64,000 nucleotides of DNA from NCBI GenBank assembly GCA_946414435.1, contig CAMKOM010000001.1, positions 42,402 through 106,401 on the forward strand, written 5' to 3'. The stretch is from an uncultured Bacteroidota bacterium. Lineage in GTDB: Bacteria > Bacteroidota > Bacteroidia > Bacteroidales > SZUA-534. The notes beneath the pieces are model-generated. The model worked only from the letters and a program-made list of their open reading frames with translations, had not been told where the DNA came from and did not search any database. Of this stretch, positions 1 to 64,000 are shown one piece after another (within the stretch, counting starts at the first letter, position 1; each line of letters opens with the position of its first letter). The position numbers and the translations under genes are program-made.

Positions 1-2
1 GC

Positions 3-1331
3 CGACAGATTGGCCACGAAACGGGCATTGCCTACTCTGAACTCGATCTTGGCACGGTTTATATCAGTAAAAAACTGTACAACAAGGCTTTACCGCTGCT
101 GAACGACGCTTTGAAAATCGCCCGAAAAATCAAAAATAGCGAACTTGAAAAAGATGTACTGCTCGCACTATCAGACACTTACGCTGCAAGTGGCAATTTC
201 GCGAAAGCGTACACAAACATGAAACACTACACCGCGCTGAAAGACAGCATTTTAAGCCTAGAAAGCATAAAACGCATTGCCGATATGCAAATCAGTTACG
301 AGACCGAAAAGAAGGAACGCGAACTGAAAATCAAGGATATACAGATTCTACAGCAGCAGGAACGCAACAGCCGCCAACGCATAATTATCTATTTTGCGGC
401 AATCGGGCTGCTGATTGTGCTGGCCTTTGCGGTGGTGGTGACGCGGCAGAACAAAAAAATCCGCAAGGCGAACGAAATGCTTGATTTACAGAACAAACAG
501 ATTATCCAACAGAACGAAGAAATTGAGCAGCAACGCGATTATGTGACGATGCAGCGCGACCAAATCGCTGAACAAAAAGAGAAGATTACGGACAGCATTG
601 AGTACGCAAGCCGCATTCAGAACGCAATGCTCACGCCCGCCGACGTGTGCGGCCAACTGCTGCCGCAGCACTTCATTCTGCTTGTGCCTCGCGACATTGT
701 GAGCGGCGATTTTTATTGGGTGAAAAAGATTGGCAATCAAGTGGTTGCAACCGTAATGGACTGCACGGGGCACGGCGTTCCTGGCGCGTTTATGAGTATG
801 CTGGGCACCACGCTGCTCGAGCAGATTGTCACGAACGGATTCAGCAGCGCCGCCGACATTCTCGAGCAAATGCGCAAATCGGTGAAAAACTCTCTGCACC
901 AAGAAGATAAGCAGTCGTCACAGTCCGACGGAATGGACTGCGCGCTCTGCGTAATCGACTTCGAAAACAGGCGGCTGCAATACTCGGGCGCCAACAATCC
1001 GCTGATAGTTGTCCGCAATGGCGAAATTATTGAGTATGAGGCCGATAAGATGCCAATTGGCATTCACGTTTTCGACGAGAGTGACTTCACCAACACCGAA
1101 GTCAGCCTTGAGCCGAACGACACAATTTATATGTTTTCAGACGGTTTTGCCGACCAATTCGGCGGCGACAACGGCCGTAAACTGATGATGAAAAACTTCA
1201 AGAAGGTGCTGGCCGAAGCAAGCCTGAACCCGATTGACGCACAGAAAGATTTTCTCTATCAGCGATTTACCGAATGGAAAGGCAACTATCGCCAAATTGA
1301 CGATGTGTCGGTGATGGGAATTAAATTTTAG
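3..1331 (+). CDS. TPR / coiled-coil / single-TM / PP2C (SpoIIE-RsbU type) phosphatase; 5' end lies outside the window
   Basis: Frame 3 is open from nt 3 (RQIGHETGIAYSELDLGTVYISKKLYNKALPLL, TPR-like), so the listed start at 111 is internal. TM segment IIIYFAAIGLLIVLAFAVVV. SpoIIE-like motifs SGDFYW, DCTGHGVPGAFMS, MFSDGF, DDVSVMGIKF. Confidence 0.85.
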   Translation, partial: RQIGHETGIAYSELDLGTVYISKKLYNKALPLLNDALKIARKIKNSELEKDVLLALSDTYAASGNFAKAYTNMKHYTALKDSILSLESIKRIADMQISYETEKKERELKIKDIQILQQQERNSRQRIIIYFAAIGLLIVLAFAVVVTRQNKKIRKANEMLDLQNKQIIQQNEEIEQQRDYVTMQRDQIAEQKEKITDSIEYASRIQNAMLTPADVCGQLLPQHFILLVPRDIVSGDFYWVKKIGNQVVATVMDCTGHGVPGAFMSMLGTTLLEQIVTNGFSSAADILEQMRKSVKNSLHQEDKQSSQSDGMDCALCVIDFENRRLQYSGANNPLIVVRNGEIIEYEADKMPIGIHVFDESDFTNTEVSLEPNDTIYMFSDGFADQFGGDNGRKLMMKNFKKVLAEASLNPIDAQKDFLYQRFTEWKGNYRQIDDVSVMGIKF

Positions 1332-1371
1332 GGACAACAGACTTCGGACAACAGACTTCAGACACGAGAAC
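1332..1371. repeat. Tandem 14-bp direct repeat GGACAACAGACTTC x2 plus a degenerate third unit, starting 1 nt after the stop codon
   Basis: Read directly. GACAACAGACTTCGGAC (1333-1349) matches GACAACAGACATCGGAC at 50484-50500 in 16 of 17 nt. Confidence 0.9.
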
Positions 1372-1389
1372 AAAATAGATTATTAATAT

Positions 1390-3504
1390 ATGAAAATCAA
1401 AGGTTTATCAACTGTTATTTTATGCTTAACAGGAACAATGGTTTTTGCACAAAATGGTGCGGAATTTGATGATTTAACCAATCAGCCCGATGGCCGCAAA
1501 AGCCGCATTCTGCTTGAGCGCGCCGAGCAAAACCGCAACACCTATCCCACTCTGGCTCGCGAGCAGATTGCCGAAGCCATTTTCATATCGCAGGGCTCAA
1601 CCGATTACGAAACGTTTGTAAACGCACTGATAATCAAACTGAAACTGCTTTGCGCCGCCGACAGCATTGCCGAAGCCGAAAACCAATTGAAAACCGCAGA
1701 GAAAGCCGCCAAACGCTCTGGCAGCAAGGAATTGCAGGCTCGCGCCACTCTTGCCCAAGCCGACATTCTTGTGGCTGAAAACAAATTGGATAAGGCTGCT
1801 GAAATCTACACGAAACTGGTTGCAGACTACTCAAAATCAGACTTTTGCGATATTGCCATAACCGCCGCCAACCAACTCGGATATATCTACCGCGAAAAAA
1901 GTATGGCCGAGCAGTCGCAAAAATCGTTTCTGAAGGCCATTGAGATTGAGAGCCACAGCGATTATCCCGAACTTAAAGCCGTGAGTCTGAACTTTTTAGG
2001 CAGTCACTTCTGGCGCAACGGAAACTACACTCAAGCGCTCGACTACTACCGTCAGGCGCTCGAAATACGCAAAGGCTACAAAAACGAGTTCGACATTGTT
2101 AACTCGCTGATTAACATTGGAAATACGTACCAAAATATGGGCGATTTCAGCAATGCGCTCACCTATCAGACCGAAGCAATGCAGATTGCCGAAAAGTGGG
2201 AAAACAAACTCACTATAGCGCAGATAATGAACTATATAGGCAACATTTACTGGCGCCGCAGCCTTTACGACAGTTCGCTTTGCTACTATCGGCAGTCGAT
2301 AACTCTTTATGAATCAATGGGTAACCGCCTGAAAACCGCAAGCCTGAACGACAACATTGGCAACGCCTACAAGATGAACAGCCGATTCGATTCAGCAATG
2401 CACTACTACAATTCGGCGCTGGCCATAAGAGAAGAGTTGGGCAGCAAACCCGACATTGCCTACTCGCTTTCGAATATTGCTTCAATATATTGGAATACAA
2501 CAAAATACGTACAGGCACTTGAATGCTATTTTCAAGCGCTTGACATTCGCGAAGAGTTGAACGACAAAGCAAACGCCGCAAGTTCGCTGACAAATATCGG
2601 TCTAATTTACAGAGATTTAACAGACTACGACAAGGCTATCAGTTTTTTGGAAAGAGCACTTAATATTCACAAAAGCACTGGAAATAAGGAACTTACGGCC
2701 TATGTACTGAATCACATTGGCAGCACTCACCGTATGGCTGGCAATCTGCAACTTGCGCTCGACAGCCATATGCAGGCGCTACGCATCCGTCAAGAGATTG
2801 GCGACAAGAACGGTTGCGCCGCTTCGATGAACAATATCGGGCTGATTTACCGCGATTTAGGCGACACTGACAAAGCAATCGACTTCTTCAACGAAGCGCT
2901 TGAAATCTACCAATCGTCTGGCAATCAGCAGGCTGCAGGTTTTGTGCTGAACAACATTGGCGATGTTCTCACACTCATCGGCAAGGGCCAACAGGCTGTG
3001 GCTCAATACAAAACCGCACTCGCCATCTTTGAAAAGATGGACGACAAACGCGGCATTGCCATCACATCGCAGAACATTGGCCAATTCTACTATTCCGCAA
3101 AACGATATAATGAAGCCAAACCATTCTACAGCAATGCTTTACAGTGTGCGCAAGAGATTAACGACCTTGAGATTTCAAAGAATGTCAGTTTCGACCTTTT
3201 CAATCTCTACGACCAAACGGGCAACAGCGCTAAAGCGTTGGAAACATACAAGATATATAACGCTTGCCGCGATTCGATAAGCAACAGCGAAAACACCCGG
3301 CGAATGCTCGAACTGCAATCGCTCTACGAGATTAAAGTGAAGGAAAAGGACACAGAGCTGCAAAAAAGCAAAGACGAGAATAACATTCTGAAAATCAGCA
3401 GCAAAAATCGAAATTTGAGTTACTTTGCCGATGTTGCGGTGCTGGTGTTCGCTTTGGGATTGTTTATTTTCAGCCGGCGAAGAAAACTCACTGAAAAACA
3501 ATAG
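1390..3504 (+). CDS. Exported TPR-repeat protein with C-terminal coiled coil and TM anchor; same layout as the upstream phosphatase gene but with no output domain
   Basis: Signal peptide MKIKGLSTVILCLTGTMVFAQ. More than 10 TPR-like units (NIGNTYQNMGDFSNALTYQTEAMQIAE and similar). C-terminal TM VAVLVFALGLFIFS followed by RRRK. Confidence 0.8.
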   Translation: MKIKGLSTVILCLTGTMVFAQNGAEFDDLTNQPDGRKSRILLERAEQNRNTYPTLAREQIAEAIFISQGSTDYETFVNALIIKLKLLCAADSIAEAENQLKTAEKAAKRSGSKELQARATLAQADILVAENKLDKAAEIYTKLVADYSKSDFCDIAITAANQLGYIYREKSMAEQSQKSFLKAIEIESHSDYPELKAVSLNFLGSHFWRNGNYTQALDYYRQALEIRKGYKNEFDIVNSLINIGNTYQNMGDFSNALTYQTEAMQIAEKWENKLTIAQIMNYIGNIYWRRSLYDSSLCYYRQSITLYESMGNRLKTASLNDNIGNAYKMNSRFDSAMHYYNSALAIREELGSKPDIAYSLSNIASIYWNTTKYVQALECYFQALDIREELNDKANAASSLTNIGLIYRDLTDYDKAISFLERALNIHKSTGNKELTAYVLNHIGSTHRMAGNLQLALDSHMQALRIRQEIGDKNGCAASMNNIGLIYRDLGDTDKAIDFFNEALEIYQSSGNQQAAGFVLNNIGDVLTLIGKGQQAVAQYKTALAIFEKMDDKRGIAITSQNIGQFYYSAKRYNEAKPFYSNALQCAQEINDLEISKNVSFDLFNLYDQTGNSAKALETYKIYNACRDSISNSENTRRMLELQSLYEIKVKEKDTELQKSKDENNILKISSKNRNLSYFADVAVLVFALGLFIFSRRRKLTEKQ

Positions 3505-3512
3505 TATATCCC

Positions 3513-5963
3513 CTATCTTTTGACAAATCGGTCAAACAAAATTGCACCATTGCCCATAGTGACCCGCACAAGGTAAACACCGATAGGCAAATCAGAAATA
3601 GAAAGCAAGCATCCGTGAGAATCAGCAGCAACGTGCTTAACCACAATGCCTTGCATCGATATTATCTCAACAATCTCAATCGGTGTGTTGCACTCAATTG
3701 TAACCACATCAGTAACAGGATTCGGGTAAACAACAAGCGACGTTTGATGCACGTTATCATCTGCCTGACCGATAGATGTGAAGCCCCGCATAATTGGCAA
3801 CGCCCCCCGATGCCACATTCCTCCATAGTGTTCAGTATAATTCATCGCACCTAGCCACATTCCTTTGCCATTGGGAGAAATGCCAACTGCCGTATATAGG
3901 TCAATATCAGTATAAAAACCAGCATAATTACTAAAACTATCACCATTGTCGGTGCTAAATGCAATGCCATTCGATTTAAGGCTGTTGTTACCTGCGCATA
4001 CCAAGGTGTCGGTATCAGGAATATAGGCGAAAGATGTGGCATAAAACAAGTCGTTCGACGGCAGCCGCTCCCAAGATAAACCGCCATCGGTTGTACTATA
4101 AGCAATATATTTATCTGATATAGAGGCACTTATCACGCCAATATCACTATCACGGAAAGCAAGTTTGAAATCAGTTTGAAAGGGTGTTGACGTCACTGTC
4201 CATGTTGCCCCTCTATCTACAGAGCGGAACAACCGTCCCGAGCTGGTACTGAAAAACACGCAGTCGCCGATCACCGAATATCCCCCGACAATCCCCGTCT
4301 CTCCACGTTTGCTAGCCGGGATGCGCGATGCAGGAACACGTGTCCACTGATTGCCACCGTCGGTAGTGATGTAAATCTCAAAATAGCCATCGTTGGGGTC
4401 GCCAAGGCAGACACCATTTAGCTTATTCCAAAAATAAACGGTATTTGGGAAGGCGCTTTTGCCACTGAATTTGGCCGTTGGCTGCACTATCCAAGTTTGA
4501 CCTCCATCGGTAGTATGAGCGATTTTTCCACCAGTGAGCGTGCTTGAATTGACGCTGACATAAACCGATGCCCATGCTTCAAGTGCGCTTACTGCGCTTA
4601 TCGATGATATTGTGTAACTCTCATTTTTAGGGATATTCACCGTTCCAGACAACCACGACTCACCACCGTCGGTCGTACGACAGAAATCCATACACTGGCC
4701 GTTACTGATGATACCATCATAAGCCGATGCCCACGCTACTTGCTCATCCACAGCAGAAATATTCTGTATCCCCCTATAGCTATGGCTAAACCCCGACGAC
4801 TGTAAAGTCCAAAGCAATGGGGTATTAGTCGCTGGTTTTATTTTGATAACAGCATCCAGCTCACAATCAAACAGATTAGTTTGCAGAATCATTCGGTCAG
4901 GTAGGAAAAAACCATCATAATCACCACCCCATCCCCAGTTTATATGCAGATATCCATTTGATTTATAACCATCAACAATCCAAGCATGACCTTCATCATT
5001 TTTGGTGGCACCAGAATAAATAACAGGTCGACCGGCATCAATTTCAGCGCACATCATACAGAACCACTGTTCGTTAGAATAATCGGAATATTTAACCAAT
5101 TCAATCGAATCGGAATAGCGGAAATATTGCGGCATGGCATACAGCACATCGCAAGTGTATGAACCAGCGCTGTTCTCTGTGTACGACATATCCACAGCCA
5201 CCCCAGCATGATACAACAATTGTGCAACGGCGGCCCTTTCTTCCGACGAATGATGGCTTCGCAGCTTGTCGGGCATCAAATCCCAATGATAAGTAGTTGC
5301 GCCAAAGTTCGCGAACTGCTGCCCATATTCAGGTTTTTCCGATGGCACGTACTTGTGCCAACCACGCCCCGTTTCCGGCCACTTGTGGTAGCGCATAACC
5401 TGCCCCATGGCCACGGCCACGCACCCCACATATGTCGGGCACGAATCGTTATAGACGTCTGTCTGTTCCCATGCGGATGTGATCAGTGGCCCGACGGTTA
5501 CAACTGAATCGATAATCGATACGGTATCAGCTACTTGCGTGGAATCAACCGTCGGCGTTGAATCGGCGCGAGCCCGCCATTTGCGAAGGTTAGCGGTCGA
5601 GCCGATGCCCGACTGACACACTGCCGATATTTTCTGCCCATAACGGTCAAGTTGGTGCATAAGCATCTTGTTTTCAACAGGTTCACCGGCAGGCGATGTG
5701 TGCGAGAAGCCCAAAACAGGATTCACGGCATCGTCGGCCGCAATGATGGCAAACCCGCCATCGGCTTGACCGAAAACATAATAGACGGTGTCGGCACCAC
5801 AAGTACCAACATAGAGCAAACTTATTGTGGATGAAGACTTTTGCGTGTTTTTTCCAAACACACCGGCGGCCACAGTCTGCGCCTTGTCAACAGGCACAAA
5901 ATCAGCCTTTATCGGATTGACAATCAATAATAAAAAAGTTGCTATTGAAAGCAATTGTTTCAT
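3513..5963 (-). CDS. Peptidase C10 (streptopain-like cysteine protease) fused to an Asp-box beta-propeller-like region and a T9SS C-terminal sorting domain
   Basis: Start moved to MKQLLSIATFLLLIVNPIKA (ATG at 5963), which removes the overlap with the next gene. C10 motifs: catalytic Cys context VGCVAVAMGQVMRYHKWP and His context GHAWIVDGY. Six Asp-box-like repeats (TTDGGESW, TTDGGQTW, TTDGGNQW, SVDRGATW, TTDGGLSW, STDNGDSF). C-terminus VVYPNPVTDVVTIE...VYLVRV is typical of a T9SS CTD. Confidence 0.8.
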   Translation of the reverse strand: MKQLLSIATFLLLIVNPIKADFVPVDKAQTVAAGVFGKNTQKSSSTISLLYVGTCGADTVYYVFGQADGGFAIIAADDAVNPVLGFSHTSPAGEPVENKMLMHQLDRYGQKISAVCQSGIGSTANLRKWRARADSTPTVDSTQVADTVSIIDSVVTVGPLITSAWEQTDVYNDSCPTYVGCVAVAMGQVMRYHKWPETGRGWHKYVPSEKPEYGQQFANFGATTYHWDLMPDKLRSHHSSEERAAVAQLLYHAGVAVDMSYTENSAGSYTCDVLYAMPQYFRYSDSIELVKYSDYSNEQWFCMMCAEIDAGRPVIYSGATKNDEGHAWIVDGYKSNGYLHINWGWGGDYDGFFLPDRMILQTNLFDCELDAVIKIKPATNTPLLWTLQSSGFSHSYRGIQNISAVDEQVAWASAYDGIISNGQCMDFCRTTDGGESWLSGTVNIPKNESYTISSISAVSALEAWASVYVSVNSSTLTGGKIAHTTDGGQTWIVQPTAKFSGKSAFPNTVYFWNKLNGVCLGDPNDGYFEIYITTDGGNQWTRVPASRIPASKRGETGIVGGYSVIGDCVFFSTSSGRLFRSVDRGATWTVTSTPFQTDFKLAFRDSDIGVISASISDKYIAYSTTDGGLSWERLPSNDLFYATSFAYIPDTDTLVCAGNNSLKSNGIAFSTDNGDSFSNYAGFYTDIDLYTAVGISPNGKGMWLGAMNYTEHYGGMWHRGALPIMRGFTSIGQADDNVHQTSLVVYPNPVTDVVTIECNTPIEIVEIISMQGIVVKHVAADSHGCLLSISDLPIGVYLVRVTMGNGAILFDRFVKR

Positions 5964-5964
5964 A

Positions 5965-7197
5965 TCATCCCCAGAAAATATATGCCACAACAATTGCCGC
6001 CACAATGCTCGCAAGGTCGGCAAGCAGGCCACAGACCACAGCGTGGCGCGTTTTGGTGATGCTCACGCTGCCGAAATAGACGGCCAGAATGTAGAACGTG
6101 GTGTCGGTTGCCCCTTGGAAACAGCACGCCAAACGGCCAGCGAACGAATCTGCGCCCATTTGGTTCATCGTCTCAATCATCACGCCGCGCGCGCCCGAGC
6201 CGCTCAAAGGCTTCATAAACGCCGTGGGCAGGGCATCGACAAAATCGGTGTTCAAGCCAACCAGGGCAAAGAACGAGCGCAGGCCGTCTATCAGGAAATC
6301 GAGCGCGCCAGAAGTGCGGAAAACGCCCACCCCGACAAGTATCGCAATCAGGTACGGAATGATTTTGATGGCAACGCCAAAGCCTTCCTTCGCACCTTCG
6401 ATAAACGCTTCATACACATTCACTTTTCGCCTGATAGCCAATGCAATAAACGAAATAATCACGCAAAACAGAATGATGTTGGCAATGAGCGACGACTGCG
6501 CGTTGACTGCTTCGCGCGGCAGCGTCACAAAGTACCAAATCAGGCCGCTGATGATGAGCGAGAAAACGGCGAAATAGCCGAGAAAAACCTTGTTGAAAAG
6601 ATTGATTTTCTGAAAGATGGAAACCGCCAGAATTCCGACAATAGTGCTGAAAAATGTTGCTATCAGAATCGGGATGAAAACGTCGGACGGGTCGGCGGCG
6701 CCCATCTGCGCGCGGTAAACCATAATGCTCACGGGTATCAGCGTCAGTCCTGAAGTGTTGAGTACCAGGAACATAATCATTGAGTTCGATGCGGTGTCCT
6801 TCTTCGGGTTCAGTTCCTGCAATTGGCTCATCGCCTTCAGTCCGAGCGGCGTGGCGGCATTGTCGATGCCGAGCATATTGGCCGCAAGGTTCATCATTAT
6901 TGAGCCGTTAACAGGGTGATTTTTAGGAATTTCGGGAAACAGTTTGTTGAAAAACGGCCCCATAATGCGAGAGAAGACGTTAATCATTCCGCCCTTCTCG
7001 CCTATCCGCATCAGACCGAGCCAGAGCGTCATCACGCCAGTCAGGCCGAGAGAAATTTCGAAGCCCGTTTTGGCCATATCGAAGGTGCTTGCCACCATTG
7101 CCGAAAAAATCTGCGTGTCGCCCAGAAAAATCAGTTTGATGAGCGCCACCACAAACGCTATCACGAAGAATGCTATCCAGATGTAGTTGAGAGCCAT
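5965..7197 (-). CDS. Polytopic membrane protein, nucleoside-recognition (Gate) / fused SpmA-SpmB-like
   Basis: 410 aa, hydrophobic throughout, with about 10 predicted TM segments. Overall resemblance to spore-maturation-protein-type transporters; the family call is from memory only. Confidence 0.55.
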   Translation of the reverse strand: MALNYIWIAFFVIAFVVALIKLIFLGDTQIFSAMVASTFDMAKTGFEISLGLTGVMTLWLGLMRIGEKGGMINVFSRIMGPFFNKLFPEIPKNHPVNGSIMMNLAANMLGIDNAATPLGLKAMSQLQELNPKKDTASNSMIMFLVLNTSGLTLIPVSIMVYRAQMGAADPSDVFIPILIATFFSTIVGILAVSIFQKINLFNKVFLGYFAVFSLIISGLIWYFVTLPREAVNAQSSLIANIILFCVIISFIALAIRRKVNVYEAFIEGAKEGFGVAIKIIPYLIAILVGVGVFRTSGALDFLIDGLRSFFALVGLNTDFVDALPTAFMKPLSGSGARGVMIETMNQMGADSFAGRLACCFQGATDTTFYILAVYFGSVSITKTRHAVVCGLLADLASIVAAIVVAYIFWG

Positions 7198-7203
7198 AGA
7201 ATT

Positions 7204-7238
7204 ATTTAGGATTTAGAATTTAGGATTTAGGATTTATT
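7204..7238. repeat. 7-bp tandem repeat ATTTAGG/ATTTAGA x5 in an intergenic spacer
   Basis: Read directly: ATTTAGG ATTTAGA ATTTAGG ATTTAGG ATTTATT. Confidence 0.9.
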
Positions 7239-7263
7239 ATCAAATGTTGTTGGGGGTTGGTAG

Positions 7264-7283
7264 GGACGCGATTTATCGCGTCC
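7264..7283. repeat. GC-rich hairpin GGACGCGAT-TT-ATCGCGTCC, member of the GACGCG...CGCGTC hairpin family
   Basis: 9-bp perfect inverted repeat just 3' of the minus-strand gene that stops at 7291. No U-tract. Shares its core with the hairpins at 12849 and 37857. Confidence 0.7.
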
Positions 7284-7290
7284 GATTGTC

Positions 7291-7917
7291 TTAGTTTTCA
7301 GTTTGTGTTTGCGTTAACATCGCATCGAGTATCGTTCTCATTTTCTGACCGTTCCATTGTGCCATTCCGCTTTTGCGCATCAGGATGTTGCCTTCGGCGT
7401 CAATCAGGAAGGTTACGGGTAGAGTGCTTGTCGAGAGTTGCTCGGGATACTTTTTAATTGGCAGATAGACAGGCAAATCCAGATTCTTCCGCTTGACAAA
7501 TTTAGCCACATCGGTGCGTTTCTCGTTGGTCACGAAGACGAAATTCACCTTGTCGGCATAGTCGGCGTAAAGGCTGCGGAACTGCCCCATCTCGGCCAGG
7601 CACGGCGCGCACCACGATGCCCAATAATTGATAATGGTCGGCTTACCAGCGAAATCGGCCAGCGTGCAGGTATCGCCCCCGAGCGTGCGCAGATGCCAGT
7701 CGAGCGACGATGTGAACAGCGGAATGGGCTGCTTGAGCAGCGACGGCTGATAGACAAAAACCGTCGGTTTCAGCACCAGTGCGATGGTCGATTTCCGCGT
7801 CTGCGGAATCATAATGAAAACGGCCAGCAGCACGATTATCAAGTCCACAGCCAGACTGAACTTCGACTTGCGGCTCAATAGATTTGTGAAGTAACTCTTG
7901 AAAAATCCCATATACAA
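7291..7917 (-). CDS. TlpA-like thiol-disulfide oxidoreductase (thioredoxin fold, membrane anchored)
   Basis: N-terminal TM LIIVLLAVFIMI. CxxC motif WASWCAPC. Confidence 0.8.
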   Translation of the reverse strand: MYMGFFKSYFTNLLSRKSKFSLAVDLIIVLLAVFIMIPQTRKSTIALVLKPTVFVYQPSLLKQPIPLFTSSLDWHLRTLGGDTCTLADFAGKPTIINYWASWCAPCLAEMGQFRSLYADYADKVNFVFVTNEKRTDVAKFVKRKNLDLPVYLPIKKYPEQLSTSTLPVTFLIDAEGNILMRKSGMAQWNGQKMRTILDAMLTQTQTEN

Positions 7918-8018
7918 TTAAAAAAACAGCGCAAGGTAGCAAAATTTGCGGCGCGCCGGCGACAAAAAAAAGCGGTCCGACTTGCGCCGAACCGCCATAA
8001 CTATTAATCGAAAAGAAC

Positions 8019-9311
8019 TTACTTTCCTGACACTTCCTTGCAAGCCGCCAGAATGCCGTCGAACATCGGGCGGATGTCTTTTTCGGCAACGGCCGAGAAG
8101 GCGATGCGGATGAGCCCGTTGATGTTGATTGTGCCAATGCTGTACTTCTCGATGAGCAGCATACGAACCTTTTCGGCATCGATTCCGTCAGTCGGTTTGA
8201 TGCACATAAAATAGCCCGAATTGTAAGGCAAAGCCTTGAAGTACGGCGCATATTTCGGGTCGCTCAAAGTGTTGCGCACGGCGTTGTAACGAGCCTGCAT
8301 AATATCGAGTTTGGCTTTCTTCTCGGCTGCGTAGGTTGGCGATTCAAATGCTTGAACCAAAAGCGATTGCGAAAGGTTGCTCGCATTCGAGATGTTGCCA
8401 CGCACAGCGCCTGCGGTCTTGTTTTCGAGCGCTTCGTAGAGTTCAGCGTCGCCACCTTTGACGGCATATGTGATGAATCCCACACGAAAGCCCCAAACGT
8501 AGTCTTCTTTTGTCGGGCCATCGACTTTCACGGCAAGCACATTCTCGTGCAAATCAGCCAGATAAGCGAACGGCGACTGACGGTCGACGCCTTCTTCGTA
8601 AACAAGTCCGAAGTAAGCATCGTCGCAGATGACGGCGATTTTCTTGCCCTTCTCGGCGGCGTTTTTGATGGCCGCAACCAGAGCCTGCATCTCGTCGGTG
8701 CGCGGCGAGTAGCCCGTCGGGTTGTTGGGGAAGTTGAGCAGCAGCACCTTCTTGTCACCATCGGCCAGCAGAGCGGCAGAGAGCGACGCAACGTCCATCT
8801 TATCGCCATCAAACAAGTTATACGGTGTGATTTTTGCGCCGTAAGCGTTCGACAGAGCCAGATTGTAGTTGCCCCAATAAAGGTTCGGAACCAGAATTTC
8901 CTGTCCGTCGTTCAGGAACATATAACCAGCCATACTGATGCCGTGAGTGAGTGCGCTTGTTGCAATGGGCAGACTGATGGTGATGCCCTTCAGACGCGGA
9001 TTCTTCTCGGCAATCATTGCCTGCCAGCGTTTGCGGATGTCGGGACGGCCGAAGCTTGGTGCGTAAAGGAACGCCTTGTCGGCCGCGATGCCCAGCTTCG
9101 AGCTGATGCTTTCAAGGTGCATCGGCGAGCCGTCGTCTTCAATGGCCGTGCCGATGGTGGCGTTGATGCGGGTACCTTTGGCTTCGGCGCCCTGCCCCAA
9201 AATGCCCTTCTTCGGGAAGAAAATGTTCTTGCCCCGTTCTGACAACAAATCAAATACCGCCTTGTTTTTTGCGGCGATAATCTCGTTCAAATTCTGTGCT
9301 TGCGGATTCAT
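8019..9311 (-). CDS. PLP-dependent aminotransferase, class I/II (aspartate/aromatic-type)
   Basis: 430 aa. NFPNNPTG motif and Lys context GPTKEDYVWGFRVGF typical of fold-type I aminotransferases. Confidence 0.8.
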   Translation of the reverse strand: MNPQAQNLNEIIAAKNKAVFDLLSERGKNIFFPKKGILGQGAEAKGTRINATIGTAIEDDGSPMHLESISSKLGIAADKAFLYAPSFGRPDIRKRWQAMIAEKNPRLKGITISLPIATSALTHGISMAGYMFLNDGQEILVPNLYWGNYNLALSNAYGAKITPYNLFDGDKMDVASLSAALLADGDKKVLLLNFPNNPTGYSPRTDEMQALVAAIKNAAEKGKKIAVICDDAYFGLVYEEGVDRQSPFAYLADLHENVLAVKVDGPTKEDYVWGFRVGFITYAVKGGDAELYEALENKTAGAVRGNISNASNLSQSLLVQAFESPTYAAEKKAKLDIMQARYNAVRNTLSDPKYAPYFKALPYNSGYFMCIKPTDGIDAEKVRMLLIEKYSIGTININGLIRIAFSAVAEKDIRPMFDGILAACKEVSGK

Positions 9312-9448
9312 ACTGCGTGAATTTTATCGGGGTGCAAAAATACACGTTTTTCACGTGATTTCAATATGCGTTTTACGTAATACGAACGCCGAACAGCACA
9401 CTATCAGTAACACTTATTTAACACTCTAAATATCGCTCCACAACTATT

Positions 9449-10336
9449 CTATTTATCGCCATATACCAATACATAATAAGTTTGGCTTGTTATTTCACCG
9501 CTTTCATCAACCCGATAATAATAATAGGTTATCGTGTTATCTTTATACTCGTAATCGGTTTGTTTTCCTACTAATATGCCATTTTCGTAAACTTCAACCA
9601 ATGAGATATTTCCATTGCTATCATATGATGTGTATTCTGCTCTATTGTTTCCGTCTTTATTGTACTCATATGATACTATGTGTTCACGTTTCGAATCTGT
9701 ATACACATATTTGATATGTGTCGAGTCAATACTGGTACTATAATCGTAATAATAATATCGACTGAAATAAACTGTATTTTCATCATACACAGTGATTTCT
9801 CTTTTGTATATTAGTTCACCTTGATATTCTACAAGTTCTATCAGATTTCCTTCATTGTCATAAGTATAGTACTCAGTATAATTTGCCGCCGAATGAGACA
9901 ATAATTGTTTGCGCTCCGAATCTGCATATGTGTCAACATAAACGTAGGTAGACCTATCCTCATAACCATAATCGGTATATAAATAGTTATCCGTTATTGT
10001 AACAACATTACCATTATAGTCATATTCATATTTATGCTGCGCATTGCCACTTATTGTTTCCACTACATCTCCATATTCGTTATACTTATAGTTACATTTA
10101 TATGTTTCCCTACCACTTCCTCCTTTAAGATTTCTTATCTCTATCATATTTCCCTGCTCGTCATATTTATATTCTGTCTTATATCTTTCGGAACCATCAA
10201 CAGTTGTTTCTGACAGCAACAACTTTTTACTCTTATCGAAATATGGTGCAAGTTCCTCCTCATCTGTTTTGCAACTGTAGAATGCACTACCAGCCAAAAG
10301 ACCGACAATCAAACCAAAGCCAAATATGTTTCTCAT
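9449..10336 (-). CDS. Lipoprotein with YD-like repeats
   Basis: Lipobox LLAGSAFYSC. Repeated YKYDEQGNMIE, YEYDYNGNVV, YTYDNEGNLIE, YEYNKDGNN, SYDSNGNISL. The gene is clearly AT-rich compared with its neighbours. Confidence 0.6.
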   Translation of the reverse strand: MRNIFGFGLIVGLLAGSAFYSCKTDEEELAPYFDKSKKLLLSETTVDGSERYKTEYKYDEQGNMIEIRNLKGGSGRETYKCNYKYNEYGDVVETISGNAQHKYEYDYNGNVVTITDNYLYTDYGYEDRSTYVYVDTYADSERKQLLSHSAANYTEYYTYDNEGNLIELVEYQGELIYKREITVYDENTVYFSRYYYYDYSTSIDSTHIKYVYTDSKREHIVSYEYNKDGNNRAEYTSYDSNGNISLVEVYENGILVGKQTDYEYKDNTITYYYYRVDESGEITSQTYYVLVYGDK

Positions 10337-10402
10337 AATTCAAAGATTTAGAAATAGTTAATTTTATATTTCATGACAATTATTCCGTGCATGCGAGCAT
10401 AC

Positions 10403-10417
10403 AAAAAAAAAAAAAAA
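10403..10417. repeat. Homopolymeric A15 tract (T15 on the minus strand) in a divergent intergenic region
   Basis: Counted directly. It lies 66 nt upstream of the minus-strand start codon at 10336. Confidence 0.95.
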
Positions 10418-10592
10418 GATATACCATACTCTTATAAATGGATTATTCTATTGTCAAATAACAAAAACACCAATTTCTCTCCTTTCAGCTTCAGTGATTG
10501 TCCGATTCTAAACATTATCGTTCTTAACTAACCAAACTTACCGCAAAAACGGGAAATCATCTATAACAGCAGAAATTATCAACAAATAAGTT

Positions 10593-10600
10593 TAGATTTG
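10593..10600 (+). promoter_or_regulatory. Bacteroidota -7 promoter box TAGATTTG (TAnnTTTG)
   Basis: Exact match to the consensus, 34 nt upstream of the ATG at 10635. Confidence 0.45.
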
Positions 10601-10628
10601 CCGACAATTGATTTTTAATTTAATATAA

Positions 10629-12824
<2,196 letters not shown>

Positions 12825-12848
12825 TTGAACACGTTTATTTGATTGATT

Positions 12849-12882
12849 GTAGAGACGCGCCACGGCGCGTCTCTACTTTTTT
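12849..12882 (+). terminator. Rho-independent terminator, GACGCG-family hairpin
   Basis: GTAGAGACGCGCC-ACG-GGCGCGTCTCTAC (13-bp stem) followed by TTTTTT, 25 nt after the xylanase stop codon. Confidence 0.85.
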
Positions 12883-13130
12883 ATGCACACCTCTCCCATT
12901 ATCCGCTTGCGGACAATCATTCTGCTAAGTTCGGATTCGTTTGGTTTGAGACAAAAAATCTGCTTGAATCAGAAAGGGATCGGTCAGAAAAACGTTAGCG
13001 ATTGGTATTCGGGATCCCACTCTTTTTTATGCCATACCTTTTCACATCGGGAACTAAACTGATGTGGCTTTTTTTTGTTGCCGCAAAGCAAAAAAGCACT
13101 ATCTTGACAATTCAAAAAATTGGGTGAAAG

Positions 13131-14993
13131 ATGTCAACTGACGAAGCTAATAGGAACGATGCCAAGATTCAGAATTTGCTAAAAAAACTGGAATCGACAG
13201 AGCCAGAATTATGCTATGAAATAGAGAGTTACATTGACAAAGAAAAAAAATTGCGACAAGATGCCGAAGCCAAACTAGCAGCATGTCAAGAGCAACAAAA
13301 ACAAGATGAACAGTCTCTCAATTTGCTAAAAGATGAGTTCAACAAGCACCTGCAACGTTTCGAACTAATTGCAGAATCTGTAGCCATAGCAAACACTGAA
13401 GAATCCTGCCCGCAGGCGATAAATATGATTTTAAATCGCATTGGATTCCACTTGTCTCCTAAACGTATTCTGTTTTTTATTGACACCCCCGACTCAACAA
13501 TGAGCAAAATTGAGTACCAGTGGGTTGCACATAATGTTATGCCGTTTTCGCACAACACGGCCATTAAATACAAGGAATGCCCGTTGTGGCAAAAGATGCT
13601 GGCCGAGCACAAAATGGTTCCCGGATCACAACAGGACGATTTACCTGACGACATTACTCTGGTACTTGAAAACATAGGGCTGAAAAATGTCTATATGTTC
13701 CCTTTAACAGGCAACGATGGCACATCGTTTGGCTCAATCATGTTCGAAACCTACGAAAACAGCCAGCTCAGCAAACTTGAAATAAGGTATATACAAATAG
13801 TTACCATAGTACTATCAGGCATTATCCACATCTATCGGATTCTCAATGATTTGATTCGGGAAAAAGAACGTGCTGAAGAAGCCGATCGTCTCAAATCGTC
13901 ATTCCTGGTGAACGTGAGCCATGATATCCGCATTCCGATGAACGCCATCATCGGATTTAGCGACCTTCTTGCTGATGAGGACTTGACGCAAACTGAGCGC
14001 GAAGAGTTTATTGACATGATAAATAAGAGCGGTCAAGATCTTGTTACTCTGATAGATAACATTATCGATATATCGAAAATTGAGACAGGGCAAATGACCG
14101 TGAAAAAAGAGATTATACCTATTTTCCCGTTGTTCAACGACATTATGGCCGTGTTCAACAACAACCGCACCTTGGAAGATCGCGACGACCTTACACTGCA
14201 ACTCGACTTGCCGCCAAAGTTTGCCGATATAAAATTCAGTACCGACATTTTCAAATTCCGCCAAATTTGTACAAATCTGATCGACAATGCAATAAAATTC
14301 ACAAACAACGGTTATGTCAAATTCGGTGTGAGCCGCGCTTGGGATCAAACCATCGAATTTTATGTGCAAGATACCGGCATCGGCATTCCGGAAGACCAAC
14401 AACATATTATTTTCCAACGTTTTGGCAAAGTTGATCGAACTTTGACCAACGAATACACTGGTACCGGTTTGGGGCTCTCAATATGCAAGAGCATTGTTGA
14501 AATGCTTGGCGGTGAAATCCGCGTGGTATCAATTCCCGGCAAAGGCTCAACGTTCTATTTCACACACCCACTACAGGAAAAAGTATCAGACTCACTGACC
14601 AACAGCGAGGAGAAATCATTATTCGACTGGAAGGAGTACCGGATTGCCATTTTGGACAATTCCGAACAAGACCGCAAATACCTGACACACGTGCTATCGA
14701 ACACGGGAATTGAAATAATTTGGCTGAACACAAGTGACGATGCTGTCAAATTCTTTGAAAACAACAAACAAGCTGATATACTGCTCATTGAAATGTCAGC
14801 GGACAACATTAATGCGGCCGGGAAAATTCACAGCATCTCATCTGTGCCAATTATCGTCCAATCATCGAACTGTCAATCGAATGACGACCGTCAAACAGTT
14901 CTCCAATCGGGTTGCGCAGAATACCTTGCCAAGCCTTTCAGTGCCTCTAAATTGTTGACTACAATTGACAATTTGTTTACATATAAAGCATAA
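13131..14993 (+). CDS. Cytoplasmic hybrid-type sensor histidine kinase with a degenerate C-terminal receiver-like domain
   Basis: N-terminal coiled coil. H-box SFLVNVSHDIRIPMNAIIGF, N-box NLIDNAIKF, G1 DTGIGIP, G2 GTGLGLSI. The receiver-like tail ends in LAKPF but has ILDNSE and ILLIEMS where DD and the phospho-Asp are expected. Confidence 0.8.
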   Translation: MSTDEANRNDAKIQNLLKKLESTEPELCYEIESYIDKEKKLRQDAEAKLAACQEQQKQDEQSLNLLKDEFNKHLQRFELIAESVAIANTEESCPQAINMILNRIGFHLSPKRILFFIDTPDSTMSKIEYQWVAHNVMPFSHNTAIKYKECPLWQKMLAEHKMVPGSQQDDLPDDITLVLENIGLKNVYMFPLTGNDGTSFGSIMFETYENSQLSKLEIRYIQIVTIVLSGIIHIYRILNDLIREKERAEEADRLKSSFLVNVSHDIRIPMNAIIGFSDLLADEDLTQTEREEFIDMINKSGQDLVTLIDNIIDISKIETGQMTVKKEIIPIFPLFNDIMAVFNNNRTLEDRDDLTLQLDLPPKFADIKFSTDIFKFRQICTNLIDNAIKFTNNGYVKFGVSRAWDQTIEFYVQDTGIGIPEDQQHIIFQRFGKVDRTLTNEYTGTGLGLSICKSIVEMLGGEIRVVSIPGKGSTFYFTHPLQEKVSDSLTNSEEKSLFDWKEYRIAILDNSEQDRKYLTHVLSNTGIEIIWLNTSDDAVKFFENNKQADILLIEMSADNINAAGKIHSISSVPIIVQSSNCQSNDDRQTVLQSGCAEYLAKPFSASKLLTTIDNLFTYKA

Positions 14994-15286
14994 GCGTCAC
15001 ATTAAGCATCTCTTCTTGAATATAAACTTTTACGCACAATATTTTCCTAACACAAACAACCACTATCGTATTCAAATAAGCATAAAAAACTTAGATTTTA
15101 AACCATAACCCTATCCTATATTAAACATAATTTAACATTTCTGCGAAATTTTCTGCCACATGTGACAACTCCTATCCCCAAAGCGTGTTGTATATTTATC
15201 TTGCTAATGAGGACGAACAAATCTCCATAGTTCGTCTGTTCTCTTAATTAGCGCTATATGAAATGGTTGCTTAAAATCGTAATCGT

Positions 15287-16579
15287 ATGAAGATTAGCAA
15301 ATACACCTATATAATATACAAGTCAAATATAACTTATTGGTTTAACGGTATATCAAAGCAATATTTTGCTCTTAATACAGACTTTAGTAAAAAATTATTT
15401 GATGCCCTGCAAACTGAGTTAGGGCAAAATGAACTAGGACGCCAATATCCTACATTTATTAAGGTACTCATAGATGGAAATTTTGTCATCGAAGAAGGGA
15501 AAGATGAAATACAAACAATCAGAAATAATTTTGAGAATGGGCATAATTCAAAAGAATATAAGCTTACTATTTTGCCAACGCTAAACTGTAATTTTAATTG
15601 CTGGTACTGCATCCAAAAGCATATTGAAAGCAAGATGACACCAGAAACCATGCAAAAAATTAAAAACCACATCAATAAGATTATAAAAGAAGACAAAATA
15701 TGCTCTCTCAATATCGACTGGTTTGGTGGTGAACCATTAATGTACTTTTCTGATGTGATTGAGCCCATAAGTCATTTTGCAATTGAGCAGTGTGCAAAGG
15801 CAGAAATACCATTTTCAAACACAATAACAACTAACGCATATTATTTGACAAATCAAGTATGCAACAAACTAAACGAATTAAAAATTGATTTAATGCAAAT
15901 CACTCTTGACGGCAATCGCTGGATGCACAATAAAATTAAAAAGGCCGCTAATAGCGAATCCGCATTTGATATTGCGTTATATCATATAAACAATGCACTA
16001 TCAGCATCTGCCAAACTCTCAGTTTTGCTACGCATCAATTATACAAATGGCACAATTAGCAATGATTTGCTCAACCAAATATGCGAACACATTTCAGCAC
16101 AGAACAGAAGCCGTGTACAGTTTTTATTACGTAAAGTCTGGCAATCAGCAACTGATAGAAATAGAAAGTCCGAGGTTAGAAGTTTTTGGGGGAAAGCCAT
16201 TAATAATGGTTTTAAAGTTTGTGCCAATGATTTTGTTGATGGCATTCCGTGTTATGCGGACAAAAAGTTTTATGCCTGCATAAATTATAATGGCGAGGCC
16301 GTCCGGTGCACGGCCTGCGATGACCTTTATCTCGATGCCCCTGGTTCATTAGGCGAAGATGGCACAATAGCTTGGAATAAAGAAAAAACAAAAAAATTTG
16401 GAACACCAAATTTCGAGAATGCAACCTGTCTTTCCTGCAAACACTTACCTTTGTGTTTGGGCGGTTGTAACAACCATCGGCACATTCCCGACGATAAATT
16501 CTTATGTGAACAAGACAATAGAGTTTTCACTTTTGAAGAAGCAATTGAGAATTACATTGATTATGATACAATTAGTTAA
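15287..16579 (+). CDS. Radical SAM / SPASM-domain peptide maturase
   Basis: CxxxCxxC cluster motif in TILPTLNCNFNCWYC. GGEPL motif. C-terminal SPASM-type Cys pattern CYADKKFYAC...RCTAC...CLSCKHLPLCLGGC. About 90 aa precede the rSAM core. Confidence 0.85.
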   Translation: MKISKYTYIIYKSNITYWFNGISKQYFALNTDFSKKLFDALQTELGQNELGRQYPTFIKVLIDGNFVIEEGKDEIQTIRNNFENGHNSKEYKLTILPTLNCNFNCWYCIQKHIESKMTPETMQKIKNHINKIIKEDKICSLNIDWFGGEPLMYFSDVIEPISHFAIEQCAKAEIPFSNTITTNAYYLTNQVCNKLNELKIDLMQITLDGNRWMHNKIKKAANSESAFDIALYHINNALSASAKLSVLLRINYTNGTISNDLLNQICEHISAQNRSRVQFLLRKVWQSATDRNRKSEVRSFWGKAINNGFKVCANDFVDGIPCYADKKFYACINYNGEAVRCTACDDLYLDAPGSLGEDGTIAWNKEKTKKFGTPNFENATCLSCKHLPLCLGGCNNHRHIPDDKFLCEQDNRVFTFEEAIENYIDYDTIS

Positions 16580-16867
16580 CCATTTCTTCCTTGAGAACAG
16601 TATTACAATATACACTTGGTCGATTTACCAACTACATATTCTCCACTTGGAACTCCCGTTCATTTGCTAATATTACATTTTATCAAATGTGTATAAAAAC
16701 ATTTTACATTCGTATTAAAGAATGCATTACGCTATAAACCAAACTCTTTCATTATAAGCTCTTACCTTTAACCCGTTAACGAACAATAAAACAGGCCTAT
16801 TTTTAGTCGTTTACACGAGTAACCCGAAAAGCGTAGTGAGTAGGGATAAAATTTAAATATTTCACGT

Positions 16868-17017
16868 ATGAAACCAGTAAAAAAAGCTGTAAAAATTATT
16901 GATGAGAAAAAACTATCTACCACCAATGAGAAGGAACTATCCAAAATGATTGGTGGCATAAGGCGAAGTGGTTTTCTTATAACTGGCAGAGAATGCGACG
17001 GCATAAATAATTTATAG
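16868..17017 (+). CDS. 49-aa RiPP/bacteriocin precursor peptide with a double-glycine leader (not in the ORF track)
   Basis: ATG 16868 to TAG 17017 gives MKPVKKAVKIIDEKKLSTTNEKELSKMIGG/IRRSGFLITGRECDGINNL. The leader end ELSKMIGG fits the classical ELxx(I/M)xGG double-glycine consensus. It lies between the rSAM and YcaO genes, upstream of a C39-ABC exporter, and is followed by a strong hairpin terminator. Confidence 0.7.
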   Translation: MKPVKKAVKIIDEKKLSTTNEKELSKMIGGIRRSGFLITGRECDGINNL

Positions 17018-17024
17018 ATTTTGT

Positions 17025-17058
17025 TAGGTCGACAAAGTTTTTGTCGACCTACTTTTTT
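17025..17058 (+). terminator. Rho-independent (probably leaky) terminator directly after the precursor gene
   Basis: TAGGTCGACA-AAGTTTT-TGTCGACCTA (10-bp stem), then C and TTTTTT. It starts 8 nt after the stop codon and lies 40 nt before the YcaO start. Confidence 0.8.
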
Positions 17059-17097
17059 GTCACAATTATATTACGGTTATCATAAAAAAATATTGAT

Positions 17098-18789
17098 ATG
17101 AAAAAATACAAAGAATGCCCGCCCGAAGAAACTATAGCCAGAATAAAGTCTATATTAACCCATAATAATATTAAAGTAAAAGTTACGAAATCAGACAATA
17201 AATTTTTCTATTCGTGCAGAGTTGATATATCAAACGATAAATTAAAAAAAATCAAATTCGGGGTAAATGGGAAAGGTATGACTGAGAACTACTCGTTAGC
17301 AAGTGGTTATGCCGAACTAATGGAATGGCTTCAAAATAAATTTTTGCTTGTAAATAACTCATTATGTTTTTATAAACACTTGGAAAAATCATTAATAGAA
17401 GCCAACATAATTGATGCTGACAACCGTGATAACAATAATTGTTTGTTTTACAATACATCAAAAGTCGATTTCTATTCAGTTAAAGAAAAATGTGTTAAAC
17501 AATTTTCTGCAAATGATTTTCTTTACCAAACAGGAAGCAATGGATTCTGTGCTGGAAATACAGCAAAAGAAGCGATAACACATGGTATTTGCGAGATATT
17601 TGAAAGATTCGCTGTCAAGCAGATTTCAGAGGAAAAGCTATCACTCCCAACCATTCCATTAGATTATTATAAGGATACCAAATTGTATAAAAAAATAAAT
17701 GGACTTCTAAAACAAAACGAGAATATTAAAGTGATAATAAAAGATTGTTCGTTGGATAAAGGACTGCCTGTTGTTGGTGTATTAATAATCGATACCGAAA
17801 ATCAGATTTATAACTTTCAGTTAGGTTCTGATTGCAACCCTATCGTGGCCACAGAACGGTGTTTTACAGAATTGTATCAAAATACAAAAAGCATAATAGG
17901 TGAGCCTTTTTTATTTCATCGTGAACAAACAAAATGGGACGTTGACAGAATTATTGGGTATGGTAGTGGACAATGGCCAATTTCAATCTTTAGCGAAAAC
18001 ACAGATTTTTCATTTAATCCAAATAGCCAATTCTATTCAAATGAAATAGAAAATGATTTAGAATATTGCGTTAAAATAGTAAATGATTTTCGTTGTGATA
18101 TATATATACGTGATAACTCGTTTTTAGGATTTCCAACCTATTATGTTGTAATTCCAGGTATGAGTATGAAAAAAAACAACAGAATTCTTACTGATAAATG
18201 TCTATTCCAAAGCGATTTGTTCAGTAAATTAGACTATATTTCAAAAGAAGAATTATTGAAATTAACAACAGAATTAGAAAATGAGTACAACAAAATCAAA
18301 AGTTTAGATATTATTTTTGATATAACGAAGCATATTCCAATAAACACAAATGATGAACTAAATGAACTTGATTTCGATCTCTTTCTGGCTCTATCTATGT
18401 ATAAATTAGAATTATATGACAAATTCATATTCTATATGGATAAGTTTTTAAAAGATAAAAACGAAAAAGAATATGTCTATTTTTGGGTGGCATACAATTT
18501 TGTACTCTTACACCAAATACAAAAACAAGATATTAACTCAGCAACAAGTATTCTCAGCAAATGTTATGGTGCCGAATTAGTAAAAGAAGTAATAAATGAT
18601 ATGATTAACCCATATGAAATATTCAAATACTACAAATTACCATCTTACCCCAATTGCTCACAATGTAAATTGAAAAAAGACTGCCGAGTTGACGATGTTG
18701 TACAAATATGTTTAGATTTACGCAAAAAAGAAGCATCTGCAAACATTGACCAATGGAAACTTGCTGAAGTATTTGATTTTGAAACTTGA
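17098..18789 (+). CDS. YcaO-domain protein, E. coli YcaO-like architecture with a long C-terminal (TPR-like?) region
   Basis: NGKGMTENYSLASGYAELMEW and SNGFCAGNTAKEAITHGICEIFERF, then SLPTIP and DCSLDKGLPVVGVLI...GSDCNPIVATERCFTELYQ. These parallel, from memory, E. coli YcaO NGKGATKKAALASALGEYFER / SNGMSAGNT..EA..GLSEVFER / SLPEIP / ALERTVTELLQG. Confidence 0.8.
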   Translation: MKKYKECPPEETIARIKSILTHNNIKVKVTKSDNKFFYSCRVDISNDKLKKIKFGVNGKGMTENYSLASGYAELMEWLQNKFLLVNNSLCFYKHLEKSLIEANIIDADNRDNNNCLFYNTSKVDFYSVKEKCVKQFSANDFLYQTGSNGFCAGNTAKEAITHGICEIFERFAVKQISEEKLSLPTIPLDYYKDTKLYKKINGLLKQNENIKVIIKDCSLDKGLPVVGVLIIDTENQIYNFQLGSDCNPIVATERCFTELYQNTKSIIGEPFLFHREQTKWDVDRIIGYGSGQWPISIFSENTDFSFNPNSQFYSNEIENDLEYCVKIVNDFRCDIYIRDNSFLGFPTYYVVIPGMSMKKNNRILTDKCLFQSDLFSKLDYISKEELLKLTTELENEYNKIKSLDIIFDITKHIPINTNDELNELDFDLFLALSMYKLELYDKFIFYMDKFLKDKNEKEYVYFWVAYNFVLLHQIQKQDINSATSILSKCYGAELVKEVINDMINPYEIFKYYKLPSYPNCSQCKLKKDCRVDDVVQICLDLRKKEASANIDQWKLAEVFDFET

Positions 18790-18818
18790 TATAACCTTTC
18801 TGTATTCAAAGATATTTT

Positions 18819-21161
18819 ATGAAAAAAAACACTGTGTCATTTATCTTGCTATTCTTGGTATTTGTATCAAACGCCCAAACCATCACTGGCAAAGTAACTG
18901 ATACACAAAACGAACCCGTACCCAATGCCGTACTCATTCTACAAAACTCCGATTCATCTTTTGTGAGTGCCACTACAACCGATTCATTAGGCAACTTCAA
19001 CATTGAAATCAGCATTAACAATGGTATAGTACAAGTTCTGCATTTAGCCTACGAGAACAAGACAATCAACTTTACTAATGGTGATTTTTCTGTACTGAAA
19101 AGCATAACATTAACCGAAAAGTCAACTGAATTGGACGGCGTTACAGTAAAAGCCGAAGCACCGGCAGTGATTGTCAAAGACAACGCATTGGTTTACAACG
19201 CACAACGAATAAACGAGAAAAAGGCTGTAAGCAACGCTTTCGAATTGCTTCAATACACGCCTGGTATAACAACCAGAAACGATGAAATAAGCCTTGCCGG
19301 AGCATCGCAATTGACTGTGATAATCGACGGCAAAGCCACAATGCTCAGCAACGCTGAGATAGCCGAAGTATTGAAAGCTATGCCTGCAAGCAGCATCGGC
19401 AATATTGAAGTGATGTATAAAGCACCGGCAAAATATGGTGTTAAAGGTGCGCTTATAAACATTGCAACCGACAAAAAACGGCGAGAAACGCCATTGGAAG
19501 CCGAACTTGCAACCGAATACACCCAACAGTTCTACGCACAAGGGCGAACAAGAGCAAATATTGCTTACCGTGGAGAGAAACTCGATATTGATGCCCTCGC
19601 CAATACATCGTATGGTAAAACCAGAAACGAAAATACCGAGCATTCAATAAACAATTTCAACGGCATTCAAACTATTATCGAAGAGTATGACGTTACAGTC
19701 GATAAATATGCCAGCAACATTTTCCGCACGGCAATCGACTATAACTTCAACAAAGACAATTCGATATCACTGATGTATTATGGCAAATTGTCAAAAAATG
19801 ACCACCCGATAAAATCGGGAACCAACTTCATTTATCATACTGGTGAAACGAATTTTGTGAACAGTACAAACAATGATGACCGTAAAAACCAATTACATAA
19901 TATGAACCTAAAAGGCTCATTTGGCGGAGTTGGCATCACTACCGATTATGTTTCATATTACCATAAATCGGAATCAAAATACAAAGATTTTGAAAATGAC
20001 AGCATAACAACTGATTATCAGAACAATTCGACAATGGATATTGACCAGTTGAAACTGCTTGCGAGCTACGACTGGGAGATTAGCGACACGTGGCAGATGA
20101 GTGCCGGAGCGCAGGGGACAATGACCAATTCCGCCACCGAAGTGAGCTATCTCTACCCGAAAAACGGCAATTATGAACTTGACAAAAACAGCTATAGCGA
20201 CAATTTGCAAAAAGAGCGACGGCTTTCTGTCTTTGCCGAAACGTTCAATACCGTATTCGACAGCGTTGAACTCGATTTCACTGTTGAAGTTGAATATTTC
20301 AAATCAGACTACGATGAAAACGTCACAAAATCAACCCTGTGGAACGAATGGCAGATTTATCCGAGCCTGTCGGTTATGTGGCCACTTAAGCGCGACATCA
20401 TTCAGTTGTCATTATCAACCTACAAGAACTACCCAACCTATTGGAATTTAAGTTCTCACACCACACAAATGAACCCTTACACTTTTGCGATTGGCAATCC
20501 AACTCTCAAACCATCAACCAATTACAACTTTAATTTTACGTATATGCTACGTAAACAATATTCAGTATGGACATATCTCTATTATGAGAAAGACGCTTTC
20601 AGAGAAATTCCCTATCAGAATGCAGCAGAGCTCAAATGTTATTACCAGAGTGTGAATTTTGATTATGCAATTTTTAGTGGCATCGGTGGCGAATTCCCAT
20701 TTTGTGTTGGGTATTGGAACCCAACTTTAGGCTGCGATTTAATGTATACAAGGAATAAAATGTCTGATTTCCACGGATTGTCATTCGACCGCGACAAGGT
20801 TTTCTACGATTTATATATTGAAAATACTTTTACAATATCGGAAGAAAAACCAAATTTAAAATTTATGCTTAACGCCGAATATCAGTCGAAATCAATCCAA
20901 GGTATTTTCGATATGAGTGACGGATACAACCTTGAAATAGGTATGAAATGGGCTATTTTGAAGAATTTGATATTCACTACCAATTGGTCCGATATTTTTG
21001 AACAGTGGAACGGATACCCGTCCACAGTGAATTTCAACGGTCAGTATACCAAATTAGACAAGAAACAATTTAACCGTTTCAAAGCATCTATTGTCTGGCG
21101 CATTGGCGGGTTCAAGGCCAAGGAAGTTGAAATGACTGATATACAAAGGATGCAACGATAA
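18819..21161 (+). CDS. Outer-membrane beta-barrel protein with N-terminal carboxypeptidase-regulatory-like domain (TonB-dependent-receptor-like / OMP_b-brl_3-like)
   Basis: Signal peptide MKKNTVSFILLFLVFVSNAQ. ITGKVTDTQNEPVPNAVLIL CarbopepD_reg-like start. Plug-like AFELLQYTPGI. Long Tyr/Asn-rich region with alternating beta-strand pattern. Confidence 0.7.
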   Translation: MKKNTVSFILLFLVFVSNAQTITGKVTDTQNEPVPNAVLILQNSDSSFVSATTTDSLGNFNIEISINNGIVQVLHLAYENKTINFTNGDFSVLKSITLTEKSTELDGVTVKAEAPAVIVKDNALVYNAQRINEKKAVSNAFELLQYTPGITTRNDEISLAGASQLTVIIDGKATMLSNAEIAEVLKAMPASSIGNIEVMYKAPAKYGVKGALINIATDKKRRETPLEAELATEYTQQFYAQGRTRANIAYRGEKLDIDALANTSYGKTRNENTEHSINNFNGIQTIIEEYDVTVDKYASNIFRTAIDYNFNKDNSISLMYYGKLSKNDHPIKSGTNFIYHTGETNFVNSTNNDDRKNQLHNMNLKGSFGGVGITTDYVSYYHKSESKYKDFENDSITTDYQNNSTMDIDQLKLLASYDWEISDTWQMSAGAQGTMTNSATEVSYLYPKNGNYELDKNSYSDNLQKERRLSVFAETFNTVFDSVELDFTVEVEYFKSDYDENVTKSTLWNEWQIYPSLSVMWPLKRDIIQLSLSTYKNYPTYWNLSSHTTQMNPYTFAIGNPTLKPSTNYNFNFTYMLRKQYSVWTYLYYEKDAFREIPYQNAAELKCYYQSVNFDYAIFSGIGGEFPFCVGYWNPTLGCDLMYTRNKMSDFHGLSFDRDKVFYDLYIENTFTISEEKPNLKFMLNAEYQSKSIQGIFDMSDGYNLEIGMKWAILKNLIFTTNWSDIFEQWNGYPSTVNFNGQYTKLDKKQFNRFKASIVWRIGGFKAKEVEMTDIQRMQR

Positions 21162-21195
21162 ATTGAAAATTGAAAATTGAGAATAGAAAATTATA
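21161..21195. repeat. 7-bp tandem repeat AATTGAA x5 (degenerating) between the OM barrel and ABC genes
   Basis: AATTGAA AATTGAA AATTGAG AATAGAA AATTATA. The 15-mer AATTGAAAATTGAAA recurs at 35333-35347. Confidence 0.9.
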
Positions 21196-21253
21196 TCTGT
21201 GTAAATCAGTCACATTAACGTTCCTGACAGTTATCGAGACTGCGTTCAAAAAA

Positions 21254-23449
21254 ATGCTAAACGTGTTCAAGAAATTGCATTTCCCGCTTATTCTGCAAGC
21301 CGACTCAAGTGATTGCGGCGTGGCAAGCCTTGCTATGATTGCACGATACTATGGCGCAAGCATAGATTACGACACCTTACGACAAAGGTGTCAAGTTTCT
21401 CGTGCTGGCATCAGTATGCTAACCATCAATATCGAAGCACAAAAATTGGGATTTGAGACAAACGCAGTACAACTGCAATTTGACACTCTGCGTACCGAAG
21501 CGCAACTGCCGTGCATTGTCTTTTGGAATAAGGAACATTTTATAGTTATACGCCGCGTAACCAAACGCAAAGTGTTAGTAGCCGACCCGGGCAAAGGACT
21601 ACTTGCCTACTCTCACGCCGATTTTCAGAAAAACTGGTGCTGCGAGGATGACAAGGGTTACGCCCTGCTGCTCAATCCTGTAAATCTGGAAACCAGCGGC
21701 ATTGCCCAAAAGAAGAAATCAGCCCTGCGCCAACTTCTGCAATATGCCGCAAAACGCAAGCGCGATTTTGCCAAAGCCGCCGCCCTGCTTCTATTAGCAA
21801 GTCTGCTGCAATTGGTCATTCCTTTTCTAACGCAAGCCGTAGTCGACAAAGGTGTTGAGCAAAAAAACATCAATTTGCTAATTACTATATTACTCGCACA
21901 AGGTGGATTGATTTTAGGACGTACCATAGCCGACTTCGGACGACAGTGGATTACGCTCAAAATAAGTGCTTTTGTCAACATATCAATAATTTCTGATTTT
22001 ATTGAGAAACTGTTGCACCTGCCAATACCTTTCTTTGAAGCAAAGAAAACCGCCGACATTATTCAACGCATCTTTGATTTCGAGCGAATCGATAATTTTA
22101 TGACGCAATACTCAATGTCATTTTTATTTTCGGTGGTTTCGTTCGCGGTATTTGGCATTGTTTTAGCTACATATTCACCCAAAATGCTTATTATTTTTCT
22201 GATAGGCAGTACATTATATTTAAGTTGGATTCTACTCTTTATTGGTCACCGCCGGATTTTGGACAAAACTCGATTCGACCGTATGTCGCAAACCCAATTC
22301 AACACCATCGAAATTGTTGAAGGCGCATCAGAAATACGCTTACGCGACAGCCAAACATACTTTAAATGCAAATGGCGTGATGCGCAAGAGCAAGTGTACG
22401 ATGTTAATTTTAAAAGTCTCAAACTTGAACAGCACAGCGAGTTGGGTGCAACAGTAATAAACGAGTCGAAAAATTTGCTCATTACATTTGCCGTGGCATC
22501 GATGGTGATTAACGATCAGCTTACATTGGGCACAATGCTTGCAGTACAGTATATTATCGGTCAGATGAATAGTCCGCTTGACAAGATGGTGATTTTCGTC
22601 AACCGGATGCAAGACACAAAACTGAGCCTTGAACGCATTGCCGATGTTACCGACAAGGCCGACGAGAACGAGAATACCCCCATTCCAACACTCAATGGCG
22701 GCACCGAAGGGATTTCCGTATGCGACGTATCGTTCGCTTACAATTCCACACCCGATGATTTGGTACTCAACAATATCAACATACATATTTCAAAAGGGAA
22801 AACAACTGCTATTGTCGGCTCGAGTGGTAGTGGGAAAACAACACTTCTAAAACTGATTCTGCAATACTACAAACCTCAACAAGGCGGAATATTCATCAAC
22901 GATGCACAAAACGAACCGCTGACTGCAGGAAAGTTCCGCCGATTATGTGGCTGCGTGATGCAAGACGGTTACATTTTTTCCGACACCATTGCCCGTAATA
23001 TTGTGATGAACGAAAAAGATGAAGATATTGATTACGAAAGACTTGAATCTGCGGCAAGAACTGCTTGCATTTTCGATTTTATTGTGTCGCTGCCCATTGG
23101 GTTTATGACAAAAATCGGAGATGCCGGGTTAGATTTGAGCAAAGGCCAGAAACAAAGGATATTGATAGCCCGCGCAATCTATGCCAATCCAAATTATCTG
23201 TTTTTCGATGAAGCCACAAATTCACTCGACACAGTGAACGAAAAAATGATAACCGACAATTTGCAAAGCATTTACAAAGGTCGCACGGTTCTTGTAATCG
23301 CGCACCGGCTAAGTACGGTCCGCAATGCCGACCAAATAATAGTTTTAGAAAAAGGACAGGTTGCCGAAGTTGGAACACACGATGAGTTGATTGAACGGAA
23401 AGGCAATTACTACAATCTGATTCGTAATCAGTTGGAATTGGAGTCCTAA
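21254..23449 (+). CDS. Bacteriocin/RiPP ABC exporter with N-terminal C39 double-glycine peptidase domain
   Basis: Start placed at ATG 21254 (MLNVFKK) rather than the TTG at 21170, which lies inside the tandem repeat. C39 contexts QADSSDCGVASLAMIARYYG (Cys), KEHFIVIRRV (His), VADPGKG (Asp). Six-TM ABC region. Walker A GSSGSGKTT, signature LSKGQKQR, Walker B LFFDEATNSLD. Confidence 0.9.
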   Translation: MLNVFKKLHFPLILQADSSDCGVASLAMIARYYGASIDYDTLRQRCQVSRAGISMLTINIEAQKLGFETNAVQLQFDTLRTEAQLPCIVFWNKEHFIVIRRVTKRKVLVADPGKGLLAYSHADFQKNWCCEDDKGYALLLNPVNLETSGIAQKKKSALRQLLQYAAKRKRDFAKAAALLLLASLLQLVIPFLTQAVVDKGVEQKNINLLITILLAQGGLILGRTIADFGRQWITLKISAFVNISIISDFIEKLLHLPIPFFEAKKTADIIQRIFDFERIDNFMTQYSMSFLFSVVSFAVFGIVLATYSPKMLIIFLIGSTLYLSWILLFIGHRRILDKTRFDRMSQTQFNTIEIVEGASEIRLRDSQTYFKCKWRDAQEQVYDVNFKSLKLEQHSELGATVINESKNLLITFAVASMVINDQLTLGTMLAVQYIIGQMNSPLDKMVIFVNRMQDTKLSLERIADVTDKADENENTPIPTLNGGTEGISVCDVSFAYNSTPDDLVLNNINIHISKGKTTAIVGSSGSGKTTLLKLILQYYKPQQGGIFINDAQNEPLTAGKFRRLCGCVMQDGYIFSDTIARNIVMNEKDEDIDYERLESAARTACIFDFIVSLPIGFMTKIGDAGLDLSKGQKQRILIARAIYANPNYLFFDEATNSLDTVNEKMITDNLQSIYKGRTVLVIAHRLSTVRNADQIIVLEKGQVAEVGTHDELIERKGNYYNLIRNQLELES

Positions 23450-23467
23450 AAAAGTATTGCTGATTGT

Positions 23468-23496
23468 TCGCGATATTTTCTGTATATCGCGATTTA
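23468..23496 (+). terminator. Hairpin TCGCGATAT-N7-ATATCGCGA followed by TTTAT, after the ABC exporter gene
   Basis: 9-bp perfect stem, 19 nt after the stop codon, with a short U-tract. Confidence 0.5.
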
Positions 23497-23521
23497 TGTC
23501 AAGACATTTTATTTCTATTCT

Positions 23522-23529
23522 TATATTTG
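23522..23529 (+). promoter_or_regulatory. Bacteroidota -7 promoter box TATATTTG
   Basis: Exact TAnnTTTG match, but 240 nt upstream of the HTH gene ATG (23770). This implies a long leader or an unannotated transcript. Confidence 0.3.
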
Positions 23530-23769
23530 CGTTATAATAAATGTTTAATACACAAAAAACTGTTTGATATTTAGAGAAATAAAAAACAAATAGCATTTTT
23601 TCGCATCGGTTCTTCCCAATTAAAAACCGCCATTTTTTAAGCTAACAGAACAGATGACGATGGTTTTATGCCTCAAGGTGTGAACTATTCGTGTTTATCT
23701 GTTAGCAAGGTTGCTTGGCGGTTACCTTATGGGGAGATAAATCCTAACGAATGGCAAACGCCTTTTTTT

Positions 23770-23985
23770 ATGAGCATTCACATTGGACATAGGATACAAG
23801 AAGTGATTAGGAGTCAAGGACGTACTATTACTTGGTTCTCTAAGCAGATATGTTGCACACGAGAAAACGCATACGACATATTCAAACGTTCCAACATCGA
23901 CACCGAACTGCTTAAACGAATATCCAATGTGCTAAATCATAATTTCTTTCAAGATTTGGCTGAAGACATAAGCTGCAAACAATAA
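23770..23985 (+). CDS. Small helix-turn-helix (XRE-like) DNA-binding protein
   Basis: 71 aa from ATG 23770 (MSIHIGHRIQEVIRSQGRTITWFSKQICCTRENAYDIFKR...). HTH-like pattern TITWFSKQICCTRENAYDIFKR. The listed 105-aa form starting at 23668 is less likely. Confidence 0.6.
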   Translation: MSIHIGHRIQEVIRSQGRTITWFSKQICCTRENAYDIFKRSNIDTELLKRISNVLNHNFFQDLAEDISCKQ

Positions 23986-24008
23986 GCCAAACATCCATTG
24001 GCATAAAA

Positions 24009-24044
24009 ACGGCTGAATGTTACGATAACAAAACATCCAGCCGT
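24009..24044. terminator. 13-bp imperfect hairpin between convergent genes
   Basis: ACGGCTGAATGTT-N10-AACATCCAGCCGT (one mismatch), between the HTH gene stop (23985) and the ettA stop (24066). Confidence 0.5.
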
Positions 24045-24065
24045 TAAGTTACTTGTCAAAGGAAA

Positions 24066-25745
24066 TTAATCCTCTTTCAGTTTCCGATACTTAATACGAT
24101 GCGGCTCAATGTCGCCCAGACGTTTCTTCTTATTTTCCTCATATTCAGAGTATGAGCCTTCGAAGAAATAGACTTGCGAGTCGCCTTCGAACGCCAAAAT
24201 GTGAGTGGCCACGCGGTCGAGAAACCATCGGTCGTGCGAAATGACGACGGCGCAACCAGCAAAGTTCTCAAGGCCTTCCTCAAGAGCACGCAGTGTGTTC
24301 ACATCAATATCGTTGCCTGGCTCGTCGAGCAGCAGCACGTTGGCCTCCGATTTAAGCGTGAGAGCCAAATGCAGACGGTTTCGCTCGCCGCCCGAAAGCA
24401 CACCAGCCTTCTTCTCCTGGTCGGCACCCGAGAAGTTGAAACGCGACAGATAGGCCCGCGTATTAACAAACCGTCCGCCGATTTTTATCTCGTCCAATCC
24501 ATCGGAAATTATCTGGTAGACAGTCTTTTCGGGGTCGATTTTGGCGTGCATCTGGTCGATATAGCCGAGTTTGACGGTCTCTCCCACCTTGAACTCACCG
24601 CTATCGGGTTTCTCAATGCCCATAATCAGGCGGAAAAGCGTGGTTTTGCCAGCGCCGTTCGGACCAATGACGCCGACAATGCCGTTTTGCGGCAGAACAA
24701 AATTCAGGTTCTCATAGAGCAGCTTGTCACCATATGCCTTGCTAACATTGTGTGCTTCAATAACATTCGTACCCAAACGCGGTCCGTTCGGAATGAAGAT
24801 TTCGAGTGTCTGCTCCTTCTCTTTTGTGTCTTCGTTGAGCAGGCGGTCGTAAGCGTTCAAACGCGCTTTCTGCTTGGCTTGGCGGGCTTTCGGGGCCATA
24901 CGCACCCACTCCAACTCGCGCTCAAGAGTCTTTCGGCGGCGGCTCTCGGTCTTCTTCTCCATCTCAAGGCGCTTGGTTTTCTGCTCAAGCCACGACGAGT
25001 AGTTTCCCTTCCACGGAATACCTTCGCCGCGGTCGAGTTCGAGAATCCAACCTGCCACATTATCAAGGAAATAACGGTCGTGAGTAACGGCAATAACCGT
25101 GCCTTTGTATTGCTGCAAATGCGCTTCGAGCCACTGCACCGATTCGGCGTCAAGATGGTTGGTGGGCTCATCAAGCAGCAGAATGTCAGGCTCTTGCAGA
25201 AGTAATCGGCACAAAGCCACACGGCGGCGCTCACCACCCGACAGGTTCTCTATCTTCCAATCGGCTGGCGGACAGCGCAATGCGTCCATCGCGCGCTCCA
25301 GTGTGCTATCAAGTTCCCAACCGTTGTGCTGCTCAATCAACTCGGTCAGTTCGCCCTGACGCTCAATGAGTTTGGTCATTTCATCGTCGCTCATCGGCTC
25401 GGCAAACTTCAGGTTCACTTCTTCGTACTCCTTCAGCAAAGCGACAACTTCGGCCGTGCCTTCTTCAACCACTTCACGCACAGTCTTTTGCGGGTCGAGT
25501 TGCGGTTCCTGCTCCAGATAGCCGACCGAATAGCCTGGCGAGAATACGACCTCACCTTCGAAACTCTTGTCAACGCCTGCGATAATCTTCATCAGCGTCG
25601 ATTTTCCCGCGCCGTTCAAGCCCAAAATGCCGATTTTGGCGCCGTAGAAAAACGACAAATAAATGTTGTTCAATATCTTTTTCTGCGGCGGAATGGTCTT
25701 GCCCACTCCCACCATCGAGAAAATAACCTTGTTGTCTTCTGCCAT
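24066..25745 (-). CDS. ettA: Energy-dependent translational throttle ABC-F protein EttA
   Basis: 559 aa with two ABC cassettes (GLNGAGKST and GPNGAGKTT; LSGGERRR and LSGGERNR). N-terminus [25 protein letters not shown] and the interdomain linker are typical of EttA. Confidence 0.9.
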
Positions 25746-25761
25746 AACTTTAAATTTTTGC

Positions 25762-25769
25762 CAAAAATA
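25762..25769 (-). promoter_or_regulatory. Candidate -7 box TATTTTTG for ettA
   Basis: CAAAAATA on the plus strand, 16 nt upstream of the ettA ATG; the implied leader is very short. Confidence 0.3.
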
Positions 25770-25814
25770 ATTAAATCATCTTGCGTTGCAATTGGTTACT
25801 AAATTTCAAAATGT

Positions 25815-25822
25815 TAGTTTTG
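25815..25822 (+). promoter_or_regulatory. Bacteroidota -7 promoter box TAGTTTTG
   Basis: Exact TAnnTTTG match, 22 nt upstream of the ATG at 25845. Confidence 0.45.
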
Positions 25823-25844
25823 CGCCAAAGAAATTGCGACAACA

Positions 25845-27137
25845 ATGAAATTCAATATAAACTTCGGCAGTATCAGCAATTTAGGCAAGGTAAAGGAACA
25901 CAACACCGACGCCGTTGTTGAGTTTCCGATTGCCGACGGACACGTTTTTGCAATTTGCGACGGCCACGACGGCGTTGAGTTCGGCGGCGCACTGGCGGCA
26001 AAAATCACCACCGAAGAAATCAAACGCTACTTTTTCGACCGCTCGTACAGCAACCTTTCGAACGCCTTGACAAACGCGGTGTCGTATGCCAACTATTGCG
26101 TTTTCAATCAGGCAAATACGAATGAAAAATACAACGGCATCGGCTCAACTTTGGCCATCTTGATTGTCCAGAACGACGAAGCCTACTACGCATCGGCAGG
26201 CAACAGCCGCATCTACATCCACAAAGACGGCCAGATTGCCCAAATCACCCGCGACCACATTGAGAACGGCGAAGTGAGCGTGCTGGTTGGCAAAGAGAAA
26301 AACATCAAATTCAGCGTCTGCAAGAACCCAATCCAACTCGACGGCAACGAAACATTCCTGCTCTGCTCCGACGGTCTGACCAGCCAACTGTCTGACAACG
26401 AGATATTTGAAGTTCTAAACAACAGCGATATGTCGTCGGAAATGAAGACCGCCCGCCTGATTGAGTTGGCGAACAACGCTGGCGGCGCTGACAATGTTTC
26501 GGTACAAGTAATTGACTTTTCAACAATGACAAAAAAGAAGGAACCGCAGGTGTCGATATGGCGCACAGTGGCCATTGTATCGTCGCTATTGCTCTTTATC
26601 ATAGTGTTTTACGAAATTTACAAGCACAAGGTGAACGAAGGCGCGCCCGAGCGTCAGCCAATTGAGCAAACCGCCGCACCAACGCCAGCAAGCGAACCCG
26701 CAAAGCAAGAGCAAACGGCTGCTAATCAAACCGTTGAGCAAACGCAAGCCGCAAACCAGACCAGCGCTCAAGCCGAAAACAAAATCGCAAAGACTGCCGA
26801 GCCCACCGCAAAGCAAGCCAAACCAATGGACGACAACAAGATACACATTCACGTTGTTGAGAAGGGCCAGAACCTATTCCGCATCGGATTGCGCTACAAT
26901 GTGCCGCTTGCAAAACTCGAAGAAATGAACGGTGAAGCCGCCACGCAACTAATTGTCGGCGCTCGGCTGAAAATCCCCGTAAAGGCCATCCACAAAATTG
27001 CCAACGGCGAGACCATTGAATCGATTGCCGCACGATACGGCAACCCCGCATCGGACATCATCAAAGCGAACCAACTCTCTGACGGCGAGCAACTTGAAGT
27101 GGGCGACGAACTGATTATTCCGCTGTCGAAGAAATAA
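25845..27137 (+). CDS. PP2C Ser/Thr phosphatase - TM - low-complexity linker - two LysM domains
   Basis: PP2C motifs FAICDGHDG, LLCSDGL, GGADNVSVQVI. TM VAIVSSLLLFIIVF. Ala/Gln/Thr/Pro-rich linker. Two LysM-like units (HVVEKGQNLFRIGLRYNV...LKIP and HKIANGETIESIAARYG...LIIP). Confidence 0.8.
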   Translation: MKFNINFGSISNLGKVKEHNTDAVVEFPIADGHVFAICDGHDGVEFGGALAAKITTEEIKRYFFDRSYSNLSNALTNAVSYANYCVFNQANTNEKYNGIGSTLAILIVQNDEAYYASAGNSRIYIHKDGQIAQITRDHIENGEVSVLVGKEKNIKFSVCKNPIQLDGNETFLLCSDGLTSQLSDNEIFEVLNNSDMSSEMKTARLIELANNAGGADNVSVQVIDFSTMTKKKEPQVSIWRTVAIVSSLLLFIIVFYEIYKHKVNEGAPERQPIEQTAAPTPASEPAKQEQTAANQTVEQTQAANQTSAQAENKIAKTAEPTAKQAKPMDDNKIHIHVVEKGQNLFRIGLRYNVPLAKLEEMNGEAATQLIVGARLKIPVKAIHKIANGETIESIAARYGNPASDIIKANQLSDGEQLEVGDELIIPLSKK

Positions 27138-27138
27138 T

Positions 27139-27250
27139 TGAAGGACTGAAGGATTGAAGGACTGAAGGAATGAATAATTTCAACCTGTTAAACTTGTTAA
27201 ACCTTTCAACCTTCACCGATTCACCAATTAGCTGATTCAACGATTCACCA
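27139..27250. repeat. Intergenic spacer made almost entirely of 8-bp-periodic word repeats
   Basis: TGAAGGAC TGAAGGAT TGAAGGAC TGAAGGAA TGAATAAT, then TTCAACCT GTTAAACT TGTTAAAC CTTTCAAC CTTCACCG ATTCACCA ATTAGCTG ATTCAACG ATTCACCA. AAACCTTTCAAC (27199-27210) recurs at 50517-50528. Confidence 0.9.
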
Positions 27251-27255
27251 ATAAA

Positions 27256-27795
27256 ATGACCATTTCTGAAACTGAAGAGATTCTACCGCTGGTTGACGAC
27301 CAGGGCAACGTGATTGGCAAAGCGCTGCGCAGCCAATGCCACTCCGACCGCACTCTGCTGCATCCTGTTGTGCATCTGCACGTTTTCAATCTGAAAGGCG
27401 AACTCTATCTGCAAAAACGCGCCCTAACCAAACGAATCCAACCAGGCAAATGGGACACTGCCGTTGGCGGACACATTGCCTACGGCGAAGAAATTGCCGT
27501 CGCCCTGCGCCGCGAAGCCCGCGAAGAAATCGGTCTGACCGACTTTGAACCGATTGCAATCACAAGTTACAAATGGCAGTCGGCGGTTGAGAGTGAGATG
27601 ATTAACGTGTTTGCAACCGTCACCGACAAACCGCTGGTCAGCCACAACGATGAGATTGACGATGCCCGCTTCTGGCCGCTCAACGAAATCCGCAACTCAA
27701 TTGGCAAAGGCATAATGACACCAAATTTTGAGAAAGAATTTACGAATGTTATTGATTGCGAGCGTGTTTTGAGTTTAGTGGGGACGCAACGATAA
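27256..27795 (+). CDS. NUDIX hydrolase
   Basis: Nudix box GGHIAYGEEIAVALRREAREEIGL. Confidence 0.8.
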   Translation: MTISETEEILPLVDDQGNVIGKALRSQCHSDRTLLHPVVHLHVFNLKGELYLQKRALTKRIQPGKWDTAVGGHIAYGEEIAVALRREAREEIGLTDFEPIAITSYKWQSAVESEMINVFATVTDKPLVSHNDEIDDARFWPLNEIRNSIGKGIMTPNFEKEFTNVIDCERVLSLVGTQR

Positions 27796-27824
27796 GCTCC
27801 GGCTAAAACTGCCAAACCATACAA

Positions 27825-27858
27825 CAAAAAAAGGCGAACCTCACGGTTCGCCCTTTGT
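27825..27858. terminator. Bidirectional Rho-independent terminator
   Basis: AAAAAAA-GGCGAACC-TCAC-GGTTCGCC-CTTTGT between convergent genes. The U-tract is strong for the minus-strand gene. Confidence 0.75.
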
Positions 27859-27877
27859 ATATTCGGTAATGAATTAA

Positions 27878-29041
27878 TTATTCTTCTGTGGAATTGTCCT
27901 CACCTTCATTTGCTGGCTCTTCATTCTGATTTTCAGAATTTTCGGCATTGTTTCCCTCGTCGCCATTGTTCTCACCATTCTCTTCACCGTTATTCTCACC
28001 ATTGTTCTCATCAGGAGTGGTTGGAGTGCTAGCTCCTATTTCTTTTTTCTTCTCGTTGAACAACGCTTTCGCAGTTTCTTCAGTCATCTCAGCAAGCGCT
28101 TTCGATGAATATGCCAGCACAACGTTGCCGCCATCGACGCTGACCGATTTGTAGATACGGTCGCCATTTTCATCTTTTGCTCGGCTCTCAGCTTTGGCGT
28201 AAGCCTTGGCGTCATCGGCATTTTTGAACGCAACCACAACCGTACCCGATGCAAAAGTGCCATCTTCGTTTAGTTTGTAGTTGTAGGCCACGCCTTGTCC
28301 AGCACTCGCTTTCACATATGTCATTGTGATTGACGATGTGTCTTTCTTCGTTTCATCAGCGTCTTTGGTCAAATCCAAGCGAGAATTTTTGCTGTTCGTG
28401 CTAGGCTTGGTTTCTTCAGGTTTGTTTTCATCTTTGTTTTTGTTGGCCTCAGCAGATTTTTTCGCTTTCGAGATGTCTGAATCTATTTCGGCTTTTTCTT
28501 CTTCATACATAGCTTTAACCATACTGTATGTCAAGCCATCTAAATCATCAAAAATACCTGTTATTGTTTTGCCGTCTATTTCCAGTGTTGCATATTTTGC
28601 CAAATCGGTTGTATCAGCTTTCATATCATCATACATCTTTTGGGCATATTCTTCCTTGCTACAAGTGATAACAACCTTCCACGAAACGATTAGCAACGAA
28701 TCTTTTACAACATCGGCAGTTTCCGGTTTTGCCTCGCCCGTGCTATCCGCCAGAGCGGGTTCATCAGCCGTAAACGTATATTTGAATATGTTTTGATATT
28801 CAACTTTAGCTTCCTCTGGGGCGATAAAATTATAAGTTACTGTGTACGACAATTCCTCATCGTTATCATTTAAATCACTGATTTTCACGGTATATTTTGC
28901 ACCGTCTTTTTCAACAACAACGTTGTCATCGTTGTTGTTATCGTCTTCGCCATCGTCGCCTTTGCACGATGCGAAATTCAAAGCCACCGCAACCGCACTG
29001 GCTACCAGAAACATACTTTTGAAAATTCTTTTCATAGTCAT
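27878..29041 (-). CDS. Acidic low-complexity lipoprotein of unknown function
   Basis: Lipobox ALNFASCKGDD. C-terminal tail rich in Asn/Glu/Gly (NGENNGEENGENNGDEGNNAEN). Confidence 0.6.
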   Translation of the reverse strand: MTMKRIFKSMFLVASAVAVALNFASCKGDDGEDDNNNDDNVVVEKDGAKYTVKISDLNDNDEELSYTVTYNFIAPEEAKVEYQNIFKYTFTADEPALADSTGEAKPETADVVKDSLLIVSWKVVITCSKEEYAQKMYDDMKADTTDLAKYATLEIDGKTITGIFDDLDGLTYSMVKAMYEEEKAEIDSDISKAKKSAEANKNKDENKPEETKPSTNSKNSRLDLTKDADETKKDTSSITMTYVKASAGQGVAYNYKLNEDGTFASGTVVVAFKNADDAKAYAKAESRAKDENGDRIYKSVSVDGGNVVLAYSSKALAEMTEETAKALFNEKKKEIGASTPTTPDENNGENNGEENGENNGDEGNNAENSENQNEEPANEGEDNSTEE

Positions 29042-29148
29042 AATATTTTACAACCAACAAAGATAACCACAATGATGAAAAAACGGAAGAATTATGGTAA
29101 ACACTCATAAATCTTCCGTAATAATTGAAATATGATTGCCGAAACGGC

Positions 29149-30600
29149 CTACTTCTTCACAAACTCAACACGACGGTTACGGGCACGGCCTTCGTCGGTG
29201 CCGTTGTCGGCCAATGGCGTTGTCTGACCTTTGCCAACGGCAGTCAGGCGGTCGGCACTGACGCCCAACTCGGTGAGTTTGGCCACAATGGCTTGGGCAC
29301 GCTGCTCGCTAAGCGTCTGATTGGCAGCAGCATTGCCAGTTGCATCGGTATGGCCCTGAACTTCGAATTTCAAGTCGGGGTTCTCCTGCATCAGCTTGAC
29401 AATGCGGTTGATTTCGCCCATCGACTCGGGTTTGATAACCGATTTGCCAACATCGAAGGTGATGCCGTAGGTGATGAAACGTCCGTCAGTCATCATTCGG
29501 TCGTAGAGTGGCACGGCGCCTTTAGCTATACGGACATTACGGATATAAGCAGGATACTCTTTTGCCGCATTGCCGTAGCCAAAACACAGCCAACTGTCTC
29601 TGCGATTGTAGTTTGGAATATTTACAACACGTTTCTCGTCAACATAAATTTTAACCGCGCGCTTGTTGACCGACATTGAAACGTGATGCCATTTGTTGTA
29701 TCCGTAATTCTCGACATTCTGTTCTGTTGAAGCTCTATCGCTATCAATTTTTTCCCAACGGCAAGAGAATTGGCGATACCTTTCATTATGTGTAAACGCC
29801 CATTCACTGACATAATTGTCAAAAGAAAAAGCAAGATTGTCGTCTCCAAGCCAAGTGCTTTCGCTTTTGCATAATTTGTATTCTATATAGCCATAATCCT
29901 GTCCATCGCTCTCATAATTATCGTAATAATCGAACTCAACCGTATATGTTTCACCCAAATAATTGTCGGTTTTCATAAGCGGCTTGATATGACAGCCTGA
30001 ATACATTGCTATCACGTTTTCACCGTTAACTTTGGCTATCTCACATTCACCTTCAACCAAATCCCACATCGACGGGAACTCACCCAACTGCTCGCCTGCG
30101 AGTTGGTCATAGAAAAAGCACTCATCGCCAGGCACAAAGTCGAATTTGTTCCATTCCGAGCCGGCTTTCATATTGGCATTAGCGCCATCGGCTCGTTTCG
30201 CCCCGCAGTTGTTGCAGAATTTGCCGGTGTTGCCGTCGGTGCCGCACTGCGGGCATTTCCACGATGCATTGGCTTGTGCTTCAGGCTTTTTTGCGCCGCA
30301 CTCGTTGCAGAACTTGCCAGTGTTGCCACCTGCGCCGCAACTCTCGCACGTCCAGCCGCCTGCATTGGTAGCCGGTGTTTCTTCGCTCTGCTCCTGATAT
30401 TCCTCATTAGCGTTGTTTTTCTTGGCGTTGCCGTCGAGAGCGTCGTAAACGGCATCTTCAACTTTCTCCTCAACCTTGCGTTCAACGGCGCGTTCAGCAG
30501 CCCGCTTCGCCGCGTTGTTCAGGCGGTTCATATTGATTTGCGCGTCGGCGGCCACCGATGCGAAAATCACTCCAAATGCAATCAAAGCAAATTTTTTCAT
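29149..30600 (-). CDS. Exported protein: two Cys4 zinc-ribbon motifs, central beta-rich domain, C-terminal OmpA-like peptidoglycan-binding domain
   Basis: Signal peptide MKKFALIAFGVIFASVAADAQ. WTCESCGAGGNTGKFCNECGAKK and WKCPQCGTDGNTGKFCNNCGAKR. OmpA-like C-terminus VQGHTDATGNAAANQTLSEQRAQAIV...NRRVEF. Confidence 0.8.
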   Translation of the reverse strand: MKKFALIAFGVIFASVAADAQINMNRLNNAAKRAAERAVERKVEEKVEDAVYDALDGNAKKNNANEEYQEQSEETPATNAGGWTCESCGAGGNTGKFCNECGAKKPEAQANASWKCPQCGTDGNTGKFCNNCGAKRADGANANMKAGSEWNKFDFVPGDECFFYDQLAGEQLGEFPSMWDLVEGECEIAKVNGENVIAMYSGCHIKPLMKTDNYLGETYTVEFDYYDNYESDGQDYGYIEYKLCKSESTWLGDDNLAFSFDNYVSEWAFTHNERYRQFSCRWEKIDSDRASTEQNVENYGYNKWHHVSMSVNKRAVKIYVDEKRVVNIPNYNRRDSWLCFGYGNAAKEYPAYIRNVRIAKGAVPLYDRMMTDGRFITYGITFDVGKSVIKPESMGEINRIVKLMQENPDLKFEVQGHTDATGNAAANQTLSEQRAQAIVAKLTELGVSADRLTAVGKGQTTPLADNGTDEGRARNRRVEFVKK

Positions 30601-30639
30601 ATCGAATTAATTTTAAGTTTTATATTAAATATCAATCAT

Positions 30640-31947
30640 TTACCATCCTTCTGTAAGAAGTGCGAAATCGCAAGCATTCAGTGTCAAGATGTGCTTGTCG
30701 CGGTCCAAAGTGAGCGAAACCGTGTAATTGCCTTTCACGAATGTCACGTGGTGGCAGAATTTTTCGTCATCATAATAACCGTTTTTCTTAGTGAATCCGG
30801 CTTTTTCGAGACGTGCGCAATACTTGTTGAATCCGTTAAGCGAGAAGCATGGGAACTCATATTCGCGCAACTCCCAGTGCGTTCCGGGCTTCTTGTTTGT
30901 GCCGTCGAAACTGTCGTCGGGGTCAAACTCCCAATAATCGGCCTGAGTGTTGTGGCACACACCGGCTTCAAGTTTTCCTGTCGGATAGCCCTCAACAGGC
31001 ATCGGCACACCGTCGAACACGTCAACCGACTCCTTATTGTGCGGCACAAACGCAAGCTCGTACGAGTACTCTCCATCGTGACCTAACGATTTGCGGCAGG
31101 TCATATAGGCAAAATAGTCGTTGCCGTACATCATCCACTTGTAGTCGTAGCCTTTGTCCATCTCCTCCCTGCCGTACTTGTCGGGCCGGCGGGTGGGTGC
31201 GAATCCGTTCTTTTCAAGTTCCGTCAGCAGATAGTCCATCAGCTCAATTGACGCATAGCAGTCCATATTGTAATAGACGCAATGCGGTGTGTTTCTGTCA
31301 ATTGCATACAATCCGTATTGGCGGTTTTCAGACAACATCGCCGTCTCGTCATAAGGGCGGTAGTTCATCTGCAATTCGCGCAAAGCGATGTTTTCAGGTT
31401 TCATGGGGAACGATTTCGGCATCAGATAGTCGTCCCAATACTCTTGCAGTCCAAACGTACCCTCAGCGCGGTAATACTCCCAACCGCCCATTGTATACTG
31501 TGTTCGCGGGTATTTGATAGGCGATTTTTTGATGTACTCCAACGACGCATCTTTTGATGTATGGCTGAAAGCCGGGTCGTTTTTCTGATTGAAATGCAGG
31601 GCGTCGATTCGGGCTTCTTCAGCCTCAATCTGCTTGAGTTGCGCTGCGGCGGCAGCATTCTGCTCGGCCTCGGCTTGATTGCGTGCGACCTGCTCGGCGG
31701 CTTGCTTCTCCTGTGCGGTCATCTGCTTGGCGCCACATTCGGCACAGAAATTGCCCGTGTTGCCGCTGTGGTTGCACTTGTCGCACGTCCACGTTGATTT
31801 CGATGAGTTTGAATTCGATTTGTTGTTCGATGAATTCTGCTGCTTCATCACACCTTGCGCGGCCTTCTGCAGCTTATTCAGATTGATTTGGGCGTCGGCC
31901 GCAACAGCAAGCATAAGCGCCGCCACCGCCAATAGCATTTTCTTCAT
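30640..31947 (-). CDS. Exported protein with one Cys4 zinc-ribbon motif; N-terminal paralog of the downstream OmpA-domain gene
   Basis: Signal peptide MKKMLLAVAALMLAVAADAQINLNKL (compare ...SVAADAQINMNRL in the neighbour). WTCDKCNHSGNTGNFCAECGAKQ. Confidence 0.7.
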   Translation of the reverse strand: MKKMLLAVAALMLAVAADAQINLNKLQKAAQGVMKQQNSSNNKSNSNSSKSTWTCDKCNHSGNTGNFCAECGAKQMTAQEKQAAEQVARNQAEAEQNAAAAAQLKQIEAEEARIDALHFNQKNDPAFSHTSKDASLEYIKKSPIKYPRTQYTMGGWEYYRAEGTFGLQEYWDDYLMPKSFPMKPENIALRELQMNYRPYDETAMLSENRQYGLYAIDRNTPHCVYYNMDCYASIELMDYLLTELEKNGFAPTRRPDKYGREEMDKGYDYKWMMYGNDYFAYMTCRKSLGHDGEYSYELAFVPHNKESVDVFDGVPMPVEGYPTGKLEAGVCHNTQADYWEFDPDDSFDGTNKKPGTHWELREYEFPCFSLNGFNKYCARLEKAGFTKKNGYYDDEKFCHHVTFVKGNYTVSLTLDRDKHILTLNACDFALLTEGW

Positions 31948-32069
31948 ACTGCGTTTGTTTTTAAAGTTTTAACAAACATAGTGAAAATTTGTTAGTTACA
32001 ACACTACGCGCGTAGAGAATTTTAGGCCAACGCGTTACCTATGAATTGTCGGCTGAACTCTTTGTGGCT

Positions 32070-33350
32070 TCACTCCTCCACTCCCATCGCCTTCAGAATG
32101 GCCTTGTGGCAGACGGGGCAGAAAGTTTTTGGCGTGTTTGAGCGCATAATGCAATCTTGAACAGGGCTGTAGATTCCTTTGGTTTGGTATCCGCCGCCCT
32201 CAAAAACGCCAACTTTGCCCAAGTAAGATTCGGTGCGCGGTGTTGGAACCGGCGTTGCAACATCGAGCATCGACTTCCACTTCGAGTCAAAATCGATGAG
32301 CGTGGTGATGTTAGGCTCCCACGGCTCACGCTGAAGGCTGTACATCTCCTCGTTGGCCTCGTCGGCGTAGAAATACTCGTCGGCCAAGCCGGCAAACGAG
32401 TGGCCGAACTCGTGCACCATCACCCGCAGCGACAGATTGTGGTCGGCGGTACCGGCGCAATAGAAATTGTAGAACCCGCCCCCGCCATACTCGCTAGTAT
32501 TCACCAATATAATAATGTGCTCGTAGGGCACGGCGGCTGCAATGTCGTGGACGGATTCCATATCGAACGTCGTCAAATAGCGGTCGACATCGAAAGTGCT
32601 GAATGTGAAGTTCATAGCCGTGTTGCGGAAGATGCCGCGGTTTGGAATATCGGTGCCGCTCTCCGCTGACGGCGACTCAACAGCATAGACATTGAACCGG
32701 TCCTTGTGGCTGCTATATGGCTCAACACCAGCCATATAACTCCAAAAGCGATTGACATCGGCGCGGAACTTATCCATTTGGTCGGCGGTGTAACCCTCGG
32801 CCAAAAAGGCGATGTCGATTTTCGTGCCCACATCATCGCATCCTTGCACAACGGTGTAATTCAGCGGTTTAGCGCTTTCGCGACGGATGAATTTGCTCTT
32901 TGGATTGATAAAAAATTCCGAAATCAGAGAATTGCCGGGCTTGTCATAATTGGTGCGCTCAAGGCGGAAAAGCACTGTGCGGCGCGGCATTGGCACAAGG
33001 CTGACGTGGTAAAACGATGCCGTGGTTGTGAGTGCCTCGGGCGACTGCTGCCACTCGTTGAAAATACTGCTGAAACCATTGCTGTAGAGCAATTTACCGG
33101 TAGCCGAATCGACAACCGAAATGCGATAATTGCCCAATTGTGCCGGTTCTGCGCATACGCGCTTCGGCCCGGCCCAAACACCCTGAGCTTTTAGTTCCTT
33201 GAGCACAGCCGTCTCACCTTCACGATTGCCCACAAGCTCATAATCAACGCGCAAACATTCATCAGTAAAAAACTGGTGATAATCATCGCTTTGCGCCATC
33301 ATCGGCTCGACCGAAAACGCAAAAGCGACAAGCAGACAAAGCTTTTTCAT
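32070..33350 (-). CDS. M64 family (IgA-peptidase-like) zinc metallopeptidase
   Basis: Start moved to MKKLCLLVAFAFS (33350), which removes the overlap with the upstream gene. Zinc motif HEFGHSFAGLADEY. Confidence 0.8.
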   Translation of the reverse strand: MKKLCLLVAFAFSVEPMMAQSDDYHQFFTDECLRVDYELVGNREGETAVLKELKAQGVWAGPKRVCAEPAQLGNYRISVVDSATGKLLYSNGFSSIFNEWQQSPEALTTTASFYHVSLVPMPRRTVLFRLERTNYDKPGNSLISEFFINPKSKFIRRESAKPLNYTVVQGCDDVGTKIDIAFLAEGYTADQMDKFRADVNRFWSYMAGVEPYSSHKDRFNVYAVESPSAESGTDIPNRGIFRNTAMNFTFSTFDVDRYLTTFDMESVHDIAAAVPYEHIIILVNTSEYGGGGFYNFYCAGTADHNLSLRVMVHEFGHSFAGLADEYFYADEANEEMYSLQREPWEPNITTLIDFDSKWKSMLDVATPVPTPRTESYLGKVGVFEGGGYQTKGIYSPVQDCIMRSNTPKTFCPVCHKAILKAMGVEE

Positions 33351-33405
33351 AATTGTGGATTTTTGCCCCGGAATTTGAAAAAAATCGGCGGCGACCGAAA
33401 GAAGA

Positions 33406-33792
33406 TTAGTTTTCGTCGACAATCAGATTGAACTCGAGATTCACGCGCTCCGAATAAATTTCGCCGGCCTCAAGCATCTCCTCGTCGTCGTCTTTATAGT
33501 ACCAATTGATGCAACACTTACTGCCAGAGCGGTTTATGGCCTCGAACTTCTTCATAATGTCGAGAAAAACCTTCGAGCTTGAAGTGTTGAAATAAATCAT
33601 CTTAAAATTGATTTCAGTAGAGGCATTGGGCTGCATTGCATACTCGTCAATCCAGTTCAAAATGGGCTTGTAGAAACCCAGCGGATTTTCAGGCAACGAT
33701 TTTCCTTTAAACAAAAAAACGTTGCTGTCCTTGTCGAGAACGACCTCTGGGGTCAACTCACTGCTTTCAATAATCAAAGGGGCAATTGCCAT
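33406..33792 (-). CDS. DUF1987 / SiaC-like small regulatory protein
   Basis: 128 aa. TPEVVLDKDSNVFLFKGKSLPENPLGFYKPILNWIDEY and INFKMIYFNTSSSK parallel the second copy at 54143 (TPKACFDKEQNTFSLSGRSIPENAIDIYAPIIDWWQQY, MNFEYINSSSMK). Confidence 0.7.
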   Translation of the reverse strand: MAIAPLIIESSELTPEVVLDKDSNVFLFKGKSLPENPLGFYKPILNWIDEYAMQPNASTEINFKMIYFNTSSSKVFLDIMKKFEAINRSGSKCCINWYYKDDDEEMLEAGEIYSERVNLEFNLIVDEN

Positions 33793-33980
33793 ACCTAATT
33801 ATATTTAAAGACGCTTGTAAATGTGTTGCCTTTCGGCGATGTGTTGTGGCGGCAAATATAAATAAAAGCCGTTACTTGATACTTTTTTTTCCGTAAAATC
33901 GAAATTGATTAATAACCAATAATTAACATTTCGTCCTCTACGCCAATTTTTATCAGTGTTGGAATAAAAATACAATAGAC

Positions 33981-34024
33981 TTATCTTATATCTTATATCT
34001 TTTGCCTTGTGCCTATTGCCTTGT
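33981..34024. repeat. Short tandem/direct word repeats in a divergent promoter region
   Basis: TTATATC x2 (33986-33999), then TTGCCTTGT-GCCTA-TTGCCTTGT (34002-34024). Confidence 0.8.
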
Positions 34025-34030
34025 AAAAAC

Positions 34031-34038
34031 TATATTTG
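34031..34038 (+). promoter_or_regulatory. Bacteroidota -7 promoter box TATATTTG
   Basis: Exact TAnnTTTG match, 20 nt upstream of the ATG at 34059. Confidence 0.45.
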
Positions 34039-34058
34039 CGCCCTGAAAAACGAACAAG

Positions 34059-35351
34059 ATGCCGAAAAAGGTCGCATACATATCACTTGGCTGTAAGTTG
34101 AATTTCTCAGAGACGTCGTGGATTGCGCAGCAGTTTGAGAATGCTGGCTATCAGCGTGTCGACAATCACGAGCAAGCCGATGTGGTGGTGGTGAACACCT
34201 GCACCGTGACCGAGCTTGCCAACAAGAAAAGCCGACAGGCCATTCACAAGATTCTGAACCGCACGCCCCAAACCATTCTGGTGGCCATTGGGTGCTACAC
34301 TCAACTCAAACCCGACGAAGTGGCTGCCATTCAAGGTGTTGACTACATTTTCGGTTCCGACAACAAGATGGACCTGACCGACATTATCAGCAACCTGCGG
34401 AAACAGCCGAAACCAGTGATTTCCGTCACAAAAGAGAGCCGCATTTTTGAGCCGATATACTCGTTTGGCGACCGCACCCGCAGTTTCTTCAAGGTGCAGG
34501 ACGGCTGCGACTATTTCTGCGCCTACTGCACCATTCCGCACGCCCGCGGACGTAGCCGAAGCAACACCGTAGAGCGCACCGTGGCCGTGGCTCGCGAAGC
34601 CGTAGAACGTGGAATCCGCGAGATTGTGCTCACAGGCGTGAACATTGGCGATTTCGGCCGCGCCAACGGCGAGAATCTGTTCCAACTGCTCACCGAACTT
34701 GAGCGGATTCAAGGGCTGAAACGCCTGCGCATATCGTCGATTGAGCCAAACCTGCTCACCGACCAGATTATCCGCCACGTGGTTGATTCTGAAGTGATTA
34801 TGCCACACTTTCACATTCCGCTGCAATGCGGCACCGACCGTCTGCTATCGCTGATGCACCGCCGATATACAACCGATTTCTACGCACGCCGTATCGAGTT
34901 GATTAAAAGCCTGATACCCGATGCGTGCATTGCCGCCGACGTGATTGTTGGCGTGCCAACCGAATCGGAAACGGACTTCGACGAAGCGTGCCGATTTGTG
35001 CGCTCGCTACCCCTGTCCTACCTGCACGTCTTCCCCTATTCGGAACGCGCTAACACGTTGGCAGTCAAGATGCAAATGGTGCCGAACGAGATTCGCAAGC
35101 ACCGCAGCCAGCAGATGATTGCAATGGGCGCAGAAATGACGAAAGTGTTTATCGTCAGCCAGATAGGCAAAACACGCCCCGTTCTTTTCGAAGGCGAGCA
35201 CGCCCGTGGCGAGATGTGCGGCTTCACCGACAATTACATAAAAGTGAAAGTTCAAACCAACCAAAACCTTGTGAATCAGTTACGTGACGTTGAACTTCTG
35301 CAACCACTTGGCGGTGACGAAGTAAATGGACAATTGAAAATTGAAAGTTGA
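34059..35351 (+). CDS. mtaB: Radical SAM methylthiotransferase, MtaB-like
   Basis: MTTase N-domain YISLGCKLNFSETS...VVNTCTVT. rSAM cluster CDYFCAYC. TRAM-like C-terminus. A length of 430 aa fits MtaB better than MiaB; RimO is not excluded. Confidence 0.65.
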   Translation: MPKKVAYISLGCKLNFSETSWIAQQFENAGYQRVDNHEQADVVVVNTCTVTELANKKSRQAIHKILNRTPQTILVAIGCYTQLKPDEVAAIQGVDYIFGSDNKMDLTDIISNLRKQPKPVISVTKESRIFEPIYSFGDRTRSFFKVQDGCDYFCAYCTIPHARGRSRSNTVERTVAVAREAVERGIREIVLTGVNIGDFGRANGENLFQLLTELERIQGLKRLRISSIEPNLLTDQIIRHVVDSEVIMPHFHIPLQCGTDRLLSLMHRRYTTDFYARRIELIKSLIPDACIAADVIVGVPTESETDFDEACRFVRSLPLSYLHVFPYSERANTLAVKMQMVPNEIRKHRSQQMIAMGAEMTKVFIVSQIGKTRPVLFEGEHARGEMCGFTDNYIKVKVQTNQNLVNQLRDVELLQPLGGDEVNGQLKIES

Positions 35352-35437
35352 AAAATGAAAGGATATCGGGATTACCGACAAAACTAATGCCTAACACCAA
35401 AACTTATAACTTCTAAAACTTAAAACTTATAACCCAA
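35331..35437. repeat. Word-repeat spacer that starts inside the last codons of the upstream gene
   Basis: CAATTGAAAATTGAAAGTTGAAAAATGAAAGG, then AAACTTATAACTTCTAAAACTTAAAACTTATAACCC. AACTTATAAC occurs at 35401-35410, 35424-35433 and 50526-50535. Confidence 0.85.
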
Positions 35438-36226
35438 ATGTTTGATATAGAAAGAATTGAAAAACAGACCATTGACATTGTGCGGGAAGTTGGCCGATTC
35501 ATTAAGGAACAGCGCGCACAGTTCGATGCAAGCAAAATTGAGCATAAAGGACTGCACGATTATGTGTCATACGTCGACAAAGGCTCTGAACGCCAACTAG
35601 TTGACGGCTTGAGTCGGATTCTGCCAGGCAGCGGATTCATTGTTGAAGAGAACACCGCGGGGCACTCAACCGAAGACGACATTTGGATTATCGACCCGCT
35701 CGACGGCACCACAAATTTCCTGCACAATGTCTATCCGTTTGCCATAAGCGTGGCGCTGCAGCACAAGGGCGAGCTGGCGCTGGGCATTGTTTACGAACTT
35801 GGCCGCGACGAGTTGTTCCACTCGGCAGGCAATGGTGCATTCTGCAACGGTAAGCCCATCAGCGCGTCAGCAGCACCCGATTTGGAACAAAGCCTGATTG
35901 TAACAGGCTTTCCGATAAGCAAATACGGCCGTCTCGACGGACACGTTGCCACCGTGAAAGAGATTGTGCTGCACTCGCAGGGCATTCGCCGCACAGGTTC
36001 GGCAGCATCGGACCTTGCATACGTTGCCTGCGGCCGCTTCGACGGCTATTTCGAGTATGGATTGAACCCGTGGGACGTGGCCGCTGGTGCATTCATCGCA
36101 CAGCAGGCTGGCGCACTAGTGAGCGACTACTGCGGCGGCACCGACTATCTGTTTGGTGGCGAAATACTTGCGGCAAGCAAGAACGTTTATCCGCGACTGC
36201 TTGAGATTTTGAAAGCGAAGATGTAA
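35438..36226 (+). CDS. Inositol monophosphatase family protein (SuhB-like)
   Basis: Motifs WIIDPLDGTTNF and the SAASDLAYVACGRFDGY region. Confidence 0.85.
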   Translation: MFDIERIEKQTIDIVREVGRFIKEQRAQFDASKIEHKGLHDYVSYVDKGSERQLVDGLSRILPGSGFIVEENTAGHSTEDDIWIIDPLDGTTNFLHNVYPFAISVALQHKGELALGIVYELGRDELFHSAGNGAFCNGKPISASAAPDLEQSLIVTGFPISKYGRLDGHVATVKEIVLHSQGIRRTGSAASDLAYVACGRFDGYFEYGLNPWDVAAGAFIAQQAGALVSDYCGGTDYLFGGEILAASKNVYPRLLEILKAKM

Positions 36227-36269
36227 GATTTAGGCAAAAAGGCATCAGACAAGGTATAAGTGACTATAA

Positions 36270-36300
36270 AATTACGAGTTACGAATTTTGAATTACGAAC
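36270..36300. repeat. ATTACGA-type word repeat
   Basis: AATTACGAGTTACGAATTTTGAATTACGAAC. TTTTGAATTACGA and AATTACGAAC recur at 37804-37839. Confidence 0.85.
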
Positions 36301-36408
36301 TAATTCCACTTAATCTATTCGCCATAAACCTTACACATTAATCATTATACATTACACTGATTCAAATTCGCAGAAATCGCCTACATTTACGCGCTAAATT
36401 AAACGGAA

Positions 36409-37791
36409 ATGAAACGGACATTGATTCTATTTTTCGCCTTAATGGGCAGTTTATTGGCTAACAGCCAGCAACTTAACGTTAATTTCGACTATGCGGTTTA
36501 TATGCTGTCCGACAAACGCTCGTATGTTGAGACCTATCTGCTAATCGACGGGAAATCAGTCAACTACACTGTAAACGACGTTAATCTGGAATCGAAAATC
36601 GATGTTACAATGATTTTCAAAAACGCCGACGACCTGGTTGAGTTCCGCCACTTTATTGTCGGCAACCCGCCCCTGCCCGACACCACCGATGTCTTTCCCG
36701 ATTTTACCGATGTGCAGCGAATTTTCATTCCGCAGGGAATCTACAATTTTGAACTGAAAATCAAAGATTTGAATGCGCCGAAAGAGTATCAGAAAACCAT
36801 CACCCGACACGAGATTATCGCCATCGATATTCCGCAGAAACAGGTGGCACTCAGCGGAATAGAACTTCTTGAGAGTTTCACGCCGAAACTTGAGCGCACA
36901 ATCAACCTAAAAAACGGAAACGAGTGCATCCCATACTGCCGCGACACAATTCCGCAAGATGCTGAATATCTGCGGTTTTACGTCGAACTTTACAACGTTG
37001 CCACCGAAACTGACGGTCTTGGCGACTGCAACGTCCACACCTGCATCCGCGACGCTCACACGCAGAAAACCATTGCCGGCCACTCATCGACCACAAAGGT
37101 TAAAGCGCTGAACTACTATCAGTTTATGAAAGAAATCGACATTAAGCGGCTGCCTACCGGAAAGTATTTTCTAACCATTGAAATCCGCGACCGCTACGAC
37201 AAAGCCATTGGCTCGGCAACAAAATATTTTGAGCGCAAAAACCCTGGCGTAACGGCGCCAAGCTACACTTCGGCCGGGAAAACTCTGCGCAGCGCGGCAA
37301 TGTACGCCAATGCCGACACAGTAGCCAACATACTGAAAGATATGAAGTTGATTGCCGACAGCACCGAACTTGGCACCATCGACAAAGCCGTGGCGTCGGC
37401 CGATATGATTGTGATGCAGCAGACGCTCTACGATTTCTGGATTCAGCGCAACCAGTTCGACCCCGACAACGCTTTGGCCAACTTTGTGCGCCGCGCCAAT
37501 GCCGCAAACCTTCAACAGTGCAGCCCCGACCAAAAGCTGCTGATGCTGCGCTACGGCATTCCAAACACCATTGTGGACCGCACCGACGCCGCCAATCCGT
37601 TTGTGGTTTGGCATTACTACAAAATCGGCAACCTGACCAACATTAAGTTTGTGTTCACGCCCAATGGCGACGCTCTCACGCTTTTGCACAGCAATATGCC
37701 CTGCGAACGGCAGAACGATGACTGGCGAAATGTATTGTTCGCCAACGGCCAGCCGGCACAAAACGATGCGGAAATATTTGAAGGACTGTAA
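36409..37791 (+). CDS. Exported protein of unknown function (possible degenerate GWxTD-like C-terminal domain)
   Basis: Signal peptide MKRTLILFFALMGSLLANSQ. C-terminal LRYGIPNTIVDRTDAANPFVVWHYYKIG...FVF loosely resembles the GWxTD domain end; the family call is weak. Confidence 0.45.
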   Translation: MKRTLILFFALMGSLLANSQQLNVNFDYAVYMLSDKRSYVETYLLIDGKSVNYTVNDVNLESKIDVTMIFKNADDLVEFRHFIVGNPPLPDTTDVFPDFTDVQRIFIPQGIYNFELKIKDLNAPKEYQKTITRHEIIAIDIPQKQVALSGIELLESFTPKLERTINLKNGNECIPYCRDTIPQDAEYLRFYVELYNVATETDGLGDCNVHTCIRDAHTQKTIAGHSSTTKVKALNYYQFMKEIDIKRLPTGKYFLTIEIRDRYDKAIGSATKYFERKNPGVTAPSYTSAGKTLRSAAMYANADTVANILKDMKLIADSTELGTIDKAVASADMIVMQQTLYDFWIQRNQFDPDNALANFVRRANAANLQQCSPDQKLLMLRYGIPNTIVDRTDAANPFVVWHYYKIGNLTNIKFVFTPNGDALTLLHSNMPCERQNDDWRNVLFANGQPAQNDAEIFEGL

Positions 37792-37803
37792 GTTATTTTT
37801 GAT

Positions 37804-37840
37804 TTTTGAATTACGATTTATGAATTACGAATTACGAACG
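37804..37840. repeat. ATTACGA-type word repeat
   Basis: TTTTGAATTACGATTTATGAATTACGAATTACGAACG. Confidence 0.85.
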
Positions 37841-37856
37841 GATGTTATTTTGTAAA

Positions 37857-37877
37857 GACGTGGCGCGCCGCGTCTCT
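37857..37877. repeat. GACGCG-family GC-rich hairpin
   Basis: AGACGTGGCG-C-GCCGCGTCT (one G-U pair), no U-tract. Same core as the hairpins at 7264 and 12849. Confidence 0.6.
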
Positions 37878-37910
37878 ACCGCACGTAATCAAAAACAAAT
37901 CCACGATACA

Positions 37911-38792
37911 ATGAAAATTCTGCAACTCATCGGCTACTACCTGACAATGACCATTTTTCTGGCCGTCTGGATTTTGCCGAAACCGCTTCAACAATTGCTT
38001 GCGCTGATAATCTACGTACTTGTAGCACACGTAATAGGCTACCGCAAAAAAGTGATTATCACCAATTTGACAAAATCATTCCCCGAAAAAAGCAAAAAAG
38101 AGATTAACCGCATCGCACGGCGTTATTACCGGCACTTGGCGTATATGATTATTGAGGCTGTAAATCTCAGATTTTCACCACGTAAGCGTATTGCAAAATG
38201 TATGGGCGTGCAAAATCCAGAAGTGTTCCAGCAGCTCATCGACAAAGACCGTAACGTGCTGATAATCTTGGGACATTACGGCAACTGGGAATATGGTTGC
38301 GCAAAGATTGCCAATTTCGACATCCGCACGACGGCAATTTACAAGCGGTTGAGCAGCCCGATTTTTGAACGGTTCTATATGGAAATGCGCTCGAAAACGG
38401 GCGTTGAGCCTATTGAGATGCGCGACACCCTGCGCAAGATGGTTGAGATGCGCGACAGCGGCCGCCGTTTCGCCCTTCTGAGCGTTGCCGACCAAACACC
38501 AACACGCAGCCAAATCCACTACTGGCTGACGTTTTTGAACCAAGACACCGGCGTGTTCATCGGCTCGGAAAGGCTTGCCCAAAAATTCAATATGGCGGTG
38601 CTTTACTGCGAAATTAAACGACTGGGATTCAGTAAGTTCGACACACGTGTTACTCTAATAACCGAAACGCCGAACTCCTGCCCAGAGCATTACATCACCG
38701 ACCGCTTCTATCAACTGCTCGAAACGTCAATACGCGAAGCGCCCGAGAACTGGGTATGGTCGCATAGAAGGTGGAAACATCAGAGAAATTGA
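37911..38792 (+). CDS. Lipid A biosynthesis (LpxL/HtrB-like) late acyltransferase family protein
   Basis: Start moved to ATG 37911 (MKILQLIGYYLT). N-terminal TM. ILGHYGNWEY motif characteristic of the LpxL family. Confidence 0.7.
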   Translation: MKILQLIGYYLTMTIFLAVWILPKPLQQLLALIIYVLVAHVIGYRKKVIITNLTKSFPEKSKKEINRIARRYYRHLAYMIIEAVNLRFSPRKRIAKCMGVQNPEVFQQLIDKDRNVLIILGHYGNWEYGCAKIANFDIRTTAIYKRLSSPIFERFYMEMRSKTGVEPIEMRDTLRKMVEMRDSGRRFALLSVADQTPTRSQIHYWLTFLNQDTGVFIGSERLAQKFNMAVLYCEIKRLGFSKFDTRVTLITETPNSCPEHYITDRFYQLLETSIREAPENWVWSHRRWKHQRN

Positions 38793-38897
38793 AACTTTGG
38801 CAAGGAACTACATTGTGCGAAAAAAATTAGGATAGAAAAAAAAGACGACAAAATTCTGCATAAGAAAAACAAATCGTGTTTTTTTAGAACAAACCTT

Positions 38898-38905
38898 TAT
38901 ATTTG
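38898..38905 (+). promoter_or_regulatory. Bacteroidota -7 promoter box TATATTTG
   Basis: Exact TAnnTTTG match, 27 nt upstream of the ATG at 38933. Confidence 0.45.
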
Positions 38906-38932
38906 TAGTCTTGTAATTACAAACAAAAGAGT

Positions 38933-40372
38933 ATGGCTAATTTTAGTTTTGCCCTGCGCCTTGCGCTTGGCCTTTTACCAAAAACAGAAAAAATAGAAAA
39001 CGACCGCAAACAGCTTATCGATGAATACAATAAGTTGGAGGAGTTTAAGAATTCAGACACGCTGAAAACCTTCAACAAATTGCAGGAATATGTCAATTCG
39101 GCTGAATTCAAGAAGATAAAAAGCGATGTTACATCGCTCAAATACGCTGATTCTGAATATTATAAGAAGGAACAGCAATACATTGCGCTTGAGAAGGACA
39201 AACGCGTGAAGAACTATTTCAGCGTGAGCCAATCGGCCGACCTGAAACGATTTGAAGCCGCCACCAACTCTGACGCATTGAAACGCTTGAAAGAATTAGC
39301 CGAAACCGTTAACAGCGCAGATTTCCAACAAGCAAAATCGGACAAATCGAACCCCGAGAAAATGGCCGAATGCAAGAGTCTGCAGCAGGAATACAAATCA
39401 CTGACAAAGAATCCCGAGATAAAATTCTGGACAAAATATCAGAACAAATCGGCCTACAAGATGTACGTTGAGACCAGCAATTCAACACTGATTGCTGATT
39501 ACGAAGAACTTAAGGCTTATGTCAATTCTGATGAGTTCAAGACACAAAAAGAGTATCTGCTCGACAAAAACCGCTTCAGCAGAAGTGAAGAAGCCAAGCG
39601 CGAGCAAGAGTACATTACCATGAAGAACTCGGAAGAGATTAAATGGTACGAAGCAACAGTCAATTCAAACAAATTCGACGAACTGAAGGCTTGGAAACTC
39701 ACCTTTGAAGACAATTTCGACGAGGCAAAAATTGACGAGAAGAAATGGATGAACACCTTCTTCTGGGGCAAAATGATGCTCAACGACCGCTACGTGCTGG
39801 CCGGCGACAAGCAATATTACACTGACAACAAGAACGTTGACATCAAAAATTCTATTCTGAGCATCGTCACCAAAAAAGAAAAAGCCTCTGGCAAGGTTTG
39901 GGACGCAAAACACGGATTCTTCACACAAGATTTCGAGTACACATCGGGCCTGTTGAGCACAGCCAACAGCTTCCGCCAGCAATACGGACGTTTTGAAGCC
40001 AAAATAAAAATCAACGCCGAAGCACCTGTTTATCAAGCTTTCTGGCTGAAAGGCGAGAAACAGGAACCTGAAATCGACATATTCAAATACAACATCAAAA
40101 AAGGTCAGATGCAGTTGTCGGCCTACAATGGCGGCAAGGCTGCTGGTAACAAATTCGGCGGCTCGGGCTTGTCAAAAGACTTCTTCATCTACACCATCGA
40201 TTGGGATGCAAGCAAAATTAGTTGGAAGATAAATGGTTACGAAGTGGCTTCGACTAGCAACAACATCAACGAACCGTTATTCATAATGCTATCGGCCGGC
40301 TTGAACAAAGATGCCGACAACCTGCCAGCTGCAATGCAAGTTGATTGGGTACGCTGCTACGAGAAAGCATAA
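38933..40372 (+). CDS. Protein with four N-terminal ~55-aa helical repeats and a C-terminal GH16-like (concanavalin-fold) domain with a non-canonical catalytic motif
   Basis: Repeats are marked by EYVNSAEFKK, ETVNSADFQQ, AYVNSDEFKT, ATVNSNKFDE. GH16-like AFWLKGEKQEPEIDIFKYN, where ExDxxE reads EIDIFK. No obvious signal peptide. Confidence 0.6.
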   Translation: MANFSFALRLALGLLPKTEKIENDRKQLIDEYNKLEEFKNSDTLKTFNKLQEYVNSAEFKKIKSDVTSLKYADSEYYKKEQQYIALEKDKRVKNYFSVSQSADLKRFEAATNSDALKRLKELAETVNSADFQQAKSDKSNPEKMAECKSLQQEYKSLTKNPEIKFWTKYQNKSAYKMYVETSNSTLIADYEELKAYVNSDEFKTQKEYLLDKNRFSRSEEAKREQEYITMKNSEEIKWYEATVNSNKFDELKAWKLTFEDNFDEAKIDEKKWMNTFFWGKMMLNDRYVLAGDKQYYTDNKNVDIKNSILSIVTKKEKASGKVWDAKHGFFTQDFEYTSGLLSTANSFRQQYGRFEAKIKINAEAPVYQAFWLKGEKQEPEIDIFKYNIKKGQMQLSAYNGGKAAGNKFGGSGLSKDFFIYTIDWDASKISWKINGYEVASTSNNINEPLFIMLSAGLNKDADNLPAAMQVDWVRCYEKA

Positions 40373-40471
40373 AATCAAAAAGATACCGACAAAGAAGGCT
40401 GCCGCAAGCGGCCTTTTTTGTTAGATTTACCCACAAAACACACTAAAAACACGGAAATAAATATTTTTAAT

Positions 40472-41449
40472 ATGTATACAAAAGAGTCGCTGAGAATAGT
40501 TTTTATGGGCACGCCCGATTTTGCGGTCGAGAGTCTGAAAGCGCTGATTGACAACGGGTATAACGTTGTTGGTGTGGTGACAACACCCGACAAACCCGCT
40601 GGCCGCGGACAGAAAATGAGCGAGAGCGCTGTGAAGCAATTTGCCGTAAGCAAATGTCTGCCCGTTCTGCAACCCGAAAAACTGAAAGATGAAGGTTTTC
40701 AGTCGGCTCTGCGTGGCTGGAAGGCCGACTTGCAAGTTATTGTGGCGTTCCGTATGCTGCCCGAAAGTGTATGGAGTATGCCACCGCTAGGCTCTATCAA
40801 CGTACACGCTTCGCTGTTGCCAAACTATCGCGGCGCAGCGCCCATAAACCGCGCCATTATGAACGGCGAGACCGAAACGGGCGTTACCACTTTTCTGCTG
40901 AAGCACGAGATTGACACAGGCGACATTCTGCAATACGAGAAAATAAGCATCGGACCTGATGACAACGTGGGCACCATCCACGACCGCCTGATGGTGGTAG
41001 GCGCGCAACTGCTGATTCGCACCGTTGAAGCCATCTGCGCAGGCAACACCAAAGGCACACCACAAAGCGAACTGATGCCTGCCGACGGCATTCTGAAAAG
41101 CGCCCCGAAAATCTTCAAAGACGACTGCCGCATCGACTGGAACGCCAAACCTGCCACCATTATCAACCAAATACGCGGGCTAAGCCCCTATCCTGCCGCC
41201 TTCAGCAATCTGCAGAAAGACAACGAAGAACCGCTGCCAATGAAAATCTTCAGCGGGAAATACGAGTCTTGCGCTCACAATCAGCAGTTTGGCAAGGTTG
41301 CGACCGATGGCAAATCATATTTGAAAGTGTACATCAGTGGCGGCACAATCGCGCTCGGCGATGTCCAACTGGCTGGCAAAAAACGTATGCCTGTGGCGGA
41401 TTTCCTGCGGGGATTCAAGACGGAAGGCTGCGAGTTGCGGTTTGTTTAG
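40472..41449 (+). CDS. fmt: Methionyl-tRNA formyltransferase
   Basis: Start at ATG 40472. RIVFMGTPDFAV, HASLLPNYRGAAPI, and a C-terminal Fmt domain. Confidence 0.9.
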   Translation: MYTKESLRIVFMGTPDFAVESLKALIDNGYNVVGVVTTPDKPAGRGQKMSESAVKQFAVSKCLPVLQPEKLKDEGFQSALRGWKADLQVIVAFRMLPESVWSMPPLGSINVHASLLPNYRGAAPINRAIMNGETETGVTTFLLKHEIDTGDILQYEKISIGPDDNVGTIHDRLMVVGAQLLIRTVEAICAGNTKGTPQSELMPADGILKSAPKIFKDDCRIDWNAKPATIINQIRGLSPYPAAFSNLQKDNEEPLPMKIFSGKYESCAHNQQFGKVATDGKSYLKVYISGGTIALGDVQLAGKKRMPVADFLRGFKTEGCELRFV

Positions 41450-41587
41450 GGACTCTGATTCATTTCGCACAGACGACACTGATTACACTGCAATAACGGT
41501 TTTTACCACGGAACACTCTAAAAACACGAAAGACGCAATTGAAATTTCTGAAAAAAAGCGAAACGACCTAAAAGTTGCCTCGCCAAA

Positions 41588-42037
41588 CTATTTATTTACA
41601 TCCAAGCACTCCTTTTTAACGAATATATATGAGTACAAATCGCAGCAAGGGTCGGCCAAAACCAAATTTTCAGAATCAATTTGTAAGACCGTTTTAGGAA
41701 AATTTGTTGGCAATGGCACTATAGGCAAATATTTTGTGCTATCCACATTGAAATAATACCATATATCGTTACGCGAATCGATTTCGGTTTTAATAGTGCC
41801 AATTGCAAGTATGGCAGTATCATTTGAAAAGCAAAACTCGCCGTTCAGTTTGATACTTAGGTATTTAAAATAACTCGAAACAATTGCTCGGCCTGTAATT
41901 CCACCAGAAATGCTAACTATTTCCCAATCTCCCGCTATCTCAATGGCAGACTCTGGTGTCGAAGAATTTCCTTCATGCTTTTCACACGAGAGCAAACCGA
42001 CAAACAAGACCACACAAAGCAAGTTCATAGCTTTCAT
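41588..42037 (-). CDS. Small lipoprotein of unknown function
   Basis: Lipobox VGLLSCEKHEG. AT-rich gene. Confidence 0.55.
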   Translation of the reverse strand: MKAMNLLCVVLFVGLLSCEKHEGNSSTPESAIEIAGDWEIVSISGGITGRAIVSSYFKYLSIKLNGEFCFSNDTAILAIGTIKTEIDSRNDIWYYFNVDSTKYLPIVPLPTNFPKTVLQIDSENLVLADPCCDLYSYIFVKKECLDVNK

Positions 42038-42062
42038 AATTCTTCTATTTTACAACAAAACC

Positions 42063-43019
42063 TTATTTCTTCTTCGCCTTCTTCCTCAACTGGATTGTGT
42101 CGCCCTCGTTAGGCTGCGAGCCTTCATCCATCAAGTTTAGTTTGTAGAGCGCCTTCAGGCGGATGGCGTACTGCTGGGCAATGTCGTGCATTGTCTCGCC
42201 CCTCTTCACTGTGTGAGTCTTATATTGCTTCTCGGCTTTCGATTGTTTGCGGCTGATATACAGGCGCTGCCCAACCTTCAGTTTTGCATTGGCATCGAGT
42301 TCGTTGAACATTCGTAACTGCCACGGCTCCAACTCGTAACGGGTGGCTACTTTATCAATATTATCGCCCGGCAGAGCCTCAACATAATCGGTGCGGTTGT
42401 TGGTTTTGATGTTACCGAACGGCGAAATCTCCATATCGTTCACATCAACCTCAATGAAGTTGTTGGTTTTGACGGCAATCTCCGTCTGCTTTTCGGGCGT
42501 TGTGGCCGGCTGCACGCTCTTGTCGAAGCGGTGCAGGTTGTTCTGTTCAATAATTTGTATCAGGCGGTCAGCGTAGGTTTTGCTTGTGGCATAACCTGCT
42601 TGTTTCAAGCCTTTTGCCCAACTTTTATAGTCGGTGGTGCCATATTTGAACAGGAACGCGTAACGCTGATGCGTGCAAAGAAACTCCGAGTGGTCGATAA
42701 ACGACTGATTTGCATCTTTGTACGAGCGGAAGCACTCGTTTGGGCGGTCATCGTCGTGGTACATCGACTCGCCTTTCCAATCCTTGTGGCACTTGATGCC
42801 GAAGTGGTTGTTGGCTTTTCGCGCCAGCGAGCTGTTGCCGTCGCCCGACTCCAGAATGCCCTGCGCCAGCGTGATGCTTGCCGGAATGCCCACGCGGTTC
42901 ATCTCCTGAACGGCAATCTTGCTATACTTGTTGATATATTGTTCGCGCGTAATACGCTGAGCCACAACCGTTTGTTGCTGCAAAACCAGTCCAACGACTG
43001 CTAATAAGAACTTCCGCAT
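42063..43019 (-). CDS. Peptidoglycan hydrolase: N-acetylglucosaminidase (GH73-like) with LysM domains
   Basis: Start moved to MRKFLLAVVGLVL (43019). Glucosaminidase context ITLAQGILESGDGNSSLARKANNHFGIK. Two LysM-like units near the C-terminus. Confidence 0.8.
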   Translation of the reverse strand: MRKFLLAVVGLVLQQQTVVAQRITREQYINKYSKIAVQEMNRVGIPASITLAQGILESGDGNSSLARKANNHFGIKCHKDWKGESMYHDDDRPNECFRSYKDANQSFIDHSEFLCTHQRYAFLFKYGTTDYKSWAKGLKQAGYATSKTYADRLIQIIEQNNLHRFDKSVQPATTPEKQTEIAVKTNNFIEVDVNDMEISPFGNIKTNNRTDYVEALPGDNIDKVATRYELEPWQLRMFNELDANAKLKVGQRLYISRKQSKAEKQYKTHTVKRGETMHDIAQQYAIRLKALYKLNLMDEGSQPNEGDTIQLRKKAKKK

Positions 43020-43191
43020 TTTCAATTTCGATTTAGGCAAATGTAGCCATAACTTTTCACTTTTGCACCGCCTCCGAGCCAAACTATTAACACAGACACT
43101 GTTACTAACCTAATGACTTCCGTGTAGTAAACAAAAAAGGGTGCGCCTTTCAGCAACACCCTCCCCTATGAAAACAAATTTTTACAACCTA

Positions 43192-44817
43192 TCAATTGTA
43201 CAAATAGCGTTTGATGCTCTTTTTCGGGGTTTTAACAAACTCCTCTTCCTGCAATTCGATTTTTGCAATTGCCATATAGTTGGGCATCAATTTGTTAAGC
43301 TCTTTTTGGTTCTTCTCGAACTCCACCATAATCTTCTCCCTGTCGAGACCGTCTTTTTCGGCTTTCTCCTTGTCGGGAACAATGAGAGCGTGAAGCTTGC
43401 CACCACGTTCAACAACGAGCGACTCAACCACGTATGGCAAGTTATTGATTTGAGCCTCAATCTCTTCCGGATAGATATTCTGTCCAGAAGCACCAAGGAT
43501 CATATTCTTGCTGCGGCCCTTCAATGTCAGATAGCCGTCGGCAGTGATAGTGCCGGTATCGCCAGTCTTCAGCCAGCCTTCGCTGTCGAATGTAGCTGCC
43601 GTGGCCTCCGGATTTTTGTAATATCCTTTCATCACCTGAGTACCTTTCACAAGCACCTCACCCTCAATGTTTGCCGGGTCGGGGCTGTCGATGCGCACTT
43701 GGCAACGGCGAATCGGGTAACCGCAGCTGAACTTGCGGGCGGTATCCCACGGAGCGTAAGTTATGATTGGCGCGCACTCGGTCATTCCGTAGCCAACCGT
43801 GTAGCGGAAGCCGATGCGGTTCAGGAAGCTCTCAACCTCTTTGTTCAGAGCGGCACCGCCAATGATAACCTCGTAAAAATTGCCACCAAATGCGTCCTCA
43901 AGTTCTTTGCGAACCTTGCTGTAAACAATTCGGCGTAAGCCAGGAACACTCAGCAGGAATTTAGGCAGACCGCTGCTGATGGCTGGTTTTATTTTTGCCT
44001 TGTAAATCTTTTCGATAATCAACGGAACAACCACAACCAAACCCGGTTTGATTTCGCCAAAAGCCTGAAGAAGAACCTGCGGCGAAGGAATCTTGCCCAA
44101 GAAAGTGATGTGGCAGCCAAGCGAGAACTCAGTCAGAAACTCGAATGCCATTCCGTAGGCGTGAGCCAAAGGCAGAAGCGAAACCATGCGGTCTCCCGAT
44201 TTGAGTGGAATTACCTCCGTGCCAAACTCAACGTTTGTGGCGTAGTTGCCATGTGTCAGCATAACGCCTTTTGAGTGCCCAGAAGTACCTGATGTATAGC
44301 TAATTGCAGCCAAACGATCGTGATCGATGTGCTTCAAAGCGAAATTCTCGCGGTTGACATTAATATCGTTTTTATAATTGGCAAATGCTTGATTTACTTT
44401 TTCGTCGGTTGAGTATAGAACTCTGTAATCATCAAGCGAGATGAAACCTCGGACGTTCGGGAATTTGGCAACATCCATCTTCTCGAAAATGTAGTCGGAA
44501 ACAAACACCAGCACCGCATCAGAGTGGTTGATGGTGTTTTCAAGGTCTGAAATTGAGAAATCCTGCAGAATTGGAACTGAAACCGTGCCGTAAGATGTTG
44601 TGGCAAGGAACGTTACGGCCCAGTTGACATTGTTGCGGCCGACCTGGACAACCTTTTCCTCTTCGGCTATTCCACACTCGGCAAGCGCGCGATGAATCTT
44701 TTTAATCATCTTGCCTGTTTGTCCGTAACTCATTGGTGTTTCGCGATAATTGCTCAAAGCCGGAAGATCCCAATTTCTTTTGATTGCTCTCTCGATGAAT
44801 TCGACGAATGTTAACAT
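43192..44817 (-). CDS. AMP-dependent synthetase/ligase (long-chain fatty acyl-CoA ligase-like)
   Basis: AMP-binding motifs ISYTSGTSGHSKGVMLTH, GYGMTE, WLKTGDTG. Confidence 0.8.
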   Translation of the reverse strand: MLTFVEFIERAIKRNWDLPALSNYRETPMSYGQTGKMIKKIHRALAECGIAEEEKVVQVGRNNVNWAVTFLATTSYGTVSVPILQDFSISDLENTINHSDAVLVFVSDYIFEKMDVAKFPNVRGFISLDDYRVLYSTDEKVNQAFANYKNDINVNRENFALKHIDHDRLAAISYTSGTSGHSKGVMLTHGNYATNVEFGTEVIPLKSGDRMVSLLPLAHAYGMAFEFLTEFSLGCHITFLGKIPSPQVLLQAFGEIKPGLVVVVPLIIEKIYKAKIKPAISSGLPKFLLSVPGLRRIVYSKVRKELEDAFGGNFYEVIIGGAALNKEVESFLNRIGFRYTVGYGMTECAPIITYAPWDTARKFSCGYPIRRCQVRIDSPDPANIEGEVLVKGTQVMKGYYKNPEATAATFDSEGWLKTGDTGTITADGYLTLKGRSKNMILGASGQNIYPEEIEAQINNLPYVVESLVVERGGKLHALIVPDKEKAEKDGLDREKIMVEFEKNQKELNKLMPNYMAIAKIELQEEEFVKTPKKSIKRYLYN

Positions 44818-45057
44818 ATATAATCATTTATACACTGCCATACCAATCGCAAAAAGCGTACCAAACAACAATCAAACGAAATTTTATTTTGTTATGGTGA
44901 TGATTTTCAATCAGAATCTATGAATATATAACGTGGGTTAAACAATTCACCCCTTTTCCCCTACTCGTTGGCAAATATTGTCGATTTATCGATTTTAAGA
45001 ATCGACATAAATAATATGTAGATACTTTGGCGGTTGGAATCAAAAAACAAACGAGAT

Positions 45058-46470
45058 ATGAACACTAAAAATGTCATTTTAGCTTGCGCGATTGCCCTTT
45101 CGGCGACATCGTGCAGCAACAGTGTAAATCCGACATCTGACCCGGCCACAAAACCGCAACCCGGACAAACCCGCAACCTACTGCGCGAAGCCGGTTACTC
45201 GCAAGAACAAATCGACGCTAAACTGAACGAAACATTCTACAATGTTTTCGAAGGCCCCAACAAGGTTTATTTCGAAGTTGGCGACTCGATGGCTTACATA
45301 TCTGACGTGAAAAACCACGATGTCCGCACCGAAGGTATGAGCTACGGAATGATGATTGCCGTACAATGGAACAAACAAGATATGTTCAACCGTCTGTGGC
45401 GTTGGTCGCAGAAATATATGCAGCATCAAGGCGGACCGCGCGACGGCTATTTCGCTTGGAGTTGCAAGGTTACTGGCGAGCAGAACTCACCCGGCTCGGC
45501 ATCAGACGGCGAGCTTTACTTCGTCACTTCGCTCATTTTGGCGTCAAACCTATGGGGTAACGATGGCGACATCAATTATCTAGCTGAAGCACAACGCATT
45601 CTGAATGCGATGTTCGCCAAAAAAGGCTACAAAGACAATCCGATGGGATTTGGCCCGTTTGGTGGACAACGCCCGCCGCAGCAGAAACCTGACGGCAAGC
45701 CGAGCGAAGCTCCGAAAGCCGCTCAAGGCGGAGCTCCGCAGATGCCAGCTTTCCGTCCGGGTATGAAGTTCCCGGAGCCTGAGATTCTGAACATCATCAA
45801 CACGCAAGAGAAACTCATCACCTTTGTGCCCGACGGCTTTGGCGCACGCTACACCGACCCGTCGTACCACATTCCGGCATTCTACGAGATTTGGGCGAAA
45901 TATGCCGAAGACGGTCGTGCCGATTTCTATCTGGAATGCGCACAGAAATCGCGTGAGTATCTGCACCGTGCGTGCGACTCAATTACCGGATTGAACCCCG
46001 ATTACTCGAACTACGACGGCTCGGTTATGACCCCGCCGCGTGGCGACTGGGGCGCAAAATTCCGCTTCGACTCGTGGCGCGTGCCAATGAACATCGCTCT
46101 CGACTACACTTGGAGCGGCGCCGATGCCGACTGGCAGTTTGACTACGGCTACCGTCTGCAGACATTCTTCCGCAGCCAGGGCGTGAGCACCTTTGTTGAC
46201 CAGTACAATCTGGACGGCACACCGGTTGAGAACATCGCAGAAGCTGGCGGATACAAGGCTTTGCGCCACTCTATCGGCCTTGTGGGCACGGTTGCCGCAG
46301 TATCGCTCACCCAGCCGTTGCGCAACAGCCGCGACTTCATCAATGAGTTCTGGAACTCGAAACATGAGCCTTATGAAGACGGCTATTTCGATGCTTACTA
46401 CGACGGTCTGCTCAACCTGTTTGCTTTGATGCACCTGAGCGGGCGTTACACACCGATTGAGAAGAAATAA
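45058..46470 (+). CDS. GH8 glycoside hydrolase (reducing-end xylose-releasing exo-oligoxylanase-like), lipoprotein
   Basis: Start at MNTKNVILACAIALSATSCSN. GH8-like TEGMSYGMMIAVQW and FDSWRVPMNIALDY. Confidence 0.7.
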   Translation: MNTKNVILACAIALSATSCSNSVNPTSDPATKPQPGQTRNLLREAGYSQEQIDAKLNETFYNVFEGPNKVYFEVGDSMAYISDVKNHDVRTEGMSYGMMIAVQWNKQDMFNRLWRWSQKYMQHQGGPRDGYFAWSCKVTGEQNSPGSASDGELYFVTSLILASNLWGNDGDINYLAEAQRILNAMFAKKGYKDNPMGFGPFGGQRPPQQKPDGKPSEAPKAAQGGAPQMPAFRPGMKFPEPEILNIINTQEKLITFVPDGFGARYTDPSYHIPAFYEIWAKYAEDGRADFYLECAQKSREYLHRACDSITGLNPDYSNYDGSVMTPPRGDWGAKFRFDSWRVPMNIALDYTWSGADADWQFDYGYRLQTFFRSQGVSTFVDQYNLDGTPVENIAEAGGYKALRHSIGLVGTVAAVSLTQPLRNSRDFINEFWNSKHEPYEDGYFDAYYDGLLNLFALMHLSGRYTPIEKK

Positions 46471-46484
46471 GAAATAAGAAATAA
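46464..46484. repeat. 7-bp tandem repeat GAAATAA x3 overlapping the stop codon
   Basis: Read directly. Confidence 0.9.
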
Positions 46485-46511
46485 ATAGATAGTCAGCCAA
46501 TTACAATGCAG

Positions 46512-46546
46512 AGCCATCAGAAATTGATGGCTTTGCTTGTTTTTGC
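46512..46546 (+). terminator. Rho-independent terminator
   Basis: AGCCATCA-GAAAT-TGATGGCT followed by TTGCTTGTTTTTG. Confidence 0.7.
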
Positions 46547-46717
46547 CAAATTCCCGTTGCTTATCCCAAGATTCTAAATTCGAATCACAATTGACAACGT
46601 GCTTCTCATATTTGACTATCAATCAATTATTATTGATGACCGATTAGTGTTTAGAACAGAATCTGCCTATTTTTGAATGCGATTTTTTATCGCCACAAAC
46701 AGTTAAATATCAATAAG

Positions 46718-47620
46718 ATGACAAAACGCTTTTTGACAATTGCACTAATTTCTCTTTCGATGAGTGCATTTGCACAACAGGAAATCAGACTATATGAAGG
46801 TGCTGCACCAGGCAGCGAAAATGTCGAAAACAAAGAGAAGGCGCTGCATGATGCAAACGGCCAGATTCAAACCATTTACGGCGTTGTTGAACCAACAATC
46901 ACTGTTTATCTGCCAGAAACAAGCAAATCGAAAAGCAGCACGGCAGTTATTCTCTGCTCAGGCGGCGGACTGTCAGCTCACTCGTGGGGCGACAACGTGA
47001 TTAATATGGCCGAATGGCTCAATAAGCGCGGAATTGCTGCCATAGGGCTCAAATATCGAACCCGTATTTCCAACGGTCCCCGTCCGAAATTTGACCCATC
47101 GAAAATGCTTAATGTTGACATCACCAATTTCGACAAACTGGTGAAATCTAATACTAATCCCGATCTGACTGGTGCCGATGACACAAATATCAACAATGCC
47201 ATTGCTGATGCCCTGCGAGCAATGGAAATCATCAAGCAGCATGCTGGTGAATGGAATATTGATACAACCAAAATCGGTTATCTGGGTTTTTCAGCTGGTG
47301 GCGGTGTAGCCATCGGAGCAACTGTTCGTGCCGATAATATGCACAGACCGGCATTCCTAGCCACAATTTTCGGTCCGTCTCTCACTGATGTTGATGTACC
47401 AGAAAATGCGCCAAACTTGTTTATCGCCACTCGTGGCAACCACCAAAACGTGGCAGCAGGACTTCTTTCGCTCTACCTTGATTGGAAAAAAGCTGGCGCT
47501 AACGCCGAACTGCACATTTACGATGATGGTTACGGTCCGTTTGGGCCGAACGACATAGGAAACACTAGCGGTACTTGGCGCGAGAGTTTCTACCGATGGC
47601 TGACTTTCAACAAATTTTAA
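46718..47620 (+). CDS. Secreted alpha/beta-hydrolase esterase (xylan-associated esterase candidate)
   Basis: Start at MTKRFLTIALISLSMSAFAQ. Nucleophile elbow GFSAGG. Confidence 0.7.
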   Translation: MTKRFLTIALISLSMSAFAQQEIRLYEGAAPGSENVENKEKALHDANGQIQTIYGVVEPTITVYLPETSKSKSSTAVILCSGGGLSAHSWGDNVINMAEWLNKRGIAAIGLKYRTRISNGPRPKFDPSKMLNVDITNFDKLVKSNTNPDLTGADDTNINNAIADALRAMEIIKQHAGEWNIDTTKIGYLGFSAGGGVAIGATVRADNMHRPAFLATIFGPSLTDVDVPENAPNLFIATRGNHQNVAAGLLSLYLDWKKAGANAELHIYDDGYGPFGPNDIGNTSGTWRESFYRWLTFNKF

Positions 47621-47677
47621 TAGTCAGCAACCAAATTGCAACTGACTGAAATAACAATTAATTTGATATTACAAAAG

Positions 47678-47725
47678 AACCCGTTGGCTGCATAGCTTGC
47701 TCCACCAACGGGTTTCACTTTTTAT
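47678..47725. terminator. Bidirectional Rho-independent terminator
   Basis: AACCCGTTGG-N17-CCAACGGGTT, flanked by CAAAAG upstream and TCACTTTTTAT downstream, between convergent genes. Confidence 0.7.
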
Positions 47726-47740
47726 ATCAGACTTCGTAAG

Positions 47741-49297
47741 TTATTTTGTCACCCTTTCGAGCCACTTGACCATACCGAACATTACGGCCATCGATACAAA
47801 GCAGACAACAAAGAACACCGTCCAGCATTGCCAGATTGGGATTTTGTTATACATAAGCGGGCCAATCCACAGGAACCCGTTGCCCACGGCCGTGGCGCCC
47901 AACCACAATCCCTGACATAGCCCCAACAGATTTTTCGGCGCAACCTTCGACACAAAACTCAATCCCAGCGGACTAATAAACAGTTCGGCCACTGTCATAA
48001 AGAAATAATAGATTATCAGCACCACTGGCCCGGATTTCAGTCCTTCGGCGGTTGCCGCGTCAAGCGCACGGAAATCAGTTGCCGACGGATAGCCGTGATT
48101 GAAGCAGAAAATGCTCATAAACAGATATGCCACACCCGCTATTCCCATACCGATAGCTATCTTTTTAGGTGTCGAGAAACGACGTCCCCACGATGTTCCG
48201 AACAGCCACATCATCGGGAATGTAAGTACAATTACAAAGAACGGATTGATGGATTGCCAGATTTCCGGTGCTATGGACGATGTGATGACAAAATCGCGGG
48301 CAAAAAGCGACATTGATGTGCCGTTCTGATGGAACGACCACCAGAAGAACACCGCTATCACCAACACGGCGAACAAAGCATAGATACGCTGACGGATTTC
48401 GGTTGCCATGGCCCGTTTCTCTTCGGCCGTGTAGCTCACACTCTCCTGCACCGCTTTTTTTGCAGGTGTGGGGAATTTGCTTTTGGTTAGTATAAAAATG
48501 GTCAGCGATATGAGCATGGCCACCACCGACGCAATAAATGAATAGTGAACGCCGGTGTTGAACACTTCAAGGTAATTCTGACAGAAAGCCGCCAAATCGG
48601 TCGGCTGCACCGATGACACAATGGCTATCAGTTCGTTCATTTTTGCCAGAGCTTCGGGCGCCATGGCCGCACCTGCAGCAATATACTGATGGCACAATGC
48701 CGGCAGGTCGGCGTTGTAAGTCAAGCCGTTGGTATTCAGCCACCAACTGCGAAGCAACGGCGCCACAAACGGTGCAATCAGTCCACCAACGTTGATGAAC
48801 ATGTAGAATATCTGGAAACCAGGATCACGGCGGCTCTTGGCCATAGCCAGAGCTTCTTCGCCTTGCTTGGCAGCTTCGGCTTCAAAGTTATCGTACATCT
48901 GCCCCACAATGGCCTGCAGGTTGCCCTTGAACAAACCGTTGCCAAACGCTATCATAAACAGAGCCACACATGTGAGCGGCAGCAACCACCCGATGTTGCC
49001 GGCCGTGGACAGAATAGGTATCGACAGAATAACGTAACCGCAGGCCATCACCAACAAACCCGATTGTATTGTGGCCTTGTAGTTCTGCGTACGGTCGGCA
49101 ATGATTCCGCCCACCAGACTCAATATGTATATTCCCATGTAAAATATTGAATAAATGGCAGTTGCCTTCTCTTCGGGCAAGCCGAATTTCGAACAAAGGA
49201 ACAACACTAACACGGCATTCATAATATAGTAGCCAAAGCGCTCTCCCATATTACTCAAGGCTGCCGCCAAAAGCCCCTTCGGATGATTTTTGAACAT
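47741..49297 (-). CDS. Proton-dependent oligopeptide transporter (POT/PTR2 family, MFS)
   Basis: GERFGYYIM motif near the N-terminus. About 14 TM segments. Confidence 0.85.
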   Translation of the reverse strand: MFKNHPKGLLAAALSNMGERFGYYIMNAVLVLFLCSKFGLPEEKATAIYSIFYMGIYILSLVGGIIADRTQNYKATIQSGLLVMACGYVILSIPILSTAGNIGWLLPLTCVALFMIAFGNGLFKGNLQAIVGQMYDNFEAEAAKQGEEALAMAKSRRDPGFQIFYMFINVGGLIAPFVAPLLRSWWLNTNGLTYNADLPALCHQYIAAGAAMAPEALAKMNELIAIVSSVQPTDLAAFCQNYLEVFNTGVHYSFIASVVAMLISLTIFILTKSKFPTPAKKAVQESVSYTAEEKRAMATEIRQRIYALFAVLVIAVFFWWSFHQNGTSMSLFARDFVITSSIAPEIWQSINPFFVIVLTFPMMWLFGTSWGRRFSTPKKIAIGMGIAGVAYLFMSIFCFNHGYPSATDFRALDAATAEGLKSGPVVLIIYYFFMTVAELFISPLGLSFVSKVAPKNLLGLCQGLWLGATAVGNGFLWIGPLMYNKIPIWQCWTVFFVVCFVSMAVMFGMVKWLERVTK

Positions 49298-49455
49298 TTT
49301 ATTATGTGTTTTTTAGTTTTTCATACGATCTTGGCAAAGATAAGAGCATTTTGCTAAGTTATAACCTATTCATTTTCCACCTTTCAACTTTACTTGTTGA
49401 TAAATTGCTGTCGGCAATCAACTTGCACCGATTACCTTTGCCAAAAACAACAGAT

Positions 49456-50478
49456 ATGCCACAGATTGTTGAAAACGCTCGGCTTAAAGAATTGAATTCG
49501 TTTGGGTTAGATGTGACAACAAAACAACTTTACATCTACCACTCGCCCGATGACATTAGGCAACTCATCAGCCTGATTGGCGGTCTGACCGATAAACGGA
49601 TTCTGACTCTCGGCGGTGGATGCAACATCTTGTTTGTCAACAATTTCGATGGTATTATAATCCATCCTGCCAATTCGGGCATCACCATTGAGAGCGAAAC
49701 CGACGATTACTGCCTGGTGAAGGCTGGTGCAGGAACAGTGTGGGACTCACTTGTCGAGTGGGCCGTTGAACGCAATCTGGGCGGTATCGAGAACCTATCG
49801 CTCATTCCGGGAACGGTGGGCGCATCGCCTGTGCAGAACATTGGCGCATACGGCTGCGAAGCCAAAGACGCTATTGAGCGTGTGAATGTTGTGAGTCTGA
49901 CTGATGGCTCAACTGCAACATTGAGCAACGCCGATTGCCGTTTCGGCTATCGCGACAGCGCGTTCAAACACGAGTTGAAAGACAAGTATCTGGTTGATTC
50001 TGTGGTGTACCGACTATCGAAAAAGCCGCAGTTTGTAACTCATTACGGCAGTTTGAGCGGCGAAATTGAAAAACTGGGCGGGCCATCGTTACGCACTATC
50101 CGCCAAGCAATTATCAACATCCGAAACAGCAAACTGCCCGATCCGAAAGTGTTGGGTAATGTGGGCAGTTTCTTTAAAAATCCGACAGTCGACGCTACTA
50201 CAGCAGAAAAACTGCTGGGGAATTTTCCGAACATGGTTACCTACCCCGCAGGTGAAGGCCGCGTGAAGATTGCCGCTGGCTGGATGATTGACCGCTGCGG
50301 ACTGAAAGGCTATACAAACGCTGCAAAAACGGCAGGCGTACACACTCAACAAGCGTTGGTGCTCGTCAATCTGGGCGGCGCCACAGGCCGTGACATCATT
50401 GATGTGGCTCACCACGTCCAAAATGCTGTATATGAAAAATTTGGCATAAAAATCGAACCAGAAGCAATTGTTATTTAG
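49456..50478 (+). CDS. murB: UDP-N-acetylenolpyruvoylglucosamine reductase
   Basis: Start at ATG 49456 (MPQIVENARLKELNSFGL). FAD-binding LGGGCNILF. GYRDSAFK and C-terminal MurB domain motifs. Confidence 0.9.
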   Translation: MPQIVENARLKELNSFGLDVTTKQLYIYHSPDDIRQLISLIGGLTDKRILTLGGGCNILFVNNFDGIIIHPANSGITIESETDDYCLVKAGAGTVWDSLVEWAVERNLGGIENLSLIPGTVGASPVQNIGAYGCEAKDAIERVNVVSLTDGSTATLSNADCRFGYRDSAFKHELKDKYLVDSVVYRLSKKPQFVTHYGSLSGEIEKLGGPSLRTIRQAIINIRNSKLPDPKVLGNVGSFFKNPTVDATTAEKLLGNFPNMVTYPAGEGRVKIAAGWMIDRCGLKGYTNAAKTAGVHTQQALVLVNLGGATGRDIIDVAHHVQNAVYEKFGIKIEPEAIVI

Positions 50479-50481
50479 GCT

Positions 50482-50552
50482 ACTGACAACAGACATCGGA
50501 CTACGGACAAGACTTAAAACCTTTCAACTTATAACTCAAAACTAAAACCACC
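50482..50552. repeat. Word-repeat spacer sharing modules with three other loci
   Basis: CTGACAACAGACATCGGACTACGGACAAGACTTAAAACCTTTCAACTTATAACTCAAAACTAAAACC. It contains modules also found at 1333-1349, 27199-27210 and 35401-35410. Confidence 0.85.
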
Positions 50553-50572
50553 CAATCCTAGCATCTAACCCA

Positions 50573-51214
50573 ATGACTTTCACCACCTTAATCGACTACA
50601 TTGGCACATTTGCCTTCGCGATAAGCGGAATCCGTATGGCGGCGGCAAAAAAATTCGACTGGTTTGGTGCCTATGTTGTCGGGCTGGTGACGGCCGTGGG
50701 CGGCGGCACCATCCGCGACCTTCTGCTCGGTGTCACACCGTTTTGGATGCTTCAGCCTTCATATCTTATTGTCACCGGGTTTGCTCTTCTGGTGGTTATA
50801 GTTTTCGGCAAGCAACTCATCAAAATGAACACCACAATGTTCCTGTTCGATGCCATCGGACTTGGCCTGTTCACTGTTGTGGGATTCGAAAAAAGCCTTG
50901 CAGCGGGATTCCCCATTTGGGTGAATATTATTATGGGTACGCTGACGGGCGCTGCTGGCGGCATTCTGCGCGACACGCTGATTAACGAAGTACCGCTCAT
51001 CTTCCGCAAAGACGTTTACGCAACTGCCTGCATATTAGGAGGTTTTATTTTCTATATCTGCCAAAAAATTGGCATCGGCAATGCCATGTGCGAAATTTTG
51101 AGCGCATCATCAGTGATTCTGATTCGCATCTGGGCAGTCCGCAAAAGCGCCAGCCTGCCGCTGATGAAAGACGACACCGCCGAAGAAGATGAAGCGATGA
51201 AAGGGCGAAGTTGA
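50573..51214 (+). CDS. Trimeric intracellular cation channel (TRIC / UPF0126) family membrane protein
   Basis: Duplicated GGGTIRDLLLG and GGILRDTLINE motifs. Seven TM segments. Confidence 0.8.
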   Translation: MTFTTLIDYIGTFAFAISGIRMAAAKKFDWFGAYVVGLVTAVGGGTIRDLLLGVTPFWMLQPSYLIVTGFALLVVIVFGKQLIKMNTTMFLFDAIGLGLFTVVGFEKSLAAGFPIWVNIIMGTLTGAAGGILRDTLINEVPLIFRKDVYATACILGGFIFYICQKIGIGNAMCEILSASSVILIRIWAVRKSASLPLMKDDTAEEDEAMKGRS

Positions 51215-51349
51215 GACTGAGCCCCATAAAAAAGACCGATAGAATTGCAAAAAACGCAAAGCCTATAAATGCAGAACCGGCACCTAAATTCTCAGGCGCC
51301 GGCTCAACATTCAAATTAACAACCAAATTATATAACCCTTTCTTGTTCA

Positions 51350-52774
51350 CTATATTCCAAACGCATAATATGCAGACTTTCCGTTCGGATAGACGCCCTC
51401 AATGTAAATGCCGCCTTTTGAGTTCGAAAGAATAGCCTTCAGTTCGTCAGCGGAGCGCATCGGGCGTCGGTTGACCGACGTGATGATGAAACCTTCACGG
51501 ATACCAGCCTGCTTGAATTTGCCGTCGGCAAGCGATGTAACCTCAACGCCCCCTCGGATGCGCAGATTCGAAGCCGTTTGCGGACTAACTGTACGCAAGC
51601 TGGCACCTAGAATCTCCATCGACTCGCCCTGTGTTTGCAACGATGTACCGCCGTCGATGTTACGCAGTGTCAGATTCATTGTGCGCGTTTTGTCGCCATG
51701 AAGCACCGTCACGCTGATTTGCTGTCCCGGACGATAGCGACCAATCTGCTCCTGAAGTTCCGACACCTTGTTCACTTCTACCTCGTTCACCTTCATAATG
51801 ACATCACCTGCCTTGATTCCCGCTTCAGCAGCAGCACCACCTTCGGCAACCGAACTGACATACACGCCTTTCAAACTTGTCACACCGTTCTTTTGCGCCA
51901 TTTCTGATGTCACTTCGTTGATGCTGATACCGATAAACGCACGCTGAACAGTGCCGTATTCCATCAAGTCGGAAACGATTTTACGAGCAATGCGCTCCGG
52001 CACGGCAAACGAATAGCCCGAGAACGAACCTGTTGGACTGGCAATCGCAGTTATTACGCCAACCAATTCTCCGGCAGTGTTCACAAGAGCACCTCCACTG
52101 TTGCCTGGGTTCACCGCAGCATCAGTCTGGATAAAGGCTTCGATGGCCGTGTTCTTATTGATAATATTGATGTTACGAGCCTTGGCACTGACAATTCCAG
52201 CAGTTACGGTTGAAGCCAGATTGAACGGATTGCCAATGGCCAGCACCCACTCGCCCACTTTCAAATTGTCGGAATTGCCCCACGGAATGAACGGGAAATT
52301 ATCGCCGTCAATCTTAATCAAAGCGATGTCGGTTGTTGGGTCAGCACCAATCACTTTAGCAGTGAAAGTGCGGTTATCGTCGAGTGTAACTTCAAGAGCA
52401 TCAGCACCTTCAACCACGTGATTATTGGTGACAATGTAGCCGTCGCGCGAAATAATCACACCGCTACCCGACGCCACAACCGGCATCTCCTGCTGCTGAT
52501 AGTTCGGCCGACCGAACAGGAAGTTATAGATTGGGTTCTCGACAACATTATACTGGCTGCGGATTTTGACGTGCACCACCGCATCGACAGTGGCGCTGGC
52601 CGCCGCCGTGAAATCGACCATTCCCGTATAGCTCACCTGCATCGGGCGCGCGCCTTGCAAGGTTGAATCGCTCTGAACACACTTAACATCTTTCTGCTGC
52701 ATATTGTTGTAAATGGCAACAGAAACGGCTCCGCCTAAAACCGACGCAGCCAGAAAAGTCAAAACCTTTTTCAT
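51350..52774 (-). CDS. htrA: HtrA/DegQ-family periplasmic serine protease with two PDZ domains
   Basis: Signal peptide. Trypsin-like His (TNNHVV), Asp (DIALIKI), Ser (GNSGGAL). Two PDZ-like regions. Confidence 0.9.
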   Translation of the reverse strand: MKKVLTFLAASVLGGAVSVAIYNNMQQKDVKCVQSDSTLQGARPMQVSYTGMVDFTAAASATVDAVVHVKIRSQYNVVENPIYNFLFGRPNYQQQEMPVVASGSGVIISRDGYIVTNNHVVEGADALEVTLDDNRTFTAKVIGADPTTDIALIKIDGDNFPFIPWGNSDNLKVGEWVLAIGNPFNLASTVTAGIVSAKARNINIINKNTAIEAFIQTDAAVNPGNSGGALVNTAGELVGVITAIASPTGSFSGYSFAVPERIARKIVSDLMEYGTVQRAFIGISINEVTSEMAQKNGVTSLKGVYVSSVAEGGAAAEAGIKAGDVIMKVNEVEVNKVSELQEQIGRYRPGQQISVTVLHGDKTRTMNLTLRNIDGGTSLQTQGESMEILGASLRTVSPQTASNLRIRGGVEVTSLADGKFKQAGIREGFIITSVNRRPMRSADELKAILSNSKGGIYIEGVYPNGKSAYYAFGI

Positions 52775-53018
52775 ATCTTAATATTTTTAAAAACTGTATC
52801 AAAAATTTCACCGATGCCGCTTCCGACATTCGAAAAACATGACAAAGAAACGAGTCTGAAACGAATTTGTTTTATTTTTTTCGAGGTTTAACTTTTCGTT
52901 AACACACTAACAATGTTGGCATTAAAAATAAAAGTACGTCTGACGTAAATAATTTTCAAACATTCTTTGATTTGAATAAAAGAAAAACTTACTTTAGTTC
53001 GGTAATTTTTTAAGGAAA

Positions 53019-54140
53019 GTGAGTCAGTTATCCGAAAAGAGCTTTGTGTTCGACTTGTTCGAAGATATGCAACGTAACAACTTGAATTACATATATAGAG
53101 GGTTGTTTACGCAAAGCATAACTGACAATATTCTGTTGTTGACCGAAGCGTGCATGCACAACGTTGGTGAAGATTCAAAAATCAAAAAAAGAATTTTCAC
53201 CATATTGGTCGAAGGTCTTCAGAATGTAACCCGCCATCAGGAAATCGACGGAGAAGATGCCGCAACAAACCCTAATCAGGCAGGCATCTTCATTATTCAG
53301 AACCAAAACGGCAAATACTACATCACCACCGGCAACCCTATTCTTAAAGCCAACATCCCCACCCTGACCAAACAATTAGAGAAAATAAACGGTCTCGATC
53401 CTGAATCACTAAAGCTTTTCTACAAAGAAGTGCTGAACAATGACAAGATATCGAACAAAGGCGGTGCGGGACTCGGCTTGATTGAGATGGCGCGCAAATC
53501 GGGCAACAAACTCGATTTCGATTTCTCTGACATCAATGACAACTACTCATATTTCTATATGGGTACCAAGGTTCTGGCGGAAGACGAACCGGTTGACAAC
53601 AACCAACAGGATGGGAATTCGATGGACACAATAAAGGCCATCCACAAGACAATAAACGAACAGAACATAGTGCTTATTTACAACGGACTGCATACGCAAG
53701 ACAGTCTTTTGCACATTCTGTCGATTCTGGAAGAGCACCTTGGCAGCAAAGACCTGAATTTTAGGAAACGAATGGTCTATTGCATAATTGAGATGTTGCA
53801 AAACATTGTGAAACACGGATATAAAGCAGAAGACAATTCCACGAAGGGTATATTCTTTGTGAGCCACAACGGCACTTCGTACCAATTAAACACTGTGAAC
53901 TACATCAAGAACTGCAATATCAGCAAAACCGAAAAGGCCATCAAATTCATAAACGATGTATCGGAAACCGAACTGAACGATTTCTATGACAAAAACCTGA
54001 CATCGGATGAGTCGGACACTCGCAAAAAGTGCGGTCTTGGTCTTGCCGAAATGCGCTTGCGCACGCATCAAAAGGTAAATTGCACCATCTCACCGATTGA
54101 TGATTCGATATCAGCAATTTTCATGCAGATTACTATATAA
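53019..54140 (+). CDS. Internally duplicated GHKL-ATPase-like protein (SiaB / RsbW-like kinase family, DUF6272-like)
   Basis: Two homologous halves. Each has an N-box-like EGLQNVTRH or EMLQNIVKH and a G-box-like GGAGLGLIEMARKSG or KCGLGLAEMRLRT. The listed start is GTG and is unverified. Confidence 0.65.
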   Translation: MSQLSEKSFVFDLFEDMQRNNLNYIYRGLFTQSITDNILLLTEACMHNVGEDSKIKKRIFTILVEGLQNVTRHQEIDGEDAATNPNQAGIFIIQNQNGKYYITTGNPILKANIPTLTKQLEKINGLDPESLKLFYKEVLNNDKISNKGGAGLGLIEMARKSGNKLDFDFSDINDNYSYFYMGTKVLAEDEPVDNNQQDGNSMDTIKAIHKTINEQNIVLIYNGLHTQDSLLHILSILEEHLGSKDLNFRKRMVYCIIEMLQNIVKHGYKAEDNSTKGIFFVSHNGTSYQLNTVNYIKNCNISKTEKAIKFINDVSETELNDFYDKNLTSDESDTRKKCGLGLAEMRLRTHQKVNCTISPIDDSISAIFMQITI

Positions 54141-54142
54141 AA

Positions 54143-54520
54143 ATGGAAAACTACATTGCTAACGGCAACGAACTCACCCCAAAAGCCTGTTTCGACAAGG
54201 AACAGAACACGTTTTCCTTAAGCGGTCGCTCCATACCCGAGAACGCTATTGATATTTACGCCCCAATCATTGATTGGTGGCAGCAGTATCTGCAAAACCC
54301 CAACCCGGAAACCACAATCGACATGAACTTTGAGTACATCAACTCATCGTCGATGAAACAGATAGCTCGTCTGATTGCAATTCTCGACAAGGTTGAGAAA
54401 TCGAAAATAAACATCCGCTGGCATTACAATTCAGATGATACCGACTCGAAAATGCAAGCCGAACGTCTGGCCAAAATGGTGAAGTTCCCGATTGTACTGA
54501 TTGCCGACGCAAGCAAATAA
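54143..54520 (+). CDS. DUF1987 / SiaC-like small regulatory protein
   Basis: 125 aa, paralog of 33406-33792. It starts 2 nt after the upstream kinase-like gene. Confidence 0.7.
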   Translation: MENYIANGNELTPKACFDKEQNTFSLSGRSIPENAIDIYAPIIDWWQQYLQNPNPETTIDMNFEYINSSSMKQIARLIAILDKVEKSKINIRWHYNSDDTDSKMQAERLAKMVKFPIVLIADASK

Positions 54521-54540
54521 TATTTGTTAAGTTGCTGACA

Positions 54541-55104
54541 ATGTTTGATTTCTATTCATACATAGTATTGCCTGTTCTTATCTTTTTTGCTCGCGTGACC
54601 GACGTAAGCATTGGCACCATCCGCATTATTCTGGTAGCGAAAGGATACAAGAAACTGGCTCCACTGGCTGGCTTTTTCGAAACTCTGATTTGGATTGTGG
54701 CCATCAGCAACATTATTCAGAACATCGACAACTGGGCCTGCTACATCGGCTATGCGGCGGGATTCGCAACTGGCAATCTAGTGGGAATGTTCATTGAAGA
54801 GAAACTGGCTCTGGGCCATGAACTCATCCGCATAATAACGGTGAACAACTACACTGCACTATCAGCCAAGCTATACGACAACGGCTTTAGCGCCACCGTT
54901 ACCAATGCTGAAGACCACAACGGTCCTGTGGGCATTCTCTACATTATCACCACCCGCAAAAAAGCCAAAGACGTGGTTGCGATTGTGAACGAGCAAGACC
55001 CGTCGGCTACCTACACCATTGAGTCAATCAGACACGTGAACCGCGACACGTTTATGGGGCAAGAAAAAATCAAAAACCGTAAACTGCTGCTGAAATACAA
55101 ATAG
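54541..55104 (+). CDS. UPF0316 / DUF2179 membrane protein
   Basis: ATG 54541 preferred over the TTG at 54532. N-terminal TM region with ARVTDVSIGTIRIILVAKG, and a C-terminal soluble DUF2179-like domain. Confidence 0.65.
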   Translation: MFDFYSYIVLPVLIFFARVTDVSIGTIRIILVAKGYKKLAPLAGFFETLIWIVAISNIIQNIDNWACYIGYAAGFATGNLVGMFIEEKLALGHELIRIITVNNYTALSAKLYDNGFSATVTNAEDHNGPVGILYIITTRKKAKDVVAIVNEQDPSATYTIESIRHVNRDTFMGQEKIKNRKLLLKYK

Positions 55105-55128
55105 CGGTAAAGTATTTCCTATCAGCAA

Positions 55129-55157
55129 CAAAAAAAGTGGAACGGTTGCGCTCCACT
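55129..55157 (-). terminator. Rho-independent terminator for the minus-strand tri-domain gene
   Basis: On the minus strand, AGTGGA-N10-TCCACT followed by TTTTTTT. Confidence 0.55.
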
Positions 55158-55182
55158 CCTAAATCTCGAATTCCAAGTCCAA

Positions 55183-57648
55183 CTATTTATTTTTCAGGCA
55201 ACTGCCAATTTTACTCTTCACCGCGTTGCAAAGCGAATCGTAAGTGTAACCGCTCGGGTAAATGGGTTGCAGAAATTTGACGCTCACTTTTGAGAAGAAA
55301 TGCGGCAGATGTTTGCCCCGTGGCAATGCATCGTAAGCACCGTTGATAACAACCGGGACAATCGGAACATTGAGCTCGGCGCTGAGTATGGCGAATGTTT
55401 TCTTGAATTCTCCAATCGAACCGTCGTTGGTGCGTGTGCCTTCGGGAAATATGATGATGTTGCGCCCCAAACGCAGTATTTCGGCCAATTTCTGAATCGA
55501 CTCTTTCAAATCGTTGTGAAGGTCCATCACAATAACATTGTTGCGACGCGCCATCAGCTGCAGGAAGCGGCTCTTGACGTGCTTTTTCTTCACGTAGAAA
55601 TATGTCTTGCGCATAATGCTGCGCTTGATGAACGATGCCACAAACAATCCATCGAAGAAGCTCTGGTGGTTGGGTGCAATGATGCACGGCCCCTGCGGTA
55701 TCTGCTCTGAGCCTTCGCCTCGGAACTTGAAGATGAGCTTAAACAGAATCTTGCTCGCGTTCCTAATAAGGTTCTGGGTTATCGATGTTTTTGGAAGTGT
55801 GAGCTGAATCTTCTCCTTCAGAATCATCGACCAATTGATGGTTTCGACCTGCAGTTTGGTTTTATGGTCGGCCACATGACGCGCAAGTTCGCCTATATTG
55901 CTGAATGCCACCAATTCAGCCTCGGTCATATCCAATCCGTACGACTGACGGATGAACTCAATGAGCCCGATTTTGCCAAGCGAATCGAGTGCAATATCGT
56001 ATTCAATGTGCTGACTTGCATGCACTTTGCTATTGGTCTGCTCTTCAACAAACGCCTTCAGGCTTTTGTATTCGTCGAAATCGGGTTCGGGTGCGGCCTT
56101 GCGTTTTTGCGCATTAGTAGCCACGTATTCCTGCAGTTTGTAGCGTTGGATTTTTCCCAAGTTGGTGCGCGGCAGTTCGCGGTCGATGATTGAGAACTGC
56201 ATAATGCGCTTGTACGACGACATGCGCGCGTTGAACTCCGGGAAGAACGTCTCTTTGAAATACCCCTTGGCATCCGGTATCTCCAACTCGTGCATCCGTG
56301 CATAATCGGGCGCGATGAGCGCATGCAACATTCCGTTATGCTCCATCACTGCCACTTCCTTGATTGGTGCCGACGCTGCCATCAGACTCTCCTCCAACTC
56401 CACGGGATTAATGTTCTTCCCGTTCGGAAGCACAATTATCTCCTTCTTGCGGCCTGTAATATAAAGGTATCCGTTTTTATCTATATAGCCCAAATCGCCG
56501 GTATGCAACCAACCATCGACAATAATCTGAGCGGTTTCTTCAGGGCGGTTGTAGTAGCCCTGCATAATGTTCGGTCCCTTTGCAACTATTTCGCCATCAA
56601 CAATTTTCATCTGCACACTCTCGAGTCGCTGCCCGGGTGTGCCCACACGCTCGCGGCCGGGGCGGTTGAAGGTTATCATTGGCGATGCCTCGCTCATTCC
56701 GTAACCCTCGAGCACAGTGAAACCCAACGTTTTATAGAATTTTCCGGTCTCAAGCGGCAGCGATGCTCCGCCGCACACCATTATGTCGATATGGCCGCCG
56801 AATGTCTCATGAACCTTTTTGAAAACAAATCGTCCGATACGCTTATTCGGCCTAATCGATAGAATGGCAAACAACGTTTTGGCGATGAAATTCTCAGAAA
56901 TTTTCACCTTCACAGCCTTATGAATCATTTCGTAAAGCCTTGGCACACCGATAATTATCGAAACTTGGTTTTTGCTCAGCGTTTCCATCAAATCAGCGCT
57001 TTGCATCGATGGCGACATTACCACCGTTGCACCTATCGACAACGGCATAATGACCGAGCCCATAAGTGGCAAAACGTGATGTAGCGGCAACAGTATCAAC
57101 ACTTTGCGGTCGGGACGGTAGATATCGACATTACCACTCACCTCAACGCAGTTTGCACGCAGATTGGCAAACGAAAGCATCACACCTTTTGGTGCGCCCG
57201 TGGTGCCCGATGTGTAGACAATGATTGCAGTCTTGTCGTCGGGATAGTCACGCTTAATATATTCTGATTCAGATATTTGCGGCAATTCAATATCGTCAAG
57301 ACAAACGTATTTCGGTGTATAGTTGAGCTTTATGCCCGCTTCTGTCACCGATGCGCTGTTGGCTTTGCTGAAAAACACCACCGAAGGCTGACAGTCGTTG
57401 AGCATATAAGCCACATCGTCGACCGATGCAGTAGCCTCAATCGGCACAACAATTTTGCCATTAAGCCACCCGGCATAAAAAGCGAAAATCCACTCGGGGC
57501 GGTTTTCTGAATAGATGGCAATCTTGTCGCCTTCTGTATTACTGAAGGTTGCGGCATACTGCTGCACAAGTTTTTGTAGTTCAGAGAAAGTATATGTATG
57601 CCATTTGGTGATAATGGCGGGTTTGTCGAGATACGAGAAATCAATCAT
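55183..57648 (-). CDS. Tri-domain enzyme: AMP-dependent acyl ligase, carrier-protein-like domain, PlsC-type acyltransferase
   Basis: Start moved to MIDFSYLDKPAII (57648). AMP-binding IVYTSGTTGAPKGVMLS, GYGMSE, WLHTGDLG. Carrier-like IALDSLGKIGLIEF. Acyltransferase HX4D in APNHQSFFDGL and FPEGTR. Confidence 0.8.
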   Translation of the reverse strand: MIDFSYLDKPAIITKWHTYTFSELQKLVQQYAATFSNTEGDKIAIYSENRPEWIFAFYAGWLNGKIVVPIEATASVDDVAYMLNDCQPSVVFFSKANSASVTEAGIKLNYTPKYVCLDDIELPQISESEYIKRDYPDDKTAIIVYTSGTTGAPKGVMLSFANLRANCVEVSGNVDIYRPDRKVLILLPLHHVLPLMGSVIMPLSIGATVVMSPSMQSADLMETLSKNQVSIIIGVPRLYEMIHKAVKVKISENFIAKTLFAILSIRPNKRIGRFVFKKVHETFGGHIDIMVCGGASLPLETGKFYKTLGFTVLEGYGMSEASPMITFNRPGRERVGTPGQRLESVQMKIVDGEIVAKGPNIMQGYYNRPEETAQIIVDGWLHTGDLGYIDKNGYLYITGRKKEIIVLPNGKNINPVELEESLMAASAPIKEVAVMEHNGMLHALIAPDYARMHELEIPDAKGYFKETFFPEFNARMSSYKRIMQFSIIDRELPRTNLGKIQRYKLQEYVATNAQKRKAAPEPDFDEYKSLKAFVEEQTNSKVHASQHIEYDIALDSLGKIGLIEFIRQSYGLDMTEAELVAFSNIGELARHVADHKTKLQVETINWSMILKEKIQLTLPKTSITQNLIRNASKILFKLIFKFRGEGSEQIPQGPCIIAPNHQSFFDGLFVASFIKRSIMRKTYFYVKKKHVKSRFLQLMARRNNVIVMDLHNDLKESIQKLAEILRLGRNIIIFPEGTRTNDGSIGEFKKTFAILSAELNVPIVPVVINGAYDALPRGKHLPHFFSKVSVKFLQPIYPSGYTYDSLCNAVKSKIGSCLKNK

Positions 57649-57959
57649 TTGCAAAATAATTTTTCGCGGCAAATGCGTGCAAAAATTATGCCAATACATT
57701 GTGATTAAGAACGTAAACGATGGGAATGGATTGATTGAGCAAGAGTGAATAAAAAAAAGATTTTACAAAGTCCTTCTTTAATAAAAAGAAGACTTTCCAA
57801 GATTGTTTTTAGTGCAATAAAGATTGCAAATCTTGCATAAATATATTTCACATCTCAAAATACACAATTAGTAATATTCTGACAATCAATCAATTTACTA
57901 TTGAAACACGAGTAAAAACGAACAAATTGTCAAAAGGTTCGTATATAAGCCACAAAAAA

Positions 57960-59069
57960 ATGGAAACTATGATGAGACTTGGGAAAAATATTATTCTGTT
58001 GGCTTTGCTGTTGGCTGGCTTTGCAGGTGACGTATTTGGAGCACCAAAATCTGACTTACCCGCTGTAATAAACACTGGGACAAACCAATATACCGATAAA
58101 AGCGAGTATAATATCACCAATACGACTATTTCTGGCAGTTCAACAATTGTTAGAATAAAAGGAAACCTTATTGTTAATGGCACATTAACTGTTACAGGTG
58201 CTACTTTGCTTGTTGAAGGTAACCTGCGTATAAAAAATGGCAGTGTAGTGAATGTGGATGAAGGCGCGATAGTAATGGTTACCGGAGTAGTTGAGTCAAA
58301 CGGACATGCCAATTTATCTAACGACTCTGATTTTGCAGCTATCGGTGGTTTAACCGGAAGCAATAATTTTAACCTTAATGTGGCTGATAATAGTATGGGC
58401 AACGAATGTAACACATATCTGCCTGGTGCGGGATATGCAGACCGGGAAGTTTTGACATTGATAACAAATGAATTGACCGAGATTCTGGAAAGCGCTAATA
58501 TTGATGTTCCAGAAGCTCTTGTATCGATTTCACCTCTACCCATTGAACTCACCTATTTCGTTGCCCGCCGAACTTCGGATGGCGTGAAATTCGAGTGGCA
58601 GACGGCCTCGGAGAAGGACAACGACTACTTCACCATTGAGTACAGTACCGATGCGCTTAACTTCAGCGAGTTGACAACAGTGAGCGGTGCGGGCACGTCA
58701 ACGGAAATAATAAACTATGAATACAATTACAGCACCAATGCTACCGGTGTGATGTATTACCGTCTGCGCCAGACCGATTACGACGGCCAAACGGAATGCT
58801 CTGACATAGTGGCTCTCACCATTGCCGGGCAGCAGGCCGCCAACGTCAGCAATATCGACATAAAGATTTACCCGAATCCAGCGACCGATTATGTGCAAAT
58901 TAATGGGGACAATATCGTGAGAGTGGAATTTGTAAATGCAAACGGACGAGTTCTGTCAGCAGCGAGCCTACAGGCTTCGTACAGCATAAGCAATCTGCCG
59001 CAGGGAGTTAATTATGTAATTGTACACACAACTCAAGGCAACGCCATTCGGCAATTCATAAAACATTGA
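57960..59069 (+). CDS. T9SS-sorted surface protein with beta-helix-like N-terminal region
   Basis: ATG 57960 preferred over the TTG at 57927. Signal peptide LLALLLAGFAGDVFGA. Repetitive GNLIVNGTLTVTGATLLVEGNLRIKNGSVV. C-terminal IKIYPNPATDYVQING...NYVIVHT is a T9SS CTD. Confidence 0.7.
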   Translation: METMMRLGKNIILLALLLAGFAGDVFGAPKSDLPAVINTGTNQYTDKSEYNITNTTISGSSTIVRIKGNLIVNGTLTVTGATLLVEGNLRIKNGSVVNVDEGAIVMVTGVVESNGHANLSNDSDFAAIGGLTGSNNFNLNVADNSMGNECNTYLPGAGYADREVLTLITNELTEILESANIDVPEALVSISPLPIELTYFVARRTSDGVKFEWQTASEKDNDYFTIEYSTDALNFSELTTVSGAGTSTEIINYEYNYSTNATGVMYYRLRQTDYDGQTECSDIVALTIAGQQAANVSNIDIKIYPNPATDYVQINGDNIVRVEFVNANGRVLSAASLQASYSISNLPQGVNYVIVHTTQGNAIRQFIKH

Positions 59070-59115
59070 TTTTAAATCGGTTATTTCCGAATCCAAATTC
59101 GCACCAGTGCGTAAA

Positions 59116-59158
59116 ATAAAAAAGGCCGCCCGAATCGTCTTCAGGCGGCCTTCTGTGT
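59116..59158. terminator. Bidirectional Rho-independent terminator
   Basis: ATAAAAAAGGCCGCC-N13-GGCGGCCTTCTGTGTT between convergent genes. Confidence 0.7.
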
Positions 59159-59174
59159 TATCTAACACTCTCTC

Positions 59175-60392
59175 CTACAGCGCCCTGACATACGTTGAAG
59201 GCGAGTCGAGAACTTTGATTTTGTCAACGTTTTCCTTGTCGATGGTGCTGATTTGCAGCAGCGAATCGACCACCGCGTCGGCCATTGTGGCGGGGATGCT
59301 CACGGCGCTGCGCACGAGCGACTGTTTGCCAAGTTCGCCTTGCCCCGATATGCGGGTGATGCGCGTTGTGGTTGCGCCTGTTGCGCCCACGCTCAAGCAG
59401 GTGGCTCGCAGGTCGTCGATGCGGTCCTCGTCCGATATGATGGTCACCTCGCAGTTGTCAGAATGAACACAAGCGTTGCGGTTGTCGGCCGACCCTTCGG
59501 CGTCGAGACGGCGGCGCCAGTTGGTGTTGCCCTTGAGCGAGTCGATGGCGGCTATCACCTGCTCCATTGACGCGGCGAACTTCTGCCCGCCAATCTTCAT
59601 ATAGGTATCGATAAGTCCCACAGTGATAGGCGTTTGATATATGAATCCACGTCCAGGGCGGTCGAGTTTGGCCTGCTCAGCCAGCAGTTGGGCAATGCTG
59701 CTCGAATCCTGCTCGGGCATAATCAGGTGCACAATCTCCTTCTCGGCGGGAATGGTGACGCGGATAAGGCCCAGTTGGTCGCGGATGTCGTTGCCAGTGG
59801 CGTTGGTGAGTTGCGGCACGCAGATTCCCAGGTCGAGCGCGTTCTTGGCCAGATTGTCGCCCTCGCCGTTCTCCGACAGCACGCAAATCATATACGAAAG
59901 GTGGTTCAGAAGCGTAACGTCGTTGTTTTCAACCTTTTTGCTATCCAGAAAAGCCAGATTGATGACAGGCGGCTGATTGCTGAACTCCATAAGGTCCTGC
60001 GAGAAGATGGTTCCGCGGCCAGGCACGTTCAGTCCCGCCAGGGCGATGATGGCACCGATGGTGTCTCTCACGTTCTCGCGCGGCACGGTGAAGCGGAAAA
60101 TGGTTGAAGGTGTGCTTCTTAACTTCACTGTATCGCCAGGAATGCCGAACGGCAGCGGCTTGACAAGTTCGCGCACGTTTCGGGCCTGCTCAATGTAGGC
60201 GTCAACCTCGAGTTGCGTCAGAAAATCCTGCACAACAGGCGCCAAATTGTTGTTAATCATACAGGTTATAAGGCTCACGCGGTGCGGCGTGTAGATGCCT
60301 TTGGCCATTTGCGTCCGCCAAACGGTACGCGACGGCGAGAACGCGCGGTTCCTGCTCGCCTTCTCCATTTCCATATTATCATTCATTGTCAT
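59175..60392 (-). CDS. Single-chain protein with three tandem PII-like (GlnB-fold) repeats
   Basis: Three ~110-130-aa segments, each with a beta-alpha-beta...beta-alpha-beta pattern. Examples: VSLITCMINNNLAPVVQDFLTQLEV...TIFRFTVPRENVRDTIGAIIALAGLNVPGRGTIFSQDL; MICVLSENGEGDNLAKNALDLGI...IVHLIMPEQDSSSIAQLLAEQAKLDRPGRGFIYQTPI; VTIISDEDRIDDLRATCLSVGATGATTTRI...SAVSIPATMADAVVDSLLQIS...KIKVLD. The start overlaps the upstream stop (ATGACAATGAATGA). Confidence 0.55.
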   Translation of the reverse strand: MTMNDNMEMEKASRNRAFSPSRTVWRTQMAKGIYTPHRVSLITCMINNNLAPVVQDFLTQLEVDAYIEQARNVRELVKPLPFGIPGDTVKLRSTPSTIFRFTVPRENVRDTIGAIIALAGLNVPGRGTIFSQDLMEFSNQPPVINLAFLDSKKVENNDVTLLNHLSYMICVLSENGEGDNLAKNALDLGICVPQLTNATGNDIRDQLGLIRVTIPAEKEIVHLIMPEQDSSSIAQLLAEQAKLDRPGRGFIYQTPITVGLIDTYMKIGGQKFAASMEQVIAAIDSLKGNTNWRRRLDAEGSADNRNACVHSDNCEVTIISDEDRIDDLRATCLSVGATGATTTRITRISGQGELGKQSLVRSAVSIPATMADAVVDSLLQISTIDKENVDKIKVLDSPSTYVRAL

Positions 60393-62436
60393 TGGTCTTT
60401 AGGGTTTTACGTTGTTTCAGTCGGGTGAAGATGCCGAACAGAAGCACAGTGATGATTGGCCAGGCCGAAGCCATTGCCAGAATGCCGAAACCGTCGGAAA
60501 TGTTGAGCGCTCCGCCGATTCCAAGGCCCAGAGCCAGCACCAGCGGCACGGTCACGGGTCCTGTGGTCACGCCGCCGCTATCCCAGGCGATTGAGGCGAA
60601 TCCGTCCTCGCTGAAAATGGTGAGAATCAGCAGCAAACCGTAAGAAATGACTATCAGCCAGACAAGCGGCAAATCGAACAAGATGCGCGCCAAACCGAGT
60701 ACAATGCCCATTCCCACGCCCACCGACACCACCTGTACAATCTGCTTGCGCTTGATGGCGCCAACGGTCAGGTCTTCAACCGTGATTCCCAATGCGTTAA
60801 GCGCGGGCTCGGCAAGTGTCGCGCCATAGCCAAGGCCGAAGGCGAACAGCAGCACCAGCACAAGTCCCAAAACCGACAACTTGCTGTTGAACAGCGGCTT
60901 TTCGGTAATTATCTGTGTATAAGTGTGTTTCTCACTGTCGTAATAAGCGGGATTGAACTCAACAGGCTTAACCTCGCCCTTCTCGTAAAGGTTGAAGAAG
61001 GTCAGATTTTCGCCCTCGGGGCTGATGCCGCTGTAGAGCATTGTGCTGTCGAAATTATTGATAACCACCTGCTCAACAAACTTCTCCTCGCTTGCGAAAG
61101 CCTTCGGCAACTGCGAGCCCACTTCGCCGCCGAGCGAACCCAAACCAAGTTTGATGCCCGATGTGAGCAGAATCATACCCACCAGCGTGAATGTCAGGCC
61201 CAGAGCCACTTCGTCTTTGTTGCGGATTTTCTCGCGAAGGAAGAGCGTGAGCACCAGAATGAGCAGCAGCGTGAGCGGAATCACAGCCCGCAGGCCGCCA
61301 ACCGTCTCCTCTTTGAGCGTTGTGCTCAGCGGCTCGGTGACGGGCGCCTCGCTTGCAATCTCAACCGACGAGAGCAGCCCGCGCTCGTAATCGCTTGCGC
61401 GAAGTGCGAGCCACTCCTGAAGTGTCTCATTTCCAAGATATTTCTTGCAGACCGAATCGTTTGTGGCGATGGCCATAACGGCTTTGTCGAACTGCGCCGA
61501 ATCGTTGCCAAACAAGGCGCGGCGGCCCGCCTCACTGCCGTGAGTGAAGGCGTGCTCGGCAATCATTGCCTCGTTGCCGTTGAACAGTTGAGCCGAAACG
61601 GTCTTATTTTCAGGCGCGAAGAATACTTCCTCGGTTGTGGCGGCGGGAATGAGCGTGTTCAGATACAAGCCAAGCCCCAGCACAGCCGCAATCGGAAATG
61701 CCGACGCCAGCATAATGATGCCGAATCCGCCGTCGTTGCCCGAGCCCTTGTTGGCCGTGCGCGAAACACCGATACCAAGCGCCAGCACAAGCGGCACGGT
61801 CACTGCACCAGTGGTTACGGCGCCGCAGTCCCAAGCCAGGCCTATTATCTTCGACAGATTGGCGTTGAACGACGCGTAAACCGTCATTGCCATAACCAGC
61901 GGAATGACCACGAAGATTATCGGTTTGATGTTCCAACCGTAGTAGAATCGGCACATACCGAGCGCCACAGCCAGTCCCACGCCCGCTCCAACGGCGTTGA
62001 CAAGCATTCCCGAGTATTTGTCGAGAATCATATAAAGCAGCGGTGAGTCCCACGCCGTGATGGTTGCGCCAGCCGTCTTCAGCGAACTGATGGCAGGCTC
62101 GGCAAGCGTTGAGCCGAAGCCCAGAATGACGCCGAAAATGCAGATTGGCACAATGCCCACTTTGGCGGGCAACTTCACTCCCACGCGCTCGCCAATGGGC
62201 ATCATACCCAGCACGAGTCCCTCAAGGAAGAAGGCCAGACCGAACACCACAAGGGCTATTCCGCCCGCCGTTCCCCAAGCGTTGGCCAGCGGCGTGCGCA
62301 GAATGGCCACCTGAAAAAACACAAGGTATAGGATGATAAAGGCTACCGACTTTATCTGTCCCATAATCCGCGATTTAGCGTAGCCGCCTATCATTGCAAG
62401 CGAATCGCCAATCGGAAGACGTTTCCTGTTTATCAT
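60379..62436 (-). CDS. Fused double DUF1538-like polytopic membrane protein (putative transporter)
   Basis: 685 aa with clear internal duplication (GLAWDCGAVTTGAVTVPLVLALGIG versus SIAWDSGGVTTGPVTVPLVLALGLG). The DUF1538 family call is from memory. Confidence 0.6.
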   Translation of the reverse strand: MINRKRLPIGDSLAMIGGYAKSRIMGQIKSVAFIILYLVFFQVAILRTPLANAWGTAGGIALVVFGLAFFLEGLVLGMMPIGERVGVKLPAKVGIVPICIFGVILGFGSTLAEPAISSLKTAGATITAWDSPLLYMILDKYSGMLVNAVGAGVGLAVALGMCRFYYGWNIKPIIFVVIPLVMAMTVYASFNANLSKIIGLAWDCGAVTTGAVTVPLVLALGIGVSRTANKGSGNDGGFGIIMLASAFPIAAVLGLGLYLNTLIPAATTEEVFFAPENKTVSAQLFNGNEAMIAEHAFTHGSEAGRRALFGNDSAQFDKAVMAIATNDSVCKKYLGNETLQEWLALRASDYERGLLSSVEIASEAPVTEPLSTTLKEETVGGLRAVIPLTLLLILVLTLFLREKIRNKDEVALGLTFTLVGMILLTSGIKLGLGSLGGEVGSQLPKAFASEEKFVEQVVINNFDSTMLYSGISPEGENLTFFNLYEKGEVKPVEFNPAYYDSEKHTYTQIITEKPLFNSKLSVLGLVLVLLFAFGLGYGATLAEPALNALGITVEDLTVGAIKRKQIVQVVSVGVGMGIVLGLARILFDLPLVWLIVISYGLLLILTIFSEDGFASIAWDSGGVTTGPVTVPLVLALGLGIGGALNISDGFGILAMASAWPIITVLLFGIFTRLKQRKTLKTNDNE

Positions 62437-62730
62437 ATTCTATTTCTTATTTAGTTGACTATCAAGTTATTACCTATTCACCATTGGTCATATAATCATT
62501 TTCAAATTCTTGCACTGAAAATCTTACAATTATACGGTTAATATCAATAACGTCAAATGGCGGATTTGGGCACTTTTTTTTATATCAGATATCAGTTTAA
62601 CCACCGCTTTTCTCCCGCTTGCAGTGCGGAAGCGCAAGGCGAATGCGGAAATTGTACAGCACGCTATTTATGGTGTCAATAAATTGGAATGTAATCAAAC
62701 TCATGACAAAGCTAAAATTGCGTATCTAAA

Positions 62731-63324
62731 TCACCGCAATTCAATCACCCGCGGTTCGCGCTCAATTTTAATGTCGTATGCCATAAGTGCGGCGTTGCTA
62801 AAGACAATTCCGTTTTTCTGGCAAAGACCGTAATTGTTGTGCGAATGGCCGAAAAGGTGCAGCCGCAGTGCGGGCAGCTCAAACACTTGCTTCAGAATCT
62901 CGCTGCTGCCATACTCGCCAATGCCGAGACTCTCCTCTCGGTCGAGAATGCCGAGCGGCGACTCGTGCGTGACAAGCACCTGAGTATCAGCGGGAATGGC
63001 GGCGTAGTGCATATAACCGGTGCCGTAGAACCTCACTCCGTCAATGGTTACGCCACGGTCTTGCAAAAAGTGGACGTTGGCTGGCAGGTTTTCGATATTA
63101 TCGGCATCGTAAAGGCATAAATCGTGGTTGCCGACAACGAAAATCTTGTACCTGTAGGGCAACTCAATGAACCAATTGAGAAATTTCAGGCACTCGTCAT
63201 CCGTTCCGAAATGGGTGAAATCGCCGCTGTGGACAATCACATCGGCCTCGGGCAAACGGCCAATCTGATTGTGAAGCCCGTGAGTATCGGAAAGGTGAAG
63301 GATTTTCATTTTCTGAAATTTCAA
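62731..63324 (-). CDS. Calcineurin-like metallophosphoesterase
   Basis: MKILHLSDTHG, GDFTHFG, VVGNHD, GHSH motifs. Confidence 0.85.
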   Translation of the reverse strand: MKFQKMKILHLSDTHGLHNQIGRLPEADVIVHSGDFTHFGTDDECLKFLNWFIELPYRYKIFVVGNHDLCLYDADNIENLPANVHFLQDRGVTIDGVRFYGTGYMHYAAIPADTQVLVTHESPLGILDREESLGIGEYGSSEILKQVFELPALRLHLFGHSHNNYGLCQKNGIVFSNAALMAYDIKIEREPRVIELR

Positions 63325-63343
63325 AGTTCAAATGTACCTTAAA

Positions 63344-63850
63344 TTACGATTCCTTCACCCACTTGTCGCACTGAAACGCCTTGCGGATTCGGAAATAGTG
63401 CGGAACGCTGTTTATGGCGGCCTCGTAGCGGGGAATTTCGTCAATCGCCTGCTCGAATTGTGCCATTGTGAGCGACTGCTTCAGAGCCAACTCGCGGCCC
63501 TTGGGCAGGCTGACGATTATCTCCTCAACACTTATCACGAAAGTAAAGCGCTCCGCATCCTCCTTTCGGGTGACGGTTGTGTTGGCGCGGTGGCGGCTCT
63601 CAACCCGATACCTGCTCGGTACGCTGTTTATGGCGGCAACGCTCTGCGGTATGCGGCTGAGCCACTTCTGCGCCAGGGCGGGATTGTCGGCAGGCAAGGT
63701 GACAACCAACTTCCGACCGTACCGCAGCCTCACCTCCAGCAGCCGTTCTTCGAGTTGATAATCAAGCCCAAACTCGCGCATTCGGTTCTTGACGATAGTG
63801 GCGGTTTGGTTTGTTTGGGGGGTGTGTTGTTTAGAGTTTAATGTGTTCAT
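63344..63850 (-). CDS. Hypothetical protein with an internal repeat
   Basis: LSRIPQSVAAINSVPSRYRV and IDEIPRYEAAINSVPHYFRI repeat about 65 aa apart. No recognisable family. Confidence 0.5.
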   Translation of the reverse strand: MNTLNSKQHTPQTNQTATIVKNRMREFGLDYQLEERLLEVRLRYGRKLVVTLPADNPALAQKWLSRIPQSVAAINSVPSRYRVESRHRANTTVTRKEDAERFTFVISVEEIIVSLPKGRELALKQSLTMAQFEQAIDEIPRYEAAINSVPHYFRIRKAFQCDKWVKES

Positions 63851-63871
63851 TGTCTGAAAAATAAGTTATTG

Positions 63872-64000
63872 TTAATCCCATAAATTGCAATAATGTTTGC
63901 AGAAAAGGTTGAGCCCAGTTTTTACGGCGGTTGCCTCCTCGCTTGTGAGCGTGCGCGTGGTGCTCATCAGCCCAAAGGCATCGGCCATCTGCCGAATGGC
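63872..64000 (-). CDS. 3' end of a minus-strand gene that continues beyond the window
   Basis: Frame is open from 64000 to the TAA at 63872-63874: AIRQMADAFGLMSTTRTLTSEEATAVKTGLNLFCKHYCNLWD*. Too short to classify. Confidence 0.35.
   Translation of the reverse strand, partial: AIRQMADAFGLMSTTRTLTSEEATAVKTGLNLFCKHYCNLWD

Follow-up and report, generated by a model that had tools for sequence, protein, structure and literature searches.

A rumen Bacteroidales genome carries an itf-like gene cluster for a secreted, modified peptide

A five-gene cluster in an AT-rich block

A radical SAM (rSAM) enzyme and a YcaO protein encoded beside one short peptide with a double-glycine (GG) leader raise the question of what kind of modified peptide such a locus makes, and whether it belongs to a class already described. 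We addressed it in a 64,000-nucleotide stretch of DNA from an uncultured Bacteroidota bacterium (the window). Five co-directional ORFs were confirmed, encoding the rSAM enzyme, the peptide, the YcaO, an outer-membrane protein (OMP) and a C39-ABC exporter (PCAT), and HMM searches bore out the families to which a first-pass annotation had assigned all five. The features of the locus are as follows.

13131–14993, + strand: hybrid histidine kinase (HK)/response regulator (Pfam HisKA, HATPase_c, Response_reg); possible, optional cluster neighbour
15287–16579, + strand: radical SAM/SPASM peptide maturase, 430 aa, with an RRE-like N-terminal domain; accessory module of the locus
16868–17017, + strand: precursor peptide ORF, 49 aa
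16868–16957, + strand: precursor leader region, 30 aa, ending in MIGG
16898–16945, + strand: tandem 8-codon duplication in the leader (residues 11–26, IDEKKLST and TNEKELSK), from the alignment of seven alleles
16958–17017, + strand: core peptide IRRSGFLITGRECDGINNL and stop codon; single Cys codon at 16994–16996
17025–17061, + strand: terminator/attenuator-like hairpin directly 3′ of the precursor gene; 12-bp stem, then CTTTTTTGTC
17098–18789, + strand: stand-alone ItfB-family YcaO (PF02624) with a helical C-terminal domain and a CxxCx5C motif
18819–21161, + strand: outer-membrane barrel, TonB-dependent-receptor-like, ItfF homologue (CarboxypepD_reg and OMP_b-brl_3)
21254–23449, + strand: C39 peptidase-containing ABC exporter (PCAT), ItfE homologue (Peptidase_C39, ABC_membrane, ABC_tran)
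23468–23492, + strand: terminator-like hairpin at the operon end; 9-bp stem, then a T-rich tail

The block is AT-rich, as first described: the GC content is 0.35 for the rSAM gene, 0.34 for the peptide, 0.30 for the YcaO, 0.40 for the OMP and 0.43 for the PCAT vs. 0.50–0.52 in the flanking xylanase/esterase, ABC-F and PP2C genes (0.46 in the whole window, 0.42 in the hybrid HK gene). The OMP matched CarboxypepD_reg (1.3e-10), OMP_b-brl_3 (1.8e-40) and, weakly, Plug; the exporter matched Peptidase_C39 (2e-35), ABC_membrane and ABC_tran. While the C39-ABC identity of the ORF annotated at 21170–23449 stands, its start does not: the exporter most likely begins at ATG 21254 (MLNVFKK...) rather than at TTG 21170 of the mechanical ORF, because the lengths of its counterparts in loci L086 and L001 and the point where homologue alignments begin (21254) both favour this codon, which gives a protein of 731 aa, the same as in L086.

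The leader of the 49-aa peptide ends in ...ELSKMIGG, and its 19-aa core is short and cationic and includes Ser4, Thr9 and Cys13. As proposed, this ORF is a genuine GG-leader precursor; other assemblies, too, keep the peptide next to homologous enzymes. The core motif (K/R)RSG(F/L)xxTGR is kept in L086, L175, L008 and L001. Of 11 loci examined, 10, the itf-type L024 among them, have a stable hairpin of differing sequence 3′ of the precursor stop codon; only L005 departs from this, its hairpin reaching −5.7 kcal/mol. The cluster for a modified, secreted peptide is real, and the RiPP/bacteriocin-type reading is supported.

The YcaO most likely belongs to a family of RiPP enzymes

The YcaO had been credited with conserved Glu-containing motifs. 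It matched PF02624 (2.6e-42), and the motifs E73/E76, E166/E169 and E253/E258 were invariant across 17 homologues, as were the catalytic Glu/Arg columns in the homologue alignment. The family counts at least 537 relatives among species-representative genomes. In about 30 of 77 loci examined, and in all close relatives examined, the YcaO gene has a GG-leader ORF beside it; of 77 species-representative loci, 36 have a co-directional rSAM gene within 7 kb, 23 an OMP gene and 16 a PCAT gene.

The top PDB sequence match and the top NCBIfam match are both E. coli YcaO, JGI annotates some homologues in this way, and the two proteins are alike in being stand-alone, of similar length and equipped with a C-terminal helical domain. 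One could therefore imagine a housekeeping YcaO, an accessory factor in RimO/S12 methylthiolation, that lies beside a bacteriocin exporter by chance. This is hardly credible: the PDB match (4q84) reaches just 58 bits, and the equivalog model NF040716 gives 124 bits vs. a cut-off of 700. Moreover, close alleles differ in whether they carry the gene (L175 lacks it), its GC content is far below that of the flanking housekeeping genes, GG-leader peptides adjoin it across the family, its context in the window is a RiPP cluster, and its characterised relative, ItfB, is a RiPP enzyme.

The cluster is an itf-like variant

The Bacteroides itf cluster, ItfA–F, was reportedly described by Clark and Seyedsayamdost (JACS 2022). 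It is the experimentally characterised BGC6 of PMC10352776. PMC11002830 describes ItfB as a YcaO that gives a C-terminal backbone amidine, ItfD as an rSAM enzyme that forms a Trp-Ile C–C cross-link, ItfE as a PCAT and ItfF as a TonB-dependent-type transporter. The Bacteroidales clusters BGC6, BGC7 and BGC8 combine rSAM, YcaO, PCAT and OMP genes, no membrane-fusion protein and GG-motif precursors (PMC10352776). The architecture of the five genes has already been published (PMC10352776, PMC11002830); a YcaO partner and an outer-membrane barrel, which the first-pass annotation did not count as part of the Bacteroidales pairing that it mentioned, do belong to a known Bacteroidales system.

Locus L024, called itf-type from the published description and not from an accession match, encodes a peptide that ends in ...SPWTITF. 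Full-length alignments to its proteins gave 33% identity for the YcaO (E 4e-98), 27% for the OMP (E 5e-82) and 43% for the PCAT. Together with itf and BGC7/8, this homology overturns the first-pass statement that the combination could not be placed in a characterised class; the window cluster is an itf-like variant. Both systems have a precursor with a GG leader, a stand-alone YcaO with a C-terminal helical/Cys domain, a SPASM rSAM enzyme, a C39-ABC exporter and a TonB-type barrel, both lack a membrane-fusion protein, and in both the window and L024 a hairpin lies 3′ of the precursor gene. They differ in gene order and in the core, which is a 19-aa cationic RSGFLITGREC... in the window and an unrelated 32-aa acidic sequence ending in WTITF in itf; besides, either enzyme may be missing in the window's lineage, rSAM or YcaO being absent from some alleles. 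The C-terminal Thr-Phe bond that ItfB targets is missing from the window core, and at 33% identity the YcaO may depart from ItfB in the site and in the kind of reaction (amidine, azoline or thioamide). The rSAM enzyme was rejected as an ItfD orthologue: it is 22% identical to the itf-type enzyme over the core only, and its NCBIfam profile differs.

Porphyromonas gulae BGC8 and BGC7 (PMC10352776) likewise share rSAM, YcaO, PCAT, OMP and a GG-motif precursor with the window. The chemistry predicted for them in silico, thioether links by a CteB-like rSAM enzyme plus a backbone amidine (PMC10352776), equals, when compared by description only, the pair that we propose below. Unlike the window, they carry an aminotransferase-HTH gene, and their precursor has 61 aa, two Cys and a C-terminal Phe.

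The radical SAM enzyme is most likely a recruited module

The 430-aa protein bears CNFNCWYC and CLSCKHLPLCLGGC and matched Pfam Radical_SAM (1e-11). Though the Pfam SPASM model gave no match at E ≤ 0.01, the canonical seven-Cys SPASM pattern (C322-x13-G336-x4-C341, C381-x2-C384-x5-C390-x3-C394, C407) is invariant in 17 family members, so that the rSAM-SPASM assignment holds. NCBIfam rSAM/SPASM peptide maturases, e.g., CefB (residues 1–409), align over nearly the full length, all below family cut-offs; the top matches among them are maturases of Cys-rich peptides. In the AlphaFold model (pLDDT 87), residues 7–63 form three strands followed by three helices, and the closest PDB folds are CteB, TigE and SuiB. 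The model points to an RRE, rSAM and SPASM architecture with the thioether synthase CteB as the closest match. CteB, one of the SCIFF/ranthipeptide and sactipeptide thioether synthases, is the top solved structure in the sequence search (5wgg, 2.7e-8) and in the fold comparison (TM ~0.65, full length), and it shares with the window enzyme these domains and a Cys-containing substrate; however, the two are just 17% identical, and the NCBIfam thioether-maturase models score far below cut-offs.

The window enzyme is 40–66% identical to those of Bacteroidales rSAM/GG-leader multi-Cys clusters (WP_136410955.1, Muribaculum; WP_135986214.1, Bacteroidales), with the SPASM pattern invariant. There, GG-leader precursors lie immediately upstream, and a PCAT, usually present, and sometimes an OMP lie downstream. 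The substrates of this subfamily, e.g., QNQCPNNATGCACT, are GG-leader cores that normally contain three or more Cys in a C..N..GCxC pattern, whereas the window has a single Cys, without this motif, on a YcaO-type core; a YcaO gene was nearby in 0 of 80 subfamily loci. Judging from these relationships, the rSAM enzyme was most likely recruited from another Bacteroidales family, whose members mature GG-leader peptides with several Cys. The family mentioned in the first-pass annotation, an in-silico-defined Bacteroidales pairing of GG-leader peptides with rSAM maturases, is the Haft system (TIGR04148/TIGR04149), and these models matched neither the window enzyme, nor its subfamily, nor the peptide.

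One chromosomal site carries combinatorial alleles: both enzyme genes are present in the window and L086/L087, only YcaO in L001–L003 and L008, and only rSAM in L175, where no YcaO remnant was found. Compared with L008, the rSAM gene forms an indel of ~1.5 kb. All three rSAM-bearing alleles have a Cys at GR[ED]C and the 8-aa duplication in the leader, two features that are lacking from each of the four alleles without rSAM; Ala occupies the Cys position in L001 and L008. The duplicated 24-nt units match at 16–18 of 24 nt in rSAM-bearing alleles vs. 7 of 24 in the equivalent L008 control. Sharing this duplication, the three alleles probably form one lineage, and the correlation of Cys with rSAM therefore amounts essentially to one evolutionary event, not three. 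Some Cys-containing L004 cores occur without any rSAM gene nearby.

The clean indel, the absence of YcaO from the 80 subfamily loci and the multi-Cys cores that the subfamily usually handles would all suit a juxtaposed rSAM module without action on the peptide, the YcaO alone maturing the precursor. We find this improbable, since the interval from the HK to the YcaO offers no alternative candidate precursor, and since both the Cys and the duplication in the leader go with the rSAM gene. With a dN/dS of 0.145 against L086, this gene is, on sequence evidence, functional and under purifying selection; it also shares deep divergence (dS 0.50) with the peptide (dS 0.38), the dS of the YcaO being only 0.016. 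Finally, in L175 the rSAM enzyme accompanies the same peptide type and an OMP with no YcaO, and the peptide is therefore its only plausible substrate there.

A proposed pathway and its product

We consider it probable that the locus is a modular itf-like RiPP cluster combining a YcaO amidine, an rSAM Cys cross-link and PCAT export. Processing of a single-Cys core by both enzymes, as originally suggested, is plausible; we infer the product chemistry, as well as the sequence in which the steps occur, what the barrel does and the bioactivity. In the short cationic (K/R)RSGFxxTGR core, the ItfB-family YcaO would activate a backbone amide at the expense of ATP, most likely yielding a backbone amidine, by homology to ItfB. 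The RRE-bearing rSAM/SPASM enzyme would recognise the duplicated leader segment and cross-link the single core Cys to a residue close by, most likely through a thioether. The PCAT would then cleave after Gly-Gly and export the 19-mer, and the TonB-type barrel may serve in outer-membrane passage of the peptide, in its uptake or in immunity. Owing to the hairpin behind the precursor gene, precursor mRNA probably outnumbers enzyme mRNA.

Amidine, azoline and thioamide outcomes are all established for YcaO enzymes, a range for which PMC10352776 cites Burkhart et al. 2017. With Ser4, Thr9 and Cys13 in the core and just 33% identity to the ItfB-like YcaO, the same architecture might instead support cyclodehydration of Ser/Thr/Cys to an azoline, or a thioamide. 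We regard such chemistry as unlikely. No E1-like/Ocin-ThiF partner, azoline dehydrogenase or TfuA was found in the five cluster genes and two flanking ORFs (the hybrid HK and 23668–23985), and the YcaO scored 48.9 against the SagD/TOMM model (cut-off 219) and 42 against the McrA thioamidation model (cut-off 365). Furthermore, the YcaO-only alleles L001 and L008 have no Cys, and related L004 cores, e.g., NKKVRKIKKNAKKI, contain no Ser, Thr or Cys at all; a side-chain-independent backbone reaction is therefore favoured.

Neither an immunity gene nor a cognate DNA-binding regulator was identified at the cluster. GG-leader/PCAT systems export both pheromones and bacteriocins, and pheromone export by them is established. 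Instead of an antimicrobial bacteriocin, the product could be a signal that the neighbouring hybrid HK senses, which seems to us somewhat unlikely. The HK gene lies directly upstream not only in the window, but also in L008 (82% nt) and L175 (88% nt); in L001 and L086, however, it is missing from the equivalent position, and a PAP2 gene takes its place. Short, strongly cationic cores are more typical of antagonistic peptides, as are the multi-peptide arrays carried by L004 and the diversification of the peptide-YcaO-OMP cassette (73–74% nt identity between alleles vs. 87–95% in the flanks); these features, while not decisive, favour an antagonistic product.

Organization of the Cluster

The first-pass annotation had proposed a cluster of five co-directional genes, and all five open reading frames were found in place:

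15287-16579, + strand, radical SAM enzyme (rSAM), 430 aa
16868-17017, + strand, precursor peptide with a double-glycine (GG) leader, 49 aa
17098-18789, + strand, YcaO protein, 563 aa
18819-21161, + strand, TonB-type outer-membrane barrel (OMP), 780 aa
21254 (the probable ATG start) to 23449, + strand, C39-ABC exporter (PCAT)

The block is indeed AT-rich, the GC content being 0.30-0.35 in the rSAM, peptide and YcaO genes and 0.40-0.43 in the OMP and PCAT genes vs. 0.50-0.52 in the flanking housekeeping genes. In agreement with the original assignments, HMM searches placed the 430-aa protein in the rSAM family (Pfam Radical_SAM PF04055, 1e-11, exceeding the gathering score) and that of 563 aa in the YcaO family (Pfam YcaO, 2.6e-42). 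The OMP comprises CarboxypepD_reg and OMP_b-brl_3 domains with a weak Plug match (Pfam), and the 759-aa exporter ORF matched Peptidase_C39 (PF03412, 2e-35), ABC_membrane (PF00664, 4e-27) and ABC_tran (PF00005, 4.5e-26), so that the PCAT layout of an N-terminal C39 domain, a six-helix TMD and an NBD is present. This exporter scored below the curated cut-off of every NCBIfam PCAT subfamily. No MFP/HlyD-type protein was detected with Pfam among the five cluster genes and the two flanking ORFs scanned.

The leader of the precursor ends in MIGG, its stop codon lies 80 nt upstream of the YcaO gene, and its core peptide is IRRSGFLITGRECDGINNL. Equivalents of this 49-aa ORF are kept beside homologous enzymes in all close relatives examined. 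Directly 3′ of the precursor gene there is a stable hairpin with a T-run (17025-17051), and a hairpin of differing sequence follows the precursor in 10 of the 11 loci examined, an itf-type locus included, with locus L005 as the exception. A sigma-70 promoter scan was uninformative (38 matches vs. 33 expected), the sigma-70 model being not appropriate for Bacteroidota promoters.

Beyond the PCAT gene, a 105-aa ORF (23668-23985, + strand) without Pfam or NCBIfam matches lies in a spacer with a GC content of 0.35. It is kept in the homologous locus L086, and a 74%-identical stretch occurs in locus L176 (6369-6733), about 1.3 kb upstream of YcaO. This ORF might be a cluster component not recognised so far, e.g., a regulator or an immunity gene.

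Comparison with the itf Cluster

A full-text literature search led to PMC10352776 (Front Microbiol 2023), where 1,136 Bacteroidales genomes were mined and BGC6, 7 and 8 were described as combining rSAM, YcaO, PCAT and OMP with GG-motif precursors; the absence of an MFP is reported there for BGC6-9, and thioether links together with a backbone amidine are predicted for the P. gulae BGC8. BGC6 of this paper is the Bacteroides itf cluster, which Clark & Seyedsayamdost (JACS 2022) characterised, and the amidine made by its YcaO protein ItfB is sited there at the C-terminal Thr-Phe bond. PMC11002830 describes formation of the backbone amidine by ItfB with ammonium as the reagent, mentions a fused domain in ItfB, assigns to the rSAM ItfD a link between Trp C7 and Ile C-delta, and lists ItfE as a C39-ABC exporter and ItfF as a TonB-dependent-type transporter. 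The statements that the combination maps to no characterised class and that no known Bacteroidales system includes a YcaO partner or an outer-membrane barrel are thus unsupported: the architecture was published in these two papers (BGC6/7/8 of PMC10352776 unite all four components), and itf has both parts (PMC10352776, PMC11002830).

Among the homologous loci that we collected, L019, L024 and L041 encode a peptide ...QIQGG followed by LKSALQEEAYGVVASVATESDNGSLSPWTITF and have the itf gene content. We infer that L024 is an itf locus, as its ...SPWTITF peptide fits the published description of ItfA and its gene content agrees; ItfB (WP_004319383.1) and ItfD (WP_004319392.1) were not among the abundant Bacteroidales clusters identified by accession. 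Aligned with its L024 counterpart, the window YcaO shows 33% identity across residues 1-537 (E 4e-98), with the C-terminal CxxCx5C motif aligned and the same NCBIfam profile. Identity is 27% for the OMP, along its whole length, and 43% for the PCAT, whose Q..DCG and HF(I/V)V contexts align with those of the L024 exporter. In contrast, the window rSAM is merely 22% identical over 214 residues of the core domain (E 1e-6), and its NCBIfam profile is Clo7bot/TIGR04463/CefB rather than PapB/anSME/DynA as in L024; it is not an orthologue of ItfD, the enzyme of Trp-Ile C-C cross-linking. The window core has neither Trp nor a C-terminal ITF, i.e., the itf W-x-I-T-F C-terminal motif is absent.

The cluster therefore shares with itf full-length YcaO homology, an adjacent GG-leader precursor, and a PCAT plus an OM barrel without an MFP. 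It is a genuine RiPP cluster of the itf-type architecture, in which homologous YcaO, OMP and PCAT are combined with an rSAM that is not orthologous and a cationic core of a new class; as a system it does not represent a new class.

The rSAM Enzyme Comes from Another System

The CxxxCxxC motif of the window rSAM (C101-x3-C105-x2-C108) is invariant among homologues, as are all residues of the SPASM pattern Cx9-15Gx4C...Cx2Cx5Cx3C...C (C322, G336, C341, C381, C384, C390, C394 and C407) in 17 homologues; the Pfam SPASM HMM gave no match to the window rSAM at E<=0.01. In NCBIfam, the window rSAM aligns along almost its entire length with models of rSAM/SPASM peptide maturases (Clo7bot, TIGR04463, CefB, PapB, SCIFF and others), all scores being far below the family cut-offs, those of SCIFF, PapB and QhpD included. 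The AlphaFold model (pLDDT 87) consists of an N-terminal RRE-like domain, an rSAM barrel and a SPASM domain, and from end to end it resembles SPASM enzymes in fold. The closest PDB structures are the thioether synthase CteB (TM ~0.65, full length), followed by TigE and SuiB, and CteB and SuiB both bear a RiPP recognition element (RRE). In the model, residues 1-90 (pLDDT ~94) form strands 7-12, 15-20 and 26-30 and helices 31-41, 44-53 and 55-63, and these three strands and three helices are predicted to constitute an RRE.

Homologues of this rSAM at 40-66% identity are abundant in Bacteroidales, e.g., in Muribaculum. At the loci of this subfamily the gene directly upstream encodes a GG-leader peptide whose core carries several Cys residues (for instance QNQCPNNATGCACT, KCTVNNVAGCGCS or QCSNSVVGCACE), and a PCAT gene follows, sometimes together with an OMP gene; YcaO was found at 0 of 80 such metagenomic loci. 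The window rSAM thus comes from a system other than itf.

The first-pass annotation had pointed to a GG-Bacteroidales rSAM family as a possible home for the enzyme. Membership of the cluster and of the rSAM subfamily in this system of Haft (TIGR04148/TIGR04149/TIGR04150) is rejected: TIGR04148 was not among the 25 matches listed for the window rSAM (the weakest having 31.6 bits), it gave no match to P0176 at E<=1e-10, TIGR04149 did not match the window peptide even at E<=10, and the cluster contains no second rSAM-like ORF that could serve as the pseudo-rSAM partner.

At two loci with the rSAM/Cys-peptide cluster (L088:2657-7452 and L090:2647-7452), a second RiPP-like module lies directly upstream, composed of a 57-aa GG-leader peptide, an MvdD-type ATP-grasp enzyme and another CarboxypepD_reg/OMP_b-brl_3 barrel; the two adjacent modules therefore form a RiPP island.

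A Natural Series of Alleles

Close relatives have in common the right flank (PCAT, ABC-F, PP2C-LysM) at 87-95% nucleotide identity, whereas the cluster itself varies.

Alleles of the locus in the window and in homologous loci (identities to the window proteins)
Allele; rSAM; YcaO; core; leader
Window; present; present; IRRSGFLITGRECDGINNL; duplicated
L086/L087; present (87% aa); present (99% aa); ARRSGFVVTGRDCVTNRNA; duplicated
L175; present (82% aa); absent; NKRSGLRVTGRECTAQK; duplicated
L008; absent; present; KNGKRSGFLITGREATVR; short
L001-3; absent; present; NKRSGFVVTGRIATAR; short

About 280 bp separate the hybrid histidine kinase (HK) gene from the peptide region in L008; in the window the distance is about 1.8 kb, and the rSAM gene accounts for the excess. 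In L175 the OMP comes straight after the peptide, and no remnant of YcaO is left. Since all three states (dual, rSAM-only, YcaO-only) exist, each maturase can be gained or lost between close strains. Every rSAM-bearing allele has both the Cys of GR[ED]C and, in the leader, a segment of 8 residues duplicated in tandem (IDEKKLST|IDEKELSK), the 24-nt units of which share 16-18 nt; the alleles without rSAM have neither, and the more distant YcaO-only alleles L176 and L177 are also devoid of the Cys. This correlation is suggestive, not statistical, because a single recruitment event, probably ancestral to the three rSAM-bearing alleles, would underlie all of them.

Since the rSAM is only 87% identical to that of L086 whereas the YcaO is 99% identical, the rSAM might be taken for a decaying remnant. 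This is ruled out by its dN/dS of 0.145 in the window vs. L086 comparison, which indicates purifying selection. In the same comparison, dS is 0.50 for rSAM, 0.38 for the peptide, 0.016 for YcaO and 0.11-0.15 for OMP and PCAT; hence the rSAM and the peptide have in common a deeper divergence that YcaO does not share. The peptide-YcaO-OMP cassette (window 16782-21163) has merely 73-74% nucleotide identity to L001/L008, and its contrast with the flanks fits diversifying or recombining bacteriocin-like alleles. Between the window and L086 the pattern is the opposite one, YcaO having the low dS and rSAM the high one, and this mosaic suggests frequent recombination inside the locus.

The left boundary is mosaic as well: the HK gene abuts the cluster in the window (13131-14993), L008 and L175, and a PAP2 phosphatase gene, after NrdD/NrdG, does so in L086 (4632-5495) and L001 (8613-9422), independently of rSAM presence. 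On the right, L086 carries an extra DUF6922 gene (16282-16756) between ABC-F and PP2C-LysM, where the window has a 62-bp gap (25747-25809).

Proposed Mechanism and Significance

In the probable mechanism, the rSAM would dock on the duplicated leader and cross-link Cys43, most likely as a thioether. The core has one Cys, and this Cys tracks rSAM presence across the alleles. YcaO would act on the core that the alleles have in common, activating one of its backbone amides, and its homology to ItfB points to an amidine as the product. Azoline chemistry is disfavoured, because the related cores of locus L004 lack Ser, Thr and Cys and because there is no E1-like, dehydrogenase or TfuA partner: neither an E1-like/Ocin-ThiF protein nor an FMN dehydrogenase was found among the cluster genes and the two flanking ORFs scanned, nor TfuA at the cluster. 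An azoline TOMM/LAP or thiopeptide system was also rejected by the score of the window YcaO against the SagD-type cyclodehydratase model TIGR03604 (48.9 vs. a cut-off of 219). The PCAT would then cut after Gly30 and export the 19-mer, and the OM barrel may provide outer-membrane passage, or else uptake or immunity. The product may act as an antimicrobial or as a signal to the optional HK encoded upstream.

Tentatively, and as a possibility rather than a probability, the cluster may be regarded as a natural plug-and-play RiPP system, in which an ItfB-type YcaO and an unrelated rSAM of the Cys-peptide type independently modify one short cationic core. The rSAM would have been recruited owing to the 8-residue leader duplication, through which a naturally chimeric leader with a docking site for each enzyme would have arisen, and to the replacement of Ala by Cys in the core. 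If this reading is true, the product would be a thioether-plus-amidine (or otherwise YcaO-modified) 19-mer, a chemotype not yet isolated.

To our knowledge, itf is the sole characterised cluster of the rSAM, GG-leader, YcaO, OMP and PCAT architecture; what the window locus newly brings is a class of short, cationic cores and an rSAM partner of another kind. As rSAM-only, YcaO-only and dual alleles exist in near-isogenic backgrounds, they are a ready-made natural experiment, and this series, along with the leader duplication, is the feature most deserving follow-up. It could show which enzyme makes which modification and serve to test the leader duplication in second-maturase recruitment, to the benefit of RiPP engineering and of work on how peptides mediate competition in the rumen and gut.

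The YcaO Family and Its Neighbourhoods

The family of ItfB-type YcaO proteins is a large one. Scanning species-representative genomes with a YcaO alignment gave at least 537 relatives, often flanked by GG-leader peptides of several unrelated core types, and 78 loci were fetched. Neighbours were counted at 77 species-representative loci, within 7 kb and on the same strand. An rSAM of one of several subfamilies lies near YcaO in 36/77 loci, as counted with an iterated HMM and a CxxxCxxC filter; phmmer with the window rSAM gave 21/77, an undercount in which the ItfD-like gene was missed. A homologous OMP was found at 23/77 loci and a PCAT at 16/77, and only four had rSAM, OMP and PCAT together, two of them being itf loci. 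A GG-leader ORF adjoins YcaO in about 30 of the 77, and the core types are several and unrelated (...YDGGTLQEIIVTP, ...DLEEVTQTGKKK, WTITF, Cys-rich, and the (K/R)RSGFxxTGR type of the window).

The Glu/Arg motifs of YcaO are invariant among homologues. Its C-terminal motif P-x-C-x2-C-x5-C (NCSQCKLKKDC; window 18640-18680, residues ~515-528) is common to the itf-type YcaO, with C523 near-invariant throughout the family, and may be a metal or Fe-S site. The closest NCBIfam model is the E. coli-type equivalog, the S12 methylthiotransferase accessory factor (NF040716); this housekeeping identity was rejected at 124 bits vs. a cut-off of 700. Nothing specific to the YcaO clade of the window is given in the Hungate1000 bacteriocin survey or in a phylogenomics paper on graspetides.

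Some loci depart from the common pattern. A lone YcaO, 67% identical to that of the window, lies amid up to 12 tandem GG-leader genes at L004:8295-12258 and L179:7127-7999, with no PCAT, OMP or rSAM within 8-10 kb; the peptides have in common the leader MKT(I/V)(D/N)VKKQxx(L/I)(I/V)GG, and their cores are short, hypervariable and Lys/Arg-rich. A distinct cluster type (L005-L007, L009) combines YcaO with an rSAM, an S41 peptidase and a GG-leader peptide of 65 aa that has the Cys-rich core DEACDAVCLPDEMGGCSCHSGILA; PCAT and OMP are absent. At L177:2101-3749 and L178:1910-3558, YcaO is broken up into two ORFs of 115 aa and 426 aa, which may reflect a frameshift or a pseudogene, and the peptide, OMP and PCAT are intact. 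Lastly, Bacteroides/Prevotella-type YcaO loci (L019, L030 and L055, one of them itf-type) occur in MAGs labelled Bacilli, Streptococcus and Faecalimonas, which is probably due to binning error and not to horizontal transfer.

Follow-up and report, generated by a model that had tools for sequence, protein, structure and literature searches.

We analysed a 64,000-nt stretch of genomic DNA from an uncultured Bacteroidales bacterium (the window), in which a short open reading frame lies between genes for two putative peptide-modifying enzymes, followed by genes for a barrel protein and an exporter. The features of the locus are as follows.

13131–14993, + strand: hybrid histidine kinase with receiver domain (Pfam HisKA, HATPase_c, Response_reg)
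15287–16579, + strand: radical-SAM/SPASM peptide maturase (rSAM; Pfam Radical_SAM, E 1e-11)
16580–16812, + strand: conserved intergenic region (alignment A2, many invariant columns with loci L012 and L006)
16813–16846, + strand: DUF805b-like 5′ element, a short hairpin with a CCGAAAA loop, then single-stranded GAGUAGG
16868–17017, + strand: precursor ORF of 49 codons, from ATG 16868 to TAG 17015–17017
16868–16957, + strand: leader peptide, 30 aa, MKPVKKAVKIIDEKKLSTTNEKELSKMIGG, ending in GG, with E−8, L−7 and M−4
16958–17017, + strand: core peptide, 19 aa, IRRSGFLITGRECDGINNL, plus stop codon; motif [RK]RSGFxxTGR
17025–17058, + strand: intrinsic terminator, a 12-bp stem with 3-nt loop (17025–17051), then C and T6
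17098–18789, + strand: YcaO (ATP-dependent backbone amide activation; Pfam PF02624, E 2.6e-42)
18819–21161, + strand: outer-membrane beta-barrel, TonB-dependent-receptor-like (Pfam CarboxypepD_reg, Plug (weak), OMP_b-brl_3)
21170–23449, + strand: C39-peptidase ABC exporter (PCAT; Pfam Peptidase_C39 (E 2e-35), ABC_membrane, ABC_tran)
23468–23492, + strand: terminator-like hairpin at the operon end, with a 9-bp stem, 19 nt after the PCAT stop

The cluster forms a low-GC island (GC 0.29–0.43, against about 0.50 in the flanks), and the precursor unit sits between the rSAM/SPASM gene and an operon of YcaO, barrel and C39/ABC exporter genes. We conclude that the 49-codon frame is a genuine gene and encodes the precursor of a putatively secreted, enzyme-modified peptide, and that this precursor is a rare new family inside an already described type of Bacteroidales gene cluster. 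The translation of 16868–17017 (+) is an exact match to MKPVKKAVKIIDEKKLSTTNEKELSKMIGGIRRSGFLITGRECDGINNL, the 49-aa product originally predicted here, and the same protein (P0001) is on record in a protein collection as a product of the source contig. Taken alone, an ORF of 49 codons is not above chance, as 12 ORFs of at least 20 aa overlap 16500–17150; the finding rises above chance because of its gene context and its conservation in other loci. A protein search returned two homologues at 83–84% identity (88% of the query covered) and further relatives, all of them at the same position with the same neighbour genes, and indels between homologues are in frame. The expectation that homologous small ORFs would recur in syntenic clusters was borne out: related loci from rumen metagenomes hold such ORFs at the corresponding position. 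A metagenome scan with a five-sequence peptide alignment (A4) returned three loci only, one of which duplicates L002; an A4 match at L093 was rejected as a chance match in high-GC DNA that does not form an ORF. The reading of the ORF as a precursor gene is supported by these same-position relatives, by a synonymous bias among codon differences, by leaders that end in GG and by the C39 exporter encoded in the cluster.

The leader agrees at each position with the double-glycine consensus that had been claimed for it: Glu at −8, Leu at −7, Met at −4 and Gly-Gly at −2/−1, that is, an acidic residue at −8 and hydrophobic residues at −7 and −4 ahead of GG. Position −12 is Thr, not hydrophobic. Leader lengths among the relatives range from 15 to 30 aa, and GG is invariant in every one. 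The window leader is near-identical in L001, L004 and L097, with differences that are mostly synonymous; relative to the leader of the single-copy locus L012, it carries an extra 8-aa segment (IDEKKLST + TNEKELSK vs IDEKSLSK). It did not reach any curated leader profile: the sole NCBIfam match was NF046113 (BLP_Lacticasei, Lacticaseibacillus bacteriocin-like) at E 0.016 and 15.2 bits against a cut-off of 40, with no other NCBIfam family at E ≤0.1 and no Pfam match. The C39 domain of the co-located exporter is predicted to cleave after the Gly-Gly. This domain aligns with that of the double-glycine protease LahT150 (6MPZ, E 4.9e-19) with the predicted catalytic residues intact (Gln, Cys, His and Asp conserved), and PCAT also matches NCBIfam families for bacteriocin cleavage and export. 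The true start of PCAT is probably ATG 21254, giving 731 aa, the length at which the L001 homologue is called.

The unmodified 19-aa core has a computed mass of 2134.42 Da (average; 2133.11 Da monoisotopic), in agreement with an earlier rough sum of 2.1 kDa. Its description as cationic holds for the N-terminal IRRSGFLITGR, but the tail ECDGINNL is acidic and the net charge is only about +0.75 at pH 7. An RECDG context had been pointed out for the single Cys; the conserved feature of the core is instead [RK]RSGFxxTGR(xC). The motif [RK]RSGFxxTGR is common to the window, L001, L004, L012 and L006, and a close version occurs in L097 and L092, with a tail beyond it that varies among loci. Differences among its ten codons are largely synonymous (seven, against one non-synonymous, when the window is compared with L004).

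We next considered the enzymes that flank the precursor. The rSAM translation contains a CxxxCxxC motif (CNFNCWYC) and a Cys-rich C-terminus. Its best NCBIfam matches are maturases of Cys peptides or thioethers (Clo7bot, TIGR04463, CefB, PapB, SCIFF), all below their cut-offs (Clo7bot 131/600, PapB 68/340, SCIFF 60/425), and among solved structures the protein comes nearest to the thioether synthase CteB (5WGG, E 2.7e-8). Presence of this gene tracks a single core residue. The Cys of TGRxC is found in all four loci with an rSAM gene (window, L001, L004, L097) and in none of the four single-precursor loci without one (L006, L012, L092, L009), a correlation drawn from eight closely related loci only. 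Remoter relatives of the rSAM (65% and 41% identity) adjoin Cys-containing GG peptides too, whereas L008, an array of precursors, is an exception: it has Cys-containing cores, yet no rSAM lies within 17.7 kb. We interpret the rSAM as an accessory module of the RSGFxxTGR precursor family. In having CteB as the nearest solved structure of its rSAM, Cys-peptide or thioether maturases as the best NCBIfam matches, and a core Cys that tracks rSAM presence, the system resembles the ranthipeptides and sactipeptides made by CteB- and PapB-type maturases; unlike them, however, the window core has one Cys and no CX3D/E or multi-Cys pattern, its rSAM scores far below every equivalog cut-off, and its thioether is a predicted one.

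The C-terminal domain of the window YcaO resembles that of the E. coli protein and includes a conserved Cys cluster; among solved structures, E. coli YcaO is the closest to it (4Q84, E 5.6e-15). The best NCBIfam match of the window YcaO is YcaO_for_S12 (residues 147–504, 124 bits against a cut-off of 700). In alignment A1, Glu and Arg residues are invariant, and C520, C523 and C529 are nearly so. The protein is unlike the YcaO of azoline-forming systems (TOMM/LAP), scoring 48.9 bits against a cut-off of 219 with TIGR03604, the model for SagD-type cyclodehydratases, and having neither an E1-like/Ocin-ThiF partner nor an FMN dehydrogenase, and unlike that of thioamide-forming YcaO-TfuA systems: among the cluster ORFs between 13131 and 23985 there is no E1-like, dehydrogenase or TfuA partner gene.

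Among known systems, the nearest to the window is the itf cluster of Bacteroides thetaiotaomicron (Clark and Seyedsayamdost, J Am Chem Soc 2022), which, according to section 22 of PMC11002830 and to PMC10352776, encodes a YcaO, an rSAM, a C39-ABC exporter and a TonB-dependent transporter. As described in PMC11002830, the precursor ItfA ends in Ile-Thr-Phe, where ItfB makes an amidine, and ItfD forms a C-C crosslink between a Trp and an Ile that are two residues apart. The window shares with itf, so far as those texts describe it, a GG-leader precursor, a YcaO-like protein with an extra C-terminal domain, an rSAM/SPASM enzyme, a C39-ABC exporter, a TonB-dependent or outer-membrane barrel and the lack of a membrane-fusion protein, and both hosts are Bacteroidales. 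The likeness to ItfB (WP_004319383.1) and ItfD (WP_004319392.1) is one of cluster architecture only, and WP_004319383.1 was in none of the ten NCBI-sourced YcaO clusters checked by accession. The window core ends ...DGINNL, with variable ends among its relatives, and its I-T-G is internal rather than C-terminal; neither it nor any other RSGF-family core contains Trp. An ItfD-type crosslink is therefore impossible in the window core and the C-terminal amidine site is absent. Furthermore, the window rSAM belongs to a family that adjoins Cys-containing peptides, and in the RSGFxxTGR family the rSAM and YcaO occur separately as well as together. A BAGEL4 survey of Bacteroidales (PMC10352776) describes two further rSAM and YcaO clusters, BGC7 and BGC8 of Porphyromonas gulae, for which a thioether and an amidine were proposed by bioinformatics. 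These share the rSAM, YcaO, PCAT, outer-membrane protein and GG-leader precursor of the window, but their precursor has 61 aa with two Cys, two Thr and a C-terminal Phe, and they include an aminotransferase/homeodomain gene that has no counterpart in the window cluster (PMC10352776). Nothing matching RSGFxxTGR cores appears in that survey, and the Hungate1000 bacteriocin survey does not describe this cluster type.

Combining these observations, we consider it likely that 16868–17017 encodes the precursor of a RiPP within a joint scheme of compact precursor unit (5′ element, leader, core and hairpin), transcript attenuation, rSAM thioether, YcaO amide modification and C39 cleavage and export; the scheme rests on sequence and comparison, from which we infer expression, cleavage and both modifications. 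The precursor would be transcribed at a high level, with most transcripts ending at the hairpin and a fraction continuing into the YcaO, barrel and exporter genes; such read-through is suggested because the 39 nt before YcaO hold no recognisable promoter. The rSAM/SPASM enzyme would form a thioether between the only core Cys (residue 13, TGR-E-C) and a carbon atom in a second residue, and because the L004 core ends in C-G, the partner residue probably lies on the N-terminal side. YcaO would phosphorylate a backbone amide in the RSGF-x-x-TGR segment, after which a nucleophile would displace the oxygen. Our best guess for the site is [IV]-Thr-Gly, by analogy with the Ile-Thr-Phe at which ItfB makes its amidine; an oxazoline from Ser or Thr would be the alternative chemistry. 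The C39 domain would then cut after Gly30 and the ABC part export the 19-residue product, with the barrel protein handling the outer-membrane step. Since related loci carry rSAM and YcaO together, rSAM alone or YcaO alone, the two modifications would be independent modules. The product is probably an antagonistic or signalling peptide.

Another reading takes the peptide for a double-glycine (class II-type) bacteriocin or pheromone that stays unmodified and requires C39/ABC export only, with rSAM and YcaO acting on some other substrate. It is in keeping with the failure of both enzymes to reach any curated family cut-off, with a nearest solved YcaO that is linked to ribosomal protein S12 and is no RiPP enzyme, and with the existence in Bacteroidales of bacteroidetocins, which have GG leaders and are unmodified (PMC10352776). 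We nevertheless regard it as unlikely, as the precursor gene lies within 300 nt of both enzyme genes, YcaO relatives at 30–99% identity have GG-leader ORFs directly upstream, and the core Cys co-occurs with the rSAM; in addition, the published itf enzymes, from a cluster of the same architecture, do modify their own GG-leader precursor, according to PMC11002830.

In the joint RiPP scheme, the hairpin downstream of the precursor would have a role in setting expression. The original prediction placed a 10-bp hairpin followed by T6 at 17025–17058. Hairpin and T6 are both there, but the stem has 12 perfect pairs (5 G-C) and is thus stronger than claimed. It starts 7 nt 3′ of the stop codon and ends 39 nt 5′ of the YcaO start. 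The RNA fold is −16.9 kcal/mol (z = −4.3; 0/200 shuffles as stable), and the stem sequence is unique in the window as an inverted pair, while terminator-like sites as a whole are not clearly enriched in 14900–24100 (13 vs 7.6 ± 2.9 expected). The stem is retained in L001, L004 and L097, with a compensatory A-T to G-C change in L097, and L012 and L006 keep a hairpin with completely different stem sequences. Hairpins of about −14 to −26 kcal/mol formed in 17 of the 20 loci folded, although a clear U-run does not accompany every one. The window element thus has the G+C-containing stem-loop and U-run of an intrinsic terminator, in a structure that is conserved, and its placement suggests partial (“attenuating”) termination at 17025–17058. 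Lantibiotic operons such as nisA-nisB have a hairpin between the structural gene and the enzyme genes. As with these terminators, the layout in the window would make precursor mRNA exceed enzyme mRNA, with read-through predicted from that layout.

The same layout would also suit a ribosome-mediated attenuator, in which the ORF is a regulatory leader peptide that controls read-through into the YcaO operon and is itself functionless. A short ORF closely followed by a terminator is the arrangement of such attenuators: the hairpin is near enough to the stop codon for a terminating ribosome to cover its 5′ arm, related loci keep a stop-to-hairpin distance of 0–17 nt, and the operon genes follow without a recognisable promoter. 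Against this, the core motif is conserved as amino acids while its codons differ synonymously, the invariant GG matches an intact C39 protease in the cluster, and the ORF has no runs of regulatory codons. Two kinds of related locus also argue against it: L008 carries 12 precursor genes in tandem, whose cores vary widely and most of which have a 5′ element of their own, and L004 and L097 keep ORF and hairpin where the YcaO gene is absent. We judge an attenuator function very improbable and retain the precursor reading.

Upstream of the precursor, the DUF805b-like element ends 21 nt before the AUG (24 nt from the end of GUAGG). It matched Rfam RF02914 full-length but sub-threshold, scoring 26.5 bits (E 3.5e-5, 801 nt searched) where the gathering score is 35.6, and covered the whole 35-nt model with the CCGAAAA loop, short stem and 3′ GAGUAGG; no Rfam family reached its own gathering score anywhere in the window, and weak matches to SpF25 and Pistol (E 0.9–9) were taken as chance. 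Copies above the gathering score (38.5–48.7 bits) occur in L020, L041, L058, L013, L035 and L059, where they precede small ORFs, most with a GG leader. Whereas the Rfam name points to DUF805 genes, the motif in the loci examined stands before small ORFs, nearly all with GG leaders. The distance from its GUAGG to the AUG is almost constant at 24 nt, also for most members of the 12-gene tandem array. A purpose-built model (R1), run over 1.32 Mb, gave 32 copies; every one lies on the gene strand, and the window holds just one. Covariation in the stem was 0.446, compared with 0.191 for shuffles (0/500 shuffles reach 0.446), and two central stem pairs covary across 19 copies, one of them as CG in 9, AU in 6 and GC in 3. 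The only literature mention of the DUF805b motif that we found was in a methods paper.

Further upstream, the conserved region 16580–16812 belongs to the precursor unit rather than the rSAM gene, because L012 and L006 have no rSAM upstream, and it presumably holds a promoter or regulatory region. As the rSAM gene lies upstream of this region, it is not obviously co-transcribed with the precursor. Bacteroidales promoters and translation signals differ from those of Firmicutes. No convincing Bacteroides-type promoter (−33 TTTG / −7 TAnnTTTG) was seen by eye either ahead of the precursor or in the 39 nt that precede YcaO, and a sigma-70 scan, whose consensus is unsuited to Bacteroidales, was uninformative (38 sites vs 33 expected).

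The 5′ element also bears on which strand is read. A 78-aa antisense ORF (16768–17004, − strand) is present, as had been noted, and long open antisense stretches occur in all homologues, as the Lys-rich sense frame with its AAA codons would lead one to expect. Openness of the antisense strand is thus non-discriminating as a coding test, and we therefore compared codon differences instead. Over the 90 nt of the leader, in six pairwise comparisons, the sense frame showed 42 synonymous and 19 non-synonymous differences, the frame of the antisense ORF 27 and 29, and the other four frames at most 9 synonymous. That the antisense ORF is the real gene, or that the region is non-coding and conserved only as RNA, is hardly credible: stop-free antisense stretches do persist and there is some synonymous excess in the antisense frame, which arises because the two frames share third codon positions, but the sense frame is clearly better, the conserved 5′ RNA element would lie inside the antisense ORF, homologues of the sense peptide found by protein search come from called genes of other contigs, and GUAGG lies 23–26 nt from the sense AUG in most of the 27 loci hits.

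With the sense precursor gene retained, we suggest, tentatively and with somewhat more doubt than confidence, that the DUF805b-type RNA serves double-glycine RiPP precursor genes throughout Bacteroidales as their dedicated 5′ leader, and that it makes up, together with the post-stop hairpin, a portable “precursor cassette” in which recombination inside the conserved leader swaps cores and enzyme modules. Such recombination would explain how the RSGFxxTGR scaffold comes with YcaO only, rSAM only or both, and in one locus the sequence matches the window exactly as far as about codon 18 of the leader and diverges from there. If this holds, an orphan Rfam motif would be placed in a biological setting and could guide searches for unannotated RiPP precursors. 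Both the 5′ RNA element and the post-stop hairpin can help to locate, by sequence, short precursor genes that escape ORF length cut-offs. The YcaO/rSAM peptide clusters of gut and rumen Bacteroidales are a published type but have been little studied, and the window extends them by a rare precursor family whose core motif is conserved. The related loci amount to a natural experiment in enzyme specificity in which the two modifications are already separated, and because they carry each enzyme alone or both, co-expression could assign each modification directly.

The barrel gene comes after YcaO or the precursor in L001, L004, L006, L010, L012, L092 and L097, and its product could serve export across the outer membrane, or uptake. 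The histidine kinase, which may regulate the cluster, adjoins it in L004 (100% identity), L012 (82%), L092 (70%) and L097 but not in all related loci; in L001 and L006, a PAP2 gene stands in its place.

Translation of the window returned exactly the 49-codon open reading frame and peptide of the original prediction (MKPVKKAVKIIDEKKLSTTNEKELSKMIGGIRRSGFLITGRECDGINNL), and the 78-aa antisense ORF said to mask it (16768–17004) is also present. An ORF of this size, or a single terminator-like site, is not above chance when taken alone; the case for a precursor gene is carried by context and conservation. For the unmodified core of 19 aa, we computed a mass of 2134.42 Da (average; 2133.11 Da monoisotopic) and a net charge of merely about +0.75.

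Features of the cluster (window positions; the five larger genes are named from Pfam/NCBIfam matches)
13131–14993, + strand, hybrid histidine kinase
15287–16579, + strand, radical-SAM/SPASM enzyme (rSAM)
16813–16846, + strand, DUF805b-like element 5' of the precursor AUG (RF02914 match at 16814–16846)
16868–17017, + strand, small ORF of 49 codons (ATG 16868, TAG 17015–17017)
17098–18789, + strand, YcaO
18819–21161, + strand, CarboxypepD_reg/OMP_b-brl_3 outer-membrane barrel
21170–23449, + strand, Peptidase_C39/ABC_membrane/ABC_tran exporter

A search of 5.8 billion proteins recovered the product of the window itself along with two homologues, P0002 (...KLIGG ARRSGFVVTGRDCVTNRNA) and P0003 (...KMIGG TTMRRRSGFYITGRTCG), whose genes hold the same position among the same neighbours. 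Further relatives came from comparison loci (L-numbers) reached via YcaO, via the rSAM or via a metagenome scan, namely L012 (...KIIGG KNGKRSGFLITGREATVR), L006 (MKTVNVKKQQKLVGG NKRSGFVVTGRIATAR), L092 (...LVGG AKRSGIIVTKRN...) and L097 (...KLIGG NKRSGLRVTGRECTAQK). The family is rare, being carried by only a handful of rumen-type contigs. Across the 90-nt leader, the window, L001, L004 and L097 were compared in all six pairs: codon differences in the sense frame number 42 (synonymous) and 19 (non-synonymous), against 27 and 29 in the frame of the antisense ORF and at most 9 synonymous differences in the remaining four frames. The same trend held for the ten motif codons (RRSGFxxTGR; window versus L004: 7 synonymous, 1 non-synonymous), and all length differences among homologues are in frame. 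Syntenic homologues, a synonymous excess in the sense frame and in-frame length differences together indicate that the small ORF is a real gene. The original prediction had named a lack of homologous small ORFs in syntenic clusters as grounds against it; such homologues were found, so the claim is not refuted, and its reading of the ORF as a RiPP precursor is supported by them and by the synonymous excess.

The stretch directly 5' of the start codon is better conserved in the alignment than the coding sequence itself, L012 and L006 included. It matched Rfam RF02914 (DUF805b RNA) over its full length at a sub-threshold 26.5 bits (gathering score 35.6, E = 3.5e-5), and six copies in distant loci score above the gathering score. 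A simple pattern search of the window and 90 loci (1.30 Mb) found 27 copies, all on the gene strand and all preceding the ATG of a small ORF, nearly always one with a GG leader; the GUAGG-to-ATG spacing is 23–26 nt in most, and 36–38 or 59 nt in four. Two central stem pairs covary, one of them occurring as CG (9), AU (6) and GC (3), with a covariation score of 0.446 compared with 0.191 in shuffles; none of 500 shuffles reached this value, which also exceeds all slid controls. Run over 1.32 Mb, our own model, built from 19 copies, hit 32 sites, one of them in the window; every hit is on the gene strand and most are training sequences. Among the new ones, the hit in L092 and those at position 6294 of L050 and L052 lie 5' of GG-leader ORFs, and L052:12953 lies 5' of an ORF of 26 aa that lacks a GG motif. 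The element could alternatively be a promoter, but we lean towards an RNA element. No DUF805 gene, after which Rfam names the family, was seen near the motif in the loci examined. That a DUF805b-type element accompanies precursor genes deserves attention in its own right. RF02914-type motifs also occur at L020 7726–7761, L041 10095–10130, L058 3837–3872, L013 963–996, L035 12290–12325 and L098 6625–6658; in many Bacteroidales loci, rSAM-only loci among them, the motif stands at a near-fixed 24 nt (from GUAGG) 5' of a double-glycine precursor AUG.

The precursor gene is followed, seven bases past its stop codon, by a hairpin at 17025–17051 with C and six T directly 3'. The hairpin and T6 of the original prediction are thus present, while its 10-bp stem was too short: we found 12 perfect base pairs, five of them G-C, and a GTT loop (−16.9 kcal/mol, z = −4.3 versus 200 shuffles). 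The window, L001 and L004 have this stem in common, with one G-U pair in L004, and in L097 it is retained, both bases of an A-T pair being changed to give G-C. Stems unrelated to the window's stand at the same site in L012 (GGCGGCA...TGCCGCC) and L006 (GAGGCTGTGC...GCACAGCCTC), each followed by a T-run. As unrelated or compensated stems hold the same position, the hairpin is conserved as structure and not as sequence. Of the 20 loci folded, 17, among them distant loci of Prevotella, Bacteroides and Tannerellaceae, have a hairpin that begins 0–17 nt past the precursor stop, with energies around −14 to −26 kcal/mol. Because YcaO starts 39 nt beyond the terminator with no recognisable promoter between them, we infer that termination is partial ('attenuating'); speculatively, a ribosome at the stop codon would occupy the stem's 5' arm and offer one possible route to read-through.

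Comparison of loci shows the rSAM and YcaO to be independent modules on one precursor scaffold, since L004 and L097 have the rSAM and no YcaO, L006, L012, L092, L009 and L008 have YcaO and no rSAM, and the window and L001 have both. Window and L004 DNA is identical from upstream to about leader codon 18 (window ~16920, L004 ~4360), beyond which the two differ in what remains of the leader, in the core and in the genes that follow. The kinase and rSAM are 100% identical and the barrel protein 67%, YcaO is absent from L004 and its core differs, a pattern that looks like recombination at a point within the conserved leader. The conserved regulatory region accompanying the precursor is 3' of the rSAM gene, which is therefore probably a separate transcription unit. 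Leaders are long (30 aa) in all four rSAM loci and 15–25 aa in YcaO-only loci; the window leader (16868–16957) holds two 8-aa copies, IDEKKLST and TNEKELSK, where L012 has one, IDEKSLSK. The extra segment may serve rSAM recognition, although this is suggestive only. Both the precursor family and this natural separation of two enzyme modules merit attention. At L004 4308–5136 and L097 2885–3217, rSAM, a Cys-bearing precursor and a barrel gene are present and a YcaO gene is absent.

None of the cluster's enzymes reached a curated NCBIfam equivalog cut-off; their chemistry is inferred. The top rSAM matches are Cys-peptide or thioether maturases, and the Cys in TGRxC is present in 4/4 rSAM loci and 0/4 single-precursor loci without rSAM. 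Relatives of the rSAM at 65% and 41% identity, the latter very common in Bacteroidales, likewise adjoin Cys-containing GG peptides. A Cys thioether would be the likeliest product, given that the nearest solved structure is the thioether synthase CteB (5WGG, E = 2.7e-8), and its partner residue is probably N-terminal to the Cys, because the L004 core ends in C-G. For the C39 domain, LahT150, a double-glycine protease (6MPZ, E = 4.9e-19), gave the best alignment; Gln, Cys, His and Asp are conserved, so the domain is of the active protease type. C39-ABC transporters cleave leaders after GG and export the peptide; on this knowledge and the intact catalytic residues, the window's protein would cut after GG and then export the product. 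Its start is probably ATG 21254, giving 731 aa as in L001.

The YcaO reaction is the least certain step. Its top NCBIfam match is the E. coli-type 'S12 accessory factor', with an alignment that takes in the C-terminal domain, and its nearest structure is E. coli YcaO (4Q84, E = 5.6e-15). No E1-like, dehydrogenase or TfuA gene was found among the cluster ORFs. YcaO relatives at 30–36% identity (Prevotella, Bacteroides, Tannerellaceae, Marinilabiliaceae) have GG peptides directly 5', and the cores read L-I-T-G-R in the window and V-T-P in Prevotella. Among described systems, the nearest in gene architecture is the itf cluster of Bacteroides thetaiotaomicron, with precursor ItfA, YcaO ItfB, rSAM ItfD, C39-ABC exporter ItfE and TonB-dependent transporter ItfF (PMC11002830); the rSAM, YcaO, PCAT (C39-ABC exporter) and OMP clusters BGC6-8 from a Bacteroidales survey are also close (PMC10352776). 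Acting on a C-terminal Ile-Thr-Phe, ItfB installs its backbone amidine at the Thr-Phe bond (PMC11002830, PMC10352776). By analogy, our guess is that the window YcaO would target the amide after Thr, with an oxazoline as the alternative product. The window core, however, lacks both defining features of the itf precursor, the C-terminal Ile-Thr-Phe and Trp. The cluster type is already known and would work like an itf-type system, with a precursor family different from itf. YcaO residues 520–529 in the C-terminal domain form C-x2-C-x5-C (within PNCSQCKLKKDC), nearly invariant across 22 aligned relatives, which may be a metal or Fe-S site.

The GC content of the cluster is 0.29–0.43 compared with about 0.50 in the flanks, which encode a GH10 xylanase/esterase, an ABC-F protein and a PP2C-LysM protein, fitting a fibre-degrading rumen Bacteroidales host. 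The closest reference genome match is a sheep-rumen Salinivirgaceae MAG (YcaO identity 73%). A second low-GC patch (~0.32; 9449–10336, − strand) holds a 295-aa ORF with RHS repeats, possibly a fragment of a polymorphic toxin locus.

Elsewhere, L008 (ENA ERZ28653751 scaffold_1025, 6592–10555) carries 12 tandem GG-leader genes of 29–46 aa with very variable, Lys- and Arg-rich cores around one YcaO (67% identical to the window's); the 5' element precedes 10 of the 12 (6536–10414), and within 17.7 kb there is neither an rSAM nor an exporter or barrel gene. In L010 (7666–14228) and L011 the cluster takes a variant form: the GG peptide has an Arg-rich core, the YcaO is 39% identical, a barrel protein and a Ser/Thr protein kinase are present, and a stand-alone C39 peptidase of 210 aa replaces the fused exporter. 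In L094/L096 (1657–6944), rSAM relatives (65% identity) sit beside two barrel genes and an MvdD-like ATP-grasp gene, which has a GG-leader peptide of its own; L094 also has a C39-ABC exporter, at the position where the L096 contig breaks off in a gene lacking annotation. Several RiPP systems thus lie next to one another here.

What the first reader, a model, noticed from the sequence alone, without database searches (positions are those of the whole stretch)
59175..62436. Translationally coupled pair: fused double-DUF1538 membrane protein + single-chain triple PII-like protein (pseudo-trimer?)
**Seen.** The 685-aa membrane protein is an obvious internal duplication; the AWD(C/S)G.VTTG.VTVPLVLALG(I/L)G motif occurs twice. 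Its stop codon overlaps the start of a 405-aa soluble protein (ATGACAATGAATGA). That soluble protein divides into three segments, each with a beta-alpha-beta / beta-alpha-beta pattern. Two of the three end in a GRG(T/F)I(F/Y) motif reminiscent of the PII GDGKIF strand.

**Established.** PII signal proteins are homotrimers that gate transporters, as in AmtB-GlnK and SbtA-SbtB. From memory, DUF1538 genes usually occur as two separate genes next to a small PII-like gene, and their substrate is unknown.

**Inference.** Here both partners appear to be fused. One polypeptide would supply all three PII-like lobes as an asymmetric pseudo-trimer, and one polypeptide would supply both membrane halves. 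This compact version of an uncharacterised transporter-regulator system would be attractive for structural and functional study.
Basis: partly seen in the sequence, partly recalled or inferred. Interest (0 to 1): 0.65.

Follow-up and report, generated by a model that had tools for sequence, protein, structure and literature searches.

The report
DUF1538 transporter with three-in-one PII partner
Two overlapping genes encode a 14-helix membrane transporter of the barely studied DUF1538/UmpAB family and a cytoplasmic partner made of three fused PII sensor domains; the pair is real, conserved across several phyla and undescribed in the papers I could search, but it is not unique to this genome.

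Summary
On the minus strand, a 685-aa gene (60379-62436) overlaps a 405-aa gene (59175-60392), and a strong terminator follows.

**Membrane protein.** It has two DUF1538 domains (Pfam E 2e-105). The halves are 37% identical (E 5e-21). They match NCBIfam UmpA and UmpB below the equivalog cut-offs.

**Soluble protein.** It has three homologous PII-fold domains:
- Profile comparisons: D1~D2 98% and D2~D3 96% probability.
- AlphaFold pTM is 0.79, and the top Foldseek hits are GlnB, GlnK, GlnZ and SbtB.
- Only D2 keeps strong conservation. D3 has lost the B-loop motif.

**Distribution.** The triple-PII protein has relatives in 345 species genomes. In all 66 loci where both genes are complete, it follows a long fused DUF1538 gene. 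Fusion states co-vary:
- split pair with one or two small PII genes;
- short fusion with a double PII;
- long fusion with a triple PII.

- The substrate is not wholly unknown: UmpAB is a reported Na+(Li+,K+)/H+ antiporter.
- The fused form is a widespread family.

**Open points.** I read this as a PII-gated cation/proton transporter. It is a new variant of a known kind, of moderate interest.

The parts
60379..62436 (-). 685-aa fused double-DUF1538 (UmpA-like + UmpB-like) membrane transporter gene
   Evidence: ORF. Pfam PF07556 E 2.1e-105 in 2 stretches. NCBIfam UmpA (res 25-256) and UmpB (res 527-675), both below equivalog cut-off. AF2 pLDDT 77, pTM 0.75.
61663..62364 (-). First DUF1538 half (residues ~25-258), 7 predicted membrane helices, N-terminus cytoplasmic
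   Evidence: NCBIfam UmpA match, AF2 helices, K+R loop bias
61330..61653 (-). Helical linker domain between the halves (residues 262-369), predicted to lie outside the cytoplasm; absent from short fused forms
   Evidence: AF2 short helices 269-354. Net charge -5.4 across 36 homologues. Short fused forms are 478-500 aa.
60382..61329 (-). Second DUF1538 half (residues 370-685), inverted relative to the first, C-terminus cytoplasmic
   Evidence: Pfam stretch 389-670. BLASTP between halves E 5e-21. Loop charge bias is flipped relative to half 1.
60886..61095 (-). ~70-aa beta-strand insert in the second half (residues 448-517), predicted extracytoplasmic
   Evidence: AF2 strands 452-512, net charge -3.2
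60379..60392 (-). Gene overlap (14 nt from Met1; 8 nt, ATGAATGA, from Met3)
   Evidence: Sequence. 60 of 66 homologous pairs overlap, mode 8 nt.
59175..60392 (-). 405-aa triple-PII-like cytoplasmic protein gene
   Evidence: ORF. AF2 pLDDT 74, pTM 0.79 with three PII-type units. Foldseek top hits are PII, GlnK, GlnZ and SbtB, prob 1.0.
59967..60296 (-). PII-like domain D1 (residues 33-142), B-loop PGRGTIF
   Evidence: hhalign D1 vs D2 prob 98.3%, E 1.3e-14. Aligns to the first domain of the clostridial double-PII.
59607..59915 (-). PII-like domain D2 (residues 160-262): the most conserved domain. It has a T-loop-like segment, TGNDIRDQLGLIRVTIPAEKE, and the B-loop PGRGFIY.
   Evidence: PDB profile hit to GlnK1 at res 217-253. 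Aligns to the single DUF1538-linked PII, prob 97.1%. 19 of 103 columns are >=90% conserved. Residues 200-213 have low pLDDT.
59478..59606 (-). Conserved helical linker after D2 (residues 263-305; A274, Q278, D284, W292 and R293 near-invariant)
   Evidence: Alignments A2 and the 374-sequence set, AF2 helices 276-298 at low confidence
59178..59477 (-). PII-like domain D3 (residues 306-405); B-loop motif lost
   Evidence: Pfam P-II E 3.4e-4 at res 315-379, below cut-off. hhalign D2 vs D3 prob 96.1%, and D3 vs Methylocystis PII 94.9%.
59120..59154 (-). Intrinsic-terminator-like hairpin (15-bp stem plus T run) closing the two-gene unit
   Evidence: sequence
62437..62730 (-). 294-nt intergenic leader upstream of the transporter gene; no known RNA family
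   Evidence: Rfam scan: nothing below E 8.7. Sigma-70-like hexamers were found, but they are weak evidence in Bacteroidota.

Best explanation
This is a self-contained two-gene module.

**Gene 1** encodes a 14-helix secondary transporter. It consists of two homologous 7-helix DUF1538 halves joined in one chain and inserted in opposite orientations. It most likely exchanges monovalent cations (Na+/K+/Li+) for protons, like its only characterised relative, UmpAB.

**Gene 2**, which overlaps gene 1 and is probably translationally coupled to it, encodes a dedicated cytoplasmic regulator made of three PII-fold domains. I infer that these pack into one compact body, probably an intrachain pseudo-trimer.

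**Inferred mechanism.** Only the middle domain (D2) keeps a conserved T-loop, the Lys that corresponds to PII Lys58, and the B-loop glycines. D2 would bind a small-molecule signal, plausibly an adenine nucleotide or second messenger. Its T-loop and the conserved helix that follows would dock on the cytoplasmic face of a single transporter and switch it on or off. This is analogous to GlnK-AmtB and SbtB-SbtA, but with 1:1 asymmetric stoichiometry.

**Shown:** domain content, homology, fold class, conservation pattern, gene linkage and the fusion series.

**Inferred:** membrane topology, substrate, ligand, pseudo-trimer geometry, physical contact and direction of regulation.
For: **Transporter**
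- Pfam DUF1538 x2 and NCBIfam UmpA+UmpB matches.
- The halves are 37% identical, E 5e-21.
- UmpAB shows Na+(Li+,K+)/H+ antiport as a heterodimer (PMC5484666).
- K+R loop bias alternates and flips between the halves in 36 homologues (with AF2 helices).
- Invariant membrane-embedded acidic residues include E113, D203, E543 and D619.

**Regulator**
- Three PII-type units, pTM 0.79.
- Foldseek top hits are all PII, GlnK, GlnZ or SbtB, prob 1.0, TM 0.6-0.7 on the target.
- hhalign: D1~D2 98.3%, D2~D3 96.1%.
- GlnK1 profile hit on D2.
- D2 and the following linker are the most conserved parts.

**Linkage**
- In 66 of 66 loci with both genes complete, the triple-PII gene follows a fused DUF1538 gene.
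- The same holds in Spirochaetes, Sericytochromatia and Desulfobacteraceae.
- 60 of 66 pairs overlap.
- Every DUF1538 locus I examined has PII gene(s) directly downstream.
- Fusion states co-vary.

**Ion-homeostasis context**
- Kup x2 and NhaA lie beside the module in L085.
- An NhaP2-type K+/H+ antiporter lies adjacent in 8 loci.
Against: - No direct evidence of a protein-protein contact, a ligand or a substrate.
- The UmpA and UmpB matches are far below the equivalog cut-offs (216 vs 490 bits, 150 vs 500 bits), so the substrate may differ.
- UmpAB worked in E. coli without any PII partner (PMC5484666), so the partner is not needed for transport as such.
- In D1 and D2 the residue aligned to PII Lys90 is Thr or Phe, and the Pfam P-II score is below the gathering cut-off. 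ATP binding therefore cannot be assumed.
- Double-PII and two-gene PII versions exist. PII domains at DUF1538 loci therefore do not always come in threes, which weakens the pseudo-trimer logic.
- I could not inspect the model geometry.
- In this window the neighbouring genes (a metallophosphoesterase and a T9SS-tailed protein) say nothing about function.
Confidence: 0.6

Rival explanations
1. The regulatory role is the same, but the three PII domains do not form an intrachain pseudo-trimer. Instead, the chains oligomerise, for example three chains forming stacked or side-by-side homotypic trimers. Double-PII chains would have to do this to build trimers.
For: Double-PII chains (222-282 aa) and loci with two separate PII genes exist at DUF1538 loci. 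The double aligns collinearly with D1+D2, so D3 could be an add-on and not the third member of a ring.
Against: The monomer model has pTM 0.79, which suggests a defined intrachain packing. The strongly unequal conservation of D1, D2 and D3 fits one asymmetric body better than three symmetric homotrimers. The overlapping genes suggest near 1:1 expression.
Confidence: 0.22
2. The transporter moves something other than Na+/K+/Li+ against H+, for example an anion, bicarbonate or a small metabolite. The triple-PII protein would sense the matching metabolic state.
For: The NCBIfam UmpA and UmpB scores are well below equivalog level. The only functional evidence for the family is one heterologous complementation study (PMC5484666). 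PII-like partners are known for NH4+ and HCO3- transporters (established knowledge: GlnK-AmtB, SbtB-SbtA). Other loci have ClC, GntP or CitMHS transporters as neighbours.
Against: The family hallmark motifs and the invariant membrane carboxylates are shared in both halves. Cation/proton antiporters and Kup sit next to the module in several lineages.
Confidence: 0.3
3. The triple-PII protein is not a signal-responsive switch. It is a constitutive structural or assembly subunit of the transporter, or a degenerate PII-fold scaffold like CutA-type proteins, with no ligand control.
For: The canonical PII signature is degraded. Pfam P-II is below cut-off. The residue aligned to Lys90 is not conserved, and D3 lacks the B-loop.
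Against: The best-conserved positions are the ones that form the ligand cleft and T-loop in PII proteins: K218, G247, G249 and the G198-R211 loop. UmpAB functions without such a subunit (PMC5484666).
Confidence: 0.12

Closest known systems
UmpAB, the two-component Na+(Li+,K+)/H+ antiporter of Halomonas zhaodongensis (DUF1538, PF07556; NCBIfam NF041627/NF041628; PMC5484666)
   Same: Same Pfam family in both halves. The first half matches the UmpA model best and the second matches UmpB. Both are built from two homologous 7-helix units that act together.
   Different: Here the two units are one 685-aa chain with an added ~110-aa helical linker and a ~70-aa beta insert. Scores are far below equivalog cut-offs. 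The UmpAB paper does not mention a PII partner (0 occurrences of 'PII' or 'P-II').
GlnK-AmtB and SbtB-SbtA (PII or PII-like trimers that plug trimeric transporters)
   Same: A PII-fold protein is encoded directly beside, and co-conserved with, a membrane transporter. It has a flexible T-loop-like segment and a B-loop glycine motif in the conserved domain.
   Different: There are three diverged PII domains in one chain, not a homotrimer. The partner is a single 14-helix inverted-repeat protein, with no evidence of threefold symmetry. The PII sequence signature is weak (Pfam below cut-off), and the ligand is unknown.
DUF1538-linked single and double PII proteins ('P-II family nitrogen regulator', 110-122 aa and 222-282 aa), e.g. 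Methylocystis rosea WP_124740562.1 and Peptoclostridium acidaminophilum WP_025436965.1
   Same: Same clade. The single PII aligns to D2 (prob 97.1%), the double aligns to D1+D2 (prob 97.9%), and they share the G-x-G...EPEKE(I/V)V T-loop/beta3 motif. The position downstream of DUF1538 is the same.
   Different: The triple form adds D3 and a conserved helical linker. It always goes with the long (626-733 aa) fused transporter and not with split or short-fused ones.

Membership tests
DUF1538 / UmpAB transporter family (PF07556) | Pfam PF07556 match above the gathering score | tested here: met
   351 bits against a cut-off of 22.6, in two stretches
DUF1538 / UmpAB transporter family (PF07556) | Two homologous DUF1538 units acting as a pair | tested here: met
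   Halves are 37% identical, E 5e-21, with UmpA-like and UmpB-like matches in order
UmpA/UmpB equivalogs (NF041627, NF041628) | Score above the NCBIfam equivalog cut-off | tested here: not met
   216 vs 490 bits and 150 vs 500 bits. This is a family member, not an equivalog.
UmpA/UmpB equivalogs (NF041627, NF041628) | Na+(Li+,K+)/H+ antiport activity | not testable with these tools
   Needs E. coli KNabc complementation and everted-vesicle assays, as in PMC5484666
PII signal-transduction superfamily (PF00543 and PII-like) | Ferredoxin-like beta-alpha-beta-beta-alpha-beta fold | tested here: met
   Three such units in the AF2 model. Foldseek top hits are PII, GlnK, GlnZ and SbtB, prob 1.0, target TM 0.6-0.7.
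PII signal-transduction superfamily (PF00543 and PII-like) | Pfam P-II match above the gathering score | tested here: not met
   21.3 bits against a cut-off of 25, on D3 only. Profile-level homology to bona fide P-II proteins is nonetheless significant.
PII signal-transduction superfamily (PF00543 and PII-like) | T-loop between beta2 and beta3, and a B-loop glycine motif (GxxGxGK) before beta4 | tested here: inconclusive
   D2 has a conserved ~20-residue loop of low pLDDT and P-G-x-G, and D1 has PGRG. The position aligned to Lys90 is Thr or Phe, and D3 lacks the motif. GlnB residue numbers are from memory.
PII signal-transduction superfamily (PF00543 and PII-like) | Trimeric assembly with ligand sites in the inter-subunit clefts | not testable with these tools
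   Three domains in one chain and pTM 0.79 are compatible with a pseudo-trimer.
PII-gated transporter systems (GlnK-AmtB, SbtB-SbtA type) | Conserved genetic linkage of the PII-like gene with the transporter gene | tested here: met
   66 of 66 complete loci, plus remote phyla. 60 of 66 pairs overlap.
PII-gated transporter systems (GlnK-AmtB, SbtB-SbtA type) | Ligand-dependent physical binding that changes transport | not testable with these tools
   Needs pull-down, cryo-EM and transport assays

The most novel reading that the evidence does not exclude
The triple-PII chain is a true single-chain, asymmetric PII pseudo-trimer. Only one of its three T-loops (D2) and one or two ligand clefts remain functional. 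It would have evolved to regulate one monomeric, inverted-repeat 14-helix transporter at 1:1 stoichiometry. That would remove the symmetry mismatch a PII homotrimer would face on a non-trimeric target. The stepwise co-fusion of transporter and regulator (split with separate PII genes, short fusion with double PII, long fusion with triple PII) would record that evolution.
Probability: 0.4. Interest if true: 0.7.

Novelty: new variant of a known kind. Interest (0 to 1): 0.55.

Why it matters
PII proteins are among the most widespread signal integrators, and their textbook form is a symmetric homotrimer acting on trimeric targets.

- **New architecture for the superfamily.** A conserved family that puts three diverged PII domains in one chain, always beside one asymmetric transporter, would be a natural experiment. 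It would show which of the three sites and loops are actually needed.
- **A little-known transporter family.** DUF1538 has a single functional report. Sequence and fold searches found no solved relative in the PDB copy. A fused, 1:1 transporter-regulator pair is a convenient target for cryo-EM and for defining substrate and signal.
- **Limits.** Nothing here bears on this rumen bacterium specifically. The same module has been flagged many times elsewhere in this scan, so the value lies in the family and not in this locus.

Tried and rejected
- **Known riboswitch in the 294-nt leader.** The Rfam scan at E<=10 gave only a chance sRNA hit at E 8.7. Rejected.
- **Direct-coupling analysis for ring closure.** I ran it on 374 family sequences (Neff ~250) to look for D1-D2, D2-D3 and D3-D1 contacts. 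The top pairs were blocks of adjacent columns typical of indel or alignment-shift artefacts. Uninformative and not used.
- **A solved structure for DUF1538.** The sequence search found nothing. Foldseek on the AF2 model gave only noise, with TM below 0.2.
- **A single-chain multi-PII structure in the PDB.** No Foldseek hit covered more than one domain convincingly; query TM was at most 0.21.
- **First genome-collection scan.** I repeated it with A3.
- **Conserved third partner gene.** Clustering of flanking ORFs from ~70 loci found only lineage-specific synteny (a 962-aa protein, a radical-SAM protein and others) and an NhaP2-type antiporter in 8 loci. There is no universal third gene.
- **Literature.** Searches for DUF1538/UmpAB, PII pseudo-trimers and tandem or fused PII domains found no description of this pairing or of a multi-domain PII chain.
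Full report
**1. What is in the sequence**

On the minus strand there are two ORFs: 60379..62436 (685 aa) and 59175..60392 (405 aa).

The junction reads AATGACAATGAATGA. The stop of the first gene (TGA, 60381-60379) lies inside the start of the second. The overlap is 14 nt if translation starts at Met1 (60392) and 8 nt if it starts at Met3 (60386).

A hairpin with a 15-bp stem and a T run follows the second gene at 59154..59120. A 294-nt spacer precedes the first gene, and it has no Rfam match. The unit is therefore a two-gene operon.

The flanking genes are not informative. They are a calcineurin-like phosphoesterase (62731-63324) and a protein with a T9SS sorting tail (57927-59069).

The genome is a 3.3-Mb Salinivirgaceae-type MAG. 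Its best match is a sheep-rumen MAG at 100% identity. It has only this one DUF1538 locus and two ordinary PII genes elsewhere, one of them next to an AmtB-like gene.

**2. The membrane protein**

*Family.* Pfam DUF1538 matches twice (E 2.1e-105). NCBIfam assigns the first half to UmpA and the second to UmpB, both far below the equivalog cut-offs.

*Duplication.* The two halves are 37% identical over 154 residues (E 5e-21). Each carries the motifs G-x-G-(S/A)-TLAEPA and AWD(C/S)G-x-VTTG-x-VTVPLVLALG. Invariant acidic residues in the family alignment include E113, D203, E543 and D619.

*What is known.* UmpAB of Halomonas zhaodongensis is the one characterised DUF1538 pair. It works only as a heterodimer and shows Na+(Li+,K+)/H+ antiport in E. 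coli KNabc (PMC5484666).

*Model.* An AlphaFold model built from 36 homologues has pLDDT 77 and pTM 0.75. It shows seven helical membrane elements per half, a bundle of short helices at residues 269-354 and a five-strand insert at 452-512.

*Topology (inferred).* Across the 36 homologues, the K+R excess of the loops alternates along the chain and flips between equivalent loops of the two halves:

| Loop | First half | Second half |
|---|---|---|
| 1-2 | -0.1 | +1.9 |
| 2-3 | +1.9 | -3.2 |
| 3-4 | -1.2 | +1.7 |
| 6-7 | +2.0 | -1.0 |

Both termini are positive, and the linker (-5.4) and the insert (-3.2) are acidic. By the positive-inside rule this indicates a 7+7 inverted repeat. Both termini would be cytoplasmic, and the two extra domains would lie outside. 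This is an inference, not a measurement.

*Solved relatives.* Neither the sequence search nor Foldseek (best TM below 0.2) finds a solved structure of this fold.

**3. The soluble protein**

*Direct database matches are weak.*
- Pfam gives only a sub-threshold P-II hit on residues 315-379 (E 3.4e-4).
- NCBIfam gives nothing.
- A family profile hits archaeal GlnK1 at residues 217-253 (E 0.005).

*Model.* The AlphaFold model (46 homologues; pLDDT 74, pTM 0.79) has three beta-alpha-beta-beta-alpha-beta units at 35-138, 162-260 and 308-403. Two helices lie between units 2 and 3. Confidence is low at 200-213 and 265-307. The top Foldseek hits are plant, bacterial and archaeal PII, GlnK, GlnZ and SbtB, with probability 1.0 and TM 0.6-0.7 on the target.

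*Homology between the three units.* With a 374-sequence family alignment, profile-profile comparison gives:

| Comparison | Probability | E-value |
|---|---|---|
| D1 vs D2 | 98.3% | 1.3e-14 |
| D2 vs D3 | 96.1% | 2.8e-9 |
| D1 vs D3 | 50% | 1.6e-4 |
| D3 vs a single-domain DUF1538-linked PII | 94.9% | 4.6e-8 |

All three units are therefore homologous PII-type domains.

*Unequal conservation.* The mean top-residue frequencies are:

| Region | Mean frequency |
|---|---|
| D2 | 0.59 |
| D2-D3 linker | 0.51 |
| D3 | 0.42 |
| D1 | 0.39 |

Nineteen of the 30 columns that are at least 90% conserved lie in D2. They cover the loop G198-R211, K218-E219 at the start of beta3, and P246-G247-x-G249 in the B-loop. 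In the linker, A274, Q278, D284, W292 and R293 are also near-invariant.

*Comparison with canonical PII.*
- D1 keeps PGRGTIF.
- D3 has lost the motif.
- By alignment to GlnK, K218 sits where PII has Lys58, and G247/G249 sit where it has Gly87/Gly89.
- The position of Lys90 is Phe (Thr in D1).

The GlnB numbering is from my memory. A ligand cleft is therefore plausible, but its specificity cannot be read off.

**4. How common the pair is, and what goes with what**

*Family size.*
- The 405-aa protein has 345 relatives among 50%-identity cluster representatives.
- Relatives occur in 345 species genomes of the GTDB-based collection. These are mostly Bacteroidales, with some Cytophagales and Spirochaetes.
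- More distant ~374-aa members occur in Spirochaetota, Desulfobacterota, Sericytochromatia, Fibrobacterota and others.

*Linkage.*
- In every one of the 66 fetched loci where both genes are complete, the triple-PII gene follows a fused double-DUF1538 gene of 609-733 aa. The other 14 of the 80 loci are cut by contig ends or carry frameshifts.
- Sixty of the 66 pairs overlap, most often by 8 nt.
- The same arrangement holds for three remote members, whose fused partners are 670-711 aa.

*Rarity.* In an even sample of 300 Bacteroidota genomes plus the window's own, only 3 have the triple form and 9 have any DUF1538.

*Fusion series.* Other DUF1538 loci show a graded series:

| DUF1538 form | PII partner downstream | Examples |
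|---|---|---|
| Split pair (219-252 aa each) | One small PII gene | Methylocystis |
| Split pair (219-252 aa each) | Two separate ~110-aa PII genes | Two Bacteroidota genomes |
| Short fusion (478-500 aa) | Double-PII chain (222-282 aa) | Peptoclostridium, Paraclostridium, two Bacteroidota genomes |
| Long fusion (609-733 aa) | Triple-PII chain | This window and 66 loci |

The double chain aligns collinearly with D1+D2 (probability 97.9%). The single PII aligns with D2 (97.1%). The fusion states of transporter and regulator thus co-vary in every locus I inspected, and a PII gene follows DUF1538 in all of them.

*Context.* No third gene is universally linked. An NhaP2-type K+/H+ antiporter (Na_H_Exchanger + TrkA_C) lies beside the module in 8 loci. 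One spirochaete locus has two Kup genes and NhaA nearby. This fits a role in ion homeostasis.

**5. Most likely mechanism**

- *Shown.* A DUF1538 double-domain membrane protein and a three-domain PII-fold protein are encoded as an overlapping, strictly co-conserved pair. The middle PII domain and the helix after it carry the conservation.
- *Inferred.* The transporter is a 14-helix inverted-repeat cation/proton exchanger. The triple-PII protein folds into one compact body, probably a pseudo-trimer. It senses a small molecule through the D2 cleft. It then uses the flexible D2 loop and the following helix to bind the cytoplasmic face of one transporter and gate it, in the manner of GlnK on AmtB or SbtB on SbtA.

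With one regulator chain per transporter chain, only one T-loop would be needed. That would explain why D1 and D3 have drifted. I put 0.6 on this overall picture and about 0.4 on the specific asymmetric pseudo-trimer reading.

The main rivals, which overlap with the main picture and with one another, are:
- oligomers of chains instead of an intrachain ring, favoured by the existence of double-PII forms;
- a different substrate;
- a non-signalling structural subunit.

**6. What could not be done**

- A coupling analysis meant to detect ring closure was dominated by alignment artefacts.

**7. Comparison with what is known, and novelty**

The pair works like a PII-gated transporter. The transporter belongs to the DUF1538/UmpAB family, but it is not an UmpAB equivalog. 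The partner belongs to the PII superfamily by fold and profile homology, but it fails the Pfam threshold and departs from the defining homotrimer.

I found no paper that describes a DUF1538-PII pairing or a multi-domain PII chain. Public annotations call these proteins "hypothetical protein" or "nitrogen regulatory protein PII".

Earlier notes of this scan have flagged the same module in many other genomes and read it the same way. Those notes are not independent evidence. They do show that this locus is one ordinary member of a widespread, unstudied family.

Verdict: a real feature and a new variant of a known kind, of moderate interest for the family and not for this particular genome.

Noticed in passing
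window 62437-62730 (minus strand): The leader before the transporter gene is unusually long, at 294 nt. It contains a GC-rich stem region (~62585-62640) followed by an A-run. No Rfam family matched (best E 8.7). I did not check whether it is conserved in related loci.
   Followed up: partly
L085 1-9000 (Spirochaetes MAG GCA_016214035.1): The fused DUF1538 and triple-PII pair sits directly after two Kup (K_trans) genes and near CitMHS and NhaA genes. This looks like a cation-homeostasis neighbourhood.
   Followed up: no
L035, L036, L052, L062, L063, L068, L078, L080 (e.g. L062 2356-3825): A 487-495-aa NhaP2-type antiporter (Na_H_Exchanger + TrkA_C) lies next to the module in 8 loci. In L035, L062, L063, L068 and L078 it sits upstream on the same strand, ~60-120 nt away in the last four. 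The loci include the cultured Perlabentimonas gracilis and Ekhidna sp.
   Followed up: partly
L024 (2.1-kb contig labelled Candidatus Micrarchaeota archaeon); L036 and L050 (MAGs labelled Chitinophaga pinensis and Bacteroides fragilis): These records carry triple-PII genes ~60% identical to the Bacteroidales ones. The archaeal label on a 2-kb contig looks like a binning error, and the species names on the MAGs look unreliable.
   Followed up: no
L045 3948-6008; L020 3925-6011; L036 5998-7209: In a few MAGs the fused DUF1538 gene or the triple-PII gene is broken into several ORFs. These are frameshifts or assembly errors, possibly pseudogenes.
   Followed up: no
window 55183-57699 (minus strand): An 838-aa ORF appears to combine an acyl-AMP ligase-like region with a PlsC-type acyltransferase motif region.
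   Followed up: no
L093 1642-2433 and L094 602-1450: The double-PII chains of two Bacteroidota genomes have a 40-70-residue low-complexity Ser/Pro/Asp-rich spacer between the two domains. The clostridial 222-aa versions lack it.
   Followed up: no
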